Shown here: piece by piece, positions 1-64,000 of the stretch
How the letters are laid out: every line of letters begins with the position of its first letter
How positions within the stretch are numbered: the first letter of the stretch is position 1
From: an uncultured bacterium
Lineage (GTDB): Bacteria > Actinomycetota > Acidimicrobiia > Spongiisociales > UBA5794
Length of the DNA stretch: 64,000 nt
Assembly (NCBI GenBank): GCA_963801165.1
Contig: CAWDDT010000013.1
Location: 128,001 to 192,000 of the forward strand
Direction: 5' to 3'
Program-made: the position numbers and the translations under genes
The notes under the pieces: model-generated
The model's database searches: none
The model's input: the letters and a program-made list of their open reading frames with translations, nothing else
Told to the model about the DNA's origin: nothing

Positions 1-1375
1 CGTCGAAGACCTGGGTCCTCGTCTTGTCCTTCGCCAGATGCTCACGAAGCCGGAGCAACACTGCTGCCCGATTCTTGAGTATCTCCATGTCGATGAAGTC
101 GATGACGATGATCCCCCCGATGTCCCGCAGCCGGAGCTGGCGGGCGATCTCCTCGGCTGCCTCCAAATTGTTCTGGAGGACCGTCTCCTCGAGATTGGAC
201 CGCCCGACGAACCGGCCGGTGTTGACATCGATGACGGTCAACGCCTCGGTGCGGTCGACGACGATGTGACCGCCTGACGGCAGCCACACCTTGCGATCGA
301 GAGCCTTGCGCAGCTGATCCTCGACATGGAAGCGCTCGAAGATCGGCAACTCGTCCTCGTACATCGTTACCTTGTCGAGGAGATCGGCCTCCGTGCCCTC
401 GAGATAGGCGAGCGCCTGCTCATAGGTCGTGGGATCGTCGACGAGCAGGCGGCGGAAATCTGCTGTGAAGTGCTCACGGATGACCCTGAGGATGAGCGGC
501 GGCTCCTCGTACAGAAGAGCGGGCGCCTTGACTTCTGTGGTCCCTTCGATGTCTTCCCAGATCCCGAGCAGTCGCTTGATATCGGCTTGGATATCCTCTT
601 TCGATGCCCCCTCGGCGGCCGTTCGCACAATTACACCCATCCCCTTGGGACGGACCTCGGCAATCACCGAACGCAACCGGCGACGCTCCTCGTCGGGGAG
701 CCGGCGCGATATACCACGCACATCCGAGTCGGGCGCAAGCACCAGATAGCGGCCGGCGAGACTGATCTGGTTGGTGAGTCGGGCGCCTTTGTGCCCGAGG
801 GCATCCTTGACGACCTGAACCAATACGGTGTCACCTGGCTTCATCACCAATTCGATCCGATGGGCCTTGCCCTCGATCTCGGCGTCGTCGTAATTGACGT
901 CACCGGCGTAGAGGACCCCGTTCTTGCCTTCGCCGAAGTCGACGAACGCCGCCTCCATCCCCGGTAGGACATTGCGTACCTTGCCGCGATAGACGTTGCC
1001 GACAAGCGACTTCTGGTCGGATCGTGTGACGTAGTGCTCTACTAGCACCGGGCCTTCGAGCACCACGATCTGGGTTTGATGAGGGCTGGAACGCACCAGC
1101 ATCTGCTTGCGTGCCGTATTGGGCGGCTGGACCACCTCGAGATGCGGCCGAGTCTGGCGCCGTTCACCACTATGAGCCCTGGAACGGGTGTTGGTGCGAG
1201 CCGCAGACTTGCTCCGACCGCCGTGGTTCTTTGTCTGCGATTGGCCCCGTGTCTGTGTGGAGCTATGAGTCTTCTGTTTCTCAGAGCCGGAGGGCTTGGC
1301 CCGCTCCCGCGACTCTGGTTCCTCGACCGCTCCCCGGCGGACTACCCGCGCGGTCTTCTTCCGGAACAATGGCAT
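1..1375 (-). CDS. rne: Rne/Rng family ribonuclease (3' end runs off the window)
   Basis: Manual minus-strand translation from ATG 1375 (AAGGAG RBS upstream) gives a basic N-terminal extension, then ...SLVGNVYRGKVRNVLPGMEAAFVDFGEGKNGVLY... (S1 domain) and a IDVNTG-type catalytic region near the window start. Not in the ORF track because it is truncated. Confidence 0.9.
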   Translation of the reverse strand, partial: MPLFRKKTARVVRRGAVEEPESRERAKPSGSEKQKTHSSTQTRGQSQTKNHGGRSKSAARTNTRSRAHSGERRQTRPHLEVVQPPNTARKQMLVRSSPHQTQIVVLEGPVLVEHYVTRSDQKSLVGNVYRGKVRNVLPGMEAAFVDFGEGKNGVLYAGDVNYDDAEIEGKAHRIELVMKPGDTVLVQVVKDALGHKGARLTNQISLAGRYLVLAPDSDVRGISRRLPDEERRRLRSVIAEVRPKGMGVIVRTAAEGASKEDIQADIKRLLGIWEDIEGTTEVKAPALLYEEPPLILRVIREHFTADFRRLLVDDPTTYEQALAYLEGTEADLLDKVTMYEDELPIFERFHVEDQLRKALDRKVWLPSGGHIVVDRTEALTVIDVNTGRFVGRSNLEETVLQNNLEAAEEIARQLRLRDIGGIIVIDFIDMEILKNRAAVLLRLREHLAKDKTRTQVFD

Positions 1376-1753
1376 TGGTGATCTCCTTGAGACGCCCCAT
1401 TGGGCGAGACAGCGATGACGGCATGATTGCCGGTGTCGGTAATGCGTTCTCGATGAAGCCGGGCGAGCACTCAACGACCGAAGCCCAACTGGCAAGAGCG
1501 GCTGTAAAGCCGACGACTGACGGGTCGATCGTTGATTCTGGATGTGCGAAACTAGCTCGCATCCTCTGTCCCTGAATCGAGAAGCGCGTCCGCTCGAAAG
1601 AGCGGCTCGGCACCCTCGAAGGGTAGCAGAAATGCCGCTAGAACTGGCGGATCTTCCCGATCACTATCGGCGCATCTGTGGGCTGTCCTGAGCGTTTCGG
1701 GATCCGAGGCGGTATCGCCGCCTGGTCCCGGCCGCCTGCTACGCTCATCATCC

Positions 1754-2344
1754 ATGCACCGACGATCTGACCAGGGCTGGCTCGAGGTGATCTCGGGGCC
1801 CATGTTCTCAGGTAAAAGCGAGGAGCTGATCAGACGGATTGTCCGCTACCAGCTCGCCAGAGTCCCTACCCAGACATTCAAGCCCGAGCTCGATACACGG
1901 TATGCCGAAGAGATGGTGGTCTCTCACAGCAATCTCTCGGTTTCGGCACAATCCGTTGCCGATTCCGCATCGCTTCTTTCGGCGATCGAAGACCGGACGA
2001 TCGTCGTCGGCATCGATGAGGGCCAATTCTTCGATATCGGGCTTATCGAGGTGGCCATGCTGCTGGCCAAGGCAGGCAAGCAGGTCATCGTCGCCGGGCT
2101 CGATCTCGACTACCTCGGCAGGCCTTTCGAGCCGATCCCTTCGCTGATGCTGCGAGCCGAGTACGTAACCAAGAGCCTGGCCGTCTGTCATCGCTGCGGG
2201 GGTCCAGGCCTGTTCACCCAACGGGTTGTTGATTCCGACGAGCTCGTGGTCCTGGGTGCCACAGACGCCTACGAGGCCCGGTGCCGCCGCTGCTACGACC
2301 CTCACGAGGCCAAACAGACCCGTCTCCAGCTCGTCGAAGACTGA
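1754..2344 (+). CDS. tdk: Thymidine kinase
   Basis: GPMFSGKSEELI P-loop, IDEGQFF, AGLDLD, C-terminal Zn motifs CHRC and YEARCRRC. Confidence 0.95.
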   Translation: MHRRSDQGWLEVISGPMFSGKSEELIRRIVRYQLARVPTQTFKPELDTRYAEEMVVSHSNLSVSAQSVADSASLLSAIEDRTIVVGIDEGQFFDIGLIEVAMLLAKAGKQVIVAGLDLDYLGRPFEPIPSLMLRAEYVTKSLAVCHRCGGPGLFTQRVVDSDELVVLGATDAYEARCRRCYDPHEAKQTRLQLVED

Positions 2345-2350
2345 CCCGTC

Positions 2351-3007
2351 TCAGCCGAAGCCCGTGTACCCGGTATCCAGCATGGTCACCGTCGAGGGGC
2401 CTGCGTCTTCATCCAGAGGTTCCAACGTCACCCACATTCGCGGGAAGTCGCCACGACGAACTCCGGCCCACAGCTCGACATGTCCTCCCGAGTGGAACGT
2501 GCCCGCCGAAACGTGAGTGGAGCCCTGGCTCAGCCAGAACTCGTAGATGTAGCCTCTCGGTGCAGGATCCAGCCCGGAAACAGCGAGCATCATCCGGGTA
2601 CCCGCATCCTCGTTCCATCCACTCACTGTGGCGACGGCGTTCGGTGCCAGATCGGTCGCAGGCAGAGCGACCTCCCAGTCCGGGGCCCGGTGACGCATTG
2701 CCAGCGCCGATCCCACAAGCGACACGATCACGATCACTGCTGCCACCGATACAACTCCGACCCACCAGCGTCGCATCGGGGTCACCCGCGGTTTGGGCGA
2801 TTCTCCCGATGAGGCGATCAGCGCCTCGATCTGATCGCCGAGCTCCGGCGACGGCTCCTCCCACAACATGGAGGTACCGAGGGCGTCCCGCATCTCGCGA
2901 AGCCGCGTGGCCTGCGACCGGCATGCCGCACACGAATCGACGTGCGCGCCGGTTGCACCGTCCTCATCCCCGGCTAGCACCGCGGCACGGAACTCATCGC
3001 AGTTCAT
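2351..3007 (-). CDS. Zinc-binding (ZAS) anti-sigma factor, RskA-like
   Basis: N-terminal HxxxCxxC (HVDSCAAC), one TM helix, extracytoplasmic RskA-like domain (YEFWL...SAGTF...VTLEP); overlaps the ECF sigma stop. Confidence 0.85.
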   Translation of the reverse strand: MNCDEFRAAVLAGDEDGATGAHVDSCAACRSQATRLREMRDALGTSMLWEEPSPELGDQIEALIASSGESPKPRVTPMRRWWVGVVSVAAVIVIVSLVGSALAMRHRAPDWEVALPATDLAPNAVATVSGWNEDAGTRMMLAVSGLDPAPRGYIYEFWLSQGSTHVSAGTFHSGGHVELWAGVRRGDFPRMWVTLEPLDEDAGPSTVTMLDTGYTGFG

Positions 3008-3576
3008 GCGCTCATCTCTTTCAAATGCCCTAGTAGGCTCGCCATCTTCTTGTGGGCACGATACGAGCGGGACTTGACCGTGCCCACCGGCAGACCAAGC
3101 CGCTCGGCGGTCTCCTCATGAGTCATACCCAGGTAGTGAGTGGCCCGCATGATCGCTCGCTCCTCCTCCGTGAGTTTGTCCAGTGCCGACCGTACCTGCC
3201 ACGCCTCCCATGTCCCCTCGAAACTCGGCGACAGTACTGCCACCTCGGCATCGTGCTCGTCGACGGTCTGATGCCGGCGCTCACGCCGGTACAGATCAAC
3301 GGCGACGCGCCGGGCTATCGCATAGAGCCAGGGGCCGGGGTCACGTTCGGGATCGAAGCGGCTCGCAGCTCGCCACGCCTGCAGAAAGGTCTGCTGGACG
3401 GCCTCCTCGGCCAGCCCACGGTCGCCCAGGGCCCCGAAGGCCACAGTGAACACCGCTCTGCCGTACTCCTGGTACAGCTCACGGACGGCGTCGCCTTCAC
3501 CCTCGCTGAAGCGCCTGATCGTCCTCGTGGACACCTTCACTGCTCCCTCCTTGGCATCCGGGCGGGCCGGCAGCAT
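3004..3576 (-). CDS. ECF RNA polymerase sigma factor (start may be slightly downstream)
   Basis: AEEAVQQTFLQAWR region 2, WLYAIARR, region 4 HTH ETAERLGLPVGTVKSR. Confidence 0.92.
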   Translation of the reverse strand: MLPARPDAKEGAVKVSTRTIRRFSEGEGDAVRELYQEYGRAVFTVAFGALGDRGLAEEAVQQTFLQAWRAASRFDPERDPGPWLYAIARRVAVDLYRRERRHQTVDEHDAEVAVLSPSFEGTWEAWQVRSALDKLTEEERAIMRATHYLGMTHEETAERLGLPVGTVKSRSYRAHKKMASLLGHLKEMSA

Positions 3577-3640
3577 GAGACTAGGGGATTCACCAGAATC
3601 TTGCTGGACAAACGTCTCGCCGCCGGCCCGCCCGCCGTCC

Positions 3641-4174
3641 TCACATGCCTACCGCATCTCCTGCAGGCGAAACCACGTACCAGACATCGCCAACACCCTG
3701 ACCATTGACGTCACCGGGAGCCGCATCATGGGCGAAGTAGTACAACGGCCAACCGTTGTACGTCACCTGATCGGTACCGTCGGTACGGGCCGCCGTGCCC
3801 AACAACGACCCATCGACACCGTCACCGGCCGCAACGTCACCAACCAGCGGAGGCCAATTCCCCTCACACGAGTCGTAGCACGTGCTCGCCCCCTGGGCAT
3901 CAGGCTCGAAAACATACAACGTGTTCCCGTCACCATCTACAAGGATGTCGCCGAGATCCGATGACGCCACCGCGAGCGTGATCGCTCCGGCGCTTGGAGC
4001 GGTGGTCGTCTCCGCGGCCGCAGTCGTCTCCGGGGCCGCAGACGTCGTCGTCGCCGTCGCCGCCGTTGTGGTCGTCGCTGCGGGCGCCGTGGTTGTTGTT
4101 TCGGCGTCACCGCCTCCGCCGCACGCCGCAGCGAGCAACATCAGCGCGACCACAAGACCTAGTTTGAGCTTCAC
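3641..4174 (-). CDS. Lipoprotein with COG4315/Lipoprotein_15 repeats
   Basis: Lipobox LAAAC, Thr/Ala-rich linker, TLYVF..D...STC...C...WPP and QVTYNGWPLYYF..D..PGD..GQG. Confidence 0.85.
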   Translation of the reverse strand: MKLKLGLVVALMLLAAACGGGGDAETTTTAPAATTTTAATATTTSAAPETTAAAETTTAPSAGAITLAVASSDLGDILVDGDGNTLYVFEPDAQGASTCYDSCEGNWPPLVGDVAAGDGVDGSLLGTAARTDGTDQVTYNGWPLYYFAHDAAPGDVNGQGVGDVWYVVSPAGDAVGM

Positions 4175-4206
4175 CTTGCCTCCTGTACTCGGATTGTGCC
4201 CCGCTA

Positions 4207-4232
4207 TACGGAGGAGGTGCGATTTTCGGTTC
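4207..4232 (-). promoter_or_regulatory. Putative ECF-sigma promoter (GAACC-N17-CGTA)
   Basis: Minus strand reads GAACC gaaaatcgcacctcctc CGTA, about 30 nt upstream of the lipoprotein gene that precedes the ECF sigma/anti-sigma pair. Confidence 0.55.
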
Positions 4233-4235
4233 TGC

Positions 4236-5399
4236 TCAGATGTCGACGTCTGCGGGCACCGGAGATCGTCGCATCCACACTGAATGACCCAGCCCGAGGG
4301 CGAGGCTCATCGCAAGGAACGAGGTCCCCCCTGCGCTGAGAAACGGGAGCGGCAGGCCGGTCACCGGGGTGATCCTCACGGTCATCCCGATATTGACGAA
4401 TGCTTGGAACACGAGCATGGCGGCCACCCCGATCGCCATGAGCTGGCTGAAACGATCACGCCCGTTGGCCGCCGCCGCCAGCAGACGCCAGGTGATGATG
4501 GCAAACAAGGCGATGACCACCGTCGCTCCAATGAACCCGAGTTGCTCACCGATAGCCGTGAAGATGAAGTCGGTCGATTGTTGTGGCACGAAGGACAGGT
4601 TGGTCTGTGTGCCCTGGAAGAGACCGCGCCCGAAGATGCCCCCGGCGCCGACTGCGACCTTGCTCCGGGCGAGGTTGTACCCCGTGTTGGCCAGGTCGGC
4701 GGCGGGGTCGAGGAACGCAGTGATCCGGCTTATCTGGTAATCCCTGATGGCACCTACCTTGAACAGGCTCACCGAGCCCACGACCGCGGCGATCGTCAAG
4801 AAGGCGAATTGACGCCACGTGGTTCCTGCGCTGAACACCATGATGATGGCAACGAAGGCGAACACGAGCATCGTGCCCAGGTCGGGTTGTAGAAAGATCA
4901 GACCGGCAGGGACGGCCACCAGTGCAACCGCACGAGCCACCTCCATCCAGTGCAGAGCCTTATCACGGGACGACGCCAGCAATACTGCCAGCGCCAGCAT
5001 GACCGCTATCTTCGCCAGCTCCGACGGCTGGAACTGGATGCCTCCGATCGGAATCCAGCGGTTGGCGCCCGCCCTTGCCGGACTGCGCAGAACAACGAGC
5101 AACGTGAGCAGACTCCCGCCATAGAGGATCGGGATCAACGTCTTGAGTGTCCTCGGCTCAACGAGCGACGTGGCGATAAAGCCGACGATTCCGATCGCCA
5201 CCCAGATGGACTGGCGCACCACAAGCGACGTGGGGCTCTCGTTGTTGGCGATCAGCCCGGGCGCCGACGCCGAGTAGACCATCACCAACCCGAGCCCGGT
5301 CAGAGCAAGGTAGGCGATGATCAGTACGAGATCGGGTCGCAGCGGCTGCTCCCGCTGGAGCAGCGTTACCGGCTCGGTACGGCGGGCGGTGAGGACCAT
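4236..5399 (-). CDS. rodA: Rod shape-determining protein RodA (SEDS family)
   Basis: RWI..GGIQFQPSELAK, QPDLGT, TDFIF..IGEQLGF, PVTGLPLPFLSAGG; downstream of PBP2. Confidence 0.95.
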   Translation of the reverse strand: MVLTARRTEPVTLLQREQPLRPDLVLIIAYLALTGLGLVMVYSASAPGLIANNESPTSLVVRQSIWVAIGIVGFIATSLVEPRTLKTLIPILYGGSLLTLLVVLRSPARAGANRWIPIGGIQFQPSELAKIAVMLALAVLLASSRDKALHWMEVARAVALVAVPAGLIFLQPDLGTMLVFAFVAIIMVFSAGTTWRQFAFLTIAAVVGSVSLFKVGAIRDYQISRITAFLDPAADLANTGYNLARSKVAVGAGGIFGRGLFQGTQTNLSFVPQQSTDFIFTAIGEQLGFIGATVVIALFAIITWRLLAAAANGRDRFSQLMAIGVAAMLVFQAFVNIGMTVRITPVTGLPLPFLSAGGTSFLAMSLALGLGHSVWMRRSPVPADVDI

Positions 5400-7399
5400 C
5401 AGTCGGCCTTCTGACCGGGCTTGATGTCTGTGACCTGCTCGCCGAGCAGGTACTGGAGTACCGGCTTAGCGGTCGGTGCCGCGATCCCACCACCGCTGCC
5501 ACCCCGCTCGACGATGATCACTACAACGTACTGGGGATCGTCTATCGGCGCCACGCCGACAAACAGGGCCGTCGTGACCGAGTCCTGAATCACCTTGCCG
5601 TTGCTGTCCACCTGCTGCTTGATGATCTCGGCCGTTCCTGTCTTGCCACCCACCTGGGTCACGTCGGCACCGAAGTCGGCGAAGGCCGAATGCGCCGTTC
5701 CTTCAGGGTTGTTGACCACCTGTTGTAGGTCGTTGCGAAGCGAGCGAACGGTAGACGCCGACAGGCCGGTCATCGTCCGGGCGACGACCGGATCGTAGTT
5801 TTCCACCACACGCCCGTCCTCGGTCTGGACCTCGGAAACAACGCGGGGCTGGTACACGGTGCCGCCGTTGACCAGCGCTCCGTACGCCGTCGCGATCTGA
5901 ATCGGTGTCGCCAGGACCGATCCCTGACCGACAGCCGCCTGGAAGAGGTCGCCTCCGAACCAGGGACTGGCGAATTGGAGCCGGCTCGGGTCGAGACGGG
6001 GATCCCCGTCGCTGGCCCATCGCTCGAACAGCGCGCGGTCGGGAATAATGCCGGACTTCTCAAAGGGCAGGTCGATCCCGGTCTTCTCGTCGAACCCGGC
6101 CTCCCTGGCCCAATCCTGCAGCAGGTTCTCTCTGGCTGTCTCCTTGTACTGGTTCCACAGCGACAGGGCGATCTCCCAGAAATAGGTGTTGCAGGAGCGA
6201 CGGAATGCCCGGTGAATGTTCTGCATGCCGTCGTCGCGCCGCGTCCAGTTCTGGAAGAACTTCAGGCTCCCCTCGCCGAGCGCCTCGGCGTTGAGTTGCC
6301 CGGCGCAGAGAATCTGGTCCTCGACCGAGTTGACACCTTCGGGGGCGATGCCCTCCTCCATCGCCATCACGTAGGTGATCGCTTTGAATGTGGAAGCAGG
6401 GGCGTACTGCCCTTGAACGGCGAAGTTGGTGAGCGCGCCTTCGGGGAGTGCGTTGTACTCGGTTTCGTCGAAGTTGACGAACAGCCCCGGGTCGAAATTG
6501 GGTATAGATGCCATGGCCAGCACCGCTCCCGTGTTGACATTGCTTACCACGCCGACGGCGCGAACCGGGCACCCCTTGTCCTCGGTGCCCGCCTCGGCGC
6601 TGCCCGGGTCACAACCGTTCGGGTTGTACTCGGTGCGTGCCAGATCGAGCCCGTCGACGAGCGCTTGCTCCAGGACCTGTTGCAGGTCGATGTCGAGTTC
6701 CGTGATTACCTTGTTTCCTGCCTGCGGGAACTCCTCCCCGAGCACTGCGAGCACGTTCCCGTGGGCGTCCACCTGGTACTTGATCGCTCCCTCTGTACCC
6801 TGGAGCTGTTCGTCGTACTGCTTCTCCAGACCGGCCTTGCCGAGGATGTCGGTGTAACGCGCCCCGGCGTCGAGGTCGGCCTGGGAGGGGCGGCCGATAT
6901 AGCCGATAACACCAGACGCGAGGTTGCCGCTGGGGTATATGCGCTGCGGGATATCCACCACAGAGACACCAACGAAATCCTCGCTGTGCTCCGCGAGATA
7001 CACGGCATCCTGCTGGCTGAGGTCGGATTTGAGGACTACCCGATCCGCACGAGACCGGGCGTCCGTGACGATTGCCGCGACCTTGTCCGCGTCCATCCCG
7101 GTAAACGCCGCCAACAACGACACCAGATCGGGGACCGCCTCCTCCGGTACCAATGCCCCATCGACCACGGCCGCTCTCACGGCCTGTGTACCAGCCAGCT
7201 CACGACCCGCACGATCCACTATCTCGCCGCGGGCCGCAGGGGTGGCAACGAATTTGACCTGCGAGTTCTCAGCTTCCCGAACGTACTTTTCGCTCGCGAC
7301 GACCTGGACCTGCCAAAGCACGACCGTCAGGGTGGCGAACATGAGGGCAAAGACGATGCTGACGGTTCCGAGCCGCCATCCGGACTTCACGTCGACCAC
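5399..7399 (-). CDS. mrdA: Penicillin-binding protein 2
   Basis: RGEIVDR, GKAGLEKQYD, STFK (SxxK), SCN (SxN), KTGTAE; in the mre operon. Confidence 0.93.
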   Translation of the reverse strand: MVDVKSGWRLGTVSIVFALMFATLTVVLWQVQVVASEKYVREAENSQVKFVATPAARGEIVDRAGRELAGTQAVRAAVVDGALVPEEAVPDLVSLLAAFTGMDADKVAAIVTDARSRADRVVLKSDLSQQDAVYLAEHSEDFVGVSVVDIPQRIYPSGNLASGVIGYIGRPSQADLDAGARYTDILGKAGLEKQYDEQLQGTEGAIKYQVDAHGNVLAVLGEEFPQAGNKVITELDIDLQQVLEQALVDGLDLARTEYNPNGCDPGSAEAGTEDKGCPVRAVGVVSNVNTGAVLAMASIPNFDPGLFVNFDETEYNALPEGALTNFAVQGQYAPASTFKAITYVMAMEEGIAPEGVNSVEDQILCAGQLNAEALGEGSLKFFQNWTRRDDGMQNIHRAFRRSCNTYFWEIALSLWNQYKETARENLLQDWAREAGFDEKTGIDLPFEKSGIIPDRALFERWASDGDPRLDPSRLQFASPWFGGDLFQAAVGQGSVLATPIQIATAYGALVNGGTVYQPRVVSEVQTEDGRVVENYDPVVARTMTGLSASTVRSLRNDLQQVVNNPEGTAHSAFADFGADVTQVGGKTGTAEIIKQQVDSNGKVIQDSVTTALFVGVAPIDDPQYVVVIIVERGGSGGGIAAPTAKPVLQYLLGEQVTDIKPGQKAD

Positions 7400-7899
7400 C
7401 TCACCCGGCGCCTGTCACCGATGAGGCGGGTGATGAGGGGAAAGGCCAGGGCGGCGATCACCAGGTTGTAGAAGCCGGGAACGACCATGAGCTTGATCAC
7501 ATCCGTGCTCGTGAAGAACCGTTCCCCAAAGAGGGTACCGACAACGAGAAACAATGCATTGGCGAGAATGGTGAGTGCGACTACGCCGAACCCGATCACA
7601 AGCGGGCCGTCGTCGGCACGCTCCTTGAACCTGAAGGCGATGTAAACGGCGACCGTGTACGCCATAGCCCACAGCCCGAGTGGCGCTCCTCCGAGGAGGT
7701 CCAGCAGCATCCCGCCGGTGAACCCGAGAAGGATGGCCGGTTCTGGATCCAGGTAGCGGGCACAGGCGAGAACTATGACGATGACGACCGCAGGCGACAC
7801 GCCGAACGGGTTGATGCGCCCGTCGCCGAACACCGCCGTCTGGGCGACAACGGCCACAACTACAAGTAGCAGCGAGACGGCGATGCTCCTGCCCCTCAT
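7387..7899 (-). CDS. mreD: Rod shape-determining protein MreD
   Basis: Hydrophobic 170 aa with GFTGGMLLDLL..PLG; between mreC and mrdA. Confidence 0.88.
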   Translation of the reverse strand: MRGRSIAVSLLLVVVAVVAQTAVFGDGRINPFGVSPAVVIVIVLACARYLDPEPAILLGFTGGMLLDLLGGAPLGLWAMAYTVAVYIAFRFKERADDGPLVIGFGVVALTILANALFLVVGTLFGERFFTSTDVIKLMVVPGFYNLVIAALAFPLITRLIGDRRRVRWST

Positions 7900-8879
7900 C
7901 CGCCTCCTCCCCCTTGATCGGCGGTCGTTGTATCCGTGGTGCCCGTGGTATCGGTCGTTTCGGTGGTATCTCCCGTCGTACCGTCGCCTGCCGGCTGACC
8001 GTCCTCGGTCGCCGGTTGATCGGTGTTCTGCTGCTCTTCGAGGCTCGGTGCGTCGAGCGGGGAGTAACCGACGACCACTATCACGTAGTCGAGCCGCGAG
8101 AAACTGACCGCGGGGACCACACCGGTGACCAGCCCGAAGCCGGCGTCGTCGGACGCGGTCTTGGTGACCGTGCCCACGGTGATGCCAGGGGGGAAACGGG
8201 AACCGGCGGTGACAATCACACTGTCGGCGTGGACGGGCTCATCCACATTGGACATCCGCAGCAACAGGTCGTTCTCGTTGTCGCCCCTGACGATCCCCTC
8301 CTGGCTGGTTGACTGGTCGCGAACGAAGACCTGGACATTCGGGTCGAGGATCAACCTCACCTCTGCCCTGTGCTCGAACACCAGGTCGACCCTGCCTACG
8401 AGGCCGCGTGCATCGACGACGGCGTCGCCTTCCGAGATACCGTCGGCCGAGCCCTTGTTTATGAAACGAACGTGATCGAATGTGCTGGAACCGGACGATG
8501 AGATACGGGCGACTACCGTAGGGAGGTCGCTTGCGTCCTGTAGATCGACCAGCTCCTTGAGGTGCTTCAACTCAGCTTCGACACTCACACCCTGGTCGAG
8601 CTGCGCTTTCAGAGCGTCGTTCTCCAGACGCAACGCCTCGTTCTCCTGACGCAGGCTGGCGATGTCGGAGAGGGCGTCCATGAACCCGACTACCGGTCGC
8701 GTCACGGCGGCCGCCGCATCCTGCATCGGGGCGAACAGTGTCTGCGCCCCATCCCGCATGGTGGTGCCGATCCCGCCCCCCTGACCCCGCACGTCGAACG
8801 TCGCCAGGAGGAACGACATGACGAGCAGGCCGATCATCAGGGTGGTGGTTCGATCGAATCTCTGGAACGACTGCATCAC
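7896..8879 (-). CDS. mreC: Rod shape-determining protein MreC
   Basis: TM helix, coiled coil LRQENEALR, INKGSADGI..G.AVV...GLVGRV, FPPGITVG. Confidence 0.93.
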   Translation of the reverse strand: MMQSFQRFDRTTTLMIGLLVMSFLLATFDVRGQGGGIGTTMRDGAQTLFAPMQDAAAAVTRPVVGFMDALSDIASLRQENEALRLENDALKAQLDQGVSVEAELKHLKELVDLQDASDLPTVVARISSSGSSTFDHVRFINKGSADGISEGDAVVDARGLVGRVDLVFEHRAEVRLILDPNVQVFVRDQSTSQEGIVRGDNENDLLLRMSNVDEPVHADSVIVTAGSRFPPGITVGTVTKTASDDAGFGLVTGVVPAVSFSRLDYVIVVVGYSPLDAPSLEEQQNTDQPATEDGQPAGDGTTGDTTETTDTTGTTDTTTADQGGGGG

Positions 8880-8918
8880 TCCGGTCCTACCCGCGACCGG
8901 CCGTCGAGGGCGATCGGG

Positions 8919-9953
8919 CTACCGGCGCCCGCTGCTGGAGAGAACGACATGGAGGACCTCGAACTCTTCGAGACAGGCCCCCGAGCCCATTACAACCGAC
9001 TGGAGAGGTTTGTCGGCGGTGACGATCGGCATCCCGGTCTCGTTGGCGAGGCGCTGATCCAGACCACGGAGCAGAGCGCCTCCCCCGGTCAGGACAATCC
9101 CCCTGTCCATTATGTCCGCCGCCAGCTCCGGCGGGGTCTTGTCGAGAGCGAACTTGACGCCATCAACGACCTGCTGGACCGGCTCCTCAATGGCTTCCCT
9201 CACTTCGGCGGCACTTAGCACCACCGTCTTGGGCAAACCGCTCACGAGGTCACGGCCCCGCACCTCGGCCGATGGCTCGTCCGGGAACGGGAAAGCGGAA
9301 CCGATCGCCATCTTGAGCTGCTCGGAGGTTCGCTCGCCGAGCATGAGGTTGTACTCCTTCTTCACCCAGGCCATGATCGCCTCGTCGAGCTCGTCGCCGC
9401 CGATCCTGGTGCTCTTGGATACGACGATTCCGCCGAGCGAGATGACGGCAACCTCGGTAGTGCCACCACCGATGTCCACGACCATCGACCCGGAAGGCTC
9501 GTGCACGGGGAGGCCGACGCCGATCGCAGCAGCCATCGGCTCCTCGATCGTGTAGGCACGTCTGGCGCCTGCGTGGTATGCGGCCTCTTCAACGGCACGA
9601 CGCTCGACGGCGGTGATGCCAGACGGCACACAGATGACGATCCGGGGCCTGGCGGCAAAGCGGCGATTGTGCACTTTGTTGATGAAGTAGCGCAGCATCT
9701 TCTCGGTGATGTCGAAGTCTGCGATGACCCCGTGCCGCAAAGGCCTGATTGCCTGGATATGAGAGGGGGTGCGGCCAATCATCCGCTTGGCCTCCATTCC
9801 CACTTCCAGCGGACGGTTGTCGCGGGTGTTGATCGCAACCACGGACGGCTCGTTGAGCACGATGCCCATGCCGCGCACGAACACGAGCGTGTTGGCCGTG
9901 CCGAGATCTATTGCCATATCTCGGCCTGCGACGGCGAAAAGATTATCAAGCAT
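8919..9953 (-). CDS. mreB: Rod shape-determining protein MreB
   Basis: AIDLGTANT, EEPMAAAIG, DIGGGTTEVA, LTGGGALL. Confidence 0.97.
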   Translation of the reverse strand: MLDNLFAVAGRDMAIDLGTANTLVFVRGMGIVLNEPSVVAINTRDNRPLEVGMEAKRMIGRTPSHIQAIRPLRHGVIADFDITEKMLRYFINKVHNRRFAARPRIVICVPSGITAVERRAVEEAAYHAGARRAYTIEEPMAAAIGVGLPVHEPSGSMVVDIGGGTTEVAVISLGGIVVSKSTRIGGDELDEAIMAWVKKEYNLMLGERTSEQLKMAIGSAFPFPDEPSAEVRGRDLVSGLPKTVVLSAAEVREAIEEPVQQVVDGVKFALDKTPPELAADIMDRGIVLTGGGALLRGLDQRLANETGMPIVTADKPLQSVVMGSGACLEEFEVLHVVLSSSGRR

Positions 9954-10073
9954 CGTTGCTCACATTGCGGGAATCGTGTTTCAGTTTACCCAAGCGCCAC
10001 TGGGAGACGTCACCATTGCGACTCTGCGGAGACCCTAACCGTATCGGGTACCGTGTGCTACCCCAAATCGCCA

Positions 10074-10478
10074 CTAGCCAAAGAACAGCCCCAACTCCCG
10101 CTCGGCAGAGCCGACCGAGTCCGAACCGTGCACGATGTTGTTGGTCACGATGAGGCCAAAATCGCCGCGGATGGTCCCTGGAGGTGCGGTGACGGGGTTG
10201 GTCGGGCCCATCAGGGTACGGGCCACAGAGACGGCCGACTCCCCCGACCATTCCATCGCCACCACCGGTCCACTGGTGATGAACCCCACCAGCTCGCCGA
10301 AGAACGGCTTGTCGGTGTGCTCGGCGTAGTGCTCTCCAGCGAGCGCCTCGTCGATCTGGAGCATCCGCATCTTCTCCAACACGAGACCCTTGCGCTCGAA
10401 TCTGCCGATGACGTCACCGACGAGGCCCCGGCGCACGCCGTCGGGCTTGACCATAACGAAAGTGTTCTCGACTGCCAT
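10074..10478 (-). CDS. ndk: Nucleoside diphosphate kinase
   Basis: Start reassigned to [15 protein letters not shown]; [17 protein letters not shown]. Confidence 0.96.
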
Positions 10479-10652
10479 TACCTGATCCTCTTCCGGGAAA
10501 TGTCCGGCCCGGGATGGTAGCCGTCTCACCCTTCGGGTGAGATTCGAGCTTTCGCTCGGATTTGAGTTGGGCTGGCGCCGCCCGGGCTTCGCTCGGATTT
10601 GAGTTTGCGTCACAAAACCGGACGGCAGAGCGCGGTTCGAGCTTCGCTTGGT

Positions 10653-12008
10653 TTACTCGCCTATTTCTGATTCGAAACGGCGGTGGACGGGGGAAGCGGC
10701 GTTCTCGAGACCGAGCGCATGGCGGACCTCACCGGTGACGTATAGCGAGCCGGCCACGACGACGCCGACATCTTCGCCGGCTGCGGCGATTGCGACTTCG
10801 AGCGCCACAGACGAAGGGGTAACCACTTCAGCAGGCACCCCGAGCTCCTCCGCCGCCGCGGCGGCGACCACCTCGGCAGACACCGCCAGGTCGTCGTCGG
10901 CTTGCGTGGCAACAACCCGCGTCACCAACCCACGCAACGGTGCAACCAGCTCGGCGACGTTGCGATCGCCACGGGCGCCCACGACCAGAACCCAGCCGCT
11001 CTCTGCGAATTCGCGCTGGAGCGTATCGGCCAAACCCATGAAGCCTTCCTCGTTGTGTGCTCCATCGACCAGCACCGTCGGCGCCAGCCCACCGACCTCG
11101 AGGCGGCCCGGAGACCGAACCAACGCCGCCGCCTCTCTGAGCGCATCGTGATTGAGCGCCCTCCCGAAGAAGGCTTCGGCAGCCGCAATCGACGTGCCCA
11201 GGTGCGTGGTCTGGTGCCTGCCGTGGATGCCCATCACGAGCTCCGGGTACTCGGCATACAAGCCGCGGACCGTAGTGACCCACCCTCGCTCATCCCACTC
11301 GGCGGAGACGACATCGAAGTCGATACCGGCCCGATACCAGGTCGAGTTCGTCTCCTCAACCTGGCGGCGTATCGGCTCGAGTGCCTCCTCGCCGACCGGA
11401 CCGCTCACCAGCGTTCCCTCGCTCTTGAGGATGGCGGCTTTCTCGGCCGAGATCTTGGCCTGGGTATCACCGAGCACGGACACGTGATCCATGGCTATAC
11501 CCGTGATCACCGAGACATCTGCATTCACGACGTTGGTGGCGTCCCAGCGGCCGCCCATCCCCACCTCGATCACGGCGACGTCGACTACGTCGATGGCGAA
11601 GGCGGACATTGCGACGGCGGCGGTGAGCTCGAAGTAGGTGGGACTTTCCCCGTACTGCTCCTCCTGGATGAGAACGAATGGAGCCACGTCTTCGACGGCT
11701 CGAGCGAGGTGCGTCGGCCCAAAGGCGGCTCCGCCTACTGAGTACCGATCCTCGACCCGATGCAGGTGCGGCGAAGTGAAGGTGCCTGTGAACAGACCGT
11801 GCGCTCCGAGGATGTCCGCGACCATCCTCACCGTCGTCGTCTTCCCGTTGGTGCCGGCGACGTGGATGACCGGGTACGTCAGCTGCGGATGACCCATAAG
11901 CGCCATGAGGTGCTCGATGCGCTCGAGACCGGGACGGATCCCGTCACCGATCCTGCGCTCGAGGAATGCGACGGCGGCTTCGTAGTCGCCGGGGTAGTCC
12001 GTGCTCAT
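10653..12008 (-). CDS. folC: Folylpolyglutamate synthase/dihydrofolate synthase
   Basis: Start at MSTDYPG (ATGA overlap with valS stop); IHVAGTNGK, FTSPHL, EVGMGGRWDATN, DGAHN, GSLY. Confidence 0.95.
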   Translation of the reverse strand: MSTDYPGDYEAAVAFLERRIGDGIRPGLERIEHLMALMGHPQLTYPVIHVAGTNGKTTTVRMVADILGAHGLFTGTFTSPHLHRVEDRYSVGGAAFGPTHLARAVEDVAPFVLIQEEQYGESPTYFELTAAVAMSAFAIDVVDVAVIEVGMGGRWDATNVVNADVSVITGIAMDHVSVLGDTQAKISAEKAAILKSEGTLVSGPVGEEALEPIRRQVEETNSTWYRAGIDFDVVSAEWDERGWVTTVRGLYAEYPELVMGIHGRHQTTHLGTSIAAAEAFFGRALNHDALREAAALVRSPGRLEVGGLAPTVLVDGAHNEEGFMGLADTLQREFAESGWVLVVGARGDRNVAELVAPLRGLVTRVVATQADDDLAVSAEVVAAAAAEELGVPAEVVTPSSVALEVAIAAAGEDVGVVVAGSLYVTGEVRHALGLENAASPVHRRFESEIGE

Positions 12009-14605
12009 TCCGTCAACTCGGCAAGCTGGGTGCGCAGTTTCTCGAGCTTGGCGCGGCCTTCGACGACACGCTCCCGTTCGGCGGCGACAACTTCGGCTGG
12101 CGCCTTCTCCGTGAACCCGGGGTTGGCGAGCTTCGACTCGGACCTGCTCAACGAGACCTCTGTCTCCGCGATGGTCCTCTCGAGCCGCGGCTTCTCGGCG
12201 GCGACGTCGACGAGACCAGCGAGCGGGACGAAGACCTGTATCCGCCCCGCCGCCATCCTCGTGTGGCCGGCGATAACTGTGGGAGCACCGTCGTAGTCTG
12301 CGGCGACGGTGGACATCGCCGCGAACTGTTGCCGCCACCAGTCGCCGGCGATCCCGCCGGGGTCGTCGACCAGGACGGGTATCTCCCGCTTCGGCGAGAT
12401 GCCGTGCTCGGCCCGGAACCGGCGAATGGCGACGATCAGCGTCTGCAACTCCTCCATCCCATCGGGGGCAACGGCACCGGATGGGGTGGGCCAGGTAGCC
12501 GCGGCGACCAGGCCGTCGCCAACCAGCTCCGACCACAGCTCCTCGGTGACATACGGGATGACCGGATGGAAGAGCGCGAGCAGATCACGGATGACAACAC
12601 CGAGAGTCTGTCTGGTCGTTGTGGCCGTCGCTTCGTCCCGGAGGAGCGTCTTAGCCATCTCGAGGTACCAGTCGAACACCTCGGCCCACGCAAAGTTGTA
12701 GAGAAGACCGACCGCGTCTGAGAACCGATACTCATCCAGCAGCCGGTCGTACTCGACGAGGATGGAATCGAGCCTGCTCAGGATCCAGGCATCGACCGGG
12801 CCGGGGATCGCGGGATACCCGCCTTCCACAGGAACCGTCCCCGGCTCGACGTGGCGCAGAGAGAACCGCACCGCGTTCCATAACTTGTTGCCAAAACGGC
12901 GGGCGGCGTCGATCCACTCGACGTTGAGCGGTATGTCGTGACCGGGGGCGGCGGATTGCAGCAGCGCCAGCCGGAGCGCATCGGCCCCATACTCGTCTGC
13001 GATGTCAAAGGGATCGATGGTGTTGCCCGTCGACTTAGACATCTTGCGCCCGTCGGCGGATCGCACCAAGCCGTGGATCACGACGTCGCGGAACGGCTCG
13101 GCGCCCGTGAAATGAACGCCGATCATGATCATCCGCGCCACCCAGAAGTAGATGATGTCGTATGCAGTGACCAGCACATCGGTCGGGTAGAACCTGGCCA
13201 GATCGGCTGTTTCCGCGGGCCATCCCATCGTCGAGAACGGCCACAGCTGAGAGGAGAACCAGGTATCGAGGACGTCCTGTTCCTGGCGGAGATGTTCCCC
13301 ACCGCACTGCGAGCACGCTCCGGGCTGCTCGGTGGCGACCATCGTCTCCCCACACGAGTCGCAGTACCACGCGGGAATCCGGTGCCCCCACCACAGCTGT
13401 CGGCTGATGCACCAGTCGCGCAGGTTCTCCATCCAACGGAAGTAGTTGTTCTCCCAGCGCTTGGGGACGAAACGGACCCGTTCGTCGGTGACCACGTCGA
13501 CCGACGGCTTGATCAGCGGACCGACCTTGACAAACCACTGCAACGACAGCAACGGCTCAACAACGGTTCCGCATCGTGAGCAATGACCGACGGAATGATG
13601 GTGGTCCTCGATCTTGACGATGAACCCCTGACGGTGGAGTTCGTGACGTACCGCTTCCCGGGCCTCGAACCGATCCTGACCGAAGAAGTCGCCGCCGGCC
13701 GCGGTGATGGCGGCTTCGGTGTCGATCACCTTGATCGCAGGCAGACCGTGGCGCTGCGAGATCTCGAAGTCGAGCGGGTCGTGCGCCGGGGTGACCTTCA
13801 CTGCACCAGTGCCGAACTCGAGGTCGACACCCTCATCCGCCACGACCGGGATCTTCCGCCCGACAAGTGGCAGGGTGACGGTCTTGCCGACAATGTCGCG
13901 ATAGCGGTCGTCGTCGGGGTGGACCGCCACTGCCGTGTCACCGAGCATCGTCTCGGGCCGGGTGGTGGCGACGACGACGGACCCGGTCCCGTCGCTGAAG
14001 TCGTAGCGGATGTGGGTCAGCTCGCCTGCTTCGTCCTCGTGTTCGACCTCGATGTCGGACAAGGCGGTGTGACAGCGCGGGCACCAGTTGATGATCCGCT
14101 CGCCCCTGTAGATGAGCCCCTGGTTGTACAGGTCGACAAACACCCGGCCGACCGCGTCGCTGAGCCCATCGTCGAGTGTGAACCTCTCCCGGCTCCAGTC
14201 GGTGGAGAAGCCGAGCCGACGAACCTGAGCCTTGATCCCGTCGCCGTGCTTGGCCTTCCATGCCCAGACTTGCTCGATGAACCGTTCCCGGCCGAGGTCG
14301 TGACGGCTCAAGCCCTCACGAGCAAGATCTCGCTCCACGACGTTCTGGGTCGCTATGCCGGCGTGGTCGGTGCCCGGTAGCCAGAGGGCGGCGTAGCCCT
14401 GCATGCGCTTGCGCCTGATAATGACGTCCTGGATTGACATGTTGAGCGCGTGACCGATGTGGAGCACGCCGGTAACGTTTGGCGGTGGGATGACGATGGA
14501 GAACGGTTCGCCATCCGGATTGATCTCCGGTCTGAAGACCCCGGCGTCCTCCCAAACCTGGTACCAGCGGGATTCGACAAGGTGGGGGTCGTAAGAAGCT
14601 TCCAT
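12005..14605 (-). CDS. valS: Valine--tRNA ligase, canonical bacterial type
   Basis: Start at MEASYDP; PPPNVTGVLHIGH, GTDHAGIATQ, DWCISRQLWWGHRIP, KMSKS, C-terminal coiled coil (KLANPGFTEKAP). Confidence 0.96.
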   Translation of the reverse strand: MEASYDPHLVESRWYQVWEDAGVFRPEINPDGEPFSIVIPPPNVTGVLHIGHALNMSIQDVIIRRKRMQGYAALWLPGTDHAGIATQNVVERDLAREGLSRHDLGRERFIEQVWAWKAKHGDGIKAQVRRLGFSTDWSRERFTLDDGLSDAVGRVFVDLYNQGLIYRGERIINWCPRCHTALSDIEVEHEDEAGELTHIRYDFSDGTGSVVVATTRPETMLGDTAVAVHPDDDRYRDIVGKTVTLPLVGRKIPVVADEGVDLEFGTGAVKVTPAHDPLDFEISQRHGLPAIKVIDTEAAITAAGGDFFGQDRFEAREAVRHELHRQGFIVKIEDHHHSVGHCSRCGTVVEPLLSLQWFVKVGPLIKPSVDVVTDERVRFVPKRWENNYFRWMENLRDWCISRQLWWGHRIPAWYCDSCGETMVATEQPGACSQCGGEHLRQEQDVLDTWFSSQLWPFSTMGWPAETADLARFYPTDVLVTAYDIIYFWVARMIMIGVHFTGAEPFRDVVIHGLVRSADGRKMSKSTGNTIDPFDIADEYGADALRLALLQSAAPGHDIPLNVEWIDAARRFGNKLWNAVRFSLRHVEPGTVPVEGGYPAIPGPVDAWILSRLDSILVEYDRLLDEYRFSDAVGLLYNFAWAEVFDWYLEMAKTLLRDEATATTTRQTLGVVIRDLLALFHPVIPYVTEELWSELVGDGLVAAATWPTPSGAVAPDGMEELQTLIVAIRRFRAEHGISPKREIPVLVDDPGGIAGDWWRQQFAAMSTVAADYDGAPTVIAGHTRMAAGRIQVFVPLAGLVDVAAEKPRLERTIAETEVSLSRSESKLANPGFTEKAPAEVVAAERERVVEGRAKLEKLRTQLAELTE

Positions 14606-14656
14606 CGTTCCTCGTTGCGTGCCCGACCGATGGTTCCGGCGGGTCGCGCATGATAA

Positions 14657-14695
14657 CGCAGTCGACCCGGGACGCTGGTGCCCGGGTCGACTGCG
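14657..14695. terminator. Strong GC hairpin upstream of valS (terminator or regulatory)
   Basis: cgcagtcgacccggg-acgctggtg-cccgggtcgactgcg, a 15-bp perfect inverted repeat. Confidence 0.6.
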
Positions 14696-14925
14696 CTTTA
14701 TATGCCTTCCTACCACCACGTCGCCCCCCGAGCAGTCCCCCTGCTTGCGAAATCCGAGTGGTGTGTGTGGCCCGCCGTTGCGGAGTAGGTCTCTCGACCT
14801 ACCTCGCAAATGTAATGCCACTCTCTGTGGTCAACCAGACACAAAGCGCAGTCGTGCGAAGTGACTAGTCACCTTCGCCCTGCGGGGTTCCGGTTAGATT
14901 CAGTACCGCAGAATCAGGAGGCGCG

Positions 14926-16152
14926 ATGGCGGTACGGATCACGGCAGAGACACTCATCCCGGGCAAGGGCGATCCCATCAACAACGGGACCGTGATCCTC
15001 GAAGGAGCCAGGATCTCGTATGCCGGGCCCACAGCGACGGCACCGCCCGCCACCGACGGCGACATCGCACATACGCTTCCCGCCGTGATGCCGGGAATGT
15101 GGGAAGCGCATGGACATTTTGTCGGCTCGGCGGTACCCGACCTGGAACACATGGCGACGGCCGACCCGGGAACCCTGGTCGCCAGGGCAACTGCCGATGC
15201 TGCCGCCACCCTCGACGGTGGGATCACCAGCGTCCGCGAGATGGGCGGGCTCGGCATCTCGCTCAAACCGGTGATCGACGCAGGGATCATCTCGGGGCCG
15301 ACGATCTACCCCGCCGGTTCGCTGCTGTCACCGACCGGTGGCCACGCCGATATCCACGGTCTCCCGCTCGACTTCGTGGTCACCATCGGCGACCGAGGCT
15401 TCACCTTCAGCGAGCTCGCCGACGGCGTCCCCGAGGTGCTGCGGGCCGTACGCAAGCAACTCCGCAGAGGTGCGTCGGTGATCAAGATCTGCGCCTCGGG
15501 TGGCGTGATGAGCGAGATCGACCACCCGATCCATCAGCAGTTCTCCGACGAAGAACTCACAGCGATCGTCCAGGAAGCGGCCCGTGCCGAGCGATACGTT
15601 GGCGCCCACTGTCATGGTGAACCTGGGATTGTCGCTGCTCTCCGGGCAGGCGTAATGACCATCGAACACGGGTCCTATCTCACCGAGGAAAGCGCACAGA
15701 TGATGATCGACCAGAACGCCATCCTGGTCCCGACTCGATTCGTCGTCGCGGCGTTGCTCGGGATGGAAGAAGTTCTGCCTGCGTACGCATACCGCAAGGC
15801 AGTCGCCATCGCCGATCGTCACCAGATGGCCATGAAGATCGCCGTCACGGCAGGCGTCAAGATCGCCATGGGAACCGACATCTTCGTCAGCGGGCCGTTC
15901 TACGGGCAGAACTCACTGGAGGTCAAGCACCTGATTGATGCGGGAATGACCCCGCTCGAGGCCATCGAGGCGGCAACCGCCACCGGCCCACTCACCCTCG
16001 GACCGCAGGCTCCCCTGTCGGGACAGCTGAAGGAGGACTACGACGCCGACGTGATCGCATTCGACGTCAACCCGCTCGACGACATCACCGTTTGGGGCGA
16101 CCCCGACCGGGTGACCCACATCTGGAAGGCGGGAGCGCTGGTCAAAGGGTGA
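14926..16152 (+). CDS. Metal-dependent amidohydrolase (prolidase-like)
   Basis: AHGH, IKICASGG, AHCHG, IEHG, GTD motifs. Confidence 0.88.
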   Translation: MAVRITAETLIPGKGDPINNGTVILEGARISYAGPTATAPPATDGDIAHTLPAVMPGMWEAHGHFVGSAVPDLEHMATADPGTLVARATADAAATLDGGITSVREMGGLGISLKPVIDAGIISGPTIYPAGSLLSPTGGHADIHGLPLDFVVTIGDRGFTFSELADGVPEVLRAVRKQLRRGASVIKICASGGVMSEIDHPIHQQFSDEELTAIVQEAARAERYVGAHCHGEPGIVAALRAGVMTIEHGSYLTEESAQMMIDQNAILVPTRFVVAALLGMEEVLPAYAYRKAVAIADRHQMAMKIAVTAGVKIAMGTDIFVSGPFYGQNSLEVKHLIDAGMTPLEAIEAATATGPLTLGPQAPLSGQLKEDYDADVIAFDVNPLDDITVWGDPDRVTHIWKAGALVKG

Positions 16153-16184
16153 TTCGGCAAAGCCCAATCACCTGAGGCGCCCCA

Positions 16185-16570
16185 TTCACCCTCCCTCTGG
16201 GAGGGTCGACCGGCCCGAAGGGCCAGGTCGGGGAGGGCGTCAGTAGGGGACCGAACGACCAGAAACCTCTGTTCACAAGGCCCTCACCTGCCTTCGCTTC
16301 GCTCGGCATCCTCTCCCAAAGGGAGAGGGAACAACGCCGAGCGCTCACGGGCTCCAACAGAACCGAGAACCTGAACCCCACCCGCCATCGGCATCCGAAC
16401 CTAAAGGGAGAGGGAACAACGCCGGGGTTCGGGCTCCAACAGAACCGAGAACCTACCATCGGCATCCGAACCTAAAGGGAGACGCGTCGGGCTCCAACAG
16501 AACCGAGAACCTGAACCCCACCCGCCATCGGCATCCTCTCCCAGAGGGAGAGGGAATTACGCCGAGCGCT
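16185..16570. repeat. REP-like palindromes plus a degenerate tandem repeat between convergent genes
   Basis: CCTCTCCC-N-GGGAGAGG hairpins; CGGGCTCCAACAGAACCGAGAACCT occurs three times (16348, 16430, 16488) with related intervening segments. Confidence 0.85.
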
Positions 16571-17828
16571 CTCTGGCTTCGGCGGAACCGAGATCCTGGA
16601 CCGGGATGAGTGTCGGGTTGACCCGCCCCCGGACCACGTCCTCGTCGATGACCACCCGGGCGATATCGGAGCGTGACGGTAGCTCGTACATCGTGTCGAG
16701 CAGCACTTCCTCCATGATGGCGCGCAGACCCCGGGCGCCCGTACCGCGCTTGACCGCCTGCTCGCCGATCGCCACGAGGGCGGCGTCCGTGATGACCAGC
16801 TCCACCCCATCCATCTCGAAGAACTTGGTGTACTGCTTGGTCAGGGCGTTCTTGGGCTCCTTGAGCACCTTGACCAGCGAATCGAGATCGAGGTCCTCGA
16901 CCGTGGTAACAACCGGGAGACGCCCGATGAACTCGGGGATCAGGCCATACCCGATCAAATCCTCGGGCATCACCTCGGAAAAGATCTCAGTGTCCGACCG
17001 CTTGTCGAGCGACCGCACCTCGGCACCGAACCCCACCGAGTTCTTGCCGATGCGCTTCCGAATCACCTCTTCGAGACCGGCAAATGCGCCGCCGCAGATG
17101 AACAGCATGTTGGTGGTGTCGATCTGGAGAAACTCCTGATGGGGATGCTTGCGGCCACCCTGGGGCGGGACCGACGCAACCGTTCCCTCGAGGATCTTGA
17201 GCAGAGCCTGCTGCACACCTTCACCCGATACGTCCCGGGTGATCGACGGGTTCTCGGCCTTGCGAGCGATCTTGTCGATCTCATCCAGATAGATGATGCC
17301 GGTCTCGGCTCGCTTTATGTCGAAATCCGCCGCCTGGATCAACTTGAGCAGGATGTTCTCGACATCTTCACCGACGTAGCCGGCCTCGGTGAGCGCGGTG
17401 GCGTCTGCGATCGCAAAGGGAACATTGAGGCGCCGTGCCAGCGTCTGAGCGAGCAACGTCTTGCCGACACCCGTCGGCCCGACCATCAGGATGTTGGACT
17501 TCTGGAGCTCGACGTCGTCGTCCTTGGCCTTCTGGCCCGCCCGCACCCGCTTGTAGTGGTTGTAGACGGCGACCGAGAGGACCCGCTTGGCCTTTACCTG
17601 TCCAACGACGTAACCGTCGAGGAACTCGTAGATCTCGTTCGGCTTGGGGAGTTCGGCGAAGCTGACCTCGTCGGTGTCGGCAAGCTCTTCCTCGATGATC
17701 TCGTTGCACAGCTCGACGCATTCGTCACAGATATACACACCGGGTCCGGCGATCAGTTTGCGGACCTGCTTCTGCGATTTACCACAGAAGCTGCATTTGA
17801 GGAGTTCGCCGCCTTCGTACTTGGCCAA
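16557..17828 (-). CDS. clpX: ATP-dependent Clp protease ATP-binding subunit ClpX
   Basis: CSFCGK..ICDEC Zn domain, [28 protein letters not shown]. Confidence 0.98.
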
Positions 17829-17843
17829 GGTGTTCTCTCTTCC

Positions 17844-18452
17844 CTACCCGGACACTGCCTCTAGCGTACGCCGTGAGAGCACCTCGTCAATAACCCCGTA
17901 GTCCTTGGACTCGGCGGCGCTCATCCAATAGTCCCGTTCCGTGTCATCCGAGACTCGCTCGATCGCCTGGCCGGTGTGCTGCACCAGGATCTCGTTTATC
18001 TCCTCGCGGGTCTTGAGGATCTCGCGAGCGTGGATCTCGATGTCGGTTGCCTGACCTGCTAAACCTGAGATGTGCGGCTGGTGGAGCATCACCCGCGCGT
18101 GGGGCAATGCGTAGCGCTTGCCGTGGGTGCCACCGGCGAGAAGCACTGCGGCAGCCGACGCCGCCAGACCCATGCAATAAGTGGCCACGTCGGCCTTGAT
18201 GAACTGCATCGTGTCGTATATGGCCATCAGCGCATAGGTGGACCCACCCGGCGAATTGATGTAGATCGAAATGTCCTTGTCGGGGTCCTCGCCCTCGAGG
18301 TGCAACAGCTGGGCCATGATCACGTTGGCGACACCGTCGTCGATGGGCGTGCCGAGAAACACAATGCGATCCTTGAGGAGGCGGCTGTATATGTCGAAGG
18401 CACGCTCCCCGCGAGGGGTGTTCTCGACGACGGTCGGCACCAGATAACTCAT
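17844..18452 (-). CDS. clpP: ATP-dependent Clp protease proteolytic subunit
   Basis: Start at [10 protein letters not shown]; [35 protein letters not shown]. Confidence 0.97.
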
Positions 18453-18459
18453 GGTTCTC

Positions 18460-19842
18460 CTAATCCTCTTCCGCTTTCGGTTCATCGTCCCCGGCCGCGC
18501 TCTGATCCGTATCGTCCGCTCCGTCGGGCGGCCGCAAGTCGATGTGCTCACCCTCTTGGTCGATTGCCTCTGCCGAGGCAACGATACGGTCGAGGGCCTT
18601 GCGACGAAGGATATCACCGGTAAGGACCGCTACCCGCCCACTGGTGACCAACGACTCTTTGAAGGCGGCGGCGTCCTGGTTGACATCGCCCGCCATCGTG
18701 GCGATCGCTTCGTCCAGTTCCCCGTCGGCAAGATCGAGCCCCTCTATAGCGACGACGCTGTCGAGCAGGATGCGGGTGCGCAACGATCGCTCCGACCGGC
18801 CCCGTAGCTCGTCGACGAACTGCTGCTCGGTCTGACCGGTGATCCGCAGGTAGTTGGAGAAGTCGACTCCCTGCTGGTCGAGCGTATGGGCGAGATTGTG
18901 CAGCGATGCCTGGAACTCGGCATCAATCAGGGCTTCGGGCACCTCGAACGAAAGCTCCTCGGATATCTCCTCGAGCAGCTTGTTGCGAAAGGCGCTGTCT
19001 GCGGTGTCGAGCTTCATGATCGTCAGGTTGGTCCGGATCCGGTCGGTGAGGTCGGCGACGGTGTCGAACTCGGAGACGTCCGACACCCACTCGTCGGTGA
19101 CCTCGGGGAGCTTCTTAGCCCGGACTCCCTTCACCAGCACCTTGAGCATGGCCTCCAGCGACTCGTCGGCACCGAACCCGGGGGGAAGCGTTCCCGGGCC
19201 TTCGCGAATATCGCCGACCGAAGCGCCGCCGAGTAGATCGTCGAGCCCGGGGATGAACGATTTCGACCCCACCTGGTAGAGGAGGTCGTCGGCCGATGCT
19301 TCCGGCACATCCTGTCCAGCGACCGACGCCGAGAAATTGATCATTACGAAGTCGCCGTCGCCTGCGGGACGGGCTACGTCTTCGAGCTCCGCATACTGAT
19401 CGCGCAGCCGGTCGATGTGGGAGTTGATCTCGTCGTCGGAAACGGAGGGTGAGTCGATGGTGATCTTGCGACCCGCAAAGTCCGGGATGGCGTCGAGGAC
19501 GGGCCAGAGCGTCACCCTTATGTCCACATCGACTCCCCCACCCTCGGCGTCACGGACGGCCTCGAGTCGCGGCGTCGCCGCCGGTTCGAGCTCGGCCTCA
19601 TCGATGGCCGGACCGACGAGCTCGGGCAGCGAGTCGTCGATGGCCTCCTGGCGTAGAGCCTCCTCGCCCACCATGCGCTCCACGATGGAACGTGGAGCCT
19701 TGCCCGGGCGGAAACCCTTGATCTTCATTGATCTGGACAGCTTGCGAGCCGCCTTGTTCTTGGCGGACTCGAGCTCCTCCTCCTCGAGACGTATGGTCAG
19801 GATCCGCTCGAACGGACCTGCCTCTTTGATGTCGGTTTGCAC
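18460..19842 (-). CDS. tig: Trigger factor
   Basis: GTG start after GAGGAG; signature KGFRPGKAP; FKBP-like domain (FIPGLD); upstream of clpP. Confidence 0.95.
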
Positions 19843-19907
19843 GGGCGGCTCCTCGAATATTGACAAAAAAAGGCACCGACGCAAGGGCGGCGCAAGCCAC
19901 GGTTACT

Positions 19908-19985
19908 TGGGGTGGCCGACGGGATTTGAACCCGCGACTTCCTGGACCACAACCAGGTGCTCTGCCAAGCTGAGCTACGACCACC
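19908..19985 (-). tRNA. tRNA-His(GTG)
   Basis: GGTGGTCGTAGCTCAGCTTGGCAGAGCACCTGGTTGTGGTCCAGG...GGTTCAAATCCCGTCGGCCACCCCA; G-1 and encoded CCA. Confidence 0.96.
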
Positions 19986-20076
19986 ATGGAGCGGATCTCT
20001 CCGCCCGCAATTCCCCCGTCGATCCGGCTTGCCGGATCACCGGAACTGCCAATGTACCGGCAAAGCCGCTACACGG

Positions 20077-20149
20077 CGCCCCCGGAAGGATTCGAACCCT
20101 CGACCAAGAGCTTAGAAGGCTCCTGCTCTGTCCCCTGAGCTACGGGGGC
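20077..20149 (-). tRNA. tRNA-Arg(TCT)
   Basis: GCCCCCGTAGCTCAGGGGACAGAGCAGGAGCCTTCTAAGCTCTT...GGTTCGAATCCTTCCGGGGGCG. Confidence 0.95.
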
Positions 20150-20200
20150 TCACCGAGGACGACGCAGGATAGGCATGTTGCCGGCACCGGCGTCCACACG

Positions 20201-20271
20201 AGCGGATGACGGGAGTCGAACCCGCGTAACCAGCTTGGAAGGCTGGGGCTCTACCACTGAGCTACATCCGC
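20201..20271 (-). tRNA. tRNA-Gly(TCC)
   Basis: GCGGATGTAGCTCAGTGGTAGAGCCCCAGCCTTCCAAGCTGG...GGTTCGACTCCCGTCATCCGCT. Confidence 0.95.
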
Positions 20272-20338
20272 AGCGGCCATGACATTAATCCTATCGAGGG
20301 CCATGTCGAAGGCTCACGACACCGGAGCGACCACCGAT

Positions 20339-22858
20339 TCAGGCGAGCCTGGTCACGACCGCAAACGGGCCTTCGGAATACGACAGACCCTCGGCCACCG
20401 CCGCCGCTTTCAGATCGTGTTCACCCGCCTGGATGAGCGACCGATCCCCGCCGCCGGCCGTTATCGCCAATGACGCCACCTCGCTGCGCATCGATGCCTT
20501 CGCCTCGGATTTGGCCCTCCTTACCGCGGTGAGCACACGAGAAACGACCTCGACTACGGCTGGATCTCCAACCAATCCATCAAGCTCGGCCGGCGACGGC
20601 CATGGGCTGCGGTGCACCGAGCCGGCCTGCCACCAGCTCCACACCTCCTCGCTGACAAACGGCAGGAACGGCGCAAACAGCCGTAAATACACGCTGAGCG
20701 CAAGCTGCAGGGTGGCGTGGGCGGATCGGGCCCCCGCTCCCTCGCCGTAGGCCCGGCTCTTGACCAGCTCCAAATAGTCGTCGGTCCAGAACCAGAACGA
20801 CCTTTCGGCCACATCCAGGGCCCGGGCATAGTCGTATTCCTCGAACCCGTCCGTTGCCTGCCGGATCGTCTCGGCGAGATGGGCCAGTAGCGATCTGTCC
20901 AACGGCTCGGTGATATCGGCCGGTTCAACCGCATCTGAGAAACGCAGGACGAAACGGGAGGCGTTGAGGATCTTGATGGCCAGACGTCGCCCGATCTTCA
21001 TCACGCCGAAGTCCAGGGCCGTGTCGACGCCGGGACGACCATTACACGCCCAGTAGCGGATGGCCTCGGCGCCGTGCTCCTCGATCAGCGGGAGCGGCGT
21101 CACAACATTGTCCTTCGACTTCGACATCTTCTTGCGATCGGGGTCGAGGATCCACCCGTTGATGGTGGCGGTGTGCCACGGCAGCACGCCGTGCTCCTGA
21201 TGCGCCCTGGTGACGGTGGCGAACAGCCAGGTCCTGATTATCTCAGGCCCCTGCGGGCGCAAGTCCATCGGGAAGACTCTCGCCCACAGGTCCGCATCGT
21301 CGTCCCAGTGCCCGGCGACTTGCGGGGTCAGCGACGAAGTAGCCCAGGTGTCCATCACATCGGGATCGGCGATGAAACCGCCGGCTTCGCTGCGCTGTGA
21401 CTCTTCGTACCCGGGTGGGGCGTCGGTGGTCGGATCAACCGGCAGTTGATCGTCGCCCGGGATAAGCGGCCGGTCGTAGTCGATGACCCCATCGGCTCCG
21501 ATCGGGTACCACAGCGGCATAGGCACCCCGAAGAATCGTTGCCGGGAGATCAGCCAGTCGCTGTTGAGGCCCTCCACCCAATGGCGGTAGCGGACGCCCA
21601 TGAACTCGGGCACCCAGCGCAGCTCTTCCCCTCTCTCGAGCAGCTCTTGCCGTAGGTCGAGATCGAGGCCGCCATTGCGTATGTACCACTGTCGACTGGA
21701 GACGATCTCGAGGGGACGTTTCCCTTTCTCGTAGTACTTGACCGCGTGGACGATGGAACGAGGCTCGCCTTCCATGTCCCCCGCTGCGGCCAGCATTTCG
21801 GCGATCGCCCGGCGCGCCTGCTTGGGGTACAAGCCCGCGATCTGCTCATACGCTGCGGTGCCGGACTCAGCAATCCACCCGGGAGTCTCGGTCTGGAACC
21901 GTCCATCGCGCTGGATGACGGTACGGGTCGGCAACTGCAGCTCGCGCCACCACACCACGTCTGTCGTGTCACCGAAGGTACAGATCATGGCGATGCCCGT
22001 GCCCTTTTCCGGCTCGGCCAGTTCGTGGGCGACGACGGGGACTTCGATACCGAAAAGCGGTGTCGTTGCCCCGGTCCCGAACAACGGCCGGTAACGCTCG
22101 TCGCCGGGGTGGGCGACGAGAGCGACACATGAGCAGAGCAGCTCGGGTCGGGTGGTGTCGACATACACGTAGGTGCCGTCGTCGAGCCCAAACCGCACCT
22201 TGTGATAACTCCCGCGATCCTCCCGATCCTCGAGCTCCGCCTGGGCGACCGCCGTGCGGAAGTCGACATCCCACAACACCGGAGCCTCACGGGCGTACGC
22301 CTCGCCGCGCTCCAGGTTGCGCAGGAAAGCCCTCTGCGAGGTGCGTCTGCTGCGGTCGTCGATGGTTGCGTAGGTCTGGGTCCAGTCGACGGAGAGCCCG
22401 AGGACACGCCAGAGATGCTCGAAGACCTGCTCGTCTTCGGTGGTGAGCAGGTGGCACAGCTCGATGAAGTTGCGGCGGCTGATATGGCGGGGAGGCTCGA
22501 ATGCCTTCTCGGGCGGCCCGAAATCGGGGTCGTACCGCAGCGAAGGGTCGCAGAGGACCCCGTAAAAGTTCTGGACGCGACGCTCGGTGGGGAGACCGTT
22601 GTCGTCCCAGCCCATCGGATAGAACACCTCTTTTCCCGCCATCCTCCTGTAGCGGGCGTGCGCATCGGTTTGCACATACCCGAACACTGAGCCCATGTGG
22701 AGCGAGCCCGACACTGTCGGCGGCGGGGTGTCGATCGAATAGATCTCGGGACGGCTCCTGGAGCGATCGAAGCGGTAGGTGCCGTCGCGGTCCCAGACCT
22801 CGTCCCACTTCTGCTCGAGGCCTTCGAGGCTCGGTTTCTCGGGGATCTTCCATGCCAT
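20339..22858 (-). CDS. valS: Second valine--tRNA ligase, actinobacterial/archaeal-like type
   Basis: YSIDTPPPTVSGSLHMGS, YPMGWDDNGLPTERRVQN, DWLISRQRFFGVP, DTWATSSLTP, KMSKSK; lacks the C-terminal coiled coil. Confidence 0.92.
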   Translation of the reverse strand: MAWKIPEKPSLEGLEQKWDEVWDRDGTYRFDRSRSRPEIYSIDTPPPTVSGSLHMGSVFGYVQTDAHARYRRMAGKEVFYPMGWDDNGLPTERRVQNFYGVLCDPSLRYDPDFGPPEKAFEPPRHISRRNFIELCHLLTTEDEQVFEHLWRVLGLSVDWTQTYATIDDRSRRTSQRAFLRNLERGEAYAREAPVLWDVDFRTAVAQAELEDREDRGSYHKVRFGLDDGTYVYVDTTRPELLCSCVALVAHPGDERYRPLFGTGATTPLFGIEVPVVAHELAEPEKGTGIAMICTFGDTTDVVWWRELQLPTRTVIQRDGRFQTETPGWIAESGTAAYEQIAGLYPKQARRAIAEMLAAAGDMEGEPRSIVHAVKYYEKGKRPLEIVSSRQWYIRNGGLDLDLRQELLERGEELRWVPEFMGVRYRHWVEGLNSDWLISRQRFFGVPMPLWYPIGADGVIDYDRPLIPGDDQLPVDPTTDAPPGYEESQRSEAGGFIADPDVMDTWATSSLTPQVAGHWDDDADLWARVFPMDLRPQGPEIIRTWLFATVTRAHQEHGVLPWHTATINGWILDPDRKKMSKSKDNVVTPLPLIEEHGAEAIRYWACNGRPGVDTALDFGVMKIGRRLAIKILNASRFVLRFSDAVEPADITEPLDRSLLAHLAETIRQATDGFEEYDYARALDVAERSFWFWTDDYLELVKSRAYGEGAGARSAHATLQLALSVYLRLFAPFLPFVSEEVWSWWQAGSVHRSPWPSPAELDGLVGDPAVVEVVSRVLTAVRRAKSEAKASMRSEVASLAITAGGGDRSLIQAGEHDLKAAAVAEGLSYSEGPFAVVTRLA

Positions 22859-22929
22859 GGGAAGCGAGTTTATAGAAGCCGGACCAGGGAGCGAACAACG
22901 GAATGCATCGCGCTCATAGACTCGGTCTC

Positions 22930-24093
22930 ATGGACACCCTTTATCGGAATGCTGCACTAGCCGATGGCACCGGGCCGGAAATCGTCCTCGACCAGTCGAT
23001 CCTGGTCCGGGGCAATCGGATCGCGTGGATCGGCCATGATGACGAAGCCGGGGCACCGACCGGGTCGACCCGGGTGATCGACGTTGGCGGGGCCACCGTG
23101 GTGCCGGGGATGGTCGACGCACACAGCCACACGGTCTTACCCGGCGGGTCTCACTGGATCGCCCGTATCGACGACTCCACCGATGAGTTGCTTGCGGTCG
23201 CCGAGCACAACGGGGACATCGCCCGGCGGGCAGGCACCCGCTGGTTTCGCGACGTCGGGTCACCGCCTCGCGACGGAGCGGCGCTCGCCCTGCGGGTCCG
23301 GGATGCGTGGGAAGTTCGCCAGGATCGGCCGTACGTTCGAGCCGCCGGCACCTGGATCTCCAAGGCCGGCTTGCTGCCCTCCAGCATCGACGCTGAGGCG
23401 GCGGACGCCGACGAGTTGGTGGCAGCGGTTCACCAACAAGCCGCCGACGGAGCAGACCTCATCAAGCTCTATCTGGACGGCCCGGACCGAGACACCTCAC
23501 CCTGGACCGCCACCGAGGTGGCGCGTGCCGTCGCAGCCGCCGATGAGCATGGGCTCGAGGTGACTGCCCACGCCACCGTGTTGCCGGGCGCCCGGGCCGG
23601 GGTAGCGGGCGGGGTGGCTTGCATCGAGCACGGCACTACCCTCGACGCCGACCTCACCGCCGAGATGGCACGGCGCGGTACCTACCTCGTACCCACTCTC
23701 GGAGTCGTGGCCTCGTGGATGACGTTCTCCTCCACCACCACGATTGACCGATTCGCCTCGGTCGAGGGGCGAGCCACCCTGACGGAGAGGAAAGAACGGG
23801 CGTTTCACAGTGTCGGTCTGGCGTCGGCAGCCGGGGTGACGATGGCGGCGGGAACCGACTTCGGAGGAGGTTCGCTGCGGGCCAACCATCTGGCCTGGGA
23901 GGTCGAGTGCCTCGTCGCCGCCGGTTTGGAGCCGTGGCGGGCGCTGGCCGCGGCCACCTGGGTCGGTGGCGAGCTGCTCGGTGAGCCGACCGCAGGACGG
24001 ATCACCGTCGGCGGACCTGCGGATTTCTTCCTCGTTCACGGCAACCCCCTCGAGGAACCCGCTGCCCTATGGCGGGTCTGGCGCGTCGTCTAG
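22930..24093 (+). CDS. Metal-dependent amidohydrolase
   Basis: PGMVDAHSH, IKLY, TAHA, IEHG, AGTD motifs. Confidence 0.87.
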   Translation: MDTLYRNAALADGTGPEIVLDQSILVRGNRIAWIGHDDEAGAPTGSTRVIDVGGATVVPGMVDAHSHTVLPGGSHWIARIDDSTDELLAVAEHNGDIARRAGTRWFRDVGSPPRDGAALALRVRDAWEVRQDRPYVRAAGTWISKAGLLPSSIDAEAADADELVAAVHQQAADGADLIKLYLDGPDRDTSPWTATEVARAVAAADEHGLEVTAHATVLPGARAGVAGGVACIEHGTTLDADLTAEMARRGTYLVPTLGVVASWMTFSSTTTIDRFASVEGRATLTERKERAFHSVGLASAAGVTMAAGTDFGGGSLRANHLAWEVECLVAAGLEPWRALAAATWVGGELLGEPTAGRITVGGPADFFLVHGNPLEEPAALWRVWRVV

Positions 24094-24155
24094 GACCGAC
24101 GGTCGAACGGGCTTGACGATCGATCGGGCTTGACGATGCATTCACCGACCGGACA

Positions 24156-24911
24156 ATGGGGCAGATGAGCAAGATCGACGACTACCGGGCAACCCTGCGC
24201 TCGCTGACCACCTGGGACGACTACCTGCGGGAGCATTCGGGTCTCCCCGGCCCGCGCGGGAACATCGAGCTGGCCCGGGCGGTGGCTGAGGAGGGCGATC
24301 GGGCTCTGTTCGACCGCTTCACCGCGCTGACCGCCGCGGTCGCCCCGGTCAACGCCCCCGATGAGTTTCTCGCCTTCTGTGGCGTCGTCGGGCGGGGCAG
24401 GCTGCTCGCCGACGGCGATCCCGGGGTCGCGGCGGTGCTTCGCGACCACGCGGTTGATGTGCGCTGGCGGATACGCGAAGCGGTCGCGATGGCGTTGCAG
24501 CGTCTCGGTGACGTCGACATGAAGCGGATGATCGCCGTGGTCAGAGATTGGGCGGCCGGATCGCCTCTAGAGCAGCGGGCAGCCGCGGCCGCGGTCTGTG
24601 AACCGCGGCTATTGCGGGACAGAGGTGATGCACGGGATGTCCTCGATCTGCTCGACACGATCACGGCAAGCGTCCCGGCGCGGACTGATCGGCGTGATGA
24701 CGGGTTCATCGCTCTCCGCAAAGGTCTCGGATATTGCTGGAGTGTCGCCGTCGCGGCCCTGCCCGATGAGGGGAAGCCGCTGCTGGAGAAGTGGCTGGGC
24801 TCGACCGATCCGGACATCCGGTGGATCATGCGCGAGAACCTGAAGAAGAAGCGTCTCGAGAGGGCGGACCCGGGTTGGGTGGCGCTGTGGCGCAGCCGGA
24901 TCAGTCGATAA
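24156..24911 (+). CDS. HEAT-repeat-like hypothetical protein
   Basis: SGLPGPRGNIELA, RWRIREAVAMALQ, LGYCWSVAVAA, IMRENLKKKRL; alpha-helical repeat pattern. Confidence 0.7.
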   Translation: MGQMSKIDDYRATLRSLTTWDDYLREHSGLPGPRGNIELARAVAEEGDRALFDRFTALTAAVAPVNAPDEFLAFCGVVGRGRLLADGDPGVAAVLRDHAVDVRWRIREAVAMALQRLGDVDMKRMIAVVRDWAAGSPLEQRAAAAAVCEPRLLRDRGDARDVLDLLDTITASVPARTDRRDDGFIALRKGLGYCWSVAVAALPDEGKPLLEKWLGSTDPDIRWIMRENLKKKRLERADPGWVALWRSRISR

Positions 24912-27744
24912 GTCTGTGTCGCAACAGCTTCTTGGAGAGCATTTCGGCGGCACCGCTTGCGTCGGTCAGCCATTTGCTCTGGTAGGTGTCCACCATCACC
25001 CACCCGGCACGACGCAGAGCGAGATGCTGTTCGATATGCGTCTCGGCGCCGTCGGGATGCACCGTGGTCTCCACGCCTATGGCGCCGTCGCCCTCCCCTA
25101 TTGACAGATCGACCTTCCACCCGGCAACCGGGTAGGAGGGAACGACGGCTACCCCGAAGTTCTCCAGCTCGCCCGCCAGCTCCCCGGTCCAGCCGTCGCC
25201 CACGACGCCGCCGTCCTGCCCGTGCAGGGCATGGTCGGCATAGCGGAGATAGTCGGCGAGCAAGCCTGCGGGAAGCACGGATCGGTCGACCGACGTGACC
25301 ACCACCATCTCACGTTTGGCACGGGTCACCATCACGTTGAAGAGGTTGGGGTTCTGGAGAAAGTTGAGGGAGCCTCCGGAGACGTCACCGTCGATCGCCA
25401 GTGAGGCGATGATGACATCCCGTTCGTTTCCCTGGAAGGAATGCACGGTTCCTGAGCGCAGACCAAGCCGGGTGACGTCCTCCGGCCCGTATACAGCGAG
25501 GATCGCTTCTTCGATGGCGTCCGCTTGTGCCCGGAACGGGCTGATGACCCCGATCGAGGTGGCCCCGGCGGCGGCGTACGTCTCGATCTGCCTCATCGTC
25601 TCGTCGATTTCGGCCCGGTTCACGCCCTGCTCGTCTCTGGTGCCTGCTACCAGGATCGTGGCAATGGCGTCGCGTGCCTCGTTGCGGGGATGCTGGGTCA
25701 TGAGACGAAGGTTGCCACCGTAGAAGGTGCGGTCGGAGAACTCGATGATGTGGGGGACGGACCGGAAATGCTCATCGAGCCAGGTGATACGGGCGGCAGC
25801 GGCTCCGACATCGAACAAGCTGTTGCGGCGAACGTCGAGCAGCCGAGCAACGTCGGAAGCCAGCCCGTGGCGCGCCGCGGCCTCTTCCATTGCCTCATCC
25901 GAAACGAACGAGACGTGTCGGAGCTGTCGCGGGTCGCCAACGATCAATGCCCGGCGGGCGCGGGCAAGTGCGGGAGCCGCCCTCATCTGGTCGATCTGCG
26001 ACGCCTCGTCGAAGATCACGAGGTCGAAGGCCGCAGGTACAACAGGCAGCGTGTCGTCGATCTCCTGAAGCGTGCCGATCCACAGCGGAAGCACATCGAG
26101 GAAGTCGTCGGCGGCGAGCTCGCGCAGCAGCTGGCGGCGTCTTGCTCGGCCGGCGCGGAGCGCCGAGGCCAGCGTCGCCACGGCCCGGGTCGATCTGCGC
26201 TTGCTGTTCTCGCGGGACCGACGCTGCGCCTCGACGACCCTCCCGATGGAGTCGCGGTACTCGCTCTCGGCCGCCTCGAGCTCTGCCCAGGCCGCGACGA
26301 GCGATAGTCCCCCACCGGCGAGCCCGCGTCGGACGGCCCGTTCGGCGCGGGCGGCGTCGAGACCGGCGTCGAGGTCGTCGAGGGTCGCGGTCGCGTCGGC
26401 GCGCACCAGCGTGCGCAGCTTCCTGGTTGCCCTGGACCTGGCCAACGATGCGAAGAGAGGCATACCCTGGCGGGCACGCCCCAGCAGTTTCTCCGCCCGC
26501 TCGAGGTTGAAACCTTCTTCGAGAACAGCGGGTGTCTGTGCGGCCGCGAGCAGGTTCAATTCACGGCCCCTCAGCGCCCGGCTGAACTCCTCCTCACGCC
26601 GGAGAGCCGCTGCGATTGTGTTGTGCAGCCTTCGCACCTTGTCCGCCGCACCGGCTTCGCGATGCTCGAGATCGCGAGACTCGTCCGGAGACAGCGGGCG
26701 AGCGAGACCATCGCCCAGCTCGGCGGCAACACTCTCGCGATCGTCACGGTTCCCGAAGCGCACAAAACGGGGGCCGGGATGACGCTCGATCAAGTCGGCG
26801 ATCACCGATGCCGCGTATTGGGACTGGGTCGCGATCAGGACACTGTTGCCTCTCGCGACTTGATCTATGGCGGCTGCCGCGACCAGGTGGCTCTTCCCGG
26901 TGCCCGGCGGTCCGGATACGACAGTGACTCGCTCGCCCCGGATCCGCAGAAGCCCTTCACGCTGAGTGCGGTTGAGCGGCAGCGGCGTCTTGAACCCGGT
27001 GTCTTCATCGCCACCGGTCGCGTTGCTCGTGCCGGAATAGAGAGCACCAAACGCTGATTCGGCCACCGGCTCGAACGACCAGGTGCGGAGCACCCCCGCC
27101 ATGTCGGGAGCCACGACGTCACGAATGGTGTAAATCGCGGCGCCGGCCACAACACTCAGGCCACCTTCGCCCCGCAACTCGAGCGGGTTCGTAGCGCCTC
27201 CCCGCAGCGCCGCCGCGGGCAGCCCGGCGCGATCGAGTGCTGTGCGAACCCAGCTCTCCAGCTTGGGCATCCGGGCCAAGAGACGATCATCCCGGGTATC
27301 TGATCCGCCGGCAAACGGATCGCTCGATTCCTCGAGCTCGAGACGGGCGTCCCAGTCGAACAGATCGTCGTACATCTCGACGGTGCCCTCGTGGAGAAGC
27401 TGGAATGACAGGCCGCGGTTGCCAAGCCTGACCGGCATCGACAGCAGGGGGAAGCAATACCGGGTCGACTTGCCGTTGTCGTCGACTGTTCCGGTCACGA
27501 ACAGCCAGCCCAGCCGGAGCAGACGCTCGGTTGCGTGCAGAGAGTCGACGGAAGCGAGACGACGGAGCTCGTCGCTCTTCGGGAGACTGAACGCTTCGGG
27601 AGAGCTGAGAAGTTGCGGATTGCCCCCCAGCCAGGCGAACTCCGACTTGCGACTGACCACGTCAACGGTACGCCTGCCCGCAGGAGCGAGGTCGGCGAGG
27701 TAGCTAAGGACAGTCTGGATGTCGGGTGGGCTCATCAGTGGCAA
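24901..27744 (-). CDS. Superfamily I (UPF1/DNA2-like) helicase with C-terminal restriction-endonuclease-like domain
   Basis: GPPGTGKS, DEASQ, VGDPRQL, HFRS, TVHSFQGNE, NVMVTRAK; C-terminus YPVAGWKVDL...IGVE...LRRAGW. Confidence 0.85.
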   Translation of the reverse strand: MPLMSPPDIQTVLSYLADLAPAGRRTVDVVSRKSEFAWLGGNPQLLSSPEAFSLPKSDELRRLASVDSLHATERLLRLGWLFVTGTVDDNGKSTRYCFPLLSMPVRLGNRGLSFQLLHEGTVEMYDDLFDWDARLELEESSDPFAGGSDTRDDRLLARMPKLESWVRTALDRAGLPAAALRGGATNPLELRGEGGLSVVAGAAIYTIRDVVAPDMAGVLRTWSFEPVAESAFGALYSGTSNATGGDEDTGFKTPLPLNRTQREGLLRIRGERVTVVSGPPGTGKSHLVAAAAIDQVARGNSVLIATQSQYAASVIADLIERHPGPRFVRFGNRDDRESVAAELGDGLARPLSPDESRDLEHREAGAADKVRRLHNTIAAALRREEEFSRALRGRELNLLAAAQTPAVLEEGFNLERAEKLLGRARQGMPLFASLARSRATRKLRTLVRADATATLDDLDAGLDAARAERAVRRGLAGGGLSLVAAWAELEAAESEYRDSIGRVVEAQRRSRENSKRRSTRAVATLASALRAGRARRRQLLRELAADDFLDVLPLWIGTLQEIDDTLPVVPAAFDLVIFDEASQIDQMRAAPALARARRALIVGDPRQLRHVSFVSDEAMEEAAARHGLASDVARLLDVRRNSLFDVGAAAARITWLDEHFRSVPHIIEFSDRTFYGGNLRLMTQHPRNEARDAIATILVAGTRDEQGVNRAEIDETMRQIETYAAAGATSIGVISPFRAQADAIEEAILAVYGPEDVTRLGLRSGTVHSFQGNERDVIIASLAIDGDVSGGSLNFLQNPNLFNVMVTRAKREMVVVTSVDRSVLPAGLLADYLRYADHALHGQDGGVVGDGWTGELAGELENFGVAVVPSYPVAGWKVDLSIGEGDGAIGVETTVHPDGAETHIEQHLALRRAGWVMVDTYQSKWLTDASGAAEMLSKKLLRHRLID

Positions 27745-27901
27745 CCTACTGGCTCACACCATCATCGGACCGTCCCGCGGCATTCTTCAGTCCCGATGCA
27801 TACCGGCCAGATCCCGGAGCCCTCACCGTTGTGTGGGGGCTCCTGGTCGATTTCCGACATCCAGCTCGGTCGGAACCAGCTCGGTCGGAACGCCGCGAAG
27901 G

Positions 27902-29749
27902 TCAGCTCTCGAGTGCCCGGCGCAAAAACGCCGCCATCTGCTCCCGGGTCACGTTGTCGTTGGGACAGAACATGTCGTTGGTCGGCGGATTACAACCTCT
28001 GGTTACCCCGGCAGTGCCCAACTTGTCGATGTTGTCCTCGAACACCGAACCGTCATCATCACTGAACAGATCACCGCCACCATTGTCGGTATAGCCAAGC
28101 GCCCGCACCAAGAACGCCGCCATCTGACCCCTGGTCACATAGTCGTTGGGACAGAACATGTCGTTGGTCGGCGGATCACAGCCTCTGGTTACCCCGGCAG
28201 TGCCCAACTTGTCGATGTTGTCCTCGAACACCGAACCGTCATCATCACTGAACAGATCACCGCCACCATTGTCGGTATAGCCAAGCGCCCGCACCAAGAA
28301 CGCCGCCATCTGACCCCTGGTCACATAGTCCTTGGGGCAGAACTCGTCGTTGGCGGGCGGGTTGCAGCCGAGCGTGATGGCCGCTGCAGCCAGCCAGCAG
28401 ATATCGGCTTCGAAGACGTTTGAAGAGTCGACGTCGGTAAACCCGTGTGTACATCCACCGGGCGGCGTGGTCGTCCCCTCCATGTCCACTTCGTAGACGT
28501 CGGCGTTTCCGGTGTCGTTCGAGTCGAATTCCTCGAAAGTCTGGAACGCAACGAACCGACCATCTCCCGAGATCGCCGGCTCGTTCAGGTAGCTGCCGCT
28601 GGTTGACGTACCCGGTGAACCGTCGCCGAACACCGACACCACCACGCCGGAGTCGGTCTGACGGTCGTAGACGACGACGTCGGCAAAGCCGTTAGCGTCA
28701 CCATAGATGTCCTGACCGGCAGTGAAGGTCACGTACCGGCCGTCGTCGGAGATGACCGGGAGAGGATCCTGCGAGACGGTGCCACCGCCTCCGGGGATCC
28801 GCTCGACCGTGCCGGTGGCGGCACTGTAGACGAACACATCATTGGTGTCGGCGGGATCGCCGGCGACGTAGTTGGTGTCGGGCGAGCCGAACGTCACAAA
28901 CCGACCGTCCCCTGATATGGCGAGATCCTCAGGATGGTTGCTCTGCGGACGCGCCCCGCCAATTCGCGGGTTGGCTATCTCGTAGGTGTCGCTCATCCGG
29001 TCGAAGAGAATGACGTCCTTGTACTGGCCGAACTCGCCGGTGGTGAACGCAACATACCGGCCATCGTTGGAGATGTCGGTGGAGCCGTAGGTCGAGCCCG
29101 TCGCGACAAACGCCGATCCGTCGGTGATCCTCTCAGAAGTGCCAGCGACCCGGTCGTAGACGTGCACGCCCCAGTCGTTGGCGGCCCCTGCCGCGTCGTA
29201 GCCGGAGCCGACGAACGCGACGTACATCCCGTCACCCGAGATCGCGGCATCGATTGCGCTGCCTTCGCTCGGAAGCCCGTCGTCTCGGAGCACCCGCTCG
29301 GTTGTTCCGGCGGTCCGGTCCCGGATGAAGATGTCGGGGTGCGCGTTGGTGTCACCCGCCACCAGGTTGTCCGCGGTCGAGGAGAACGCCACATACCGCC
29401 CGTCATCGGAGATGTCCAGCGTCGCGCCGCTGTCGTCGTTGCCTTTGACACCGCTCGAAGAGACGCTGACCAGCTCGATGTCACCGGTCATCACATCCTT
29501 GACGAACACGTCGTTGTCCCCTGTGTCCCCGGGAACGAGAGTGTCCTCTGATGAGCGAAACGCCACGTATCGCCCATCGTCGGACACCGCAACAGGCCCG
29601 ATGCCCCCATGACCCGTCCCATCGGCCGAGACGCTCACCCAGATGATGCTCTGGTCGGCCTCGGCCGCGGGTGCTGCCATCACTACGGCGGGTGCCGCGA
29701 CGGTTGCCACCAGCACGATGTGTACGAGGTATCCAACAACACGTTTCAT
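27902..29749 (-). CDS. Secreted TolB/PD40-type beta-propeller protein with three C-terminal SLH domains
   Basis: Signal peptide; repeated (I/V)SxDGR(Y/F)VAF blades; three xTxGCxPPxNDxFCPxDxVTRxQMAAFLxRAL modules. Confidence 0.88.
   Translation of the reverse strand: MKRVVGYLVHIVLVATVAAPAVVMAAPAAEADQSIIWVSVSADGTGHGGIGPVAVSDDGRYVAFRSSEDTLVPGDTGDNDVFVKDVMTGDIELVSVSSSGVKGNDDSGATLDISDDGRYVAFSSTADNLVAGDTNAHPDIFIRDRTAGTTERVLRDDGLPSEGSAIDAAISGDGMYVAFVGSGYDAAGAANDWGVHVYDRVAGTSERITDGSAFVATGSTYGSTDISNDGRYVAFTTGEFGQYKDVILFDRMSDTYEIANPRIGGARPQSNHPEDLAISGDGRFVTFGSPDTNYVAGDPADTNDVFVYSAATGTVERIPGGGGTVSQDPLPVISDDGRYVTFTAGQDIYGDANGFADVVVYDRQTDSGVVVSVFGDGSPGTSTSGSYLNEPAISGDGRFVAFQTFEEFDSNDTGNADVYEVDMEGTTTPPGGCTHGFTDVDSSNVFEADICWLAAAAITLGCNPPANDEFCPKDYVTRGQMAAFLVRALGYTDNGGGDLFSDDDGSVFEDNIDKLGTAGVTRGCDPPTNDMFCPNDYVTRGQMAAFLVRALGYTDNGGGDLFSDDDGSVFEDNIDKLGTAGVTRGCNPPTNDMFCPNDNVTREQMAAFLRRALES
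27959..28330. repeat. Near-identical 186-bp tandem duplication of one SLH module
   Basis: 27959-28144 and 28145-28330 differ at only about two positions. Confidence 0.9.
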
Positions 29750-29950
29750 CAGGTCCCCTTCCCGTCGTCGCCCGAATAGCAGCCGGGGCTTTCGCTACCG
29801 GCGGCCGCCCCCCTCGCTTCGGAACGTACCGGCCGGCACAGGCGCGCGGTGCGTCCCCGACTACTCAATCAACTCCCGGGACCGCTCATCCCCACGGCAA
29901 GCACTACTCATGCAATCAGACGGGCCGTTCTCTTGCCATAGGACCGAAAG

Positions 29951-32590
29951 GTGGAATTCCCCTATATGTTTGTGGGCATGGAATGGCCGCTCGTAGGGCG
30001 CGAATCCGCCCTGAAACATGCGCTCGAGCTGGTTTCATCCGGGACCGGGGTCGCCATCCTCGGTCCGGCCGGGGTCGGGAAGAGCCGCCTCCTGGCCGAG
30101 CTACTGAAGGAAGCCGAGAACACGGGTATGTCCGTGGTCCGCGCCGTGGCGTCCGAATCGACCCGATCGATCCCGTTTGCACCGTTTATCGAGCTGCTCC
30201 CCACCGGTCCCACGCCCGATCGTCTGGCGATGCTTGCGGCAGCGCGGCATGCCTTGGAGAAGCTCGACGGTCGCCGGGGCCGACTGATCTCCATCGACGA
30301 TGCCCACCATCTCGACCCGGTGTCGCTCTCCTTCCTCACCCTGGTGGTCGGTTCGGGAATCGCAAACATCGTTCTGGCCAGCAGGACCGGACAGCCCATG
30401 GACGCCGGCCTCGTCGGCCTGTGGACGAATGGCGCGATCGAACGGATGGACCTCGGACCGCTCGACCGGGACGAATCTCAAAGTCTGATTGAGTCCGTCC
30501 TGGACGGTTCGACCACAGCGCACCTCGAATCGGAACTGTGGAGTCTCGCCCGGGGCAATCCGCTCGTTCTCCACGAGATCCTCGAAGGTGCCGTTGGTGT
30601 CAGTGTCGTTCGCACACCGCATGGCACCTGGGATCTCGGCGGATCGCCGGCAAAGTCGCCGCGCCTCTCCGATCTCGTCGCCTCCAGGCTGCGGGCGATC
30701 CCGGAAACTCTCCAGCCTGCAATGGACCTTGTCGCCGTCGGAGCCCCGCTGCCGTATGCCATCGCCCAACAGGCGTTGGGTGACACACTCGCCGAACTCG
30801 AGAGTCGCCGCCTGGTGATGATGATCGGATCCGGCGGAGAGCAGACGGTCGTCCCGGCTCATCCGCTCTATGGGGAGATCCTCAAGGAGTACATCGGCTC
30901 GTCACGGATCCAATCCGCTTGTCGCACTCTGATCGCCGCTGCGGAAGCGACCGGGTCGATCTCCGATCCGGTACGGGTCGCACTCTGGCAGCGGGAAGCC
31001 CGCCAGACCTTCTCCATCGATATTGCTCTCGCCGGTGCCCGGGCAGCGTTGATTCGGCACGATCCCGCATTGTGTCAAGAACTGCTGGCACCACTCGACC
31101 CGGCGGATGATCGTGTCGCGCTACTACTCGGGCGCGCTCTGAGCTATCAGCATCGTTTTGCAGAGGCTGAAGCTGCGCTCGACGACAGGTGGCCCAACGA
31201 TCTCCGGCTGCTCACCGAGATCGTCTCGATTCGGGCTCAGAACCTGGGGTTTGGGCTGGGCCGGGTGACCCAGGCACGCGACCTCTTCGCAAGGGCTGCC
31301 AAAGCGGTCGACAACCCCGACCTCCGTGCCCGGCTCAACAACGAGAGAGCGACGATCTCCGCCATTCACGGAGACTTTGCAGACACGATGTCGGCCACAC
31401 AAGCGGTTCTCTCCGATCCCAACACATCGGCGGCACCACGCGCCTCGGCACACGTTGCACTCTCGGTTGCGCATGCGATGACTGGCGATGGCATGGGTTT
31501 CCACGCGGTGCACGACGAGGCAATGCGCTACGCCGATCTCGCCCGCGAAGTGCTCCCATTCGCTCATGATCAGATCGAGATCATGCATACGGCGGCGTTG
31601 ATCAACGCCGGAAGATTCGAGGAAGCGGTTAGCCTCACCGGGTCAGCGGTCGAGAAGGCAGGGCGTGGCGGGGCTCTAGTTCCCACGTGGCTCTCCGCCA
31701 GGTGCATGGCGCTGGTCGTCATGGGACGCCTCCGCACCGCAAAGAGCACCGCCCAACGTGCGCACGACCTATTCTCGCAGGCAGACCCGTTCGGGCTCGA
31801 GCTCCAGGCAGCCGGAATCGCGGCGTTTGCGGCCGGCCAGATGGGTGACACCGGTCCCGGGACCCTCCTCGACAAGATCGAGGTCCTACCGGCTGCACCC
31901 CGTCTGTCCATCTGGATAGACCTCGGGCGGGCATGGACGGAGGCGGCTCGTGGGAGACCGGCCCAGGGAGCCCGGATCGCTGCCGAGAGCGGACGGCGTG
32001 CGGTTGAGTGCGAACACTACGCCTGGGCGATGCTTTGTCTGTACAACGCCTCCCGACTCGGCGCCCCGGAGCACGTGGTGCAAGACGCAGGACAGATCGA
32101 TGTCTCGCGCGACGTTGACCTGCTCGCCACCATGCGAGCCCACATCGAGGCGTTCGCCACTGGCGATGCCGGAGGCGTTGCGGATGCTGCGAAGCGCTTC
32201 GCAGCGATGGGCGCGCACCTCCCCTCCGCCGAATGTTTCGCCCAGGCAGCATCCATTCTCGAAGGACGCGGCGCGTCGGCGGCAGCAGCCCGCTGTGTCG
32301 TGCTCTCACGTGTTGCCGAGCTGCGCTGCGAAGACCCGCATACCCCGGCGCTGGCGGACCGTCCCCCGCTGGTGACGGGCCGCGAGGTCCAGATTGCATT
32401 CGATGCTGCAACGGGTTTGAGCAGCCGGGAGATCGCTGCCAGGCGATACATTTCCGTGCGCACGGTCGACAATCATCTCCGGTCGGTGTACCGGAAGCTC
32501 GATGTCGCCGGGCGCGACGAGTTGGCTTCCCTGTTGCCTGGTATCCCGGACACCGCAGATCGCGTGCTCGCTCCTAGAGTCGACAGCTAG
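29951..32590 (+). CDS. Large ATP-binding LuxR-family transcriptional regulator
   Basis: LVGRE, GPAGVGKS, IDDAHHLD, GNPL, C-terminal HTH TGRE...GLSSREIA..YISVRTVDNHLRSVYRKL. Confidence 0.92.
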   Translation: MEFPYMFVGMEWPLVGRESALKHALELVSSGTGVAILGPAGVGKSRLLAELLKEAENTGMSVVRAVASESTRSIPFAPFIELLPTGPTPDRLAMLAAARHALEKLDGRRGRLISIDDAHHLDPVSLSFLTLVVGSGIANIVLASRTGQPMDAGLVGLWTNGAIERMDLGPLDRDESQSLIESVLDGSTTAHLESELWSLARGNPLVLHEILEGAVGVSVVRTPHGTWDLGGSPAKSPRLSDLVASRLRAIPETLQPAMDLVAVGAPLPYAIAQQALGDTLAELESRRLVMMIGSGGEQTVVPAHPLYGEILKEYIGSSRIQSACRTLIAAAEATGSISDPVRVALWQREARQTFSIDIALAGARAALIRHDPALCQELLAPLDPADDRVALLLGRALSYQHRFAEAEAALDDRWPNDLRLLTEIVSIRAQNLGFGLGRVTQARDLFARAAKAVDNPDLRARLNNERATISAIHGDFADTMSATQAVLSDPNTSAAPRASAHVALSVAHAMTGDGMGFHAVHDEAMRYADLAREVLPFAHDQIEIMHTAALINAGRFEEAVSLTGSAVEKAGRGGALVPTWLSARCMALVVMGRLRTAKSTAQRAHDLFSQADPFGLELQAAGIAAFAAGQMGDTGPGTLLDKIEVLPAAPRLSIWIDLGRAWTEAARGRPAQGARIAAESGRRAVECEHYAWAMLCLYNASRLGAPEHVVQDAGQIDVSRDVDLLATMRAHIEAFATGDAGGVADAAKRFAAMGAHLPSAECFAQAASILEGRGASAAAARCVVLSRVAELRCEDPHTPALADRPPLVTGREVQIAFDAATGLSSREIAARRYISVRTVDNHLRSVYRKLDVAGRDELASLLPGIPDTADRVLAPRVDS

Positions 32591-32639
32591 ACCGTGCTCC
32601 TTACTGGGGACAGCGCTTGGATCGGCTCTGGCAAGTCGG

Positions 32640-32815
32640 TTACAGCCCGACGGCCCGGACAAGGAACGCAGCCATCTCACCCCGCGTCACCGCATCATCC
32701 GGACAGAACCGGTCATCAACCGGTGGGTTACAACCCTTCGTGATCCCCGCCGCCGACAACCTCTCGATATCCGCGTCGAAGACAGACCCGTCATCAAAAT
32801 CCCGGACGGCATGAT
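32640..32815 (-). pseudogene. Orphan single SLH-domain fragment
   Basis: DDGSVFDADIERLSAAGITKGCNPPVDDRFCPDDAVTRGEMAAFLVRAVGL*, with no signal peptide or credible start; sits just downstream of tRNA-Pro. Confidence 0.7.
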
Positions 32816-32889
32816 CGCATCTCGTTCGGTCGAGGACACGTGGCGAAGATCGCCTTCCATGGCAGGCACTTCTCGACGTCTCCACCTCG

Positions 32890-32963
32890 TCGGGCTGGCC
32901 AGATTTGAACTGGCGACCCCCTGCTCCCAAAGCAGGTGCGCTACCAAACTGCGCTACAGCCCG
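32890..32963 (-). tRNA. tRNA-Pro(TGG)
   Basis: CGGGCTGTAGCGCAGTTTGGTAGCGCACCTGCTTTGGGAGCAGG...GTTCAAATCTGGCCAGCCCGA. Confidence 0.95.
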
Positions 32964-33025
32964 TGGTAGCGCCATTGTTGCAGGTCTCCGTAGGTCTGTC
33001 GTACCGGCTTGATACGTTGTGCAGC

Positions 33026-33730
33026 ATGAGACCTCGAATACCCAACCGCTTGCAGCAGCGGGCATCCGGATGGAACCACCTGTCCAATCGACAGCGTTCC
33101 GATCTAGGCAAAGAACTACGCCGCCTCGGCTTGATGCAAAGCGAAATCCGAGAGATCATTCCGGTGGCGAAATCCACCCTGTCCTACTGGTGCCGCGACG
33201 TTCAATTGACTCAGAAACAGGTCGACAAGATCAGGCAACGCCGTTATTCGACTGCGGGCGGGCGTCGCGACACTCAGGCCAAGAGGCGAGAAGAGATCCG
33301 AGTCCTTCGAACCGAGGCCCAACAGCAAGCTACTGAGTGGTCCCGAGATCCGCTGTTTGCGGCTGGAGTCGCTCTCTACTGGGCGGAGGGATCCAAGACC
33401 CGCAATCACTTTTCGATCGCTAACACCGATCCGGCATTGCTACGCGTGTTCATTGGGTGGGTTCGCCAGTATCTCGATACCTCTGCAGATTTCCGGCTTT
33501 GCCTCCACCTCCACGAGGGCAACTGCGAAGAGGCCGCCAAGACGTATTGGAGAGCGGAGCTGGGCCTCCCAACAGCACGGTTCACCAAGACATACGTCAA
33601 ACCGCGCGGCACAGGACACAGGAAGAATCGCATACCGGCGGGTGTGTGTCGAGTTCTGGTATGCCGGGGAGGAGACCACTGGCAACGAACAATGCAATGG
33701 ATTGACAACATGAGTGAGTGCATGGTCTGA
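33026..33730 (+). CDS. tRNA-associated HTH + LAGLIDADG-like hypothetical protein
   Basis: HTH (LRRLG..QSEI...VAKSTLSYW), then GVALYWAEGSK...ANTDP..LRVF...LHLH...YW...LGLP...FTK; lies between tRNA-Pro and tRNA-Lys. Confidence 0.7.
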   Translation: MRPRIPNRLQQRASGWNHLSNRQRSDLGKELRRLGLMQSEIREIIPVAKSTLSYWCRDVQLTQKQVDKIRQRRYSTAGGRRDTQAKRREEIRVLRTEAQQQATEWSRDPLFAAGVALYWAEGSKTRNHFSIANTDPALLRVFIGWVRQYLDTSADFRLCLHLHEGNCEEAAKTYWRAELGLPTARFTKTYVKPRGTGHRKNRIPAGVCRVLVCRGGDHWQRTMQWIDNMSECMV

Positions 33731-33750
33731 AGGCTTGCTACAATCGCTCC

Positions 33751-33824
33751 GGGTCGCTAGCTCAATCAGGCAGAGCACCGGACTCTTAATCCGTAGGTTC
33801 AGGGTTCGATTCCCTGGCGACCCA
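33751..33824 (+). tRNA. tRNA-Lys(CTT)
   Basis: GGGTCGCTAGCTCAATCAGGCAGAGCACCGGACTCTTAATCCGTAGG...GGTTCGATTCCCTGGCGACCCA; extended -10 TGcTACAAT just upstream. Confidence 0.95.
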
Positions 33825-33870
33825 CTGCCGCCAGCGCTTACCGAGATCGATTGCTGTGGCGGCGTGTCAT

Positions 33871-33954
33871 GCGGGCGTGGCGGAAATGGAAGACGCGCCA
33901 GGTTTAGGTCCTGGTGGGCGAAAGCCCGTGGGGGTTCGAGTCCCTTCGCCCGCA
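33871..33954 (+). tRNA. tRNA-Leu(TAG), integration target (attL)
   Basis: GCGGGCGTGGCGGAAATGGAAGACGCGCCAGGTTTAGGTCCTGGTGGGCGAAAGCCCGTGGGGGTTCGAGTCCCTTCGCCCGCA; long variable arm. Confidence 0.95.
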
Positions 33955-34029
33955 CTTGAGCCAGATACCCGCCCATCAGGGGATTCTGCCTCGCGGGCGG
34001 GTCCGCCGCCGGTCGACGAAGACAATCGT

Positions 34030-34051
34030 TTCTACCCAATCTTCTACCCGA
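34030..34051 (+). repeat. Putative integrase arm-type sites (TTCTACCC x2), left end
   Basis: ttctacccaatcttctacccga; the same doublet occurs at 46341-46363 near the right end. Confidence 0.7.
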
Positions 34052-34825
34052 CCTCGTAGCGAGTCCAGAGGGGAACCGGGGCGATTAGCCATCGTTGCGC
34101 TCCGCACCGCGACCGCATGCCGATGCGCGGCAGCCAGTACCGTCTGATGTCGGCTCGTGCTTTCGCATGTGGGCCGTGGCGCTAACTGGCAGCAAGCTGG
34201 AAGGTCGCGTCGTGTGTGAACGTCGTCAGCGCCGTCTCGTCGCTCTGGCTGCCACTCTCAAACCTCCTTGAAGGTGTGAGCGGGGACCTGCTGGTCGTCA
34301 GACCGCTCGAGGTATTGCCGGGGGATGTCCGACGTGGCTTTGAGTGTCGCCGGGTGATTGGACCCCCGACGAGGCTCGCTTGTTCGACGGGTTATGAGCC
34401 CTTTCGGGTTCCCTTCATCATTTCGCGTTATCGCTCAATAGCCCGTGAGCCTGGGGTCCTGCGGGATCAGCGTGCTTCCTGATTCCGGCAGATGACCCCT
34501 CGTGACGCCCCGTCCGTTGGAAGGTTCGTTAGAAGAATGGCGTTCAGACCATGGGTCTTCGCCCTGCCGTGGCACCCACGCCCGGCGCCTCGGAACCACC
34601 TGATGGACGTCTTGTACGGTGGTGGCCGGTTTTGAAGACCGTTCGGGGCATTTCTCGGAAGTCGGCGACTCGCTGGGGATTCTGGCGTAAACCCTTATGA
34701 CACAATGGTTTACGACCACTCATCATCGTTGGTCATCTCGCGGTGGTTTGCATCGTTTCTCGTTCTCCCGCGCCCCCAGCGCGCCCCGAGATGCGGAAGA
34801 CTGCTCGCCGCGCTCACGCCCGGAT

Positions 34826-35150
34826 TCAGTCGCGGAGGGTTCTGAGAATGTCCTTCATGAGCAAGACGAGATGGAGGGCGTCGGTCGGTGACGGCTCGAA
34901 CTCGGGGATGAGATGGAGGTGGAAGTCGCGGGCCTGCGGTGTCTCGGCGTGAACAGCAAGCCCCGGCATCCGATCTCAGTGCCGAGCTGCGCCGTCCGGC
35001 TGATGGCGTCGGCGAGGAGACCGGCGCCGAGCCCGCGGCCCTCGTGCTCGCTCGACATCCCGAGAAGAACCAGCAGCGCCACCGACTGTGGGATAGCGGC
35101 CGGCACCATTGCTAACCCGGGTCGGAGCGTCCTCGGCGCACTCCCGGATA
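34826..35150 (-). pseudogene. Truncated, frameshifted GNAT acetyltransferase (AtaT/TacT toxin-like)
   Basis: APRTLRPGLA...PQSVALL...HEGRGLGAGLLADAISR...IGCRGLL, then after a 1-nt shift near 34955 VHAETPQARDFHLHLIPEFEPSPTDALHLVLLMKDI; N-terminus missing. Confidence 0.8.
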
Positions 35151-35253
35151 GCCACCGACCAACGAGCGCCAGCGTGAGTGCCGATGCAGAGCAGCATTTG
35201 AACTGCGCGATATCGCTCGGGAATTGATGATCTGCGATATCCATGCCATAGGC

Positions 35254-36573
35254 ATGACCGATGGGCGAGATTTTCGTGTGCCCATTGCGGAGATTCTCGG
35301 CCAGAATGGAGTCGTGGAATCCCGACCGCCCCTCGTAGGTGCACCCGCGCCGGAGCAGCAAGCAACCCGTTCCCTCGTCTTCTTGGCCGTGGTGGGCATT
35401 GCTGCCGGACTCTTTGGGTATCTTCTTGGAGTGACTGCCAACAGCGGTCAGGAGCCGGACCCGCCGAACGGGTTTCTTGCTCCTGTGGTATCTGGCGCCA
35501 CGACCGATACAAAGCAGGAGAATGACCGGACAGCGTCATCGTCGACAAGAGTGCCGGCGCTGGGTGCGACTAATGGTGCCACCTCTATGCCGCCGGTGCC
35601 AGGCCTTGTATCCGGTCCTGCCCTGCCGCAGGATCTACGTAGCTCGAGGTTCCGTCTCTTTCGGGGGGTGTGGCCGGAGCTCACGCTCGAGGAATGGACA
35701 ACCGAAGGTATCACGGCATCCGTACAGCTGCCGTGGCTTGCGAGTGGGCTGTCTGCCGACCAATCCGACGAACTGTTCGCATTCACCGCGCCGTCAGCCA
35801 CCGGGCAGACTCTCTATGTAGGCAGAAACAACATGTATGTAGCGGTATCAGCCGAACTTGCGGGAGGATGGTCATGGCACGGTTCTGAACCTGGGAAAGC
35901 AGCCTGGATCGAGGCGAGTGATGACGGGCGAGTAATGGTGTTCGGCCGACTTCAAGCAGAGATCTTGGGTGATCGTGGAGAGTATCTCGATGTAGCGGTA
36001 AATGCGCGGCACATCGGCGGAGCGCAACCAGATGAGTCGATCGTGGGACTTACGAGGTTTGGGATCGTGCTCCGCTCGTTCGACGAATCGGGACGGGCCA
36101 AGCTCGTCGCCCTTGACGGTGAAGTAGTGGCAGAAGCTGAGGGTATATTGCCGCTCGCCATCTCCGCCGACGGCTATGGATTGGCGGTTGTTCGATCGGA
36201 GGACCAGATTCAGTACGTCATCACCGACGAGGAGTTGAACCCTGTGACCAATCTCGGCCGCTATGACACGACAGCCGATTGGGTCGAATGGTCGCCGAGT
36301 GGCGAATACGTCGCATTCACACACACCGCTTTCCAAGATCGGGCATCGGACAGCGAGGTCCACCTTGAGATTTGGACCAGAAACGGACAGCCCGTGTTGG
36401 ACGTCCCGATACGTGCCGCAGTGTGGGATGGCGCTTGGACCGCTGATGAGTCGCGAGTAGTCATGGTGGCGAGCGATGCCGGTCCATGGCTTATCGCCAA
36501 CCCATCGACCGGCCAAATCCAAGCCCAGACCGTTGCGGCGGTGGCGGTGGCCGAGATAGACGCCAGCGGGTGA
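35254..36573 (+). CDS. Membrane-anchored extracytoplasmic protein, probable beta-propeller
   Basis: One TM helix (LVFLAVVGIAAGLFGYLLGV), Pro/Thr/Ser linker, TolB-like blades (ISADG, WSPSGEYVAF, WTADESRV); start uncertain (35224-35254). Confidence 0.7.
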   Translation: MTDGRDFRVPIAEILGQNGVVESRPPLVGAPAPEQQATRSLVFLAVVGIAAGLFGYLLGVTANSGQEPDPPNGFLAPVVSGATTDTKQENDRTASSSTRVPALGATNGATSMPPVPGLVSGPALPQDLRSSRFRLFRGVWPELTLEEWTTEGITASVQLPWLASGLSADQSDELFAFTAPSATGQTLYVGRNNMYVAVSAELAGGWSWHGSEPGKAAWIEASDDGRVMVFGRLQAEILGDRGEYLDVAVNARHIGGAQPDESIVGLTRFGIVLRSFDESGRAKLVALDGEVVAEAEGILPLAISADGYGLAVVRSEDQIQYVITDEELNPVTNLGRYDTTADWVEWSPSGEYVAFTHTAFQDRASDSEVHLEIWTRNGQPVLDVPIRAAVWDGAWTADESRVVMVASDAGPWLIANPSTGQIQAQTVAAVAVAEIDASG

Positions 36574-36778
36574 CCGAGGACACACTGGATTAGGTGTAGC
36601 GACCGCCAGGGATGCGTTTCTTGGGGCGAACGATCTTGATTGTCCGTTCCTATTCGTATCACCGCAAGATCCACGGTGTAGGCGAACTGATCCGCCGATC
36701 GACAAGGGTGATGCCGAGCATGCTGGGAAGGCAGTTCTATCGCCCGTATGACTTCCAATCACCGGGATCCCTATGGGG

Positions 36779-37405
36779 CTAGTCCAGGAGCCCTTGCTGT
36801 GCTGCCGCCATGAGCGCTTCGGTTTTGTTGGACGCGTCTAGCTTCCGGTACGTCGTAGCCAAAAGACGCTGCATGTTCCGTTCGCTATAGCCGATTGTGT
36901 CGGCCAACCTGCCAATCGTCACCCCGGAGGCGAGGATACGAAGCCAGTCAATCTCCTGGTCCGTCACTTGCATCGCGCCTTGACCCCTCGTGTCGGTTGG
37001 CGTCCAATCGCGAAAGACAACATGAGGCGCAATGGAGAGTCCCGCTCCGACGGCCTCTACGGCAACTACTAGCCAGTCGACAGACATCGCCACTGGAAGA
37101 ACGACCCACGCGCCGTATCGAAAGAGGGGTTCCGATAGGGCGGGCGAGGCAACCAGCGCGATGGTTGGGATCTGGGGAGTGTTCTCGCGAATTCGCAAGA
37201 ACAAGTCACAATCCTGTCGAGAGGCGCAGCCTGCTACCAGCAACGATGCGGACTCGCCCGCCACTGCCCACGCAACCGGATGGCTAACTTGCTGCACGTT
37301 CATACCGGCGGCTACGAGCACTGACTCGGCGCCAGCGGCTGTGAGTGGTGCAAGGCTTTTGGTTGCGATCCCGATCCGCATGTGTGCCCCCCTGTCGAAA
37401 CCCAC
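36779..37405 (-). CDS. LuxR/NarL-type regulator with a degenerate receiver-like domain
   Basis: C-terminal HTH TDQEIDWLRILASGVTIGRLADTIGYSERNMQRLL...YRKL..NKTEAL..A.QQGLL; divergent from the cargo operon. Confidence 0.85.
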   Translation of the reverse strand: MGFDRGAHMRIGIATKSLAPLTAAGAESVLVAAGMNVQQVSHPVAWAVAGESASLLVAGCASRQDCDLFLRIRENTPQIPTIALVASPALSEPLFRYGAWVVLPVAMSVDWLVVAVEAVGAGLSIAPHVVFRDWTPTDTRGQGAMQVTDQEIDWLRILASGVTIGRLADTIGYSERNMQRLLATTYRKLDASNKTEALMAAAQQGLLD

Positions 37406-37780
37406 ACGCCCCGCATTATCAGCCTACCCGATCACCAGACTTCTCGGCTCGGTATGCGCGAGAGCTTCCGGCGTCGCTTTCCCAATGACGGCGGACGCGA
37501 GAGGTGGCTTCTGCATATCGACCCATTGACGAGGGAGTCAGGCGCGAGGCCAGAGGCGTGGACCGCATTAGGCGGGGGGTTTGTGCCTGCATTGCGACGA
37601 CAAATGGCTGGCCGCTTCGGGCCAACCTTTGTCGTTGACGCGAGCTGGTGTCGTATCGAGAGGGATAGGGCAGGAGGTTTGTGAACTGATGCTGAGACCG
37701 GGCATAGACGACAGCGCTGGTAGGTTCGAGGCCGGGATCTTGCAGAGTCTCCTCGTGGTCGCCGCGGGTACGGGGGGAGT

Positions 37781-38368
37781 GTGATGTCTGCGAGGCATCT
37801 TGATCGCCGGGAAGTCCTCAGAATGATGGGGGTCTTTGTAGGAGGGGAAGTCGTCCTTACGAATCTTGGGGCCAGTCCTGCACGTGCCAGATCGGAGAAT
37901 CGGTACCGTAGCGACGCCATCGTTGTGGGATCGGTCATGGCTGTCGAAGCGGATTCGAATCAGATTGCGATCCGATCTGCTGTCCGATCTGAGGGATTCG
38001 TGGATATCGTCTGCTCGTCCAGGACGGTGTTCCTGCGTGACAGGCCTGCTGCAATCTCTGACTTCCTGACCGGAGACAAGATTGCGGTATTCGGAAGCCG
38101 CCAAGGCCAGTCACTCTTTGCAGCGACGGCTGTCCAGCCCGCCTATGAGGCGATGTTTGTTGATGTTGAATGGCCGCTCCCGGAGCGTGATATCACTATC
38201 CGAACTGAGCGGGGCGATCTCCTCATTCCCAACGGTGTCCTCAAGGTTGGTGAGACTGACCCAGCTCTCGTAGGTGATTTGACCCGAGTTCAGGCAACAG
38301 TTCGTCACGAGCCAGCGACGAACCGCTACGTGGCCGCCCTGATAGGCAACGGAGGCCACCACTCATGA
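37781..38368 (+). CDS. Tat-exported hypothetical protein, OB-fold/DUF5666-like
   Basis: DRREVL twin-arginine motif, ARA cleavage site; G.V.AV....I.I....V.....T.F......ISDF..GDKIAVFG...AATAV pattern; GGGGGAG RBS. Confidence 0.65.
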   Translation: MMSARHLDRREVLRMMGVFVGGEVVLTNLGASPARARSENRYRSDAIVVGSVMAVEADSNQIAIRSAVRSEGFVDIVCSSRTVFLRDRPAAISDFLTGDKIAVFGSRQGQSLFAATAVQPAYEAMFVDVEWPLPERDITIRTERGDLLIPNGVLKVGETDPALVGDLTRVQATVRHEPATNRYVAALIGNGGHHS

Positions 38369-38934
38369 GCGTTCCGTCGGTTCTTGGCTGGATTGTCATT
38401 GTGACTTTGTCATGGGCCGGTGCAGCGAAGCTCCTTAACCCAGCCGCGACACTTGGTGGTATCCGGTCTACGCTTCGGGCTGTACCGATACCTCGCTGGT
38501 CGGTCTGGTTCTTGGTCGCAGCGGAACTCGGTATCAGCGCCGCCTTGGCGTTCGGATTGCTTAGCGGCAGTTTCGTCCAACCGCCAGCGCTAGGAGCTGG
38601 GATCCTTCTCGCATTGTTCACGGTGATAAACGCCGTGGACATGATCCAGGGCGGTGAAAGTTCGTGTGCGTGCTTCGGCGCCACCGACATCTATCCGATA
38701 AGATTCAAGTCCTTCGCCTTGGCCAGATCTGCGTTCCTCAGCTCGCTTGCATTTGTCCTAGCCGTCGCCCCACCGGGCCAAACCAGTGCCGTCGAAGAGA
38801 CGAAGGCCGCCATCCTCGCAGTGAGCATCGTCGCGATGGCAGCCGTGATTCTAAGGGCTGTCCAATCGGTACGCCTGTGGCCCGCGCACACAGTCAAAGT
38901 CAAAGAGGTAGTCGAAGAGGTTCTGGCGGTCTAG
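38365..38934 (+). CDS. MauE/DoxX-family membrane protein
   Basis: AGAAKLLNP, LVAAELG, LLALFT, CACFG (CxCFG signature), ARS; ATGA overlap with the upstream gene. Confidence 0.85.
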   Translation: MSVPSVLGWIVIVTLSWAGAAKLLNPAATLGGIRSTLRAVPIPRWSVWFLVAAELGISAALAFGLLSGSFVQPPALGAGILLALFTVINAVDMIQGGESSCACFGATDIYPIRFKSFALARSAFLSSLAFVLAVAPPGQTSAVEETKAAILAVSIVAMAAVILRAVQSVRLWPAHTVKVKEVVEEVLAV

Positions 38935-38982
38935 GAGCGATGAACATGCACCCAACAGGTACGAAACGACCGGGAGAGATCT

Positions 38983-39603
38983 ATGCCTGAAATGGATACC
39001 GCCTTGGTTGCAGCTCTCTTGGCATGGCAGGTCGTTGTAGCCGTTCTGATAGCAGTCCTTTTCCGGCAGGTCGCGCTGCTGTCAATCGCTATGAGTCAAC
39101 AAGACCCACCAGCGCGCAACTCAAATCTGGCAGTTGGGGTCCCAATCCCCCAAGAACTTGACTCAGACATGGTTGACCCCGCCGAAACAACGTACGTGTT
39201 CTGGCTATCCGTTGGCTGCGACGCGTGCGTCAGAGTTGCAGAAGAACTGGGCACCGCGATTTCGACGGGTGCATGGACCGAATCAACAGTTGCGTTGATC
39301 ACGGGGCCAGCCACCGCGGCTACGTCGCTATCGGACACAGCAGCCCTTCAGAATCGCACCATCGTCGACCCAGATGCCAGCTCAATAATCGAGACTCTCG
39401 GCCTGACAACGTCACCGTTCGTGATCAAGACCGCGAATGGCGTCGTCAGGGGGTGGAGCACCGTTACAAGCATTCCGGACTTGGAGAAGCTACGAACCGA
39501 TCCCGCCAGCGGCGATACTGACAAACGGGAGGAAGAGCAGATCGCATCGCCGAAATCTGAAGAGGCAGGGTCTACTCCATCAACATCGGGGTCGCACCGA
39601 TGA
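38983..39603 (+). CDS. MauD-like membrane-anchored thioredoxin-fold protein
   Basis: N-terminal TM ending AVLFRQVALL, LAVG.PIP, FWLSVGCDAC (CxxC), TSPF (cis-Pro position), GVVRG. Confidence 0.82.
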   Translation: MPEMDTALVAALLAWQVVVAVLIAVLFRQVALLSIAMSQQDPPARNSNLAVGVPIPQELDSDMVDPAETTYVFWLSVGCDACVRVAEELGTAISTGAWTESTVALITGPATAATSLSDTAALQNRTIVDPDASSIIETLGLTTSPFVIKTANGVVRGWSTVTSIPDLEKLRTDPASGDTDKREEEQIASPKSEEAGSTPSTSGSHR

Positions 39604-39983
39604 TCAGCTCGCAGCGAACGGACGAGGACCTGCGGATATCGAACTCCGAGTCTGTTCCCAGCGGACCCACGTTCTTGACGCGGAGCGCATTTCTTGCTCG
39701 TGCCGCTGCCGTAGCGTTTGGCACTGCGGCCTTCCTGTTCGGCCTGCCAATGCCCTCCGCTCTGGCGTCGCATAACAGGTGTTGTCATGAATCCACTCCC
39801 CTCTGTTCTTGCTGCAACGGAGACACCTGCTGCGCTTCCGGCTGCACCATCCGGTGCGGCGATTGCCCTGGTGGTGGGTGCTCGTGGACGTGTTGCTACG
39901 GGACTGCGCTTTGGAACTGTAAGGACTGGAACGATCCAGCAGTAGGGAACTGCGTATGCATCGAAGGGTTGAGTCAATGCTAG
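39600..39983 (+). CDS. Secreted Cys-rich peptide (17 Cys in a ~71-aa mature region), in the MauA position
   Basis: ATGA-coupled to the mauD-like gene; Tat-like LTRSAFLA, hydrophobic stretch, ALA|S site; mature region CCHESTPLCSCCNGDTCCASGCTIRCGDCPGGGCSWTCCYGTALWNCKDWNDPAVGNCVCIEGLSQC. Confidence 0.85.
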   Translation: MISSQRTDEDLRISNSESVPSGPTFLTRSAFLARAAAVAFGTAAFLFGLPMPSALASHNRCCHESTPLCSCCNGDTCCASGCTIRCGDCPGGGCSWTCCYGTALWNCKDWNDPAVGNCVCIEGLSQC

Positions 39984-40038
39984 GTGGCCACTGGAAACGA
40001 TCCATCGGCAGCTCGACTTATGACGACATTGGAGCACC

Positions 40039-40740
40039 ATGAACACTGGACTGGTCGCCGTCCTATCGGCCGCAGCAATCACTGCCGCTCTCGTACAGCA
40101 AACACTTCCGTGAGGCGTCAACCTGGCACAAGACACCAGGTTTCCCGAAGGTCTTCGGGGCAGAGCCAAACCAAGACTCATTGCCAGCAGCTGGCACCTC
40201 ATCTTGCTGGGCGCTACCAGCGCACTGGCAGGCGCCGCGATAGGGCTTGGTCTCGGGGCTCTCAGCTCTGTGCTCAATCTGCCTCAACAGGGTTCCGTCG
40301 TTGCAGCTGCGACCCTCGGGATGGTGCTTGGCGGTCGAGAAGTGGCTGGTGCCAGTCTGAATCTGTGGCAGATCGACCGCGAAACACCGCGAGTTTGGGC
40401 AGAACGATCTCCGTTCTCCTGGGCAGTGAGAACGGGAACCCTCATCGGAACAGGGTTCGTCACCCGTATCGGCTACACCGTGTTCTACGTGGCTCCGATC
40501 GGTATCCTTCTTGCAGCAGACTCAATCAGCGGGGCAATCATCCTGGGAGCATACGGTGCCACAAGAGGCTTCTCGTCCCTGGTGCTCAACCGCCGCCTGG
40601 CCCTGGATGCCGGATTCGATACGCTAATGATGATTCTTTTCGGGTTGAGGACTAGAGCTCGGGTCCTCTCTGGAGTGGCGACGACACTCGTTTCCCTCAC
40701 AGGGCTGGCGTGGGCGCTCGTCTCAGCCGCCCAAGCCTAG
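40039..40740 (+). CDS. MauF/DsbD-like membrane protein with in-frame TGA (candidate selenoprotein, 233 aa)
   Basis: GGAG RBS then ATG 40039, in frame with the 40204-40740 ORF: MNTGLVAVLSAAAITAALVQQTLP-TGA-GVNL... Downstream motifs WQIDRETPRVW, GTLIGTGFVTRI and YGATRG match MauF-like proteins. Confidence 0.75.
40114..40160 (+). promoter_or_regulatory. Candidate bacterial SECIS element
   Basis: Directly after TGA 40111-40113: hairpin AACCTGG-cacaagaca-CCAGGTT (40120-40142), then CCCGA-AGGTCT-TCGGG (40144-40159). Confidence 0.5.
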
Positions 40741-41118
40741 AAACCAGGGGATCCCTTTGGTGTTCGTTGCGCACCCAAGCCCGACGTTGACGGCGAACCG
40801 GTCTTGTTTGGGCCTGTGAGCGTCGTCGTAGACGCGACCGGATCCTCGGTAGCAGGTTCGATTGTTCACAATCTGGGCGACAACGTGGGGACCGTGTACC
40901 ACAATAATCCGGAGCGAGCGAGGTCTCGGAGCGCTCCATTCCGTTTGGGAGGAGGGCCGAGCATCGCCAAACATAGTTGTGCGCTCAAGGAGTCGGATCG
41001 GTCAACGGTGCCCTAGATCACCTACCGCCCCGCACGTTATCGCACCAGCGTCCGGCAACCGGCAGTCGGCGCTGGCAAGACAGTGTCTGGATCGGGCTAG
41101 GCGTGGAGTGCCCGTATG

Positions 41119-43866
41119 TCAGCGGCCGATGTCGGGGATGTGCCGGGTCCAGGCGTGCTCGGTGATGTGGCGTTGCCTGGCGGTTTCGATGCTCTGGTTA
41201 ATCTGCTGCCAAATGCGGTTGTCGTCGGGGCTGAGATCCGGCTTGTCGTCGTGGTCGGTTGGGTGCGTTGCTTCTTGCTGATCGCCTCCGAGCTGGCTGT
41301 GTCCGAGCGAGGGGTTCAACACCCTGTCGGCTTCGAGGCGCGTTCGTTGGGTGATGGCGGGCTCGTCGATCCAATCCCGGATGATGGCTTGGGTGAGGAT
41401 ATCGGCTGCCGTTTCGCCTTCGTTGGTGACGACGTAGGCGTGGTTGGAGCTTCGGCCGCGGGTCAGCGGCGTGTAGAGACCGCGGCCGTCGACGGGGCCG
41501 TCAACGAGGAGGAGACCGGTGTCGACGGTGCGGCCTTGGGTGGCATGGCTGGTCTGCGCATAGCCAAGCTCGAGATCCTCAGCGGCGTAGTCGGCGGGAA
41601 GACGCACCCTGCCCGAGCGTCCGGTGACGGTGACGGCGCCGTCGGTGTGGATAGCTTCGATCGTCCAGTGGTCCCGGTTCTTGACCATGGCGCCGCGGTC
41701 GGTGCGCAGGGTGCGCTGGTTACGGCGGGTAACCACCTCGTCGCCGACGAGCAGCCGCTCACGGGCAACGTCGAGGGCCGGCCCGTCCGGGTCGAGCTCA
41801 CCGGCGTCGATGCGTCTCTGTTGGGCATGCTGGTTGAGCCGGTTGACGGTGTGGTTGGTGTTGGCCATCAACGCCACCGACTCGCCCCGCCGCCGCGCCT
41901 GATACCAGGCGTCGACGACGGCGGCCTCCATCTCGTTGGGGGTGCCGTCGTGGAGGCGACCGTGACGCTGATACTCGCCGAGCACGCCGATGTCGCCTTG
42001 GCGGAGACGCCGGGTGGCGTCGGCTTCCCAGTCGTGGGTGAAGCGGTGGATGTGGTCAAGTTCGATGGCACCACAGGTGTCGATGAGGTGGGCGAACATG
42101 CCGCCCCGACCAACAGCGGAGAACTGGCGGGGATCACCCACCATCACCACCCGCCATCCTTTCACGTCGGCGAGATCGACGAATGCCGCGAGTTTCGGGG
42201 TGGAGACGGTGCCGGCTTCATCAACGATCACCGTCGAACCCCGCGGCAAATCGTATCCCGGTTGTGGTGGCCGGTCGGGCCGGGAGTGTTCGTAGAGGAG
42301 CTTGTCCAGCGTGTCGGCCATCATGGTGGTTTCTGCGGCGAGCACCTCGGCGGCCGCTGCGGTGGCTGCCACCCCGAACACCGTCTGGCCGCGGTGCTGT
42401 AGGTAGGCGACGGCGGGGGTGAGGGCGACGGTCTTGCCGGATCCGGCGGGTCCGACGATCAGCTCCAACGGTACGCTACCGGCTACTGCCCGACACGCTT
42501 CGGACTGGCCCACACTCAAACCGGCCGTATCGAGACCCCGACGTGGGGTGTTGATGATGTCGGCGAAACGGCGCAGGCGTTGAGCCCATTCCACGATCCG
42601 TTCCTCCTCCTCAAGAATCGCTCCGGTGGTGAGGGCCCGGTCGACGGCGGCTTCGGCGATGGGGCGCCCATCACGGCGCAACACGGCACCAGACGGCACG
42701 GGTGGGGACAGGTCGACACAGCGGTCCGCCGCAACACGGTTGGCGAGGTCCTGCAGGAAGCTGCACAGACGATCCGGTTCGACGGTGACATTGGTGGGGA
42801 CCTGGGCGGCGAGCTCACGGACCAGCTCGGCGGGACGCCACGTCGACTGCCGCTCCCCCAAAGCCTCCAACGCCCCCTCCACCATCCCTGTCATTGTCGC
42901 CTGGTCGATGCCCGCCGCCCGACGGACCCGACCCACCGCGCCCACGGCGATGTCGTGTGGCTCGAAACCGCGAGCGGCCGCCCGCATCCGCCACCCGGCA
43001 TGCAACTCGCCCGCAGCGTGATCGTGAGTCTTAGCGGGGCGACTATCGAGCACGGCTTCGCGTTCCAAGCGCCACCGCTCCCGTCCAGTCGGTTCCCGCC
43101 CGAGGTCGCTGCGGAACCGAACCAGTTTTCCGCCAACCCGCTGCTCGACGTCATGGCTGCGTTGGGAGAACTCGGCCAGTATCTCCGCATCGACACCGAC
43201 CATCTCGGCAATCCCATTGTCAGGTTGGTGCCATCGGACACCGAGGCGGCGGGTCAGCTCGGCCCGTAGCCCGGCGTGATACAACCCCGACAGGGTCCGC
43301 TGATCCATCTTGATGGTGCGGGCATCGAGCGCCAACCACCGTCCGTCCGGAGCCTTGACTCTGTTGGCGATCACCGCATGGGTATGCAGCTGCGGGTCGA
43401 GGCGACGGCTGGTGTGCTGACGAAACACCCCCACCACGATCCCTTCGGCGTCAACACACATCACATGACCCCGCCGCCGCATCCTCGTGTGCGCTTGGGA
43501 CTCGACCCAACCCAACACCGCGTCGACCGCCTGGCCATGCGCCTCGGTCACCTGTGCCCTGAGGTGTTCGTCGCCCATGGCGAACAGCACCGACACCGAC
43601 TTCGGCGCCGAAAAGGTCGCATCGAACCCCCGCACCGAGTCATCCCCGAAGCGGCGACCCAACCGCTCCCCCGTCGTCGGATGCAATCCGGCCATCACCG
43701 CCAGAAACGCCTCATCCTCGACCACACCATCCAGACCCAACTCGGCGGCGCCGTATCCGAACCAGCGACCCGGCGGCTCACCACTGTCGAGGTAGTACGA
43801 CGGGAGCTGCTCGGTGTAATAGCGACCCGCCTCGGCACCTTTCAACGTCGTCACCCGCACCGTCAC
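41119..43866 (-). CDS. mobF: MobF (TrwC-type) relaxase-helicase
   Basis: N-terminal YY..YY, FDATFSAPKSVS, HTSRRLDPQLHTHAVI (HUH), EFSQRS; helicase motifs GPAGSGKT, VDEAG, VGDPRQ, GYAQTSHATQGRT. Confidence 0.95.
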   Translation of the reverse strand: MTVRVTTLKGAEAGRYYTEQLPSYYLDSGEPPGRWFGYGAAELGLDGVVEDEAFLAVMAGLHPTTGERLGRRFGDDSVRGFDATFSAPKSVSVLFAMGDEHLRAQVTEAHGQAVDAVLGWVESQAHTRMRRRGHVMCVDAEGIVVGVFRQHTSRRLDPQLHTHAVIANRVKAPDGRWLALDARTIKMDQRTLSGLYHAGLRAELTRRLGVRWHQPDNGIAEMVGVDAEILAEFSQRSHDVEQRVGGKLVRFRSDLGREPTGRERWRLEREAVLDSRPAKTHDHAAGELHAGWRMRAAARGFEPHDIAVGAVGRVRRAAGIDQATMTGMVEGALEALGERQSTWRPAELVRELAAQVPTNVTVEPDRLCSFLQDLANRVAADRCVDLSPPVPSGAVLRRDGRPIAEAAVDRALTTGAILEEEERIVEWAQRLRRFADIINTPRRGLDTAGLSVGQSEACRAVAGSVPLELIVGPAGSGKTVALTPAVAYLQHRGQTVFGVAATAAAAEVLAAETTMMADTLDKLLYEHSRPDRPPQPGYDLPRGSTVIVDEAGTVSTPKLAAFVDLADVKGWRVVMVGDPRQFSAVGRGGMFAHLIDTCGAIELDHIHRFTHDWEADATRRLRQGDIGVLGEYQRHGRLHDGTPNEMEAAVVDAWYQARRRGESVALMANTNHTVNRLNQHAQQRRIDAGELDPDGPALDVARERLLVGDEVVTRRNQRTLRTDRGAMVKNRDHWTIEAIHTDGAVTVTGRSGRVRLPADYAAEDLELGYAQTSHATQGRTVDTGLLLVDGPVDGRGLYTPLTRGRSSNHAYVVTNEGETAADILTQAIIRDWIDEPAITQRTRLEADRVLNPSLGHSQLGGDQQEATHPTDHDDKPDLSPDDNRIWQQINQSIETARQRHITEHAWTRHIPDIGR

Positions 43867-43962
43867 CCTGCCACCCCCACCCTGTCACGGCAGGTGTGCA
43901 CTCGTCTGTTGCTCTTGGGCCGGTGCAGGAGGTGCGTGGACGTGGGCATCGGTACTCCGCTC

Positions 43963-44367
43963 TCAGTCGGCGGTGGCTACTCGGTCGAAGAGATCGAGTT
44001 GGTCGGTAGTAGCGCGTTGGCGAGTTCGCGACCGTCGGCTGGTGGTTGTGACGGTTGCAGGATCGGGGTTGGCGGGAAGTTCTGGACCCATCGCCGCTCG
44101 GGCCTGCGGCGTCCCCGTGGACTCCGGGTCGTCGTTGCTGCTGGAGACGTCCACGCTCGACAGGTCGGCACCGATCATCTCCTCGAGGGCTGAGCGTGGC
44201 ACCCGCAACACGTGACCGAGATCGACTACCGGCAGCCCGGAGTGACCGCCGGTCTCCCGCCACTCCCGCGCCATGGCATACGCCTTGGTGCGCCCGATCC
44301 GCAACAGCTCTCCGGCCTCTTCGACCGTCAGCAGCAACGGAATCGGTACCCCATTCACAATATACAA
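43963..44367 (-). CDS. Excisionase-like HTH protein (start uncertain)
   Basis: LLTVEEAGELLRIGRTKAYAMA...LPVVDLGHVLRVPRSAL; divergent from the XRE gene. Confidence 0.85.
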   Translation of the reverse strand: MYIVNGVPIPLLLTVEEAGELLRIGRTKAYAMAREWRETGGHSGLPVVDLGHVLRVPRSALEEMIGADLSSVDVSSSNDDPESTGTPQARAAMGPELPANPDPATVTTTSRRSRTRQRATTDQLDLFDRVATAD

Positions 44368-44453
44368 CCTTTGCAGGCACTACTCATAGACAGTATGATA
44401 GCAGCGTGCTCACACATTTCACACACAAGCGTCATGTTGTGTACGATACGGAG

Positions 44454-45197
44454 ATGCCCGCACATCCAGATCCACCACCCAGCGGCGAGGTCGACCTCAA
44501 CCAGATCGTCGCCTACAACCTGCGCGAAGCCCGCCAACTACGCGGATGGACCCAAGAAGGGCTCGCCGACCGGCTCGAGCCCTACCTCGGCCAACGCCTC
44601 ACCCAGGCCGGCATCTCCTCGATGGAAAGGGCCTGGGACGGAGACCGCCGACGAGAGTTCGACGCACACGAACTGCTGATCTTCGCCATGGTGTTCGACC
44701 TCCCCATGCTCTACTTCCTACTCCCCCCACCCGGCGACCGCCGCCGCCTTCAAGCCACCAGCGCCCAAGTCAACCATCTGTACGCCTGGCTCCTCGGCCG
44801 GCACGGACAGGTTGAACCGGTGTACGAACGGCTCCGCCAGCTCGGCATCACCGACCCCACCGCAGCCGAAGAGACCGTCGAGAAGATCACCGGGATCCCC
44901 GGCGCAGCAAAGCAGTGGAGCTACCGGGAACGGCGCAAGGAGCTGCTCCTCGCCATCCTCAACGAGCACGCCGACGACTTCGACAAGAACATCGAAGAAC
45001 TGGGACGCATCGTCGACCACCTCCGCCAGGTCGGCATCCGCGGCTTCGTCGCCGAACACACCCACGACGAAGACTTCACCTACCGAGAAGGCCACCCACC
45101 ACGGACGGTACGTCAGGACCCTCTCGTTAGCCGTGAGAACGAGGCAGCACGAGACGACTCAAGCGATGAGAGGGCGACACCGGGAGGTAGGCCGTGA
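44454..45197 (+). CDS. XRE-family transcriptional regulator
   Basis: Start at MPAHPD; VAYNLREARQLRGWTQEGLADRL...QAGISSMER; overlaps the integrase start (GTGA). Confidence 0.88.
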   Translation: MPAHPDPPPSGEVDLNQIVAYNLREARQLRGWTQEGLADRLEPYLGQRLTQAGISSMERAWDGDRRREFDAHELLIFAMVFDLPMLYFLLPPPGDRRRLQATSAQVNHLYAWLLGRHGQVEPVYERLRQLGITDPTAAEETVEKITGIPGAAKQWSYRERRKELLLAILNEHADDFDKNIEELGRIVDHLRQVGIRGFVAEHTHDEDFTYREGHPPRTVRQDPLVSRENEAARDDSSDERATPGGRP

Positions 45198-46393
45198 GGC
45201 GTCGAGGGCACATCGCCCGGAAGGGCCGGAAGTTCTACGCAGTCGTCGACCTTGGGCGCGACGAGCTGAGCCGCAGGCGCCGTCGGCGATGGTCACGCGG
45301 GTTCGAGACGGAGAGCGAGGCCGACGCCGAGCTCGTCCGGCTCCTCCACTCCCTCGACCAAGGCGACTCGATCGAGCGAACCAAGCTCACCGTCGAGCGG
45401 TACCTCTTGGAGCGGTGGCTCCCCATTGCCGAAGGAAACCTGGCGGTTACCACGCAGAAGGAGTACCGGGTGACCGTGACGGCGTACGTCGTCCCTCACA
45501 TCGGGCATCTTCGGCTCAATCGAGTCGATGCCACAACGATCGACCGACTGTACGTGAAACTGCGCAGGGAGGGTGGCCGCGATGGTCGCCCGCTGTCCGC
45601 CAAGACGGTCCGGAACATCCATGGTGTGCTGTCGGCGGCGTTCGGGTTCGCCGTCAAGAAAGGCCTGCTCACCCGCAACCCGGTGGCGCTCGCCGAAACA
45701 CCGGACGCGGGGCGACCCGACACGGCTCCACCGTGGACCGCCCAAGAGCTTCGGTCCTTCATCAACCACGTCGACGGTGACCGCCTGGAAGCGCTGTGGT
45801 GGATGATCCCGTTCACCGGGATGCGCCGCTCCGAGGCGCTTGGCCTCGCCTGGGACGACGTGGATCTCGACCGCGGGACGATCGCCGTGACCCATACGGT
45901 CGTGGACGCCGACGGTGGACCAGTAAGGCGCCGCGACACCAAGACGCGGCAAAGCCGACGCCCGATCTCGCTCGACGTCGACACGCTGGGAAAGGTCCGC
46001 GAGCATCGCCGCCGTCAGCTCGAGGAGCGGATGTTCGTAGGCGCCGGCTACAACGACATCGGTCTCGTGTTCTGCCGCCCCGACGGGTCGACGCTGCGTC
46101 CCGATTGGGTATCACGACGCTTCGCAAGGATCAGAGACGAGGCCGGTCTACGGCGAATCACCCTTCGCGATCTCCGTCACGTATGGGCGACACTCGCCCT
46201 GGAGTCAGGCATCCACCCCAAAGTCGTCCAGGAACGGCTCGGCCACTCCTCGATCGCCATGACAATGGACCAGTACTCACACGTCATCGAAGGTCTCGAC
46301 CGCCAAGCAGCGGCCACGGTGGCCGACCTGGTGCTCCGACCTTCTACCCAGACTTCTACCCAACCCCCCGCCATCGGACGCGATCAGGCATAA
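45194..46393 (+). CDS. int: Tyrosine recombinase/integrase
   Basis: Arm-binding N-terminus, TGMRRSEALGL, RDLRH (R replaces the usual H of HxLRH), QERLGHS, catalytic Y in DQYSH; next to attR. Confidence 0.95.
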   Translation: MRRRGHIARKGRKFYAVVDLGRDELSRRRRRRWSRGFETESEADAELVRLLHSLDQGDSIERTKLTVERYLLERWLPIAEGNLAVTTQKEYRVTVTAYVVPHIGHLRLNRVDATTIDRLYVKLRREGGRDGRPLSAKTVRNIHGVLSAAFGFAVKKGLLTRNPVALAETPDAGRPDTAPPWTAQELRSFINHVDGDRLEALWWMIPFTGMRRSEALGLAWDDVDLDRGTIAVTHTVVDADGGPVRRRDTKTRQSRRPISLDVDTLGKVREHRRRQLEERMFVGAGYNDIGLVFCRPDGSTLRPDWVSRRFARIRDEAGLRRITLRDLRHVWATLALESGIHPKVVQERLGHSSIAMTMDQYSHVIEGLDRQAAATVADLVLRPSTQTSTQPPAIGRDQA

Positions 46394-46476
46394 CGCGTTG
46401 ACATACGCTTCCGAGCAAACCCTTGCCGTGCAATGCTTCTCGACAGTGGACAACACCCGGCGGGATGAAGCGTCCT

Positions 46477-46531
46477 AGGTTTAGGTCCTGGTGAGCAATG
46501 CTCGTGGGGGTTCGAGTCCCTTCGCCCGCAC
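46477..46531 (+). repeat. attR: displaced 3' half of tRNA-Leu
   Basis: AGGTTTAGGTCCTGGTGAGCAATGCTCGTGGGGGTTCGAGTCCCTTCGCCCGCAC matches 33900-33955 except in the variable arm. Confidence 0.93.
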
Positions 46532-46546
46532 CTACTCGGCCGGCAC

Positions 46547-46996
46547 CTATTCGATGGGGTCGTTCAGCAACGTCGCCAGGATGTGCTCGTCGTCGCCGGC
46601 GAGCAGAAGCCGGTACACCCAGCCCCAGAGCCGCTGATGCTCGGCGCCAAAACGCAGTGTCCGCTCCCACTCCTCGACATATGCGAGCGAACTGCTGAGC
46701 AGATCATCGAGCGCATGGGCTAGGGAATCACCGACACCGGAGATCGGCGGCCCGAATACCAGCGAGACCTCGACCTGGACATGTGTCTTGTCACCCGCTG
46801 GAGCCATTGTGGCCCGGAAAGGAAACAGCTCCTCGAGCCGTGACTCGAGCTCGGTGCGGGTGTCGACCTCGAACGGCTCGGTGCTGACCGGGGAGGCGTC
46901 GCAGTGGAACTCGATCGGCCGGTGATGGGCGAGCACATCGAGCACGGCGCCGATGTCGGGTTGGGGGATGTGTGGCTTGACCGCTAGGAGTGTCAT
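46547..46996 (-). CDS. Hypothetical protein, resembles PHD-like/HicB-like antitoxins
   Basis: PISGVGDSLAHALDDL...AYVEEW..L....H...WG.V..L....D pattern recalls actinobacterial PHD_like antitoxins. Confidence 0.5.
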   Translation of the reverse strand: MTLLAVKPHIPQPDIGAVLDVLAHHRPIEFHCDASPVSTEPFEVDTRTELESRLEELFPFRATMAPAGDKTHVQVEVSLVFGPPISGVGDSLAHALDDLLSSSLAYVEEWERTLRFGAEHQRLWGWVYRLLLAGDDEHILATLLNDPIE

Positions 46997-47191
46997 CAGG
47001 ATTGTCCTTGGTCACGGCCGGGTTGTCCGGTGAACCGACCATCTTGATACTTCTGTCGGCGTGCTCGGCGATGACTTGAGGAACCATGCCTACGGTGACC
47101 GATCCCGGGCCACGTGCGGGGAGAATTGAACGAGGCGCGCAATCACCCAGGGGCGAATGGCATTGGCACCATCCACCCCTGGGTGATCAGT

Positions 47192-47353
47192 TCATCGCCG
47201 CTTGGACGCACTCTCGACATCGGGAAGCTGGTAGTCAACACAGATACACTTCGGCACCGTGCACCCTCGCTCCAACTTGTGCTCGACCCGCGGATGTCCG
47301 CAGCCGGCGCAACGTTGTCGCCCACCATCGGCTGGTCGAGAGTGGTTACTCAC
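47192..47353 (-). CDS. Unannotated 53-aa Cys/His zinc-finger-like protein
   Basis: GTGA overlap with the RRM gene stop; MSNHSRPADGGRQRCAGCGHPRVEHKLERGCTVPKCICVDYQLPDVESASKRR. Confidence 0.6.
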   Translation of the reverse strand: MSNHSRPADGGRQRCAGCGHPRVEHKLERGCTVPKCICVDYQLPDVESASKRR

Positions 47354-47606
47354 CGGGAACGCTCTTTGGCCTGGTTCACCTTGAGATCGCGGCCGTCGAC
47401 GTTGCGACCGTTGAGCGCACCGATAGCCGCCGCGGCGTCATCGGCAGAAGCCATTTCGACGAACCCGAATCCGCGTGCGAGCGGCCGGTGTCGCGATCGG
47501 TGATCACATGGGCATCGGTCACTTCACCGTGCTCAGCGAAGAGAGCTTCCAGGTCGGATGATTTGGTAGAGAACGCGAGGTTCCCCACATAGATGTTGGT
47601 AGACAC
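47350..47606 (-). pseudogene. RRM RNA-binding protein gene with a frameshift (or sequencing error)
   Basis: AAGGAG RBS, GTG start, IYVGNL (RNP2), DRDTGRS, two extra nt near 47477, then RGFGFVEM (RNP1)...LNG..VDGRDLKVNQAKER*. Confidence 0.85.
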
Positions 47607-47831
47607 GACAATGCTCCTTTGAGCCTCAAACCGTCGAATAGGGGCTGACCGCCCGCACTGATCCGCGGCCGAGACCGGTACGTAGCACCGGCGAAAAAGT
47701 CGCACTGTCCTGCGGTGACCTCACCCTGACGGAAACTAGAAAGGCGAGGTCGGCGTTGCACGCCTTGTGCGTGCTCACCACCAAGCGTAGCGCGATTTCG
47801 TTGATGACGACATCCGTTTCTCATCCAGCCG

Positions 47832-48413
47832 TCAGCCGCGGGCGACTAGATGGGCCAGCGCTCGCAACGCCCGGGCCCGATGAGAGGTCTCGTTCTTGTC
47901 TGCGGTGGCCATCTCGGCAAAGGTCTGATCACCGACGAGAAACACCGGGTCGTAGCCGAACCCGTTGTTCCCCCGGCGCTCATTGGTGATCTCGCCTTCC
48001 ATGACACCATCGACGATGACCTCCTCACCCGTCTCGTCGATCACCGCCATGACAGTGCGGAAACGGGCCGATCGGTTGGTGACCCCATCCATCTCGGCCA
48101 GCAGCTTCGTGACGTTGTCGTCGTAGGTGGCGTTCGCACCGGCGTAGCGGGCCGCAAAGACACCAGGCGCGCCTCCGAGCGCGTCCACCTCGAGACCCGT
48201 GTCATCTGCGATCACCGCATACCCGGTGTGGGCTCGGACCGCTCTGGCCTTGAGCATCGCATTCCCCTCCAGGGTCGTCTCGGTCTCCTCGACGTCGGGC
48301 CACTCGGCGTTCTCGACCAGCTCGAAGTCGAGCCCGGTGCCCACCAACACGTCGCGGATCTCGGCGATCTTGTGTGGGTTCTTCGACGCGATGACCACAT
48401 GGGACAGCTTCAT
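47832..48413 (-). CDS. rdgB: Non-canonical purine NTP pyrophosphatase
   Basis: [38 protein letters not shown]. Confidence 0.96.
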
Positions 48414-49114
48414 GACGCCCGGGCTGCCTTCTGGTACTGCACGAGCTCCGCGATGCCGCCTGCCGCCAGATCGAGCATTCGGTCCAGCTCGGCGCGGTCG
48501 AATGCGACCCCCTCGGCCGTACCCTGAACCTCGACGAACTTGCCGTCACCCGTCATGACGACATTGCAATCGGTGTCGGCGGCGACGTCCTCGGTGTACT
48601 CGAGGTCGAGCAGCACCTCCCCATCGAGCACGCCAACCGAGACCGCGGCAATGTGGCGTGCGATCGGCGACTTCTCCCAAACGCCCTGATCGACCATCTT
48701 GTCGAACGCATCCGCCAGCGCCACCCAGGCACCCGTGATCGAAGCGGTACGCGTCCCCCCGTCGGCTTGGAGCACATCACAGTCGATCCGGGCCATGACC
48801 TCGCCCATGGCCTCCTCGTCGATTGCCGCCCGCAGCGACCGGCCGATCAGCCGCTGTATCTCCTTCGTCCTTCCCCCGCTGATCGACTGGCGCGAAACCC
48901 GTTCCCTTGTGGAGCCGGGGAGCATCGAGTATTCGGCAGTGACCCATCCCTTCCCGGTACCGCGCATCCACGGCGGAACCTCGCGTTCAATCGACACTGT
49001 GCACAGAACCCGGGTCCTCCCCATCTCGACGAGCACAGACCCGGGGGTCATTTCCGTGTAGCCCCTGTGTAGCTTCACAGGACGTAGCTCGGCGGCTTTG
49101 CGGCCTTCTCTCAT
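48410..49114 (-). CDS. rph: Ribonuclease PH
   Basis: [45 protein letters not shown]. Confidence 0.97.
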
Positions 49115-49126
49115 TTCAACCTCTCG

Positions 49127-49879
49127 TCATATCTCGTAAATGTCACCGGGGGAAGCGACCACGACGGGTCCACCAAACACGTGCTCGGCGGCCGCGATCG
49201 ACCGCCCCGGGTCGTGACCCGGCCGCAGGTGCGTCAGGATCAGCTTGCCGGCGCCGGCAGTTCGTGCGATCTCACCCGCCTCGGCAGGGGTCAGGTGATG
49301 CGCGAATTCGTGCTCCCCTCGCGGACCGGGAAGGGTTGCCTCAGCCATCACTACCCCGGCACCCTGACACAGATCGGGGAACCCGCCGCCGGGGCCGGTG
49401 TCGGCCGAGTACACAAGGGCCCGCCCGCCGGCCTCGAACCTCGTCGCCACCGTCGGCACCGAGTGGGCGGTGACGGCGAAACGCATTTCGATGTCACTCA
49501 CCTCGACGTGGTTCTCGGCCCCTACTTCGTGGAAGTCGAAAACCTCGAACAGCACGTGGCCCTTCTCCGCCCCGAGGAACTCGGCGATGTGCTGAGACAC
49601 GCCGGATGCGGCGTACACGGGAAGCCCATGCCGCTCGAACGGGCCGTATGCCAGCGCGTGGTAGAGAGCGAGGAAGTCGGCACAGTGATCGGGGTGGCGA
49701 TGCGACAGCACCACCGCATCGAGCTCGTCGGGCGACATCCTCCGCAGCAACTCGCCCATAACGCCAAACCCGGCGTCACAGAGGATGTGGGTCGACTGAT
49801 GGCTCACCAAGTAGCCGGAACAAGGTTGGTCCGGGCTCGGGTAGGTACCCGTGCTTCCCAGTACAACAAGCTGCATCAT
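49127..49879 (-). CDS. MBL-fold metallo-hydrolase (RNase Z/AtsA-like)
   Basis: Start at MMQLVVLG; SHRHPDH, YSADT, HLT, LTHL. Confidence 0.9.
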   Translation of the reverse strand: MMQLVVLGSTGTYPSPDQPCSGYLVSHQSTHILCDAGFGVMGELLRRMSPDELDAVVLSHRHPDHCADFLALYHALAYGPFERHGLPVYAASGVSQHIAEFLGAEKGHVLFEVFDFHEVGAENHVEVSDIEMRFAVTAHSVPTVATRFEAGGRALVYSADTGPGGGFPDLCQGAGVVMAEATLPGPRGEHEFAHHLTPAEAGEIARTAGAGKLILTHLRPGHDPGRSIAAAEHVFGGPVVVASPGDIYEI

Positions 49880-50127
49880 CTGCTCCCGAAGAACACAATC
49901 ATCCACACCGCCGCCAGGGCGATCGCGGCGAGCAACGGAACCCATACCGTGCGCCGCCACATTGCGGCGCCGATACCACCGGTCACCAGCCACGCCATGC
50001 TGAGCGTAATCAGCCACCCTGACGCGATCACACCACCGGATGCCACGATCAGCACGCCGACGAACAAGAAGAGCGCTACACCTACCAACCCGTACACGGT
50101 GAGGTGCTCCGACCTGGCTTGCGTCAC
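49876..50127 (-). CDS. Small membrane protein
   Basis: 83 aa with about three TM segments; 4-nt overlaps with both neighbours. Confidence 0.7.
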   Translation of the reverse strand: MTQARSEHLTVYGLVGVALFLFVGVLIVASGGVIASGWLITLSMAWLVTGGIGAAMWRRTVWVPLLAAIALAAVWMIVFFGSR

Positions 50128-50534
50128 GGAACCTCCCGGAGCACTACCTCGTCAACCTTCATTTCGCGGATGCGAAACCCGCGTACCTCGGGAAACCCGC
50201 CTTCCATGCCGACCACCAGATACAGCCAGGACGCATCGAGCGCACCGGCGATGTCCCGGGCGGAAGGGAACGCCGCCGATTCTGGATGGGAATGAAAGGA
50301 ACCGCCGATCGCCCAACCCAGCCCTTCGGCGTTGCGAATCGCTCCGTAGTGCTCCGGTGGCGCCACGGTGAAACGAACCGGGGATCGCTCTACGTTCGTC
50401 ATCGCATAAGCCATGCACAGCCTGCCGGCATCGTCCACCGCCAGCAGACCACAGGCTTCCTCGGGCATACAGAACTCGGCGTGGGCAACGACCGCCCGGC
50501 GAATCTGCGAGGGAAGCTCGACCTGTTCCATCAC
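50124..50534 (-). CDS. JAB/Mov34 (M67, Mec-like) metallopeptidase
   Basis: PEEACGLL and FHSHP..AFPSARD (JAMM motif). Confidence 0.9.
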   Translation of the reverse strand: MMEQVELPSQIRRAVVAHAEFCMPEEACGLLAVDDAGRLCMAYAMTNVERSPVRFTVAPPEHYGAIRNAEGLGWAIGGSFHSHPESAAFPSARDIAGALDASWLYLVVGMEGGFPEVRGFRIREMKVDEVVLREVP

Positions 50535-51745
50535 AACGGATCCCGCTCAATGGGTTGGGTCATGCAACGGCTCCCTCCCCGCCCCCGGCACAGCTCGCTG
50601 GCGTCGAGTTCGAGCACCTCGACACCGGCATCACCGAGGCGACGGTTGGTCTCCTTGTTCCGTTGGTAGGCGATGACAACACCCGGGGCGATGGCCAGCG
50701 TGTTGTTGCCGTCGTCCCATTGTTCGTGCAACTGACCGATGGCGTCCCCACCGGTCACCACAAAGGTGATGTCGTCGAGATCGAGAGTGGCCCGAAGAGC
50801 CGCCTCGAGACCGCCGCTTCGCTCGACCACGAGCCCGCCTTCCCCGGCGGTGATGACGTGCACGTCCACTGCGTCGAGCAGGCCAGGGAAGACGTTGAAC
50901 ACCGATCGGTCGACCATGGTGAACACAGTGTCGAGATGCATGACGGCACGGGTCTGGCGCAGGTGGACGACGATGATCTTCTCGATGGACGATCCGCCGA
51001 GCAACCGTCGCGCCAGCAACTCGACCGCCGCAGGGGCGGTTCGCTCACCCAGCCCGATCATCAGCGTGTCCTCGGCGAGAACGAGCACGTCCCCACCCTC
51101 GATGGTCGCCGGATAGTGGTCATCGGGTCCGGTCCCGTACCAGATCGGGAACGATTCATCCCGGAACCGTGGGTGGTGCCGGTAGATCTCCTTCATGTAC
51201 AGCGACTCACGCTCGCGGGCCGGCGTCGCCAGGACATTGATTAACAACCCGTCGCACACCCACGCCGCGTTGTCACGCATGAAGAGAAGGTTGGGCAGCG
51301 GGCGGAGCACGTAGTGGAAACGGTCGGCGACCAGATCGGCAAACAAGGGATCGACACCCCATTCGCCGAGCTCCCGCTCCAGCAGACCACCGAGCAGCAC
51401 ATCGACTACCCGGCCGCATTCCGCCTCGCGGAAACTCCGCCGCAGCCGCTCCGCCACCCCGGCGCCACACCGGGCAGGGGTGATGATGTCGTCAATGATG
51501 TCGCCCCTGATCCCATCGTCGTCGAGGATGTCGCGCAACAAATCCTCGAAGTAGAGGACCTCGGTCCCCCGATCAGTCATGAGCTTGGTGAAGCGATCGT
51601 GCTCCTCCTGGGCTCGCTCCAACCAGAGCAGGTCGTCAAAGAGAAGAGCGTCCTTGTTGTCGGGGGTGAGCCGGGCGATTTCGATGCCGGGGCGGTGTAC
51701 CAGCACCGTACTAAGCCGACCGATCTCGCTGCTGACATGACCCAT
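50531..51745 (-). CDS. arcA: Arginine deiminase
   Basis: Start at MGHVSSEIGRL (TAGAGT -10 box 8 nt upstream, probably leaderless); LLFDD, PNLLFMRD, IEGGD, MHLDT, GRGGSRCM. Confidence 0.93.
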   Translation of the reverse strand: MGHVSSEIGRLSTVLVHRPGIEIARLTPDNKDALLFDDLLWLERAQEEHDRFTKLMTDRGTEVLYFEDLLRDILDDDGIRGDIIDDIITPARCGAGVAERLRRSFREAECGRVVDVLLGGLLERELGEWGVDPLFADLVADRFHYVLRPLPNLLFMRDNAAWVCDGLLINVLATPARERESLYMKEIYRHHPRFRDESFPIWYGTGPDDHYPATIEGGDVLVLAEDTLMIGLGERTAPAAVELLARRLLGGSSIEKIIVVHLRQTRAVMHLDTVFTMVDRSVFNVFPGLLDAVDVHVITAGEGGLVVERSGGLEAALRATLDLDDITFVVTGGDAIGQLHEQWDDGNNTLAIAPGVVIAYQRNKETNRRLGDAGVEVLELDASELCRGRGGSRCMTQPIERDPL

Positions 51746-52185
51746 GCAGTCGGACTCTAGGGCGTCATTGCCCGCTCCGGCGGTCGCGACCAGCGCAGAC
51801 GCGGAAGAACCCGGAGCGTCTTCGGTCGTCACGAGGTTCTCGAGACGTTGACCGCCGCGATAGGACCAGATCGCAGATCTCCGGGTTCCGGTGGTCCGAG
51901 TTGGAGTCGCCACCTGACCTCACGCAGAGGTCAAAGCAGCTACTCGAACGGGTAGCCGCTTAGCGCTCGGCCACCTCCAGGGTCCTATTAGAACTGTCAT
52001 GCATTGCTTGGACCACCTCCCTTCTCTGGTGAGCGCATTTTGCCACACTTGCGCAACTTGTCGAGCGATATTGACGAATGACCGATACGCATATACGCAT
52101 TAGTTGTCGACGCTACTCATCAATTGTGGTTATGCTCCGCACCGCAGGGCACCATTGCGCCCTGCCCTACGGGAGGTAATGAAGA

Positions 52186-53532
52186 ATGAACATGCTCAAA
52201 CCGAACCGCTTTGTTCTGGCACTGGGCGCCTTTGCACTGCTGATAGCAGCCTGCGGCGGCGGCACAGACACAGCAACAACGACGGCACCGGAGACCACCG
52301 CAGCGACAACCACAACAGCTGCTGCGACAACTACAACGGCCGCGGCTACAACCACCACCGCGGCGGAGACAACCACGACTGCGGCGGCCATGCCGGACAA
52401 CGCCGACGGCGTTCTCAAGTTCGGCTACGTGCTGCCGCAAACAGGTGCTCTCTCCGCCATCATCGATGCGTTGGTCAAGCCGATCGAGATGGCGCAGAGC
52501 GAGATCGCGGATGCCGGCTTCGATTTCACCCTGGTGCCCGGCGACTCCGGTACCGATCCGGCAATCGCATCGACTTCAGTCGACGGTCTCTTGAATGACG
52601 GTGTCGACGCCATCTTCGGTGCCGCCGCATCGGGAGTCTCGGAATCCATCCTCAGCAAGGTGACCGGCTCCGGGGTGGCAATGTGCTCCGGTTCCAACAC
52701 CGCGGCATCGCTGACCACAGCCGATGACGGCGGGTTCTACTTCCGGACAGCACCGTCCGACGTTCTCCAGGGTCCGGCTCTTGCCGACGTGATCACCGGC
52801 GACGGCGCCTCGAGTGTCGCCATCGTTTACCGCAACGATGAGTACGGCGCCGGCTTCAACGAGGCGCTTGCAAGCGGTCTCGAGGACAATGGCGTCACCG
52901 TTGCCACCCAGATCTCCTACGACCCGAACGCCACATCGTTCGATGCTGAAGCCCAGCAGATCGCAGACGCCGGGGTCGATGCCGTCGCCATCATCGTGTT
53001 CGGTGAAGGTGCTCAGTTGCTCCAGGCGATGATCGAGGCTGGCGTTGGCCCTGCCGATGTCCAGATCTACGTCGCCGACGGCTTCAAGGACACGGTTTCC
53101 GCTGCTGACGTCGATCCGAACAACGCTGCGGTGCTCGAGGGCATCCGCGGCACGGCTCCGTCGGCCAACCCACCCAACGGCGAGGCGACGTTCGGTGACC
53201 GGCTCGAGGCGTTCGCTCCGGGCACACCGACGATCTTCTCGGCTCAGTTCTACGACTGCACCGTGGTGTTTGCGCTTGCGTCTGCTATCGCCGGCACCGA
53301 CGACGTGTCGGTGTGGGTCAACGAGGTGAACGGAGTGACCAAGGACGGTACGAAGTGCACCAGCTTCGCCGATTGCTACACGCTCGTGCAGGCGGGCGAG
53401 GACATCGACTACGACGGCGCCTCCGGTCCGCTCGAGTTCACTGATGTGGGCGAGCCGTCCACGGGCGTCTACGACGTCTTCCAATACGACTCCGACGGGA
53501 ACGCACAAACCGAATCCCAGGTCGAGGTCTAG
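52186..53532 (+). CDS. Branched-chain amino acid-type ABC transporter substrate-binding lipoprotein
   Basis: Lipobox IAAC, Thr/Ala linker, LPQTG.L, GAAASGVS, FRTAPSD.LQG, DYDGASG. Confidence 0.92.
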   Translation: MNMLKPNRFVLALGAFALLIAACGGGTDTATTTAPETTAATTTTAAATTTTAAATTTTAAETTTTAAAMPDNADGVLKFGYVLPQTGALSAIIDALVKPIEMAQSEIADAGFDFTLVPGDSGTDPAIASTSVDGLLNDGVDAIFGAAASGVSESILSKVTGSGVAMCSGSNTAASLTTADDGGFYFRTAPSDVLQGPALADVITGDGASSVAIVYRNDEYGAGFNEALASGLEDNGVTVATQISYDPNATSFDAEAQQIADAGVDAVAIIVFGEGAQLLQAMIEAGVGPADVQIYVADGFKDTVSAADVDPNNAAVLEGIRGTAPSANPPNGEATFGDRLEAFAPGTPTIFSAQFYDCTVVFALASAIAGTDDVSVWVNEVNGVTKDGTKCTSFADCYTLVQAGEDIDYDGASGPLEFTDVGEPSTGVYDVFQYDSDGNAQTESQVEV

Positions 53533-53570
53533 GGGCCGGGCCACTCGGTTCCAACACTCCTACGACCGTC

Positions 53571-53603
53571 AGAGAAGGGGCCCGTTCATCGGGCCCCTTC
53601 TCT
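53571..53603. terminator. Bidirectional intrinsic terminator
   Basis: agagaaggggcccg-ttcat-cgggccccttctct perfect hairpin between convergent genes. Confidence 0.85.
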
Positions 53604-53630
53604 ATCCAGCCCTAACAGGGTGTGGGCCTG

Positions 53631-54368
53631 TTACTTGGCCCTCCCTAACGTACCGAGGTAGAGGTCGATGATCTTGGGGTCGTGTAGCAGCTCGGCCCCG
53701 ATTCCTGTATATGCGTTCGTCCCCTGGTCGAGTACATAGCCGCGGTCACAGATCTGGAGACAGCGGCGGGCGTTCTGCTCGACCATGATGATCGACACCC
53801 CGGTGTCGGCAATCTGGCGAATCCGATCGAAGATCATGTCCTGGTTGGCGGGAGACAGACCGGCCGACGGCTCGTCGAGCAATAGGACCGACGGGTCCAT
53901 CATCAACGCTCGCCCCATCGCCAGCATCTGCCGCTCCCCACCGGACATGAACCCGGCCCGCTGCCGGATGCGGTCGGCAAGCACCGGAAAAAGTTCGGTC
54001 ACGACCTCGAACCGCTCGTCCCATCGTTCCGACGCCAGAAACAGACCCATCTCGAGGTTCTCCTCGACGGTCAGCGTCTGGAACACATTCTCACGCTGCG
54101 GCACGTAGCCGACCCCCTTGGCCACCAGGACGTGGGCTGCCAGATTGGTGATCTCGTCGCCGCGCAACGTCACCGACCCGCGCCGGACGTTCACCAAACC
54201 GAACAACGCCTTGACGAGGGTCGACTTGCCCGCCCCGTTGGGGCCGATGATCCCGACGAGCTCACCCTCTGCAAGCGTCAGGTTGCATCCATTGAGAATG
54301 TCGACTCCGGGGAGGTAGCCGGCGAACACATCGCTTGCCTCGATGAGATGCGACGCTGTGGTGATCAC
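53631..54368 (-). CDS. livF: Branched-chain amino acid ABC transporter ATPase
   Basis: GPNGAGKS, MSGGERQMLAMGRALM, LLDEPSAGL, VEQN. Confidence 0.93.
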   Translation of the reverse strand: MITTASHLIEASDVFAGYLPGVDILNGCNLTLAEGELVGIIGPNGAGKSTLVKALFGLVNVRRGSVTLRGDEITNLAAHVLVAKGVGYVPQRENVFQTLTVEENLEMGLFLASERWDERFEVVTELFPVLADRIRQRAGFMSGGERQMLAMGRALMMDPSVLLLDEPSAGLSPANQDMIFDRIRQIADTGVSIIMVEQNARRCLQICDRGYVLDQGTNAYTGIGAELLHDPKIIDLYLGTLGRAK

Positions 54369-55192
54369 AGGGCCTCCCCGTGGTGACGTCCCAGATAGGC
54401 GTCGATGACGTCGTCGTTAGCGGCGATATGGGACGGTGGCCCTTCAGCGATGAGGCTCCCCTGCGCCAGCACGATGACCCAGTCGCTTATCTCCTGGACG
54501 ACGTCCATGTCGTGCTCGATGAAGATCACGGTCTTGTCATCGTCGCGCAGCGCGGTGATGTGGTGGAGGAGAGACTGGGTCAGCGCCGGATTCACCCCCG
54601 CCATCGGCTCGTCGAGCATGATCAGCTCAGGGTTGACCATCAGCGCTCGCGCCATCTCGAGCAGCTTGCGTTGCCCTCCCGAGAGACTCCCGGCAAACTC
54701 ATTGCGCATCTGAATGAGGTCGAAACGCTCCAGCAAATCCTCGGCTCGGCCTGTGTTCTCCCGCTCGATCCTGCGCCACGAGGTGAACAGACCTCCGAGC
54801 AGCCTCTCCCCATGCTGGTCGGTGGCACCGAGAAGCACATTCTCGAGCACGGTGAGCCTGGCCAGCGAGCGTGTCAGTTGGAACGTTCTCACGACACCCT
54901 TGCGAGCGACGCGGTAGGCCGGGATGCCAACGAGTGGCCCACCGTCTAGATGCCAGTGGCCGGCGTCCGCTTTGTCGAAACCGGTGAGGAGGTTGAACAG
55001 CGTGGTCTTGCCGGCACCGTTGGGACCGATCAGCGACGTGATGGTGTGCCGCTGGATCTCGAGGTGGCCGACGTCGACGGCCAGCAGCCCGCCGAAAGCT
55101 CGGCTGATGTGCTCGACCACCAGGATCGGGTCGGGCTTGGCCACGCCCGGCTCGCAGGGAATGCCGGCAAGCGGAGATTCAGCGGTCGCCAA
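54365..55192 (-). CDS. livG: Branched-chain amino acid ABC transporter ATPase
   Basis: FGGL.AV, GPNGAGKTT, RTFQ, LSGGQRK, DEPMAG, IEHDM. Confidence 0.93.
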   Translation of the reverse strand: MATAESPLAGIPCEPGVAKPDPILVVEHISRAFGGLLAVDVGHLEIQRHTITSLIGPNGAGKTTLFNLLTGFDKADAGHWHLDGGPLVGIPAYRVARKGVVRTFQLTRSLARLTVLENVLLGATDQHGERLLGGLFTSWRRIERENTGRAEDLLERFDLIQMRNEFAGSLSGGQRKLLEMARALMVNPELIMLDEPMAGVNPALTQSLLHHITALRDDDKTVIFIEHDMDVVQEISDWVIVLAQGSLIAEGPPSHIAANDDVIDAYLGRHHGEAL

Positions 55193-56171
55193 TGAGCATC
55201 TCCTCCTTGCTTCCGAACAGTCCTTGTGGACGGAACGCCATCAGGGCCATCAACCCGACACCGACGAGAACGAGCTTGACCTGAGCCGCGTCGGTCGCAT
55301 CGAACCCGGCCCAGTTGAACCAGCCCTGCTGCTGGGCGCTCGCCATGAAGCTGTCGAAGAAGAAGAACAGGAACTGGAATATCAGAGCACCGACGACGGG
55401 GCCGAGGATGGTGCCTGCTCCCCCGACGATCACAATCACATACAGGAAGAAAGTCACCTTGGGCTCGAACGAGTTCGGGTTGACGTTCTGCTGCTCGATG
55501 GCGAGCAGCGCCCCCGCTATAGCCCCGAACCCTCCACCGAGCATGAGCGCCTGGAGCTTGTACAAGAAGACGTTCTTGCCGAGGCTGCGGGCGGCGTCCT
55601 CGTCCTCGCGGACGGCACGGACGACCCGGCCCCATGGGCTTCGGATCAGCTTCCACGTGATGAGCAGCCCGATACCGACCAACGCCCATCCCACCAGGCT
55701 CACAAAAAGAGCTCTGCCCTGGAAGACGAACTGACCCCAGCCGTAGCGGGCCCCAGGGGAGAACGGGTTAAGGTCGAAGAACTGGTTGGCAAACGCCTGG
55801 ATGCCGAACACGCCGCCGGTGAACGGCTCCGCAAACCCGGAGCGAGCGACGAGACGCATGATCTCACCGATCGAGATGGTCACTATGGCGAGATAGTCGG
55901 CGCGCAGCCTCAGGGTGGGTATGCCGAGTAACAGCCCCAGCCCTGCCCCGGCGACGACACCGACGACGATTCCCAGCCATAGCGATCCTCCGGCGTCAAC
56001 GGTGATCGCCGTCCCATATGCCCCTGCCATCATGAATGCGACGTGGCCGAAGTTGAGCAGCCCCGCATAGCCGAACTGCAGGTTGAGCCCGATCGCCGAG
56101 AGGGCATAGGCCGCACCCGCCGGCCCCAGCGCCGCCAGCACTCCATGGAAGAATATGTTCGTCCAGTCCAT
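55179..56171 (-). CDS. livM: Branched-chain amino acid ABC transporter permease
   Basis: Start at MDWTNIF; GLNLQFGYAGLLNFGH, LRLRADYLAIVT, AVREDEDAA..LG. Confidence 0.92.
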   Translation of the reverse strand: MDWTNIFFHGVLAALGPAGAAYALSAIGLNLQFGYAGLLNFGHVAFMMAGAYGTAITVDAGGSLWLGIVVGVVAGAGLGLLLGIPTLRLRADYLAIVTISIGEIMRLVARSGFAEPFTGGVFGIQAFANQFFDLNPFSPGARYGWGQFVFQGRALFVSLVGWALVGIGLLITWKLIRSPWGRVVRAVREDEDAARSLGKNVFLYKLQALMLGGGFGAIAGALLAIEQQNVNPNSFEPKVTFFLYVIVIVGGAGTILGPVVGALIFQFLFFFFDSFMASAQQQGWFNWAGFDATDAAQVKLVLVGVGLMALMAFRPQGLFGSKEEMLIGDR

Positions 56172-57457
56172 CAGCCGATCCGTTCCCGAGTTCCCAAAAG
56201 ACCCTGTGGCCGTACCAGCAGCATCACGACGAGCACCGCAAGTGCTACTGCGTTCTTCACATTCGGGTCGATCCAGAATGTGCTCATCTCGATAGTGACT
56301 CCAACGATGAATGCCCCCACCATGGCCCCAAAGGCCGTACCCAGACCGCCCAACACCACGGCGGCGAATATCAGCAACAACAGCTTGAAGCCCATGTCCC
56401 ACTGCACGGTCTCGGATGCACCCTCGAGAACGCCACCCAACCCGGCCAGCCCCGCTCCGACCACCCAGGTGACCAGGATGACCCGCTCGGCGTCGATCCC
56501 AGACGACTCCGCGAGATCACGGTTGTCGGCTACTGCGCGCATGGCGGTTCCCGTCTTGGTGCGCTGGAGGAACAGTCCGACCCCGATCAGCACCACGATG
56601 CTGAGACCGATGATGACCACGTTCTTGGGAACGGTCCGCACGCCGAGAAGTGTGATCGGCTGCTGCACCGCAAAGTCCGCGTAAGTCCGCGGTTCTCCAC
56701 CGAACATGATGTTGATGACGTTGCGGATCGCAAACGACAAGCCAATCGAGATGACGAGCATTGAGATGAGCCCTGCCCGCCGTCGCCGCAACGGCCGCCA
56801 CAGAACGGTCTCGTTGAGCCACCCGAAGGCTGCCGTGGCCAGGATCGCCGGGATCGCGGCGGCAATCAGCGGCCAGCCGGGGCCAAGCGGCGAAAGGTGA
56901 AAGAAGTAGGCGATGACCGCACCCATCGTGACCAGCTCACCGTGGGCGAAGTTGACCAGTCCGGTCACACCGAAGATCAGGGACAAACCGATCGACGCCA
57001 TGGCGATGATCGCACCCAGCTTCAGCCCGATGATGAACAGCTCGAGGAGACGTTCGACCGTCGATGCGCCGCCCGTGGAGAGACCAGGGCCGAGATTGAA
57101 TCGGGCCGTCTTCTGCTGGTTGTCGCGCACGGTCAGATTGGGTAGTTCGGACCGCTCGGGATCGGTCAGGGCGACCCCCTCGGGAAGAGTGTCCACCTCG
57201 AGCCGCACAAGGTAGCTACCCGGGCCAGGCACCGGGACCTCCCAGTTGCCCTCGGCGTCGGACACGGCACTGCCGATCTCCGCACCGTCGCTCTCGACTG
57301 TGACGGTGACCCCCGCGACCGGTTCGCGCACGTCGCCGTCGATCTTCTCGAGAGTCCCCTTGATCGTCTCACCTTCGGCGTGCGCTGCAAGGGGGAAAGA
57401 GAAGAACGCCACAATGGCGATCATCACAATCAGCAGGGATCGTATCGTCGTTCGCAC
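56171..57457 (-). CDS. livH: Branched-chain amino acid ABC transporter permease with N-terminal extracellular domain
   Basis: GLSLIFG..GLVNFAHGE, GTAMRAVADN, VVLGGLG, RPQGL. Confidence 0.92.
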   Translation of the reverse strand: MRTTIRSLLIVMIAIVAFFSFPLAAHAEGETIKGTLEKIDGDVREPVAGVTVTVESDGAEIGSAVSDAEGNWEVPVPGPGSYLVRLEVDTLPEGVALTDPERSELPNLTVRDNQQKTARFNLGPGLSTGGASTVERLLELFIIGLKLGAIIAMASIGLSLIFGVTGLVNFAHGELVTMGAVIAYFFHLSPLGPGWPLIAAAIPAILATAAFGWLNETVLWRPLRRRRAGLISMLVISIGLSFAIRNVINIMFGGEPRTYADFAVQQPITLLGVRTVPKNVVIIGLSIVVLIGVGLFLQRTKTGTAMRAVADNRDLAESSGIDAERVILVTWVVGAGLAGLGGVLEGASETVQWDMGFKLLLLIFAAVVLGGLGTAFGAMVGAFIVGVTIEMSTFWIDPNVKNAVALAVLVVMLLVRPQGLLGTRERIG

Positions 57458-57518
57458 GGTGCCGGGAGTCTAGGTCGGCGCCGCGCGCCCCGCACAACTA
57501 CGCCGCGCGCCTGCACAA

Positions 57519-60500
57519 CTACTGCGGGGTAGGTGTCTCCTGAGGCAGGAGGTCCTGGAGAATGGAGTGGACCTGGTCAAGAGCAGCCACGACTGCTCGC
57601 CACAGTTCGTCGATGCCGTCGGCGATGCCGTCCTTGGCGGCCATCTCGACGTCGGCGGCCGCTTGCCGCGCGAACTCCGCCGTCATCTGGCCACTGGCGC
57701 CCTTGAGCCGGTGCGCGATCTTGGCAAGCGAGTCGAGGTCACGGGCGGCGACTGCCGCGTCACCATCGGCAACAAGGGCAGACACCTCGTCGAAGAAGAT
57801 GTTGATGATCTCTCCGAGAAAGGCGGGGTCGTTTCCGAACTGTGACATCAAGTCGGCTTGGTCGAATACGGGCATTTTTGCCTCCGTTTCTTGTCCATTG
57901 GTGGGTGCCACAGCAACATCATGTAGTGCCATCTGCTCGACGGCGACGAACAGCTCCTCCGGCCGGAATGGCTTTGACACGTATGCATCCATACCGCCGG
58001 CGAGACAACGGCCCTCGTCACCGGCCATGGCATGGGCGGTCAGCGCCACGATCGGGACACGACGGTCCGTCCCCTCCTCGAGCTTGCGGATCTCGGCTGT
58101 GGCACCGAACCCGTCGAGCTCGGGCATCTGGATGTCCATCAGGACGATGTCGAACTCCGAACCCAGGAAGGCGTCCACGGCCTTCCTGCCGTCCTCGACG
58201 ACGGTCACGTCGTGGCCCCTTCGCGACAGCAGCCGCACGGCGAGCTTCTGGTTGATCGGTGAATCCTCCGCGAGCAGGACCCTGAGGGTCTGTCTTCGCT
58301 CTCGCAACCAATGGCGGGTGATCATCACACCATCGTCGATACCTTCACCCGTAACGAGGTTGAGCGCATCGGCCAAACTCCCCGGCGGTAGCGGCTCGAC
58401 GAGATACGCCTTGAACCCGAGTTGCCGGTACAGGCTGGCGCTTCCGCGATTCCCAACCGCCGCCAGAACGATTGCAGGCATCTTGGTGAGCCCACTGCGA
58501 TGTAGCTCTTCCGCTGCCGCTACCGACCGACCGCTCATTGCCAGGACCACCGCGTCGAAGTGGTTCTCAGCGGTACGGGCAGCCGCGGTCTCAACGTCGG
58601 GGACGACAGTCGCCGACATCCCCCAGCGGTTGATGGTGGTTGCAATCTGCAACCCGCGTGTCTCGATGTCGGCGATAACGAGAACGTTGGCATCGCCCGA
58701 ACCGACGCGACTGGTGGGGGATATGGCATCGGCGTCGATGTACTCGAGCAGTAGCTCGAACGAGAACGTGCTGCCCTCGCCGACCACGCTAGATGCGGTC
58801 AACCGACCGCCCATCATCTCGACCAGCTCGGAGGTGATGGCCAGCCCGAGCCCGGTACCACCGTATTTCCGCGAAGTACTCGAATCGGCCTGCGAGAACG
58901 CATCGAAAATCGCTTCGAGCCTGTCTTCGGGTACTCCGATCCCGGTGTCCTGGACCTCGAATCGCACCTGGTAGTGCATGGGGTCCATCTCGCAGGCGGA
59001 TACCCGCACCGTCACCCCACCCACATGGGTGAACTTGACCGCATTCCCGAGGAGGTTGAAGAGGATCTGGCGGAGCCGCCCGGGGTCGCCGACGAAGCCG
59101 TGCGGTAGATCCGGGTCGATGTCGGCGACGAGGCTAATCCCTTGTTCCCTGGCCCGGACCGACATCGTGCCGACGGTATCGGCGACCGTGTCGCGCAGGC
59201 TGAAGGGGATCGCCTCGAGAGACAACCGCCCCGACTCGATCTTGGCCAGGTCGAGGATGTCGTTGATCAGATCCAGCAGTGAGTTTGACGCCTGGGCCAC
59301 CGTGGTCAGGTAGTCGCGCTGCTCGACTGTCAGCTCGGTCAGCAATGCCAGGTCGGTCATGCCGAGGATGGCGTTCATCGGCGTGCGGATCTCGTGGCTC
59401 ATGTTGGCGAGGAACTGCGACTTGGCGACGTTTGCGACCTCGGCCGCCTCCATGGCCGTCCTTAGCTCCTCCGCGGCTTGCTGGCGTTCGGTCACATCTC
59501 GCGACGTCACCTGGTATTCGAGCGGTGCACCGGTGGTGGCATCACGAACCAGACGGGCAGTCCCTTCGAGCCAAACGTAGTGGCCGTCGGCGTGGAGGAG
59601 ACGGTAGGTCGCTTGTGACGGCGTGTCGCCCGTTGGCATCACAAACCGGCGGTACGCCACGAGATCCTCCGAGTGGACGAGCTCGGTCGTGTCCATCTCG
59701 GCAAACTCGTCGGGGTCGTAGCCCAGCACTGTTCGTACTGCGGGCGACACGTAGGTGGTCCGACCGTACGAGCCACGTCTGGAAATGATGTCTGTTGAGT
59801 TCTCCGCAAGGAGACGGAATCGCTCTTCACTCGACCGCAGCGCATCCTCAGCCGCCCGCCGCTCGTCGATGGGACGGGCGGCAATGACGAAGACGTTTAT
59901 ATGGGGATCGTTGAGCCGGTTCGTCCCCACAGACTCAAAGTAGTGCCAGTCGCCGTTCTTGTGTCGAATCCGGTGCTGGACCGGCTTGGTCGAGGCGCCT
60001 GGTGGCGTCTCGGCGGCGGTCGTGAAGATGAGATCCACGTCTTCGGGGTGCAGCAACTCGACGATATCTCGGCCCAGGATCTCGTCAATGGTCCACCCAA
60101 GCGAGCGTTCCATCGATGGGCTGGCAAAACGCAGAATTCCTTTGCTGTCGAGCGTGATGATGAAATCGGAGGTGGCATCGAGGATCACCTGTAGGCGGGT
60201 ACGGCTCCGCTCCAGCGCCCTCTCCAATTGGGTCCGGTCGGTCACGTCTGTGGCGACGCCAACGACGTGCTCCACCAGACCATCGGCATCCCTGATCGGA
60301 CTGAGGGCCATTTGCCACAGCCGACCGAACGCGGCGATCACCCCGGTTGGCCGTAGCCCGGTGACCGCGTCGGCGTACATTCGTTTCCACTCGGGGATGG
60401 CCGCAAGGTCCTGCACCTGCATTCCCGTCAGACCACGCCCATCGAGCCCGAAAGCGGTTAGATCGCGGCCCGCCGAGAAATCGAATTGACCCGACCGGTC

Positions 60501-61055
60501 GATTGAGAAGAGCACCATCGGTGCCTCGGCAATGACATCGTCGACCGCCACGCCGGCGAGACTGGAGCGTCCGGGCTCGGGGGAGGATTGCTCGGGGGCT
60601 ATCAGCCGGGCGCAAACCTCAAAGAGGGGACGCAGAGTCTCGAGGACGCCCGCCTCCACCCCTTCGAGGACCACGACACCGAGAACCTCACCGCGACGTA
60701 CGAGCGGCACGCAGACGACATCGTCCCGCGCCTCGTCCACGACAGGCGCGCCTGCTTCAACAGCGGCCACCACCAGATCCGACTCCCCGGTATCCCACGG
60801 CATAGCCACTGCCGCGTGCGGCTGCATCGCAACCCCGTCCGCGGAGCGAGCAACAATCACCCCGACGTAGCCACCGCGGGCACCGGTGATCTCGAGCAGC
60901 GAGGCGAGGATGCCGGTGGCAACATGCTGGGGAACGGCACCGTCGAGCGCCGCCGCCTGTGCTCGCGCCACCGCTTCGGCGACCGCGAGCATTCGTTGCA
61001 GCGCAGCGGTGGGCGCGTCGAGCGCCCCGCCGGAGATCAGTTCGGGAACCGCCAT
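57519..61055 (-). CDS. Hybrid sensor histidine kinase (GAF-like, 3x PAS, HisKA, HATPase, 2x REC, Hpt)
   Basis: Start at MAVPELIS; FLANMSHEIRTPMN, NLLGNAVKFT, DTGIG, GGTGLGL, LMDIQMPELDG, AHRLKG. Confidence 0.93.
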   Translation of the reverse strand: MAVPELISGGALDAPTAALQRMLAVAEAVARAQAAALDGAVPQHVATGILASLLEITGARGGYVGVIVARSADGVAMQPHAAVAMPWDTGESDLVVAAVEAGAPVVDEARDDVVCVPLVRRGEVLGVVVLEGVEAGVLETLRPLFEVCARLIAPEQSSPEPGRSSLAGVAVDDVIAEAPMVLFSIDRSGQFDFSAGRDLTAFGLDGRGLTGMQVQDLAAIPEWKRMYADAVTGLRPTGVIAAFGRLWQMALSPIRDADGLVEHVVGVATDVTDRTQLERALERSRTRLQVILDATSDFIITLDSKGILRFASPSMERSLGWTIDEILGRDIVELLHPEDVDLIFTTAAETPPGASTKPVQHRIRHKNGDWHYFESVGTNRLNDPHINVFVIAARPIDERRAAEDALRSSEERFRLLAENSTDIISRRGSYGRTTYVSPAVRTVLGYDPDEFAEMDTTELVHSEDLVAYRRFVMPTGDTPSQATYRLLHADGHYVWLEGTARLVRDATTGAPLEYQVTSRDVTERQQAAEELRTAMEAAEVANVAKSQFLANMSHEIRTPMNAILGMTDLALLTELTVEQRDYLTTVAQASNSLLDLINDILDLAKIESGRLSLEAIPFSLRDTVADTVGTMSVRAREQGISLVADIDPDLPHGFVGDPGRLRQILFNLLGNAVKFTHVGGVTVRVSACEMDPMHYQVRFEVQDTGIGVPEDRLEAIFDAFSQADSSTSRKYGGTGLGLAITSELVEMMGGRLTASSVVGEGSTFSFELLLEYIDADAISPTSRVGSGDANVLVIADIETRGLQIATTINRWGMSATVVPDVETAAARTAENHFDAVVLAMSGRSVAAAEELHRSGLTKMPAIVLAAVGNRGSASLYRQLGFKAYLVEPLPPGSLADALNLVTGEGIDDGVMITRHWLRERRQTLRVLLAEDSPINQKLAVRLLSRRGHDVTVVEDGRKAVDAFLGSEFDIVLMDIQMPELDGFGATAEIRKLEEGTDRRVPIVALTAHAMAGDEGRCLAGGMDAYVSKPFRPEELFVAVEQMALHDVAVAPTNGQETEAKMPVFDQADLMSQFGNDPAFLGEIINIFFDEVSALVADGDAAVAARDLDSLAKIAHRLKGASGQMTAEFARQAAADVEMAAKDGIADGIDELWRAVVAALDQVHSILQDLLPQETPTPQ

Positions 61056-61247
61056 GGTTCTAGTGTCGGCAGAATCGTCCAGGGATTGAGCGCGACGCCA
61101 CCCGTCTGCTGGGTTGCATTGCCAGCGCCCTCTGGCGACTCCAGGTGCGCCGATCGGGCGATCGCTGCATCGCCGAGCCCGGCCACAGCTGCCCGTGCCA
61201 ATGCAATGGTTAGTCTGACGGGACCCGGTGCGAGGTGAGGAGACAAC

Positions 61248-62894
61248 TTGCAGCTGATCGAATGTGTCCCCAACTTCTCGGAAGGCCGCGACCGCTCCGT
61301 AATCGATCGCATCACCGCCGAGATCATTCGGGTTCCCGGTGCGATACTTCTCGACGTCGACCCCGGCGCCGACACCAACCGGACCGTCGTCACCTTCGTA
61401 GGTGACCGGGATGCCGTCGCCGAAGCCGCCTTCCGCTCCATAGTCCGGGCCGCCGAGCTCATCGACATGCGCCACCACCATGGCGCCCACCCCCGGATGG
61501 GAGCAACCGACGTCTGCCCATTCGTCCCCGTCTCCGGGGTGACCATGGACGAATGCATCGCCCTGGCGCGCGAGGTCGGTGCCCGGGTCGGGGAACACGG
61601 TATCCCGGTGTACCTCTACGAGCACGCCGCGTTCGAGGGGCGTCGATCGCTGGCAGATGCCAGGCGTGGTCAATATGAGGGCCTTGCGGAACGCTCCGAC
61701 AGCCCCGACTACGGGCCGGCTCACAACGCGGGGGCCGGGGCTACCGCCATCGGCGCCCGGGAGTTCCTAATCGCTTACAACGTGAATCTGAACACAACTG
61801 ACCGCCGCATGGCCCACGAGATCGCCCAGGCGATCCGGGAGCTGGGAACACCACGTCGCGACGAGACCGGCCGGATCGTCAAGGACGCCGAGGACAACAC
61901 GGTGTTCATCCCGGGTCGTTTCCGGGAATGCAAGGCCGTGGGCTGGTACCTCGAGGAATACCGCCGGGCGCAGGTGTCGATCAACCTCACCGACTACAAC
62001 GTGACCTCGCTGCAGGATGTATTTGACGCCTGCCGGCGCGAAGCGGCTGCCAGGGGCATGCGGGTCACAGGGAGCGAACTCGTCGGCCTGGTCCCCAAGG
62101 CGGCCCTACTCGCCGCCGGCGACCACTACCTACGCATGCAGGGTCAAACGTCCGGGGTGTCGGAGAGGCGGCGTCTCGAGACGGCGGTTATCTCGCTCGG
62201 GCTGGACGAGCTCGGACCTTTCGACCTGGCGGAGAAGGTCATCGAGTACCGGGTAGAAACGCCCGCCCGCCTGGCCGCCCTGTCGGTCACCGACCTGTTG
62301 GACGAACTGTCCTCCGATTCTCCTGCACCCGGAGGGGGCAGTGTCGCCGCCCTGTGCGGAGCACTGTCGAGCTCGCTCACGGCGATGGTGGCGGCATTGA
62401 CCCACGCCAAGCGAGGATGGGAGCGCTCCCGCCAATCCATGGAACAGCTGGGTTGCGAAGCTCAGCAGCTCGATACCTGGTTCACTGCGGCCATCGATCG
62501 AGATACCGACGCCTTCAACAACATGCTTGCCGCACGACGGCTACAGAAGCAGTCTGCTGAGGAACAGGCGATCCGCCTCGAGTCGATCGCCGCCGCCAAC
62601 CTCGAGGCCGCGCTGGTCCCTCTCGAAGTCCTGGAGCATTCAGTCACGGCCCTCGAACTGTCGCTCCGGGTGGCGACCGCGGGCAATCCCAACTCCGTCT
62701 CCGACGCCGGCGTCGCCGCCATATGCGCCGAGGCGGCCGCCCGAGGCGCGTCGCTCAACGTGAGGATCAATCTCCCCGGTCTCGCCGAAGACGAACGCGA
62801 TCCCATCACCGAGCGTCACGACGCGGCGATGATGGCCGTGTCGCATCTCGCCGCGGAAGTGAGGACGACTGTCGAGGCGGCGATGGAAGGCTAA
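61248..62894 (+). CDS. ftcd: Glutamate formimidoyltransferase-cyclodeaminase
   Basis: ECVPNFSEGR, HPRMGATDVCPF, GAREFLIAYNVNL, PAPGGGSVAAL, GNPNSVSD. Confidence 0.95.
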   Translation: MQLIECVPNFSEGRDRSVIDRITAEIIRVPGAILLDVDPGADTNRTVVTFVGDRDAVAEAAFRSIVRAAELIDMRHHHGAHPRMGATDVCPFVPVSGVTMDECIALAREVGARVGEHGIPVYLYEHAAFEGRRSLADARRGQYEGLAERSDSPDYGPAHNAGAGATAIGAREFLIAYNVNLNTTDRRMAHEIAQAIRELGTPRRDETGRIVKDAEDNTVFIPGRFRECKAVGWYLEEYRRAQVSINLTDYNVTSLQDVFDACRREAAARGMRVTGSELVGLVPKAALLAAGDHYLRMQGQTSGVSERRRLETAVISLGLDELGPFDLAEKVIEYRVETPARLAALSVTDLLDELSSDSPAPGGGSVAALCGALSSSLTAMVAALTHAKRGWERSRQSMEQLGCEAQQLDTWFTAAIDRDTDAFNNMLAARRLQKQSAEEQAIRLESIAAANLEAALVPLEVLEHSVTALELSLRVATAGNPNSVSDAGVAAICAEAAARGASLNVRINLPGLAEDERDPITERHDAAMMAVSHLAAEVRTTVEAAMEG

Positions 62895-62923
62895 GCGGCA
62901 TTTGTCCCGCCATCCGCCGCGGC

Positions 62924-63322
62924 TTACTCGTGGCTGCGATCTACCGCTTCCACCGCGGCGGCGAAACCGTCCAGCTCGCTTACCGACGGCTCACCCTCCC
63001 AGACACGGACCCCGTCGAGGAGATCGTGGTACTTGGTCTTCTGGCCCTCCCTGACCACAGCGACGATCGGCGTCTCAACGGCGATGACACTCTGGTATTT
63101 CTGCAGGATGGCGCGATGCTGGGGACGCTCTAGATCGAGCTGGAACACGATCCCGTGCGCGTCGCTCACCAGCTTGCACCCATCTTTGAGGATGGGACAA
63201 AGGTGCCCCATCTCCGGGCCGTGACACACCAGAACCGGATGTCCCAGCCGTTCCAGGAAGCTCCTGTCGAACTCGCCGTCGGCGGGGGTAACGTCGAGGA
63301 TCAATCCTTCTATTTCATCCAT
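62924..63322 (-). CDS. Hypothetical protein with a CHGP..CP..GC motif
   Basis: AAGGAGG RBS before MDEIEG; VLVCHGPEMGHLCPILKDGC; receiver-like alpha/beta pattern. Confidence 0.7.
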   Translation of the reverse strand: MDEIEGLILDVTPADGEFDRSFLERLGHPVLVCHGPEMGHLCPILKDGCKLVSDAHGIVFQLDLERPQHRAILQKYQSVIAVETPIVAVVREGQKTKYHDLLDGVRVWEGEPSVSELDGFAAAVEAVDRSHE

Positions 63323-63554
63323 CGCCCACCTCCTTTGCACCAAGGTTATCCGCATTCTCCGCAACTGTGTCGGGGGCAAACGTCCCTTGCCATCACCGGG
63401 CACGCTCACGTCCGGTTGAGCTATCGGCTTCCTGTCGCCCCCTCTGCCTAACAGGACCGGCCGTAGGCAACTACGCTGCAGTTGACCAGCCGGGCGTCAT
63501 GCGGCCCACCCGGGGCCTCTGCCCGAGCCGGCGAGCCGTCACGAGGAGGTGGTC

Positions 63555-64000
63555 ATGGCGGGAATCCGCTGGGGGGTGCTCAGCACCGCCAACATTGCGA
63601 TCAGACAGGTGATCCCTGCGATCCAGACGTCAGAGCGCTGCGAGGTCGTCGCCATTGCGTCGCGCAATCTGGGCCGTGCCGAGAAGGTCGCCCAGGTCAT
63701 GAACATCGAAAGGGCCTACGGGTCATACGGGCAGCTGCTTCACGACGACGCCGTCGACGCCGTCTACATTCCCTTGCCCAACCACATGCACGCCGAATGG
63801 TCGGTCGCCGCCGCCCGCGCCGGAAAACACGTCCTCTGCGAGAAGCCGATTGCGCTCACCACCGCCGAGGCAGAGAAGATGGCCGCAGCCGCCGCCGAAA
63901 CCGGGGTGATCTTGCGCGAGGCATTCATGTATCAGTTTCACCCGACCTGGCAGCGGGCCAAAGAGCTCGTCGACGCCGGCGAGATCGGTACGGTGATGGC
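63555..64000 (+). CDS. Gfo/Idh/MocA oxidoreductase (partial)
   Basis: GAGGAGG RBS; MAGIRWGVLSTANIA...VAIASR...DAVYIPLPNHMH...GKHVLCEKP; runs off the window end. Confidence 0.92.
   Translation, partial: MAGIRWGVLSTANIAIRQVIPAIQTSERCEVVAIASRNLGRAEKVAQVMNIERAYGSYGQLLHDDAVDAVYIPLPNHMHAEWSVAAARAGKHVLCEKPIALTTAEAEKMAAAAAETGVILREAFMYQFHPTWQRAKELVDAGEIGTVM

Follow-up and report, generated by a model that had tools for sequence, protein, structure and literature searches.

A putative oxidative-folding cassette for a cysteine-rich peptide on an integrative, mobilizable element

The operon and its mobile element

We analyzed a 64,000-nt stretch of DNA (the window) that carries an operon of five co-directional ORFs on the + strand (37781-40740). 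As described in an earlier note on this DNA, two of the junctions are ATGA overlaps, that of ORF1/ORF2 at 38365-38368 and that of ORF3/ORF4 at 39600-39603. The operon has 58-60% GC vs 62-67% for most of the window.

The operon lies in a tRNA-Leu-associated integrative and mobilizable element of ~12.6 kb that is bounded by repeats of the tRNA-Leu 3' end. ARAGORN placed tRNA-Leu(tag) at 33871..33955 (+), and its 3' part is the left copy of an att-like direct repeat (33900-33955, +); the right copy is at 46477..46531 (+, 94-95% identity). The element encodes a tyrosine integrase (45194..46393, +; Pfam Phage_integrase 80 bits plus an arm-binding domain), an HTH_17 (excisionase-type) DNA-binding protein (43963..44367, -; Pfam 28.1 bits) and a 915-aa MobF/TrwC relaxase-helicase (41119..43866, -; Pfam TrwC 275 bits, NCBIfam MobF 237.7 bits). 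Hence, the repeats and these three proteins bear out the integrative element claimed previously. Along with the MauE-family ORF2, the three account for all four Pfam matches at E ≤ 1e-3 among the 67 element ORFs of at least 75 aa. The element also carries a 449-aa cargo ORF (35224..36573, +) with an N-terminal hydrophobic segment and no assigned family; its sole matches were sub-threshold, DPPIV_N (a beta-propeller family) at E 0.13 and ISOA1-3_C at E 0.0048 (17.5 bits, cut-off 27.3), and a MauB profile gave no match to it.

Divergent from the operon is a gene for a 208-aa regulator (36779..37405, -) with a weak LuxR/GerE-type C-terminal HTH. The divergent position agrees with the earlier description, and the LuxR label is weak since Pfam GerE scores 18.7 bits, below its cut-off of 23.5; an NCBIfam MadR-family HTH region matched at E 5e-5.

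The first gene, ORF1 (37781..38368, +), encodes a family-less 195-aa protein with one Cys and a signal-like N-terminus bearing the twin-arginine motif DRREVLR. It matched nothing in Pfam at E ≤ 10 and nothing in NCBIfam. Its Atlas matches include Actinomycetota 'cell wall protein' clusters at 0.92 and DUF5666 at 0.82. Hence, of the proposal of a Tat-exported OB-fold-like protein, the twin-arginine motif stands and the DUF5666/OB assignment is only an Atlas lead.

ORF2, ORF3 and ORF4

ORF2 (38365..38934, +) encodes a MauE-family membrane protein by three comparisons: Pfam PF07291 matched with 49.0 bits (E 9.8e-13), a profile of five MauE proteins ranked it first of 3,285 sequences (E 2e-7), and hhalign to MauE gave E 2.8e-5. 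It has K22 in TM1, E54 in TM2 and C101-A-C103-F-G, and the two CACFG cysteines are all that it contains. Hence, the MauE likeness and CACFG site noted before are confirmed by the Pfam score and profile rank, and on sequence statistics ORF2 alone among the five ORFs is a secure family member. Passages of a preprint (10.64898/2026.03.05.709764) tie the K, E and CXC-F-G features of MauE to DsbB-replacing activity, and report MauA in merely 10.2% of MauE-bearing species and a fused thioredoxin-family domain in 8.2% of MauE entries.

ORF3 (38983..39603, +; 206 aa) consists of a membrane anchor, predicted as a helix at residues 3-38 (pLDDT 73-95), and a downstream CxxC domain whose single CDAC pair, C79/C82, holds its only two cysteines. 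It is collinear with five MauD proteins in the anchor, the CxxC, a Pro preceding a strand and (D/H)LE(K/S)L, and its anchor motif RQVALL resembles the RQVGLL/RQIGLL of MauD (hhalign E 0.015 over that stretch). Family-level matches were not found: no thioredoxin-like or MauD match arose in Pfam, NCBIfam or PDB sequences, TIGR02661 (MauD) gave nothing vs 384 bits on a genuine MauD, the five-MauD profile ranked ORF3 eleventh (E 6.2), and BLASTP against MauD gave E 9.4. The structure model has a low pLDDT of 47, and all its Foldseek E-values are at least 0.23; among the matches listed, nearly all neighbors have the thioredoxin fold. We infer that the fold is probably that of thioredoxin. Hence, the MauD-like label holds for the architecture of anchor and CDAC and not at the level of family.

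ORF4 (39600..39983, +) encodes a 127-aa precursor with a 56-aa leader ending in SALA (cleavage site predicted by eye) and a 71-aa mature part. The leader is Cys-free and all 17 Cys are within the last 71 residues, which upholds the 17-Cys peptide described previously. Because 17 is an odd number, disulfides alone cannot account for every Cys. The ATGA overlap of its start with the ORF3 stop points to translational coupling. At 0.96, its Atlas neighbors are hypothetical proteins of 128-146 aa from Actinomycetota/Chloroflexota.

We also compared ORF4 with MauA. The leader is MauA-like in length and aligns with the MauA leader around a (T/S)R motif, and PF02975 is carried by 6 of the 30 Atlas matches (best 0.94, 168 shared features). 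ORF4 itself had no PF02975 match at E ≤ 10 and no Pfam or PDB match, was not listed by the MauA profile built from five mau clusters, and scored z 0.9 against MauA by Smith-Waterman, with reversed MauA scoring at least as high as forward in 5/5; the MADH light chain was absent among its 14 Foldseek matches. Hence, none of these tests (Pfam, MauA profile, Smith-Waterman and Foldseek) marks ORF4 as a MauA homolog.

ORF5 and its in-frame TGA

ORF5 was listed by the ORF program as 178 aa (40204-40740) with a TTG start inside a hydrophobic helix. Read from ATG 40039, which has GGAG 4 nt upstream, it spans 233 codons (40039..40740, +) with no Cys codon and a single stop, an in-frame TGA at 40111..40113 (+). 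Relative to MauF, this TGA falls at the invariant Cys of the motif WSPCGYSS: it is opposite the Cys, present in 5/5 MauF, in the mafft --add alignment and is paired with it in 4/5 pairwise local alignments.

Smith-Waterman scores of the read-through against the five MauF proteins were 80, 79, 116, 60 and 72, which block shuffles exceeded in 2, 0, 0, 25 and 9 of 200 cases, respectively. In the read-through comparison, MauF ranked first of 198 TM-rich ORFs, and BLASTP gave E 0.009 with Indioceanicola MauF and E 1.1 with that of P. denitrificans. By bias-corrected methods the relationship is marginal (HMM rank 13, E 4.2; hhalign E 0.35). From TTG 40204, the MauF likeness is undetectable (z 2.0) and appears solely upon reading through the TGA. 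Hence, a MauF-like gene is plausible from these alignments; the resemblance noted earlier applies to the read-through from ATG 40039 and extends neither to the TTG-start form nor to a family-level match.

A 7-bp hairpin with the apical loop GGUC (40143..40160, +; -8.2 kcal/mol) sits 36 nt past the TGA and agrees with published bacterial SECIS consensus constraints, drawn from the Fig. 2 legend of PMC13188914. In its stem length, 4-nt loop starting with GG, spacing and energy it is like the hairpins of bacterial selenoproteins as portrayed there. Such selenoproteins have arisen from redox-active Cys, according to passages of PMC1794560 and PMC13188914, and share with ORF5 an in-frame UGA at a conserved Cys position of Cys-containing homologs. 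Unlike known selenoproteins, the ORF5 codon is compared with distant MauF alone, and its Sec status is that of a candidate. A word search of the main text of PMC13188914, a 2026 review, returned no MauF, MauE, methylamine, CcdA or transmembrane. For the TGA, selenocysteine and nonsense mutation are both possible. Hence, of the selenium dependence suggested before, the in-frame TGA at a conserved MauF Cys position is real, and a nonsense mutation is another possible cause.

Putative function and comparison with known systems

We think it probable that the operon, known here from one locus, works as a self-contained cassette for the oxidative folding of one secreted, disulfide-rich mini-protein. 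ORF4 would be exported with its long cleavable leader; ORF3, as a membrane-anchored thioredoxin-like CxxC protein, would oxidize the 17 ORF4 cysteines outside the cytoplasm; and ORF2, MauE-type and DsbB-like, would re-oxidize ORF3, with electrons passing from the CXC site to quinone. ORF5, as a distant MauF relative, may be a further membrane accessory whose single redox-type position, TGA-encoded, would be selenocysteine or a recent knockout. ORF1 may be a Tat-exported accessory or partner, and the divergent LuxR-type protein may regulate the operon. We infer this electron path, any biological role of the peptide and, from adjacency, ORF4 as the dedicated substrate. The defensin-like, signaling and metal-binding roles suggested in the earlier note would be candidates for the peptide. 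A Mau accessory module that folds and exports a disulfide-rich peptide on a mobilizable element, as put forward in the earlier note, is still the best reading; its 'MauD-like', 'MauF-like' and 'OB-fold' labels are weaker than stated, as they draw on architecture and marginal statistics, not family-level matches.

ORF2 and ORF3 could instead be a general-purpose DsbB/DsbA-like pair for exported host proteins, with ORF4 as one substrate or an unrelated neighbor, which we consider unlikely. Passages of the preprint (10.64898/2026.03.05.709764) argue that MauE is a generalist and show it replacing DsbB in E. coli, and ORF3 is tied to ORF4 by adjacency and the ATGA overlap alone. However, the tight operon puts a 24%-Cys secreted protein straight after the CxxC protein, the element (4/67 ORFs with a Pfam match) has no other obvious exported disulfide-dependent machinery, and a like pairing was found in Streptomyces by decRiPPter (passages of PMC7794033).

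We give a low probability to ORF4 being a disulfide-knotted antimicrobial or signaling peptide of a bacteriocin-like competition module, with ORF5 (or ORF1) for immunity or export. A small secreted Cys-rich product with a multi-pass membrane protein directly downstream, the LuxR-type divergent regulator and the mobile-element location would fit, but the mature peptide is net acidic (6 D/E vs 3 K/R), the element ORFs include no ABC exporter or leader peptidase, and ORF5 is nearer to a Mau accessory protein than to any immunity family. This role, with its putative inhibitory or signaling activity, would be compatible with the folding cassette and would add a biological role to it.

Lower still we place decaying cargo, in which a nonsense mutation has produced the ORF5 TGA and an old element carries what is left of a cassette that no longer functions. 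A single step separates the TGA from either Cys codon, the two att repeats do not match perfectly (94-95%), folding around the TGA has an ordinary energy (z -1.18), 8.3% of TGA triplets in the window have a SECIS-compliant hairpin by chance, and no Sec machinery was seen within the window. Should the TGA act as a genuine stop, the MauF-like gene would be disrupted and the cassette might be in decay. Against this, ORF1 to ORF4 are intact, as are the integrase and relaxase genes, the overlaps of start and stop signals have been kept, and the single stop in 233 codons falls exactly on the one conserved Cys position.

Profiles from five genuine mau clusters (Paracoccus denitrificans, P. methylovorus, P. 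versutus, Methylobacterium sp. DM1 and Indioceanicola profundi plasmids) found MauE alone among the 620 window ORFs, with no MauA, MauB, MauG, MauJ or amicyanin, in line with the absences noted before; the element holds no other mau genes or RiPP enzymes. We read the system as something other than an amine dehydrogenase. Least probable is a miniaturized or remnant quinoprotein in which ORF4 is a shrunken MauA-type subunit with Trp/Cys forming the cofactor, ORF1 or the 449-aa ORF is its partner and MauG-type chemistry is elsewhere or lost: the E-D-'A' gene order of real mau clusters, the aligning leader, the PF02975-bearing neighbors and three Trp in the mature part favor it, but ORF4 fails the MauA comparisons above, its mature part has 71 aa vs ~113 Pfam domain positions, and the mau partners are missing from the window.

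The operon shares with mauFBEDACJG a MauE protein directly followed by a membrane-anchored CxxC protein and then by a small exported protein that is rich in Cys and has a long leader; alignments to genuine mau clusters show the E-D-A-like order proposed earlier. In both systems there is also a divergent regulator upstream and a MauF-like multi-pass membrane protein. Unlike mauFBEDACJG, the operon lacks MauB, MauG, MauJ and amicyanin, its small protein (71 aa, 17 Cys) is outside PF02975, its CxxC protein is not recognized by the MauD equivalog model, and an extra Tat-signal ORF1 leads. The MauF-like gene follows the small protein, whereas it is first in the mau cluster, and has TGA in place of the conserved Cys. 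The operon is on a small integrative mobilizable element, and the host is probably of the Actinomycetota, whereas the compared mau hosts are Pseudomonadota.

With the DsbB-replacing MauE of the preprint passages, ORF2 shares the four-helix membrane protein, the CXC-F-G site, the conserved K and E, and, in ORF3, a putative thioredoxin-family partner. The MauE proteins tested were of Calditrichota and Thermodesulfobacteriota origin and worked via E. coli DsbA, whereas the putative partner here is divergent and dedicated, in a module operon-linked to one very Cys-rich product.

The concept of MauE with a Cys-rich peptide is not new; decRiPPter (PMC7794033, 2020) reported mauE (+mauD) beside precursors with at least 8 Cys in Streptomyces genomes without other mau genes; in the passages concerned, its authors read the pairing as peptide modification, not MADH maturation. 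Those families, one also with mauD, share with this operon a mauE homolog adjoining a Cys-rich predicted precursor; they are predictions in Streptomyces chromosomes, likened here by description and not by sequence. The same passages mention neither a MauF-like gene nor a TGA codon, a Tat ORF or a mobile element. Hence, the operon is a variant of an already predicted MauE/Cys-rich-precursor pairing.

The operon and its mobilizable element

We found five co-directional genes on the plus strand at 37781–40740, all from the ORF listing: ORF1 (37781–38368), ORF2 (38365–38934; MauE, also by Pfam), ORF3 (38983–39603; a CxxC protein), ORF4 (39600–39983; a Cys-rich precursor) and ORF5 (listed from TTG 40204 to 40740). 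ATGA overlaps join ORF1 to ORF2 and ORF3 to ORF4, and a gene for a 208-aa regulator (36779–37405) diverges from the operon; these coordinates bear out the gene arrangement described in the earlier note. The LuxR label that the note gave to the regulator fared less well, its HTH match being weak (18.7 bits for GerE, short of the cut-off; NCBIfam HTH E 5e-5). Searching the divergent promoter region between regulator and ORF1 for inverted repeats gave a single 8-nt pair and nothing else, a perfect repeat (ACGACAAA/TTTGTCGT, 23 nt apart, 37597–37635) that is a possible operator, though short enough to have arisen by chance.

The operon and its regulator lie wholly inside a 12.6-kb element bounded by direct repeats of the tRNA-Leu 3' end (left copy 33900–33955; right copy 46477–46531, 94–95% identical to the left). 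The element also holds a tyrosine integrase (45194–46393), an HTH_17 protein (43963–44367) and a MobF relaxase (41119–43866), and we found no mating-pair apparatus; tRNA-flanking repeats, integrase and relaxase together define an integrative mobilizable element, as the earlier note had proposed. Among the plasmid relatives listed for the relaxase, the best 15 are all from genera of actinobacteria (32–35% identity), which makes Actinomycetota the probable host phylum. GC content is 58–60% in the operon vs 62–67% across most of the window, and the DNA outside the element is ordinary chromosome (RNase E/G, MreBC, RodA, PBP2, ValRS, LeuRS, ClpXP and trigger factor). Among 67 element ORFs of at least 75 aa, four matched Pfam at E ≤ 1e-3: MauE, the relaxase, HTH_17 and the integrase.

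The sole other sizeable cargo gene of the element encodes a 449-aa protein (35224–36573, plus strand) with an N-terminal hydrophobic segment; its matches are all sub-threshold (ISOA1-3_C, E 0.0048; beta-propeller-type DPPIV_N, E 0.13), and it did not match the MauB profile. Two long overlapping plus-strand ORFs of 380 and 322 aa (44055–45780), placed between the genes for HTH_17 and the integrase, have no Pfam or NCBIfam match; one could serve the element in replication or transfer, or the pair could be artefacts of high-GC frames.

An 879-aa STAND-type regulator (29951–32590, plus strand; AAA_16/nSTAND6 N-terminus, GerE HTH C-terminus) immediately precedes the tRNA-Pro/Lys/Leu cluster into which the element has inserted. 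A putative 264-aa ORF of no family (32936–33730, plus strand) sits between tRNA-Pro and tRNA-Lys and overlaps the opposite-strand tRNA-Pro gene. Elsewhere in the window, a 615-aa protein (27902–29749, minus strand) carries PD40 beta-propeller repeats and a C-terminal SLH (S-layer homology) domain; SLH proteins suggest an envelope unusual for an actinobacterial lineage. A 1401-aa hybrid histidine kinase (57519–61724, minus strand; several PAS, HisKA, HATPase, receiver and Hpt domains) adjoins a branched-chain amino-acid ABC transporter operon and an arginine deiminase gene.

MauE, its candidate partner and the Cys-rich precursor

We compared the operon with five genuine mau clusters taken from plasmids (Paracoccus denitrificans, P. 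methylovorus, P. versutus, Methylobacterium sp. DM1 and Indioceanicola profundi). ORF2 matched the MauE family PF07291 at 49.0 bits (gathering cut-off 27, E 9.8e-13) and ranked first of 3,285 sequences (E 2e-7) with a profile built from the five genuine MauE. Its only two Cys form C101-A-C103-F-G, and K22 in TM1 and E54 in TM2 were assigned by position and by alignment to the genuine mau proteins. On sequence grounds, then, ORF2 is securely placed in MauE, a DsbB-like disulfide-forming membrane family, and the CACFG protein of the earlier note is confirmed by family model, profile rank and motif alike. A preprint on MauE and DsbB (10.64898/2026.03.05.709764) describes MauE proteins that substitute for DsbB in E. 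coli and ties CXC-F-G, the TM1 Lys and the TM2 Glu to MauE activity. By the same account, MauA is present in only 10.2% of MauE-bearing species, and a thioredoxin-family domain is fused to 8.2% of MauE entries.

Pfam found no MauB, MauA or MauG in the window, and profiles from the five clusters gave nothing credible for MauB, MauG, amicyanin, MauJ or MauA among its 620 six-frame ORFs. The earlier note had reported the operon to be free of MauG, amicyanin and MauB, and this absence extends to all 620 ORFs. The locus would thus not qualify as a methylamine (quinoprotein amine) dehydrogenase cluster, MauB, MauA and MauG being absent from the 64-kb window.

ORF3 matched none of the NCBIfam families at E ≤ 1, no redoxin or thioredoxin Pfam family at E ≤ 10 and nothing in a PDB sequence search below E 0.1, whereas genuine MauD scores 383.7 bits against TIGR02661 and also matches AhpC-TSA and Thioredoxin_2. 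Hence, ORF3 is not a MauD equivalog. What stands of its description as MauD-like is the architecture: a confidently modelled N-terminal membrane helix, the anchor motif RQVALL (RQVGLL/RQIGLL in the five MauD; hhalign E 0.015 over that stretch) and one CxxC, with downstream motifs collinear with MauD. The single-sequence AlphaFold2 model (pLDDT 47, domain below 50) is too weak for a firm fold call; its listed Foldseek neighbours are almost all thioredoxin-fold, none of them significant (best E 0.23, none at E ≤ 0.001). We infer, on good grounds, that ORF3 is a thioredoxin-like CxxC partner of MauE.

ORF4 encodes a 127-aa precursor with a leader of 56 residues, read by eye, that ends in ...SALA. 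The 71-residue mature part carries 3 Trp, a net negative charge and all 17 Cys, confirming the earlier count. Since 17 Cys cannot all pair in one chain, one of them must stay a free thiol, bond to another molecule, bind a metal or enter a cross-link. The gene holds the MauA position and the leader of its product can be aligned with the long leader of MauA, yet the sequence tests for a MADH light chain were negative: ORF4 had no Pfam match at E ≤ 10 (PF02975 included), was unlisted by a profile of five MauA, and scored no better against MauA (Smith-Waterman z 0.9; hhalign E 0.16) than against reversed MauA. A PDB sequence search gave nothing below E 0.1. The single-sequence AlphaFold2 model of mature ORF4 is all-beta at pLDDT 58.5, too weak for a firm fold call, and its 14 Foldseek matches (all E ≥ 4.1) include no MADH light chain, which a model of this confidence cannot exclude. 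Its nearest relatives in the Atlas are hypothetical proteins of 128–146 aa from Actinomycetota and Chloroflexota (0.96); PF02975 is on 6 of 30 neighbours (best 0.94, 168 shared features), scores weakened by a low recognition value. Hence the precursor has the place of MauA and a MauA-like leader, and none of these tests makes it a member of the family.

Two other identities for ORF4 were considered. An enzyme-modified RiPP, whether of radical-SAM, lanthipeptide or another type, is unlikely, as such an enzyme is missing from the element, where we found neither radical-SAM nor lanthipeptide enzymes and no gene for a peptidase or an ABC exporter. A metallothionein-like cytosolic metal binder is unlikely given the export leader and the aromatic residues.

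ORF1 has the twin-arginine motif expected of the Tat protein described earlier. The proposed DUF5666 (OB-fold-like) identity found no Pfam match at E ≤ 10 and nothing in a PDB sequence search below E 0.1, and the Atlas value of 0.82 for DUF5666 is a lead only. A predicted complex of mature ORF1 and mature ORF4 scored 0.02, a value obtained without controls that carries no weight either way.

The probable MauF-like gene and its in-frame TGA

The ORF5 frame is open upstream to ATG 40039 except for one TGA (40111–40113), and reading this TGA as sense gives a read-through ORF5 of 233 codons. GGAG lies 4 nt before ATG 40039; the listed TTG 40204 has no comparable site and falls inside a hydrophobic helix. 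Against MauF, ORF5 alone gave a Smith-Waterman z of 2.0 and the read-through frame 4.8. Scores of the read-through frame against the five MauF were 80, 79, 116, 60 and 72, reached by 2, 0, 0, 25 and 9 of 200 block-shuffles, respectively. P. denitrificans MauF came first in rank among 198 TM-rich ORFs (about 1.1 Mb of unrelated DNA), and BLASTP of the read-through frame gave E 0.009 vs Indioceanicola MauF and E 1.1 vs P. denitrificans MauF. Profile methods were marginal (rank 13, E 4.2 in a five-sequence MauF HMM; hhalign E 0.35). MauF itself is recognised by no Pfam or NCBIfam model, and for this reason the library misses of ORF5 carry no weight. The MauF likeness noted earlier is seen only with the read-through frame, and we regard this frame as probably homologous to MauF.

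In the multiple alignment the TGA falls after the first conserved helix of MauF and coincides with the WSPCGYSS Cys, a residue shared by all five MauF; four of the five pairwise alignments pair TGA and Cys, and the fifth does not reach the position. A UGA on a homologue's Cys is one mark of a bacterial selenoprotein, here with a marginal underlying homology to MauF. The read-through frame has zero Cys codons, and the invariant-Cys feature of MauF would be present in ORF5 only if the TGA encodes selenocysteine.

A Cys codon is one mutation away from TGA. Hence, a knockout at that very codon is possible too, and a nonsense mutation or a non-functional gene is a quite plausible reading of ORF5, with nearly an even chance of being right. 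GC by codon position around the TGA did not tell coding from non-coding. Selenium dependence, as suggested in the earlier note, draws modest support from the position of the TGA on the MauF Cys and from a hairpin 36 nt past it (7 bp, loop GGUC, −8.2 kcal/mol) that satisfies the four bSECIS consensus constraints set out in the Fig. 2 legend of the 2026 selenoproteome review (PMC13188914). By a simplified no-bulge test, 8.3% of all TGA triplets in the window (138 of 1658) are followed by a compliant hairpin. On the other side, none of selA, selB, selC (tRNA-Sec) and selD is within the 64-kb window, the local fold around the TGA is not unusual (z −1.18), and Rfam over 36500–41200 at E ≤ 10 returned three matches at chance level, none of them to a SECIS family. 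We consider selenocysteine at this codon doubtful; other outcomes, such as separate products, take up the remainder.

The same tentative standing attaches to the wider proposal that ORF5 is a selenoprotein of MauF type, its one conserved Cys exchanged for selenocysteine, which, with MauE and a divergent MauD-like thioredoxin, folds the 17-Cys peptide, the whole moving between actinobacteria on the integrative mobilizable element as a selenium-dependent cassette. The TGA at the conserved MauF Cys gives rise to a specific selenoprotein hypothesis that can be tested directly. If true, the wider proposal would also give MauF, whose role is so far undefined, a redox-active function. A word search of the main text of the selenoproteome review finds no MauF-type protein named (PMC13188914).

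Relatives, proposed pathway and known systems

Searching plasmids by tblastn returned nothing for ORF4 and ORF3 (both at E ≤ 0.01), ORF2 (E ≤ 0.001), ORF1 (E ≤ 1) or the read-through ORF5 (E ≤ 10); at E ≤ 10, ORF2 gave one irrelevant match (E 4). In a scan of genome contigs with ORF2, 392 stretches fitted the pattern and none was confirmed. A degenerate DNA pattern of the ORF4 Cys framework found one match in a trial on the window (none expected) and at least 120 loci in the genome contigs, all those listed being triplet-repeat or low-complexity readings rich in Cys/Trp; seven window proteins had no match in the 120 listed loci at E ≤ 1e-2. Spaced TGY codons with one TGG are fitted by such DNA (runs like CCW/PCC) in very many genomes. 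The pattern was thus poorly chosen and its outcome uninformative on whether ORF4 has relatives; for scans of whole collections, a Cys-framework pattern must include anchor residues other than Cys.

With the identity of MauE and the anatomy of the operon in hand, we infer a dedicated oxidative-folding relay as the most economical reading, together with the client relationship of ORF4 and any role of its peptide. ORF4 would be exported and ORF3 would introduce its disulfides; the MauE protein ORF2 would re-oxidise ORF3 and pass the electrons on to quinone. The MauF-like ORF5 and ORF1 would be accessories at an unspecified step.

That MauE is a general disulfide generator of the DsbB kind is a recent finding, and it is not known to have established natural partners or clients outside methylamine dehydrogenase. 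The operon offers a 3-kb transferable test case that unites one MauE, a candidate thioredoxin-like partner, a putative client exceptionally rich in Cys and a MauF-like protein. Should it function in the proposed way, the cassette would delineate a MauE pathway dedicated to one client, help to assign a function to MauF and serve as a portable means of producing disulfide-dense peptides in Gram-positive hosts of high GC.

Our literature search found no characterised example of mauE with a Cys-rich precursor, and no mention of a MauF-like partner, of a TGA at its Cys or of carriage on a mobile element. As described in the decRiPPter study (PMC7794033), three Streptomyces candidate families contain mauE, one of them also mauD; each has a predicted precursor with at least 8 Cys, the genomes otherwise lack mau genes, and the study reads the arrangement as modification of the peptide. 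Since this precedent, predicted only, exists, the locus is a further variant of an already predicted kind. Likened by published description, the Streptomyces families place mauE, with or without mauD, beside a Cys-rich precursor, as the operon does here (PMC7794033).

Follow-up and report, generated by a model that had tools for sequence, protein, structure and literature searches.

A predicted secreted 17-cysteine mini-protein encoded with a candidate oxidative-folding cassette on a mobilisable island in tRNA-Leu

The window, by which we mean the whole 64-kb stretch of DNA that was analysed, contains an integrative mobilisable element inserted in a tRNA-Leu gene, and the cassette described here is part of its cargo. 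The tRNA-Leu(TAG), identified with ARAGORN and Rfam, lies at 33871-33955 (+ strand) and its 3' half, 33900-33955, constitutes the left attachment repeat. A copy of this half with 94-95% identity, at 46477-46531 (+), is the right attachment repeat and the right end of the island; the spacing of the two direct repeats (D1 and D2), 12576-12577, gives an island of roughly 12.6 kb. It encodes a MobF/TrwC relaxase at 41119-43866 (-; PF08751, E = 1.1e-81, and AAA_30), which on plasmids is closest, with about 34% identity, to proteins of Iamia, Glutamicibacter and Clavibacter that bear the annotation MobF relaxase, an excisionase-like HTH_17 protein at 43963-44367 (-; PF12728, E = 2.5e-6) and a tyrosine integrase at 45194-46393 (+; PF00589, E = 2.3e-22). 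We observed that the GC content is 0.58-0.60 over 34-41 kb compared with about 0.63-0.65 in the flanks, and that GC3 is 0.59-0.67 in the cargo genes compared with 0.79-0.83 in the genes for MreB, ValRS and ClpX. As a scan of the window's ORFs with Pfam revealed no transfer gene of the type IV secretion or FtsK-like kind, the island is considered mobilisable and not conjugative. PADLOC defence models applied to eight island proteins gave no match, and Rfam detected only two tRNAs on the island.

Four genes of the + strand, from 37781 to 39983, form one translationally coupled cassette, with ATGA overlaps at 38365 and 39600. The first one (37781-38368, +), whose start is preceded by GGAG, encodes a protein of 195 aa (194 aa if translation starts from the ATG at 37784) with a canonical twin-arginine motif, LDRREVL, and a single cysteine at residue 78. 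We found one homologue of this protein, which shares 69% identity and keeps both the RR motif and C78, in a search whose sensitivity is bounded by the word index. No relative was detected in Pfam or the PDB, and the Atlas leads were 'cell wall protein' (0.92) and DUF5666 (0.82).

The second gene (38365-38934, +) encodes a MauE-family membrane thiol oxidase with about five hydrophobic helices (PF07291, E = 9.8e-13; 49 bits compared with a gathering cut-off of 27, positions 6-126 of the 128 of the profile being covered). Its only cysteines form C101-A-C103, in the sequence S-S-C-A-C-F-G of the loop that follows helix 3. According to the available part of a recent preprint, mutagenesis showed that a C-x-C site followed by F-G is essential when MauE replaces DsbB, and a conserved Lys in helix 1 and a Glu in helix 2 are further criteria for MauE proteins (bioRxiv 10.64898/2026.03.05.709764). 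The protein of the window has A-A-K-L-L at the end of helix 1 and V-A-A-E-L-G in helix 2; read by eye, this Lys and this Glu may correspond to the residues of the preprint. Judged by its sequence, the product is a MauE with its active-site motif.

The third gene (38983-39603, +) encodes a protein of 206 aa with one N-terminal membrane helix (residues 3-39) and only two cysteines, in the motif C79-D-A-C82. Since it has no sequence match in Pfam, NCBIfam (MauD included) or the PDB, its thioredoxin fold is one that we infer. In the Atlas feature search it scored 0.93-0.96 to Actinomycetota clusters, in which 11-35% of the members carry AhpC-TSA, Redoxin or Thioredoxin_2 and which are in part named TlpA. 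Based on this search and on the CxxC motif, the protein is probably thioredoxin-like and a disulfide carrier of the MauD/DsbA type. The gene context is thus Mau-like: MauE is encoded two genes upstream of the fourth gene, the CxxC protein comes next, and the fourth gene itself encodes the precursor of a small Cys-rich protein.

Other genes surround the cassette. At 40204-40740 (+), 220 bp downstream of the precursor gene, hydropathy indicates a multi-pass membrane protein of 178 aa devoid of cysteine, for which no family match was found in Pfam, NCBIfam or PADLOC; a role in immunity or export is our guess. A gene divergent from the cassette (36779-37405, -) encodes a 208-aa protein of the LuxR/GerE HTH type, matching PF00196 with E = 1.3e-3 and 18.7 bits, under the cut-off of 23.5, and NCBIfam response-regulator models weakly; it is a candidate local regulator. 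Further upstream, a 449-aa cargo protein (35224-36573, +) has one N-terminal membrane helix by hydropathy (residues 46-73) and no relative in Pfam, NCBIfam, PADLOC or the PDB. When promoters and terminators were scanned for between 37300 and 41200, the number of sites was not above that of shuffled sequence.

The precursor ORF (39600-39983, +) encodes 127 aa and its ATG shares ATGA with the stop codon of the gene before. The leader, residues 1-56 (39600-39767, +), comprises an n-region of 27 aa, the sequence TRSAFL at residues 27-32, a mildly hydrophobic h-region and S-A-L-A at the predicted cleavage site. If the precursor is cut after SALA(56), a prediction read off the A-x-A rule, the mature part is a domain of 71 aa (39768-39983, + strand, stop codon included) with 17 cysteines and three tryptophans. 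The cysteines are at positions 61, 62, 69, 71, 72, 77, 78, 82, 86, 89, 94, 98, 99, 107, 118, 120 and 127, the last one being C-terminal, and include four CC pairs (61-62, 71-72, 77-78 and 98-99); the tryptophans are at 96, 105 and 110. An earlier note on this DNA had given the same numbers of Cys (17), CC pairs (four) and Trp (three). Cysteine makes up 24% of the mature domain, with CC, CxC and CxxC motifs, and the domain is acidic, with a pI of about 4.9. Cysteine richness by itself is not above chance in this high-GC window; a second Cys-rich frame, at 52123-52575 (-), contains 16 Cys within 60 aa but is simply antisense to a lipoprotein linker rich in Thr and Ala.

To search for relatives of the precursor we used a database of 1.84 billion representatives. 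Twenty-seven proteins were found at E ≤ 1e-3, the best one with E = 2.8e-17 and 47% identity, and a profile search added seven further members. For 11 relatives listed in the profile search, the sequences come from JGI, Logan and ENA and lie on contigs of 0.9-44 kb. One protein of 1836 aa (P0008) was left out because its match covers the leader only. The family so defined has 34 members including the peptide of the window, that is 33 homologues, and one Cys/Trp scaffold is common to all of them. When the family HMM was run against the six frames of the window, this ORF was the sole match (E = 1.6e-34). Because it has relatives, the ORF exceeds what chance would give, and it is a real gene. The family is rare, unannotated and unnamed. 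A scan of a genome collection with the pattern G[ED]CP[GSN]GGx[SCF]W matched 33 stretches, of which none was confirmed as a member; the window's own peptide fits this pattern, so its genome is presumably absent from the scanned collection. A degenerate DNA pattern for C-x-C-C-x4-C-C-x2-G-C hit at least 120 loci, and among the 4154 ORFs from the loci listed the family HMM gave only chance matches at the level of the pattern. In addition, tblastn against plasmids and phages gave no match.

Across the 34 rows of the alignment seven cysteines (C62, C69, C72, C107, C118, C120 and C127) are invariant, as are W96 and D109. The earlier note had drawn attention to the tryptophan of the SW motif, which is W96; as this residue and D109 are present in 34/34 members, the Trp/Cys spacing is conserved among the homologues. 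Position 110 is always aromatic (W in 26 members, Y in six, F in two) and position 105 is Y in 19 and W in six, among others. The alignment contains no conserved His or Met ligand.

The same note had remarked that the number of cysteines is odd. We observed that this is a rule of the family and not a quirk of a single gene, since the total is odd in 33/34 members: 13 in three of them, 15 in 12, 17 in 14, 19 in four and 14 in only one. On both a quick and a careful maximum-likelihood tree the Cys count changes at least 13 times, and only one of the 13 changes alters parity while 12 preserve it (binomial P for at most one parity change in 13 = 0.0017). Cysteines 61 and 98 occur together in 14 members, the first one alone in one, the second one alone in none and neither in 19; cysteines 95 and 108 occur together in 19 members, are both lacking in 15 and are never found one without the other. 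Read from the alignment, the variable cysteines thus appear to be gained and lost pairwise, with only about three independent changes per column and two usable pairs in an independent-pairs test, too few for significance. According to the DSSP string of the structural model, position 95 would face position 108 across strands. That parity was preserved while Cys pairs were gained or lost at least 12 times points to one cysteine that is reserved and may be reactive. The sole member with an even count (P0020, 14 Cys) is also the sole one that has no C89, a residue of the loop G-[D/E]-C-P-x-G-G that lies seven positions ahead of W96. P0020 is one isolated metagenomic sequence, and its branch, of length 2.07, is the longest in the tree.

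The leader of the family was also compared. Its consensus is [F/L]-G-R-[S/N]-R-F-L, not RRxFL, and the motif is R-[S/N]-R in 25 of the 34 members, R-T-R in one, R-S-[A/E/Q] in three and S-N-R in one, two consecutive Arg being found in five of the first 27 members. In the window's peptide and in the two members closest to it there is just one Arg (R-S-A/E/Q). TRSAFL in place of RRxFL, described in the earlier note as a non-canonical Tat motif, is indeed non-canonical, and the consensus S/T-R-R-x-F-L-K does not describe the window's peptide. The n-region has a median length of 22 aa, the h-region a mean KD value of 1.26 and the c-region contains K or R in 16/34 members, while an h-region and an A-x-A site are present in 34/34. 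In the available text of PMC1182353, the signal of E. coli penicillin amidase, with R-N-R, is Tat-dependent and the second Arg of the Tat motif tolerates Asn or Gln. The family leader resembles this signal in that its two Arg are split by Asn or Ser; unlike it, the window's peptide and its two nearest relatives have a single Arg. Tat dependence is putative, and a protein in need of extracytoplasmic disulfides would be an odd client of Tat.

An AlphaFold2 model of the mature domain (pLDDT 86.4, pTM 0.70) predicts with confidence a three-stranded sheet. Foldseek searches of the PDB with two models gave no match at E ≤ 1e-3, and neither did the BFVD viral fold library. The top two Foldseek rows, both below significance, were the defensin-like bacteriocins laterosporulin (4ozk) and laterosporulin3 (6lwy); rows of this type had E values of 0.79-1.1, probabilities of 0.28-0.30, rmsd values of 5.9-6.2 Å and TM scores of 0.46-0.48 when normalised by the 49-residue target.

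The earlier note had proposed that the stretch around W96 parallels MauA, the light chain of methylamine dehydrogenase (MADH), and this parallel was not borne out. At E ≤ 0.1 neither the precursor nor its mature part had a match in Pfam or NCBIfam, and none appeared in Pfam even at E ≤ 10; among the 34 members of the family none matched Pfam at E ≤ 0.01, and NCBIfam gave only a chance match of one member to DapF at 0.005. These collections include Me-amine-dh_L (Pfam) and a TTQ light-chain model (NCBIfam), which we take to be the models of the MauA family. Against PDB chains at E ≤ 10, phmmer with the precursor gave four matches and hmmsearch with the 27-row profile gave two, none of them to MADH or to the gamma chain of quinohemoprotein amine dehydrogenase (QHNDH). 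The structural comparison with the MADH light chain that the note had suggested went the same way, as the best 50 Foldseek matches listed for either model included neither a light chain of MADH nor a gamma chain of QHNDH. Homology to MauA is thus unsupported, because there is no sequence, profile or fold match to either chain, and kinship with MauA or QhpC was rejected by the Pfam, NCBIfam and PDB sequence and profile searches and by Foldseek. In addition, W96 is the sole invariant Trp of the family, and the second one, needed for TTQ, is absent. Within the 64-kb window, the Pfam scan covered seven ORFs of the island and 38 further ones and detected neither mauB (heavy chain) nor mauG (di-haem maturase); in these ORFs we also found no radical-SAM enzyme, flavoprotein monooxygenase, MauB/QhpB-like subunit or cytochrome, and the window contains no enzyme of the qhpD, qhpE, qhpF or qhpG types. 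The MauE of the window, used in tblastn against plasmids, gave no match.

Taken together, the locus is, rather probably in our opinion, a cassette devoted to the oxidative folding of a secreted, disulfide-knotted mini-protein in which one cysteine is reserved. The region 37781-39983 would be translated as one coupled unit giving the RR-signal protein, MauE, the CxxC protein and the precursor. The long leader would take the precursor across the membrane and be cut after S-A-L-A, and the membrane-anchored CxxC protein would then give disulfides to the 71-aa domain and shuffle them. MauE would re-oxidise the CxxC protein through its C-A-C motif and pass the electrons to the quinone pool, so that labour would be split between the two proteins as in DsbA/DsbB and MauD/MauE. 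Sixteen of the 17 cysteines would form eight disulfides around the three-stranded sheet, and one cysteine conserved in the family would stay outside the intramolecular set, as a free thiol or engaged in an intermolecular bond or a cross-link. From the sequences and models we infer the thioredoxin fold of the carrier, the electron flow, the cleavage site, the export route and the bonding of all cysteines but one. As cargo of an integrative, mobilisable island in tRNA-Leu, the module would be able to move between hosts and to bring its own folding catalysts. Some points fit less well. A Tat-like leader, which serves the export of folded proteins, fits badly with folding outside the cell. Disulfide knots that are purely structural do not usually conserve an unpaired Cys, which suggests something beyond simple oxidative folding. 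The mature domain is also acidic, whereas antimicrobial peptides are mostly cationic. A precedent for the gene arrangement exists in Streptomyces, where, in the part of PMC7794033 available, mauE (and once mauD) is found beside predicted precursors with at least eight Cys. As to the function of the mature mini-protein, the guess that we favour is a factor for competition outside the cell or for the cell surface.

A more precise function, which we regard as conceivable though doubtful, is that of a secreted bacteriocin-like antimicrobial mini-protein, the 178-aa membrane protein providing immunity or export and the island spreading the weapon together with its folding catalysts. This proposal is about what the product does and does not conflict with the oxidative-folding mechanism. 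Indeed, the predicted product is small, secreted, disulfide-rich and carried by a mobile element, a Cys-free multi-pass membrane protein is encoded directly downstream, laterosporulin and laterosporulin3 head the Foldseek rows, and defensin-like actifensins are known in Actinomycetota according to the available text of PMC6989792. However, these rows are below significance (E 0.8-1.1, rmsd about 6 Å), and the acidic mature domain, unlike most antimicrobial peptides, which are cationic, counts against such an activity. Moreover, we found no ABC exporter or peptidase, the neighbours have no PADLOC or other family match, and a conserved unpaired Cys is not a hallmark of bacteriocins.

The reserved cysteine could instead be linked by a disulfide to C78 of the 195-aa RR-signal protein, yielding a two-subunit extracellular complex whose partners may be co-exported by Tat, as the earlier note had in mind. 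Both genes are part of the same translationally coupled cassette; the 195-aa protein contains a single Cys, which its one known homologue keeps together with the RR motif, and the peptide family keeps exactly one unpaired Cys. We nevertheless consider such a complex unlikely: only one homologue is known for the 195-aa protein compared with 33 for the peptide, within the sensitivity of that search, and the peptide has its own complete leader in 34/34 members, so that it does not need to hitch-hike on the RR-signal protein.

Even less probable, in our view, is a small subunit that would resemble MauA or QhpC in having a cofactor or cross-link derived from the protein itself; the reserved Cys would join W96 and/or D109 to give a redox-active mini-protein. 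Several features of the family are of the kind expected: no member lacks W96 or D109, an aromatic residue occupies position 110 throughout, a Cys regularly remains over and the only member with an even count is the one without C89, although this isolated metagenomic sequence also has the longest branch. MauE is present in the context and the leader is long and conserved; in the part of PMC7876137 available, the CTQ of the QHNDH gamma chain joins Cys37 to Trp43 and thioethers that link Cys with either Asp or Glu occur. The MADH light chain and the QHNDH gamma chain are both in the PDB, yet no likeness to them was detected by sequence, profile or fold; the second invariant Trp of a TTQ is absent, and neither a MauG-like di-haem peroxidase nor another maturase or partner was found among the seven island and 38 other ORFs. 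There is a similarly small chance that the family is a new cross-linked mini-protein, with C89 as candidate joined to Trp96 (CTQ-like) or Asp109, made without a known maturase and with the help of the MauE/CxxC pair. If this were true, the product would be redox-active and serve as the small subunit of an extracytoplasmic enzyme, or electron carrier, so far unrecognised, possibly together with the RR-signal protein.

Slightly further down we place a secreted thiolate metal binder resembling metallothioneins, in which the CC, CxC and CxxC motifs would bind clusters of copper or zinc. Its appeal lies in the 24% of Cys in the mature domain and in the CC and CxC motifs, and odd Cys counts are normal for metal clusters, as in metallothionein domains. 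Conversely, the gene is located behind those of a thiol oxidase and of a CxxC carrier and its product is predicted to be exported to an oxidising compartment, the cysteines change pairwise with parity kept, the confident model of a regular beta-sheet with conserved aromatics is unlike metallothioneins, and no His or Met ligand is conserved; a metal binder is thus very improbable. Finally, a chance Cys-rich frame in GC-rich DNA is hardly credible: such frames do occur in the window, as at 52123-52575 (-), and two long ORFs overlap this one on the opposite strand, but the reading is already refuted by the 33 homologues with the same scaffold, and the ATGA overlap of the start with the upstream stop, a GC3 of 0.67 compared with 0.57 and 0.63 for the two antisense ORFs and the confident fold prediction argue against it as well.

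We know of no natural client of MauE outside methylamine dehydrogenase, and the locus is a compact, self-contained candidate in which an oxidase, a carrier and one extreme client, with 17 Cys in 71 residues, lie on a 12.6-kb mobile element that could be transferred to a test host as a single piece. The client defines an unannotated family with a confident predicted fold that has no match in the PDB. Should its reserved Cys serve to form a cross-link, a cofactor or a covalent dimer, this would add a new case to protein chemistry; if not, the family would still be a useful scaffold and a model for the bacterial folding of very disulfide-dense proteins. MauE itself was only lately shown to be a DsbB-like disulfide oxidase, in the available part of a 2026 preprint (bioRxiv 10.64898/2026.03.05.709764).

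When the folding cassette is compared with known systems, the laterosporulin and actifensin bacteriocins resemble its product as small bacterial three-stranded sheets stapled by disulfides. These bacteriocins have three disulfides and are cationic, and laterosporulin has about 49 residues (the length of the Foldseek target), whereas the peptide of the window has 71 residues and 17 Cys, is acidic and matches with E of about 0.8. QhpC, the gamma subunit of QHNDH, also shares some traits: as described in the available text of PMC7876137, it is Cys-rich, of about 9 kDa, made with a leader, and reserves a Cys for its Cys-Trp link beside Asp cross-links, to which correspond, on the side of the family, the conserved W96, D109 and one spare Cys. 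Unlike the family's predicted fold, QhpC has no disulfides according to the same text, and it needs QhpD, QhpE, QhpF and QhpG, enzyme types that are lacking in the window.

In the mau cluster as in the locus, the genes of a MauE and of a CxxC protein adjoin that of a small Cys-rich protein with a long leader for export, and in the mau system the carrier is oxidised by MauE and the substrate by the carrier (available part of bioRxiv 10.64898/2026.03.05.709764). The differences are several: the substrate in the window is no relative of MauA by sequence, profile or fold, its family has only one invariant Trp, its CxxC protein matches no NCBIfam model, that of MauD included, mauB, mauG and other mau genes are absent from the window, and the module lies on a mobile island, probably in an actinobacterial chromosome. 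Six disulfides are reported for MADH in the same part of the preprint, hence an even number of Cys, compared with the odd 13-19 of the peptide family. Within the library that we searched for MauE in association with Cys-rich or RiPP precursors, nothing was pertinent except the decRiPPter paper with its preprint. The Streptomyces families described there likewise associate a private oxidase with a Cys-rich peptide, namely mauE (mauD in one family) and, in the part of PMC7794033 available, no other mau genes. Their precursors are shorter (46-66 aa), with short leaders and, by eye, other Cys patterns, and none of these families is characterised in that text, while the product of the window is a 71-aa domain, predicted to be folded, with a leader resembling a signal peptide. 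Lastly, the DsbB-DsbA and VKOR-thioredoxin systems also combine a quinone-linked membrane oxidase with a carrier of thioredoxin fold, a fold that is putative for the carrier of the window; these are housekeeping systems with many substrates, whereas here the pair would be coupled to one 17-Cys substrate on a mobile element.

The ORF at 39600-39983 (+) encodes a precursor of 127 aa with 17 Cys (at positions 61, 62, 69, 71, 72, 77, 78, 82, 86, 89, 94, 98, 99, 107, 118, 120 and 127), including four CC pairs; its three Trp are residues 96, 105 and 110, and the motif T-R-S-A-F-L occupies residues 27-32. According to the A-x-A rule, cleavage would occur after S-A-L-A(56), giving a mature part of 71 residues that keeps the 17 Cys and 3 Trp and is acidic, with a pI of about 4.9. 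The earlier note had described the ORF by its 17 Cys, CC pairs, Trp and leader motif, and every countable detail of that description is right.

The DNA of the window is 63% GC, and in such DNA a Cys-rich frame by itself is weak evidence. A six-frame screen of the window gave another such frame (52123-52575, -), where 60 residues include 16 Cys. It runs antisense to the stretch encoding the Thr/Ala-rich linker of a substrate-binding lipoprotein (52186-53532) and nothing more, so we rejected it as an artefact and used it as a control for chance. The peptide ORF is set apart from it because relatives exist. A first word-indexed search with the single peptide sequence gave no match. Exhaustive phmmer against 1.84 billion cluster representatives returned 27 proteins at E<=1e-3 (best relative 2.8e-17, 47% identity), and seven further members came from a profile search in a 5.8-billion-protein collection. 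One protein of 1836 aa (P0008) was left out of the family because its match is confined to the leader region. The 11 rows of the profile search all derive from JGI, Logan or ENA; none has a Pfam domain, and they are either unnamed or labelled 'hypothetical protein'. In the window, the family HMM matches the peptide ORF only (E=1.6e-34). No family member was found in two genome-collection scans (in the second, among the at least 120 loci listed) or in plasmid and phage collections.

In the 34-row family alignment (A5), C62, C69, C72, W96, C107, D109, C118, C120 and C127 are invariant; the conservation of Trp/Cys spacing among homologues that the earlier note had looked to is therefore found for W96 and seven Cys. 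C78, C82 and C89 are kept in at least 32 of the 34 rows and C71, C77 and C99 in 30, position 110 is aromatic throughout (W 26, Y 6, F 2), and the final residue is Cys in 23 members. Pfam matches none of the 34 members at E<=0.01, and NCBIfam gives one chance DapF match in a single member and nothing more. Two members, P0013 (219 aa) and P0021 (221 aa), are extended C-terminally by about 100 residues that add four Cys, so the Cys-rich domain can be fused to something else; their total number of Cys is still odd (17).

Counting all Cys downstream of the leader motif gives 13 (3 members), 15 (12), 17 (14), 19 (4) and 14 (one member, P0020). The odd number flagged by the earlier note for one peptide thus holds as a family rule, in 33 of 34 members. 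Because relatives share counts, these were mapped on two maximum-likelihood trees, one quick and one careful. The trees require at least 13 changes of Cys count, of which only one alters parity (P=0.0017 for at most one of 13, assuming that each change flips parity with a probability of one half). The one exception maps to P0020, whose terminal branch (2.07) exceeds all others in length. The variable Cys also come in pairs. Columns 61 and 98 share Cys in 14 rows and lack it in 19, with Cys at 61 only in one row and at 98 only in none; for columns 95 and 108, the numbers are 19 rows with both Cys and 15 without either. In addition, columns 71 and 77 are lost jointly in three rows, a Cys at column 70 accompanies an additional N-terminal Cys, and C86 and C94 form an extra pair private to the window's peptide. 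These columns change only about three times each on the tree, and an independent-pairs test has two usable pairs, so that significance is unreachable. Together, the observations are coherent with Cys being gained and lost two at a time, like disulfide partners, with one always left over. Since P0020, one metagenomic sequence, is both the only even-count member and the only one without C89, we regard C89, which the loop G-[D/E]-C-P-x-G-G places shortly before W96, as a candidate for the reserved cysteine.

The local motifs of the peptide had been read as an echo of MauA. Homology to MauA is not supported by sequence and profile searches of the PDB, family-model scans and fold searches. At E<=10, no MADH light chain or QHNDH gamma chain was found among all PDB chains, a set which contains both, and since only one Trp is invariant, the conserved Trp pair of the TTQ type is missing. 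The enzymes required by the CTQ subunit are listed for QHNDH in one account (PMC7876137). Among 7 island and 38 other window ORFs, Pfam detected no MauB-like heavy chain, MauG-like di-haem peroxidase, radical-SAM enzyme or flavoprotein monooxygenase. With the family alignment, AlphaFold2 modelled the whole precursor at a pLDDT of 74, with 77-91 in the Cys-rich part, and the mature 71 residues alone at 86.4 with a pTM of 0.70. In the mature model, residues 95-100, 103-112 and 116-126 (precursor numbering) form three antiparallel strands. From the secondary-structure string of this model we infer that, if strands 1 and 2 form a two-residue hairpin, 95 would lie opposite 108, its covarying Cys partner. 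With Foldseek, neither model had a PDB match at E<=1e-3; the top rows were the bacteriocins laterosporulin and laterosporulin3 (E 0.8-1.1, rmsd about 6 A), and the structural comparison proposed with the MADH light chain found no MADH or QHNDH chain among the best 50 rows of either. A viral fold library gave nothing significant for the peptide.

The peptide gene is the last of four + strand genes forming one tight Mau-like unit. The first (37781-38368, +) encodes a 195-aa protein with the canonical signal L-D-R-R-E-V-L and a GGAG box before its start. This start may be GTG 37781 or ATG 37784, the GGAG lying 4 nt ahead of the ATG; the collection copy, of 194 aa, starts at the ATG three bases further in. 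The second, overlapping the first by ATGA, encodes MauE (38365-38934, +; PF07291, 49 bits vs a cut-off of 27), with about five hydrophobic helices and its sole two Cys within S-S-C-A-C-F-G, after the third helix. In MauE proteins the x of C-x-C is usually Gly or Ala and F-G comes next; two of them substitute for DsbB in E. coli, for which the C-x-C motif is required (bioRxiv 10.64898/2026.03.05.709764). According to the same preprint, MauA is present in only about 10% of MauE-bearing species, and MauD is a thioredoxin-fold CxxC protein handing disulfides to the MADH light chain. The product of the third gene (38983-39603, +) has one membrane helix, at its N-terminus, and no Cys apart from those of C79-D-A-C82; the stop codon of this gene shares an ATGA overlap with the ATG of the peptide gene. 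In an Atlas feature search the protein scored 0.93-0.96 with Actinomycetota thioredoxin-like clusters, in which AhpC-TSA, Redoxin or Thioredoxin_2 is found on 11-35% of members. Searches of Pfam, NCBIfam and PDB sequences returned nothing for this protein; a probable thioredoxin-like fold is inferred from the feature search and the CxxC motif.

Concerning export, the family leader has the consensus [F/L]-G-R-[S/N]-R-F-L. R-[S/N]-R is present in 25 of 34 members, R-T-R and S-N-R in one each, and R-S-[A/E/Q] in three, the clade of the window's peptide; among the first 27 members, 5 have two Arg in a row. The n-region, with a median of 22 residues, is long and is conserved as well; the h-region is only mildly hydrophobic (mean 1.26), and Lys or Arg stands just ahead of the cleavage site in 16 of 34. 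These leader traits are Tat-like. The Tat-dependent signal of penicillin amidase has an Asn between its two Arg, and the second Arg of the motif can be Asn or Gln (PMC1182353). Tat would export the protein already folded, however, which sits badly with its folding beyond the membrane. The RR-signal protein contains exactly one Cys, kept in its only known homologue (69% identity), which would suit a disulfide to the spare Cys of the peptide; the idea of co-export with this protein gains one small point from it.

Most likely, the cassette is a private oxidative-folding line, a pairing known here from one island. MauE would pass electrons to the quinone pool and the anchored CxxC protein would give disulfides to the exported 71-aa domain, in which eight disulfides would be formed and one cysteine reserved for another use. 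A Mau-like maturation logic is supported by the MauE and CxxC genes coupled to the peptide gene.

The cassette lies in an island next to tRNA-Leu(TAG), which ends at 33955 and whose 3' half is repeated at 46477-46531. Between the repeats are also a weak LuxR-type regulator, a 449-aa anchored protein of unknown family, a 178-aa membrane protein, a MobF/TrwC relaxase (best plasmid relatives in Iamia and other Actinomycetota, about 34% identity), an excisionase-like HTH protein and a tyrosine integrase. These relatives of the relaxase suggest that the host is an actinobacterium. GC is 0.58-0.60 over the cargo vs about 0.63-0.65 in the flanks, which carry the housekeeping genes mreBC, PBP2, RodA, ValRS, ClpX and trigger factor; GC3 is 0.59-0.67 for cargo genes vs 0.79-0.83 for MreB, ValRS and ClpX, the host ORF list being restricted to GC3>=0.68. 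None of the eight island proteins compared matches defence-system models. A weak HTH_3 ORF (44055-45197, +; E=1.2e-3, below cut-off), between the excisionase-like gene and the integrase, is probably a repressor or regulator of the element. In the 220-bp gap from the peptide gene to that of the 178-aa membrane protein, a 24-codon ORF (40039-40113, +) encodes a single hydrophobic helix, with GGAG 4 nt ahead of its ATG; it may belong to the cassette as a small membrane protein, or have arisen by chance. The left 1.3 kb of the island (33956-35223) holds no convincing gene; an ORF at 34855-35361 (-), with host-like GC3 (0.76) and no Pfam match, may be the remnant of a decayed gene. Just outside, a 264-aa ORF without Pfam match (32936-33730, +) is flanked by tRNA-Pro (32889-32963, -) and tRNA-Lys (33751-33825, +). 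Just left of this tRNA cluster, 29951-32590 (+) encodes a large ATPase of the STAND type with a fused LuxR HTH (AAA_16 and GerE), and 27902-29749 (-) a secreted protein whose repeats are PD40 and SLH; its SLH domains point to cell-envelope attachment in the host.

Private folding of a Cys-dense secreted protein by MauE and a thioredoxin-type partner would be a variant on known logic. In Streptomyces, mauE adjoins precursors of at least 8 Cys in three candidate RiPP families, one of which has mauD too; as described there, none has been studied (PMC7794033). Those peptides are shorter than that of the window and different in look, and the conserved spare cysteine keeps a more novel reading alive.

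Follow-up and report, generated by a model that had tools for sequence, protein, structure and literature searches.

Does the single UGA inside an otherwise open frame of an uncultured bacterium end translation, or does it encode selenocysteine (Sec)? The frame lies in a 64,000-nt stretch of DNA (the window), for which a first-pass annotation had proposed a hidden selenoprotein gene with Sec at the position of a redox-active Cys. The anatomy that it described is present in the sequence: the table-11 ORF call covers 40204..40740 on the plus strand (178 aa) from a TTG start, and an upstream ATG with a GGAG ribosome-binding site lies in frame with it (Table 1). Translation of 40039-40740 with TGA read as U yields 233 residues with a single recoded codon, U25 in the motif L-P-U-G, and encounters no second stop; hydropathy places about six transmembrane (TM) segments in the product. 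The frame is likewise devoid of Cys, as had been claimed, the sole C of the stored read-through protein being position 25, where it stands for U.

Table 1. Features of the locus and of the element that carries it, in window coordinates
Feature	Position	Strand	Remarks
attL: 3' 56 nt of tRNA-Leu(TAG) (gene 33871-33955)	33900..33955	+	
195-aa protein, twin-arginine-like N-terminus, no family match	37781..38368	+	4-nt overlap with MauE start
MauE, PF07291 E 9.8e-13, active-site motif C-A-C-F-G	38365..38934	+	
TM-anchored Trx-like protein, CDAC at residue 79	38983..39603	+	MauD-like by architecture and clade-mates
Small Cys-rich protein of 127 aa; last 75 residues contain 17 Cys	39600..39983	+	Conserved upstream partner
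GGAG ribosome-binding site	40031..40034	+	4 nt 5' of ATG
Predicted selenoprotein gene, 233 codons + stop TAG (40738-40740)	40039..40740	+	ATG 40039-40041
In-frame UGA, codon 25, predicted to be read as Sec	40111..40113	+	Aligned with CcdA TM1 catalytic Cys
Hairpin 1: AACCUGG / 9-nt loop / CCAGGUU, 7 bp	40120..40142	+	Fails bSECIS loop and spacing criteria
Hairpin 2, predicted bSECIS: 7-bp stem, -8.2 kcal/mol	40143..40160	+	Loop GGUC 40150-40153
TrwC-type relaxase/helicase of element	41119..43866	-	
HTH_17 protein, excisionase-like	43966..44367	-	
Tyrosine integrase of element	45194..46390	+	
attR: direct repeat of tRNA-Leu 3' end, 94-95% identical	46477..46531	+	

The UGA column in homologues and the Sec machinery of their hosts

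A word-indexed protein search with the read-through protein returned one relative only, truncated to 132 aa, and tblastn against a plasmid collection gave 0 matches; the family was recovered only via six-frame genome searches, and its size in a profile search is 5,489 representative clusters. At the column of the UGA, 39 of 45 homologous loci carry TGA and six carry Cys, while Trp or any other residue occurs in none, which answers in the affirmative the earlier question of whether homologues have Cys or UGA here with conservation on both sides. The loci from genome searches divide into TGA (33/39) and TGC or TGT (6/39), those from published genomes alone into TGA (27/33) and Cys (6/33), and six further named MAG loci all have TGA. 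Excluded from the column count are four partial matches that lack the column (G092:C20:33869-34090, with one TAG inside, and those of G109, G295 and G149). In an alignment of family members (A3, 33 rows), the P, U/C and G of P-[U/C]-G are invariant; TM1 and P-U-G are conserved before the UGA, and G-x-(S/N) and the remaining protein after it. Comparison of the window with the locus of genome G059 revealed synonymous changes in four of the five codons before the UGA, with the residues unchanged. Because the window's own subfamily has TGA in 12 of 12 loci, the Cys forms derive from sister clades (about 23-25% identical), and in these forms both parts join as one continuous protein carrying the same motif.

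Since 38 further loci share TGA at this column, its occurrence in the window is more than chance. Decay into a nonsense pseudogene would be plausible for a gene whose island was acquired and deviates in codon usage; however, these 38 loci are 23-33% identical, keep both flanks conserved and have diverged to an extent that excludes copies of one recent element. An assembly error is opposed by the contigs of four metagenome runs from two studies, one of them possibly the window's own source and hence of doubtful independence, which show TGA with 0 differing letters at 40111-40113. We therefore regard a pseudogene or an erroneous TGA as extremely unlikely. Among RNA runs, none was found to hold the locus.

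The distribution of Sec machinery is consistent with recoding. The window's genome encodes selA, selB, selD (with a TGA of its own) and tRNA-Sec (anticodon TCA), so that the host search suggested by the first-pass annotation turned up every component. Sec markers were found in 32 of 32 searchable UGA-form genomes, and in a sample of the phylum selA scored above the cut-off in 29 of 31 UGA-form genomes versus 231 of 370 others (Fisher p 1.4e-4, with relatives that are not independent). No selA was found in the UGA-form genomes G164, G290 and G004 (98%, 94% and 80% complete), which carry selD together with either tRNA-Sec or a fragment of selA. Three of the six Cys-form genomes (G291, G161 and G188) are without Sec machinery, selA and selD both falling below the cut-off.

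These data bear on two other ways of translating the codon. If UGA 40111 were a plain stop, a 24-codon upstream ORF would precede a separate, shorter downstream protein, which in the window would begin at TTG 40204, and it is true that gene callers start 59 of the 150 best representatives (about 40%) just past the UGA column, and that in the main clade an in-frame ATG lies four codons past the UGA. By contrast, the Cys forms run continuously through the motif, which is present as P-C-G in 87 of the same best 150 representatives, and the shorter protein would be left without TM1 and without the sole invariant motif of the family; moreover, the first standard start in the window comes 31 codons after the UGA, inside the next hydrophobic segment. 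No UGA form was encountered in a genome that lacks Sec markers, and a bSECIS-like hairpin occurs in most Sec forms and in no Cys form (see below), all of which makes a plain stop very improbable. Alternatively, near-cognate or suppressor decoding could read the UGA as Cys, Trp or Gly. Homologues do work with Cys at this column, and the identity of the residue as Sec rests on comparison; against such decoding stand the complete Sec machinery of the host and a conserved hairpin with a G-containing loop and a spacing typical of bSECIS elements, which matches that of the host's own selD. We rejected a general reassignment of TGA to sense, since the genes in question use TGA as their terminator in both G059 and G004, and this also argues against insertion of another residue, for which we see very little likelihood.

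Hairpins downstream of the UGA

Two hairpins follow the UGA, as had been noted, but the loop of the second is GGUC, the AGGUCU given earlier having counted the closing A-U pair. GGUC is the loop of the E. coli fdhF SECIS. The loop begins 36 nt past the UGA, close to the 35 nt or so estimated at first and near the 33 nt at which selD of the window's genome has its own qualifying hairpin, which is also preceded by an earlier hairpin. We applied a bacterial SECIS (bSECIS) test that demands a loop of 3-9 nt, a stem of 4-16 bp, a G among the first two loop positions, a spacing of 16-37 nt and a minimum free energy of <= -7.5 kcal/mol, following the published criteria (PMC13188914, section 5). Hairpin 2 passes all four criteria quoted there, in keeping with its first description as SECIS-like, and resembles the bSECIS consensus as a coding-region stem-loop past the UGA with a 7-bp stem and a 4-nt apical loop that has G first; it is unlike the consensus in that its spacing is close to the longest allowed and that an additional conserved hairpin stands before the element. 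The test is passed by 24 of 27 Sec forms and by 0 of six Cys forms, a contrast that speaks against a plain stop, although the background rate is high (18%, 844 of 4693 codon positions). The strict test is failed by the three remaining Sec forms (G164, G121 and G423), and also by the FDH-like gene of the window's genome, which served as positive control.

The position of hairpin 1 is conserved family-wide, with 93.8% pairing and compensatory changes in four of six pairs; sliding the partner strand as a control lowered overall pairing from 89% to 41-55%, and RNAalifold recovers the hairpin independently. Within its stem, 18 of 18 Sec forms use ACC for a Thr codon for which three of four Cys forms have ACG. 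Folding energy 3' of the codon does not separate the two forms (-19.8 kcal/mol for Sec versus -18.8 kcal/mol for Cys), and a permissive Rfam scan of 39950-40350 yielded two chance matches only and no SECIS family.

Taken together, the column, the host machinery and the bSECIS evidence all favour the first-pass proposal that the UGA is decoded as Sec, and the assignment of 40111-40113 as a Sec codon is well supported by this comparative evidence. If decoding follows the usual bacterial route, the hairpin at 40143-40160 would recruit SelB together with Sec-tRNA(Sec), and the hairpin at 40120-40142 would occupy the space between UGA and bSECIS in the manner of the host's own selD.

Kinship with CcdA/DsbD and a proposed redox role

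No Pfam or NCBIfam model matched the window protein, and the link to known proteins comes via the family profile. Alignment of A3 by hhalign against A4, an alignment of 14 CcdA proteins, gave 93.9% (E 1.5e-7, 203 columns) and placed the sP[U/C]G of the family on the SPCV of CcdA in TM1, the window residue at this position being the predicted Sec. Individual A3 members matched DsbD_TM (PF02683) in 4/33 cases and DsbD_2 (PF13386) in 5/33 cases at E <= 0.01, and a PDB sequence search with the A3 profile returned a chance match only (E 0.14). These comparisons support the view that the family is a diverged CcdA/DsbD homologue: profile homology runs over the whole length, about six hydrophobic segments and an S-P-C redox site in TM1 are shared, and the family gene, like those of CcdA/DsbD domains, adjoins a gene for an extracytoplasmic Trx-fold protein. 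Unlike CcdA/DsbD, the family has Sec for Cys in most members and is frequently fused to MauE, and the window protein falls under Pfam detection. The TM4 Cys of CcdA (in W-T-P-C-I-G-P, invariant in A4) aligns with a variable, non-Cys position of the family, and A3 lacks a second invariant Cys. Because this second catalytic Cys is missing, the family is not canonical CcdA; thus, the earlier assignment to the CcdA/DsbD type stands as profile homology, with the putative Sec on the P-C motif of TM1. With a single redox residue the CcdA mechanism is therefore impossible, and the mechanism of the family is a matter of conjecture.

The neighbouring genes provide a context for such conjecture. Gene order is conserved as MauE, MauD-like protein, Cys-rich exported protein and, last, the predicted selenoprotein gene. 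An ORF for a Cys-rich protein lies directly 5' in 33 of 39 loci, and MauE was found in the window plus three other loci. Within the window, MauE with its CXC motif stands beside the Trx-like CDAC protein, as in a MauE/MauD-type operon. The corresponding neighbour in the main clade matches MauD (TIGR02661, E 5.2e-31, below the equivalog cut-off), and pairwise BLASTP of the window's Trx-like protein against main-clade MauD was not significant (E 27). Fusion to MauE occurs in 28 of 91 long representatives, 25 of which begin just past the UGA column. The Cys-rich partner has conserved His/Cys clusters (H-x-C-G-H ... S-C-P-H-P) and a leader that matches TIGR02659 (E 9.9e-6, positions 6-50) and residues 8-43 of PDB 3c75_L; its mature domain matched neither the light chain of methylamine dehydrogenase (MADH) nor any Pfam family, and the window's own Cys-rich protein had no family match. 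The locus therefore resembles the mau cluster of MADH in the order MauE - MauD-like - exported Cys-rich small protein and in a long TAT leader like that of the MADH small subunit (MauA), and is unlike it in that the mature Cys-rich domain is unrelated to the MADH light chain. MauF, to which the window protein had first been likened, is a membrane protein required for MADH synthesis; the scans against Pfam and NCBIfam brought up no MauF model. In a plasmid collection, tblastn of MauE found one unannotated Burkholderia match and no annotated mau cluster. A 2026 preprint proposes MauE as a major DsbB-like oxidase with a CXC site (10.64898/2026.03.05.709764).

We consider it likely, on the strength of these sequence comparisons, that the gene uses UGA as Sec, encodes a CcdA/DsbD-like protein and stands last in a MauE operon. 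In a redox role, Sec would take the place of the TM1 catalytic Cys in P-[U/C]-G, with the TM4 Cys absent, and the membrane-embedded selenol could undergo exchange with the thiol of a partner by way of a selenenylsulfide. Most probably this thiol would belong to the CXC of MauE, a frequent fusion partner of Sec forms, or else to the CXXC of MauD, and redox equivalents might be relayed to form or reshuffle the many disulfides of the Cys-rich exported protein. To this function, a redox relay via a selenenylsulfide with a partner thiol, we give slightly less than an even chance.

On the other hand, the selenoprotein may be a transporter whose Sec or Cys binds metal, sulfur or selenium cargo for the Cys-rich protein. 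A single retained catalytic Cys fits a ligand better than a two-electron relay, the conserved His/Cys clusters of the partner could bind metal, and both a Cu/Zn efflux transporter of the SO_0444 family and a mercuric transport protein appear with Sec in a 2026 review. Among Sec precedents (PMC13188914, Table 1), TsoB (NF045694, UxxxxU), SO_0444 (NF033936, UxC) and the mercuric transport protein (PF02411) are alike in having Sec in membrane or DsbD-related proteins and unlike in having other motifs versus P-U-G, as compared by table rows and models. At E 0.01, no A3 member (33 in all) was matched by any of these three models, that of SO_0444 included; the operon partners, MauE with CXC and the MauD-like protein with CXXC, are thiol-redox proteins; and Sec forms make up the 25 of 28 MauE-fused representatives mentioned above. 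Transport thus appears unlikely, and we favour the redox role.

Novelty of the family and its mobile setting

Among the 119 selenoprotein families catalogued in 2026 this family does not appear, although it may figure as an unnamed candidate in the supplementary lists of the surveys cited there, and NCBIfam has no model for it. Among the papers listed, nothing relevant links MauE to selenocysteine or selenoproteins to methylamine utilization, nor was there anything relevant on MauF or on SECIS-bearing transmembrane selenoproteins of Actinobacteria. It is conceivable, though we doubt it somewhat more than we believe it, that the gene is the founding member of a large selenoprotein family in which a one-residue selenol in a CcdA/DsbD fold acts as the missing MauE-pathway partner via a Se-S bond and matures Cys-rich TAT-exported proteins, as a module mobile among Sec-competent hosts. 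As selenoproteins, its members would add a widespread family to the prokaryotic selenoproteome. The family occurs mainly in poorly cultivated soil lineages, the carrier MAGs being labelled Acidimicrobiia, Thermoleophilaceae, Gaiellaceae, Rubrobacter, Solirubrobacterales and Thermomicrobiales. The early starts of about 40% of the best clusters point to a systematic annotation error, these proteins being called without TM1 and the catalytic residue and named hypothetical proteins. Selenocysteine within the membrane, in a CcdA-type scaffold minus the second Cys, would be unusual chemistry, and the MauE pathway would gain a testable extra component together with a candidate natural substrate.

A mobilisable element of 12.6 kb, integrated at tRNA-Leu, carries the predicted selenoprotein operon as cargo. 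An integrase, a relaxase and direct repeats of the tRNA 3' end identify the element as integrative and mobilisable (Table 1), and a selenoprotein operon in such a place poses the puzzle of how cargo that depends on Sec can spread among Sec-competent hosts alone. GC3 of the cargo is 0.59-0.67 versus 0.75-0.83 for the flanking genes.

The in-frame UGA and its column in homologues

From the sequence alone, the first-pass annotation had proposed a hidden selenoprotein gene at 40039-40740, beginning not at TTG 40204, where the mechanical ORF list starts it, but at an upstream ATG with a GGAG, with a single in-frame TGA and a frame otherwise free of Cys. Sequence inspection and read-through translation confirmed this anatomy: with TGA read as U, the frame gave 233 residues, of which a single one is recoded (U25, within L-P-U-G), and a Cys count of zero. 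Contigs from four metagenome runs in two studies, one of which may be the window's own source, all carry the identical TGA and none of the TGC, TGT or TGG codons that the annotation had named as alternative readings.

Searching 61 related genomes in six frames recovered the gene in three, namely the window's own, G004 (30% identity) and G059 (33%), and each copy contains exactly one internal TGA, at a shared column translated as Q-(Q/S)-(T/S)-(L/I)-P-U-G. The window and G059 differ synonymously in four of the five codons preceding the UGA. A profile built from these three sequences, run against 401 genomes sampled across the phylum, matched 40 of them. With loci fetched for matches that lacked one, and without four partial matches in which the column is not covered, the codon could be read in 39 matches: TGA in 33, TGC in four and TGT in two. 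Six of the TGA loci belong to unpublished genomes (G061, G106, G281, G077, G293 and G177); the published genomes alone give 27 TGA and six Cys forms (n = 33 loci). Within the window's own subfamily the codon is TGA at all 12 loci, and the Cys forms fall in sister clades outside it. A pattern scan of named genome records returned eight loci, two of them duplicates of G004 and G059; the other six, all new, have TGA and come from MAGs labelled Solirubrobacterales, Actinomycetota, Rubrobacter, Thermoleophilaceae, Gaiellaceae and Thermomicrobiales, the last a member of a different phylum. This pairing of UGA with Cys codons in one column is the outcome that the annotation had proposed to look for. 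Invariant positions among the 33 published proteins are P24, U/C25, G26, G133, G139 and R176. Genome G092, which has a full UGA form, also holds a second, partial family match (G092:C20:33869-34090, profile positions 101-175) with one internal TAG.

Features in and around the UGA-containing gene (window positions)
Feature	Position	Strand	Remarks
GGAG	40031-40034	+	read in sequence
Start ATG	40039	+	read in sequence
In-frame TGA	40111-40113	+	codon 25
Hairpin 1	40120-40142	+	7 bp, 9-nt loop
Hairpin 2	40143-40160	+	7 bp, loop GGUC
Stop TAG	40738-40740	+	read in sequence
Integrative mobilisable element, 12.6 kb	33900-46531		at tRNA-Leu(TAG); attL/attR, integrase, HTH_17, relaxase
attL	33900-33955		3' 56 nt of tRNA-Leu; repeat comparison
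attR	46477-46531		94-95% identity to tRNA-Leu 3' end
449-aa protein without family	35224-36573	+	element cargo
LuxR-type regulator	36779-37405	-	element cargo
SLH + PD40 protein	27905-29749		between tRNA clusters
STAND/LuxR regulator	29951-32587		between tRNA clusters

Hairpins downstream of the UGA and the Sec trait

Both hairpins that the annotation had placed 3' of the UGA were found. For the 27 published Sec forms, aligned from UGA-6 to UGA+60, RNAalifold predicted hairpin 1 and part of hairpin 2, and in a manually read structure 89.2% of cells pair, versus 41-55% with a slid partner. Pairing in hairpin 1 reaches 93.8%, and four of its six pairs show changes on both sides; the 85.2% for hairpin 2 is lowered because the window's clade lies one column out of register there. 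Stems of at least 5 bp begin at +9 to +14 for hairpin 1 in 27/27 Sec forms and are seen for hairpin 2 in 26/27; the six Cys forms have mean stems of 4.3 and 4.5 bp, respectively. A Thr codon within the hairpin-1 stem is ACC in 18/18 Sec forms and ACG in three of four Cys forms with the same peptide. Overall folding energy did not differ between Sec and Cys forms (-19.8 vs -18.8 kcal/mol), and an Rfam search of the stretch around the UGA returned no family.

We applied strictly, with contiguous stems only, the four bSECIS criteria set out in section 5 of the review PMC13188914. Elements qualified in 24 of the 27 Sec forms, in none of the six Cys forms and at 18% of the remaining codon positions in these genes (844 of 4,693). 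Hairpin 2 is what qualifies in 23 of the 24, at a spacing of 30-36 nt; in G255b a hairpin at a spacing of 25 nt, overlapping the 3' arm of hairpin 1, does so. The window's own hairpin 2 qualifies at 36 nt (-8.2 kcal/mol). Two genes of the same genome served as positive controls: selD passes with a 33-nt spacing, an 8-bp stem and the loop GUU, behind an earlier hairpin from +10, and an FDH-like gene with loop GGUCU fails. Hairpin 2 would direct SelB-dependent Sec insertion at codon 25.

The search for Sec machinery in the host, suggested by the same annotation, recovered the full set: selA (425.1 bits) adjoining selB (320.4 bits), a selD that has an internal TGA of its own (397.5 bits) and a tRNA-Sec (72.7 bits; called tRNA-SeC with anticodon TCA by ARAGORN). 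Of the 401 genomes, an even sample of the phylum, 260 have selA above its cut-off, which makes the Sec trait a common one among these lineages, most of them uncultivated. The UGA form co-occurs with it: selA was present in 29 of 31 UGA-form genomes (23 of 25 once unpublished ones were removed) versus 231 of 370 others, with a Fisher p of 1.4e-4 that is overstated because relatives are not independent. The UGA-form genomes without selA over the cut-off are G164, with a Sec-containing selD and an 80.7-bit tRNA-Sec, and G290, with selD and a selA match limited to model positions 409-453 in a 55-aa open frame. G004 (80% complete) has no selA match but a Sec-containing selD and a 75.2-bit tRNA-Sec. 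Of the six Cys-form genomes, three (G291, G161 and G188) had neither selA nor selD above cut-off. The selD with its own Sec codon and the FDH-like gene, for a molybdopterin enzyme with the motif C-N-R-T-U-H-A-P (G000:C9:522433-523359 and G000:C4:41218-42369), belong to the window's genome, which has a second, weaker tRNA-Sec-model match (51.2 bits; G000:C4:183095-183198) where ARAGORN calls no tRNA.

Relationship to CcdA, operon partners and fusions

No Pfam or NCBIfam model matched the window protein. Among the 33 family members, five match DsbD_2 (best E 1.8e-6) and four DsbD_TM; an NCBIfam scan gave weak DsbD matches and nothing else. An hhalign comparison of the family with 14 DsbD_TM proteins from published relatives gave 93.9% probability (E 1.5e-7, 203 columns) and set sP[U/C]G on the S-P-C-V of CcdA TM1, whereas the invariant TM4 Cys of CcdA aligns with a variable non-Cys residue, which by alignment indicates a CcdA homologue with a single redox residue. 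Hydropathy is compatible with about six TM segments; the loop that follows the Sec region is positively charged. Searching 1.84 billion representative proteins with the profile gave 5,489 at E <= 0.001 (560 at E <= 1e-30). Among the best 150, 87 have P-C-G, 59 start just past the UGA column and are truncated gene calls, and four are fragments or other; source names, where given, are "hypothetical protein", except one MnhB antiporter subunit.

Reading towards the Sec gene, the window's upstream genes encode first a protein of 195 aa whose N-terminus is twin-arginine-like, then MauE (PF07291, E 9.8e-13), which has the motif CACFG, next a CDAC-containing protein with a TM anchor, and last a Cys-rich protein of 127 aa; MauE also lies upstream in loci L062, L045 and L026. 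A Cys-rich ORF ends just upstream of the Sec/Cys gene in 33 of 39 loci (28 of 33 published; that of the unpublished G106 is doubtful), and 25 share the tail motif R-I-N-G-D ... G-Y-C ... V-F-C. The order in the main clade is a TM and Trx-fold protein, which is MauD-like (TIGR02661, full length, E 5.2e-31, under the equivalog cut-off), a TAT-signal Cys-rich protein and the Sec gene. The Cys-rich leader is similar to the one on the methylamine dehydrogenase small subunit (TIGR02659, E 9.9e-6, positions 6-50; PDB 3c75_L, E 0.18), and the mature part had no match in Pfam, NCBIfam or PDB.

The Sec protein of G160 ends in a MauE domain, as do 28 of the 91 representatives of at least 300 aa, and 25 of these 28 are of the type starting just past the UGA column. 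By contrast, 52 of 56 representatives of at least 430 aa are Cys forms with a different C-terminal extension. MauE is reported, in a 2026 preprint (10.64898/2026.03.05.709764), to substitute for DsbB in E. coli and to rely on a CXC site, and is proposed there to act via Trx-fold partners such as MauD. The membrane selenol may exchange with a thiol of MauE or MauD, an exchange by which disulfides of the Cys-rich exported protein would be formed or reshuffled. The main functional rival to this redox role is that the Sec protein acts as a ligand or in transport.

A CcdA-type P-U-G membrane protein is absent among the 119 selenoprotein families and subfamilies of Table 1 (section 7) in PMC13188914, and the nearest names there, TsoB and the SO_0444 transporter, matched none of the 33 family members in the NCBIfam scan. 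The main texts searched yielded no published description of the family. We class it as a new selenoprotein family whose mechanism and fold superfamily are already known.

The main-clade Cys-rich partner (L031:2151-2684 (-), L063:928-1485 (+) and relatives) forms a conserved family, about 175-195 aa long and without a Pfam match, that combines a TAT leader like that of MauA, the invariant block H-x-C-G-H-x-(Y/F)-T-T-x-S-C-P-H-P and a tail with eight Cys; it could be a new exported protein that bears a cofactor or binds metal. The extension of most Cys forms (P0009, P0012 and others of at least 430 aa; L045:1480-2907), in place of which Sec forms are fused to MauE, is about 280 aa without a Pfam match; one extended Cys form, P0138, has PD40 beta-propeller repeats. 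In G161, a natural MauE-MauD fusion of 306 aa (L093:2036-2956; HCGCFG, then a TM anchor and GCRVC) lies directly upstream of the Cys-rich gene and a Cys-form CcdA-like gene. In G291, two Cys-rich ORFs with the same tail motif (L038:2723-3310 (-) and L038:2079-2867 (-)), possibly a tandem duplication, precede a Cys-form gene.

The mobile element carrying the operon

Between the att repeats lie the MauE/Sec operon, a LuxR-type regulator, a TrwC relaxase, an HTH_17 protein and a tyrosine integrase. GC3 is 0.59-0.67 in the operon genes versus 0.75-0.83 in flanking genes. Two tRNA clusters, His, Arg, Gly (19908-20271) and Pro, Lys, Leu (32889-33955), have the housekeeping genes for trigger factor, ClpX and a class I tRNA synthetase between them.
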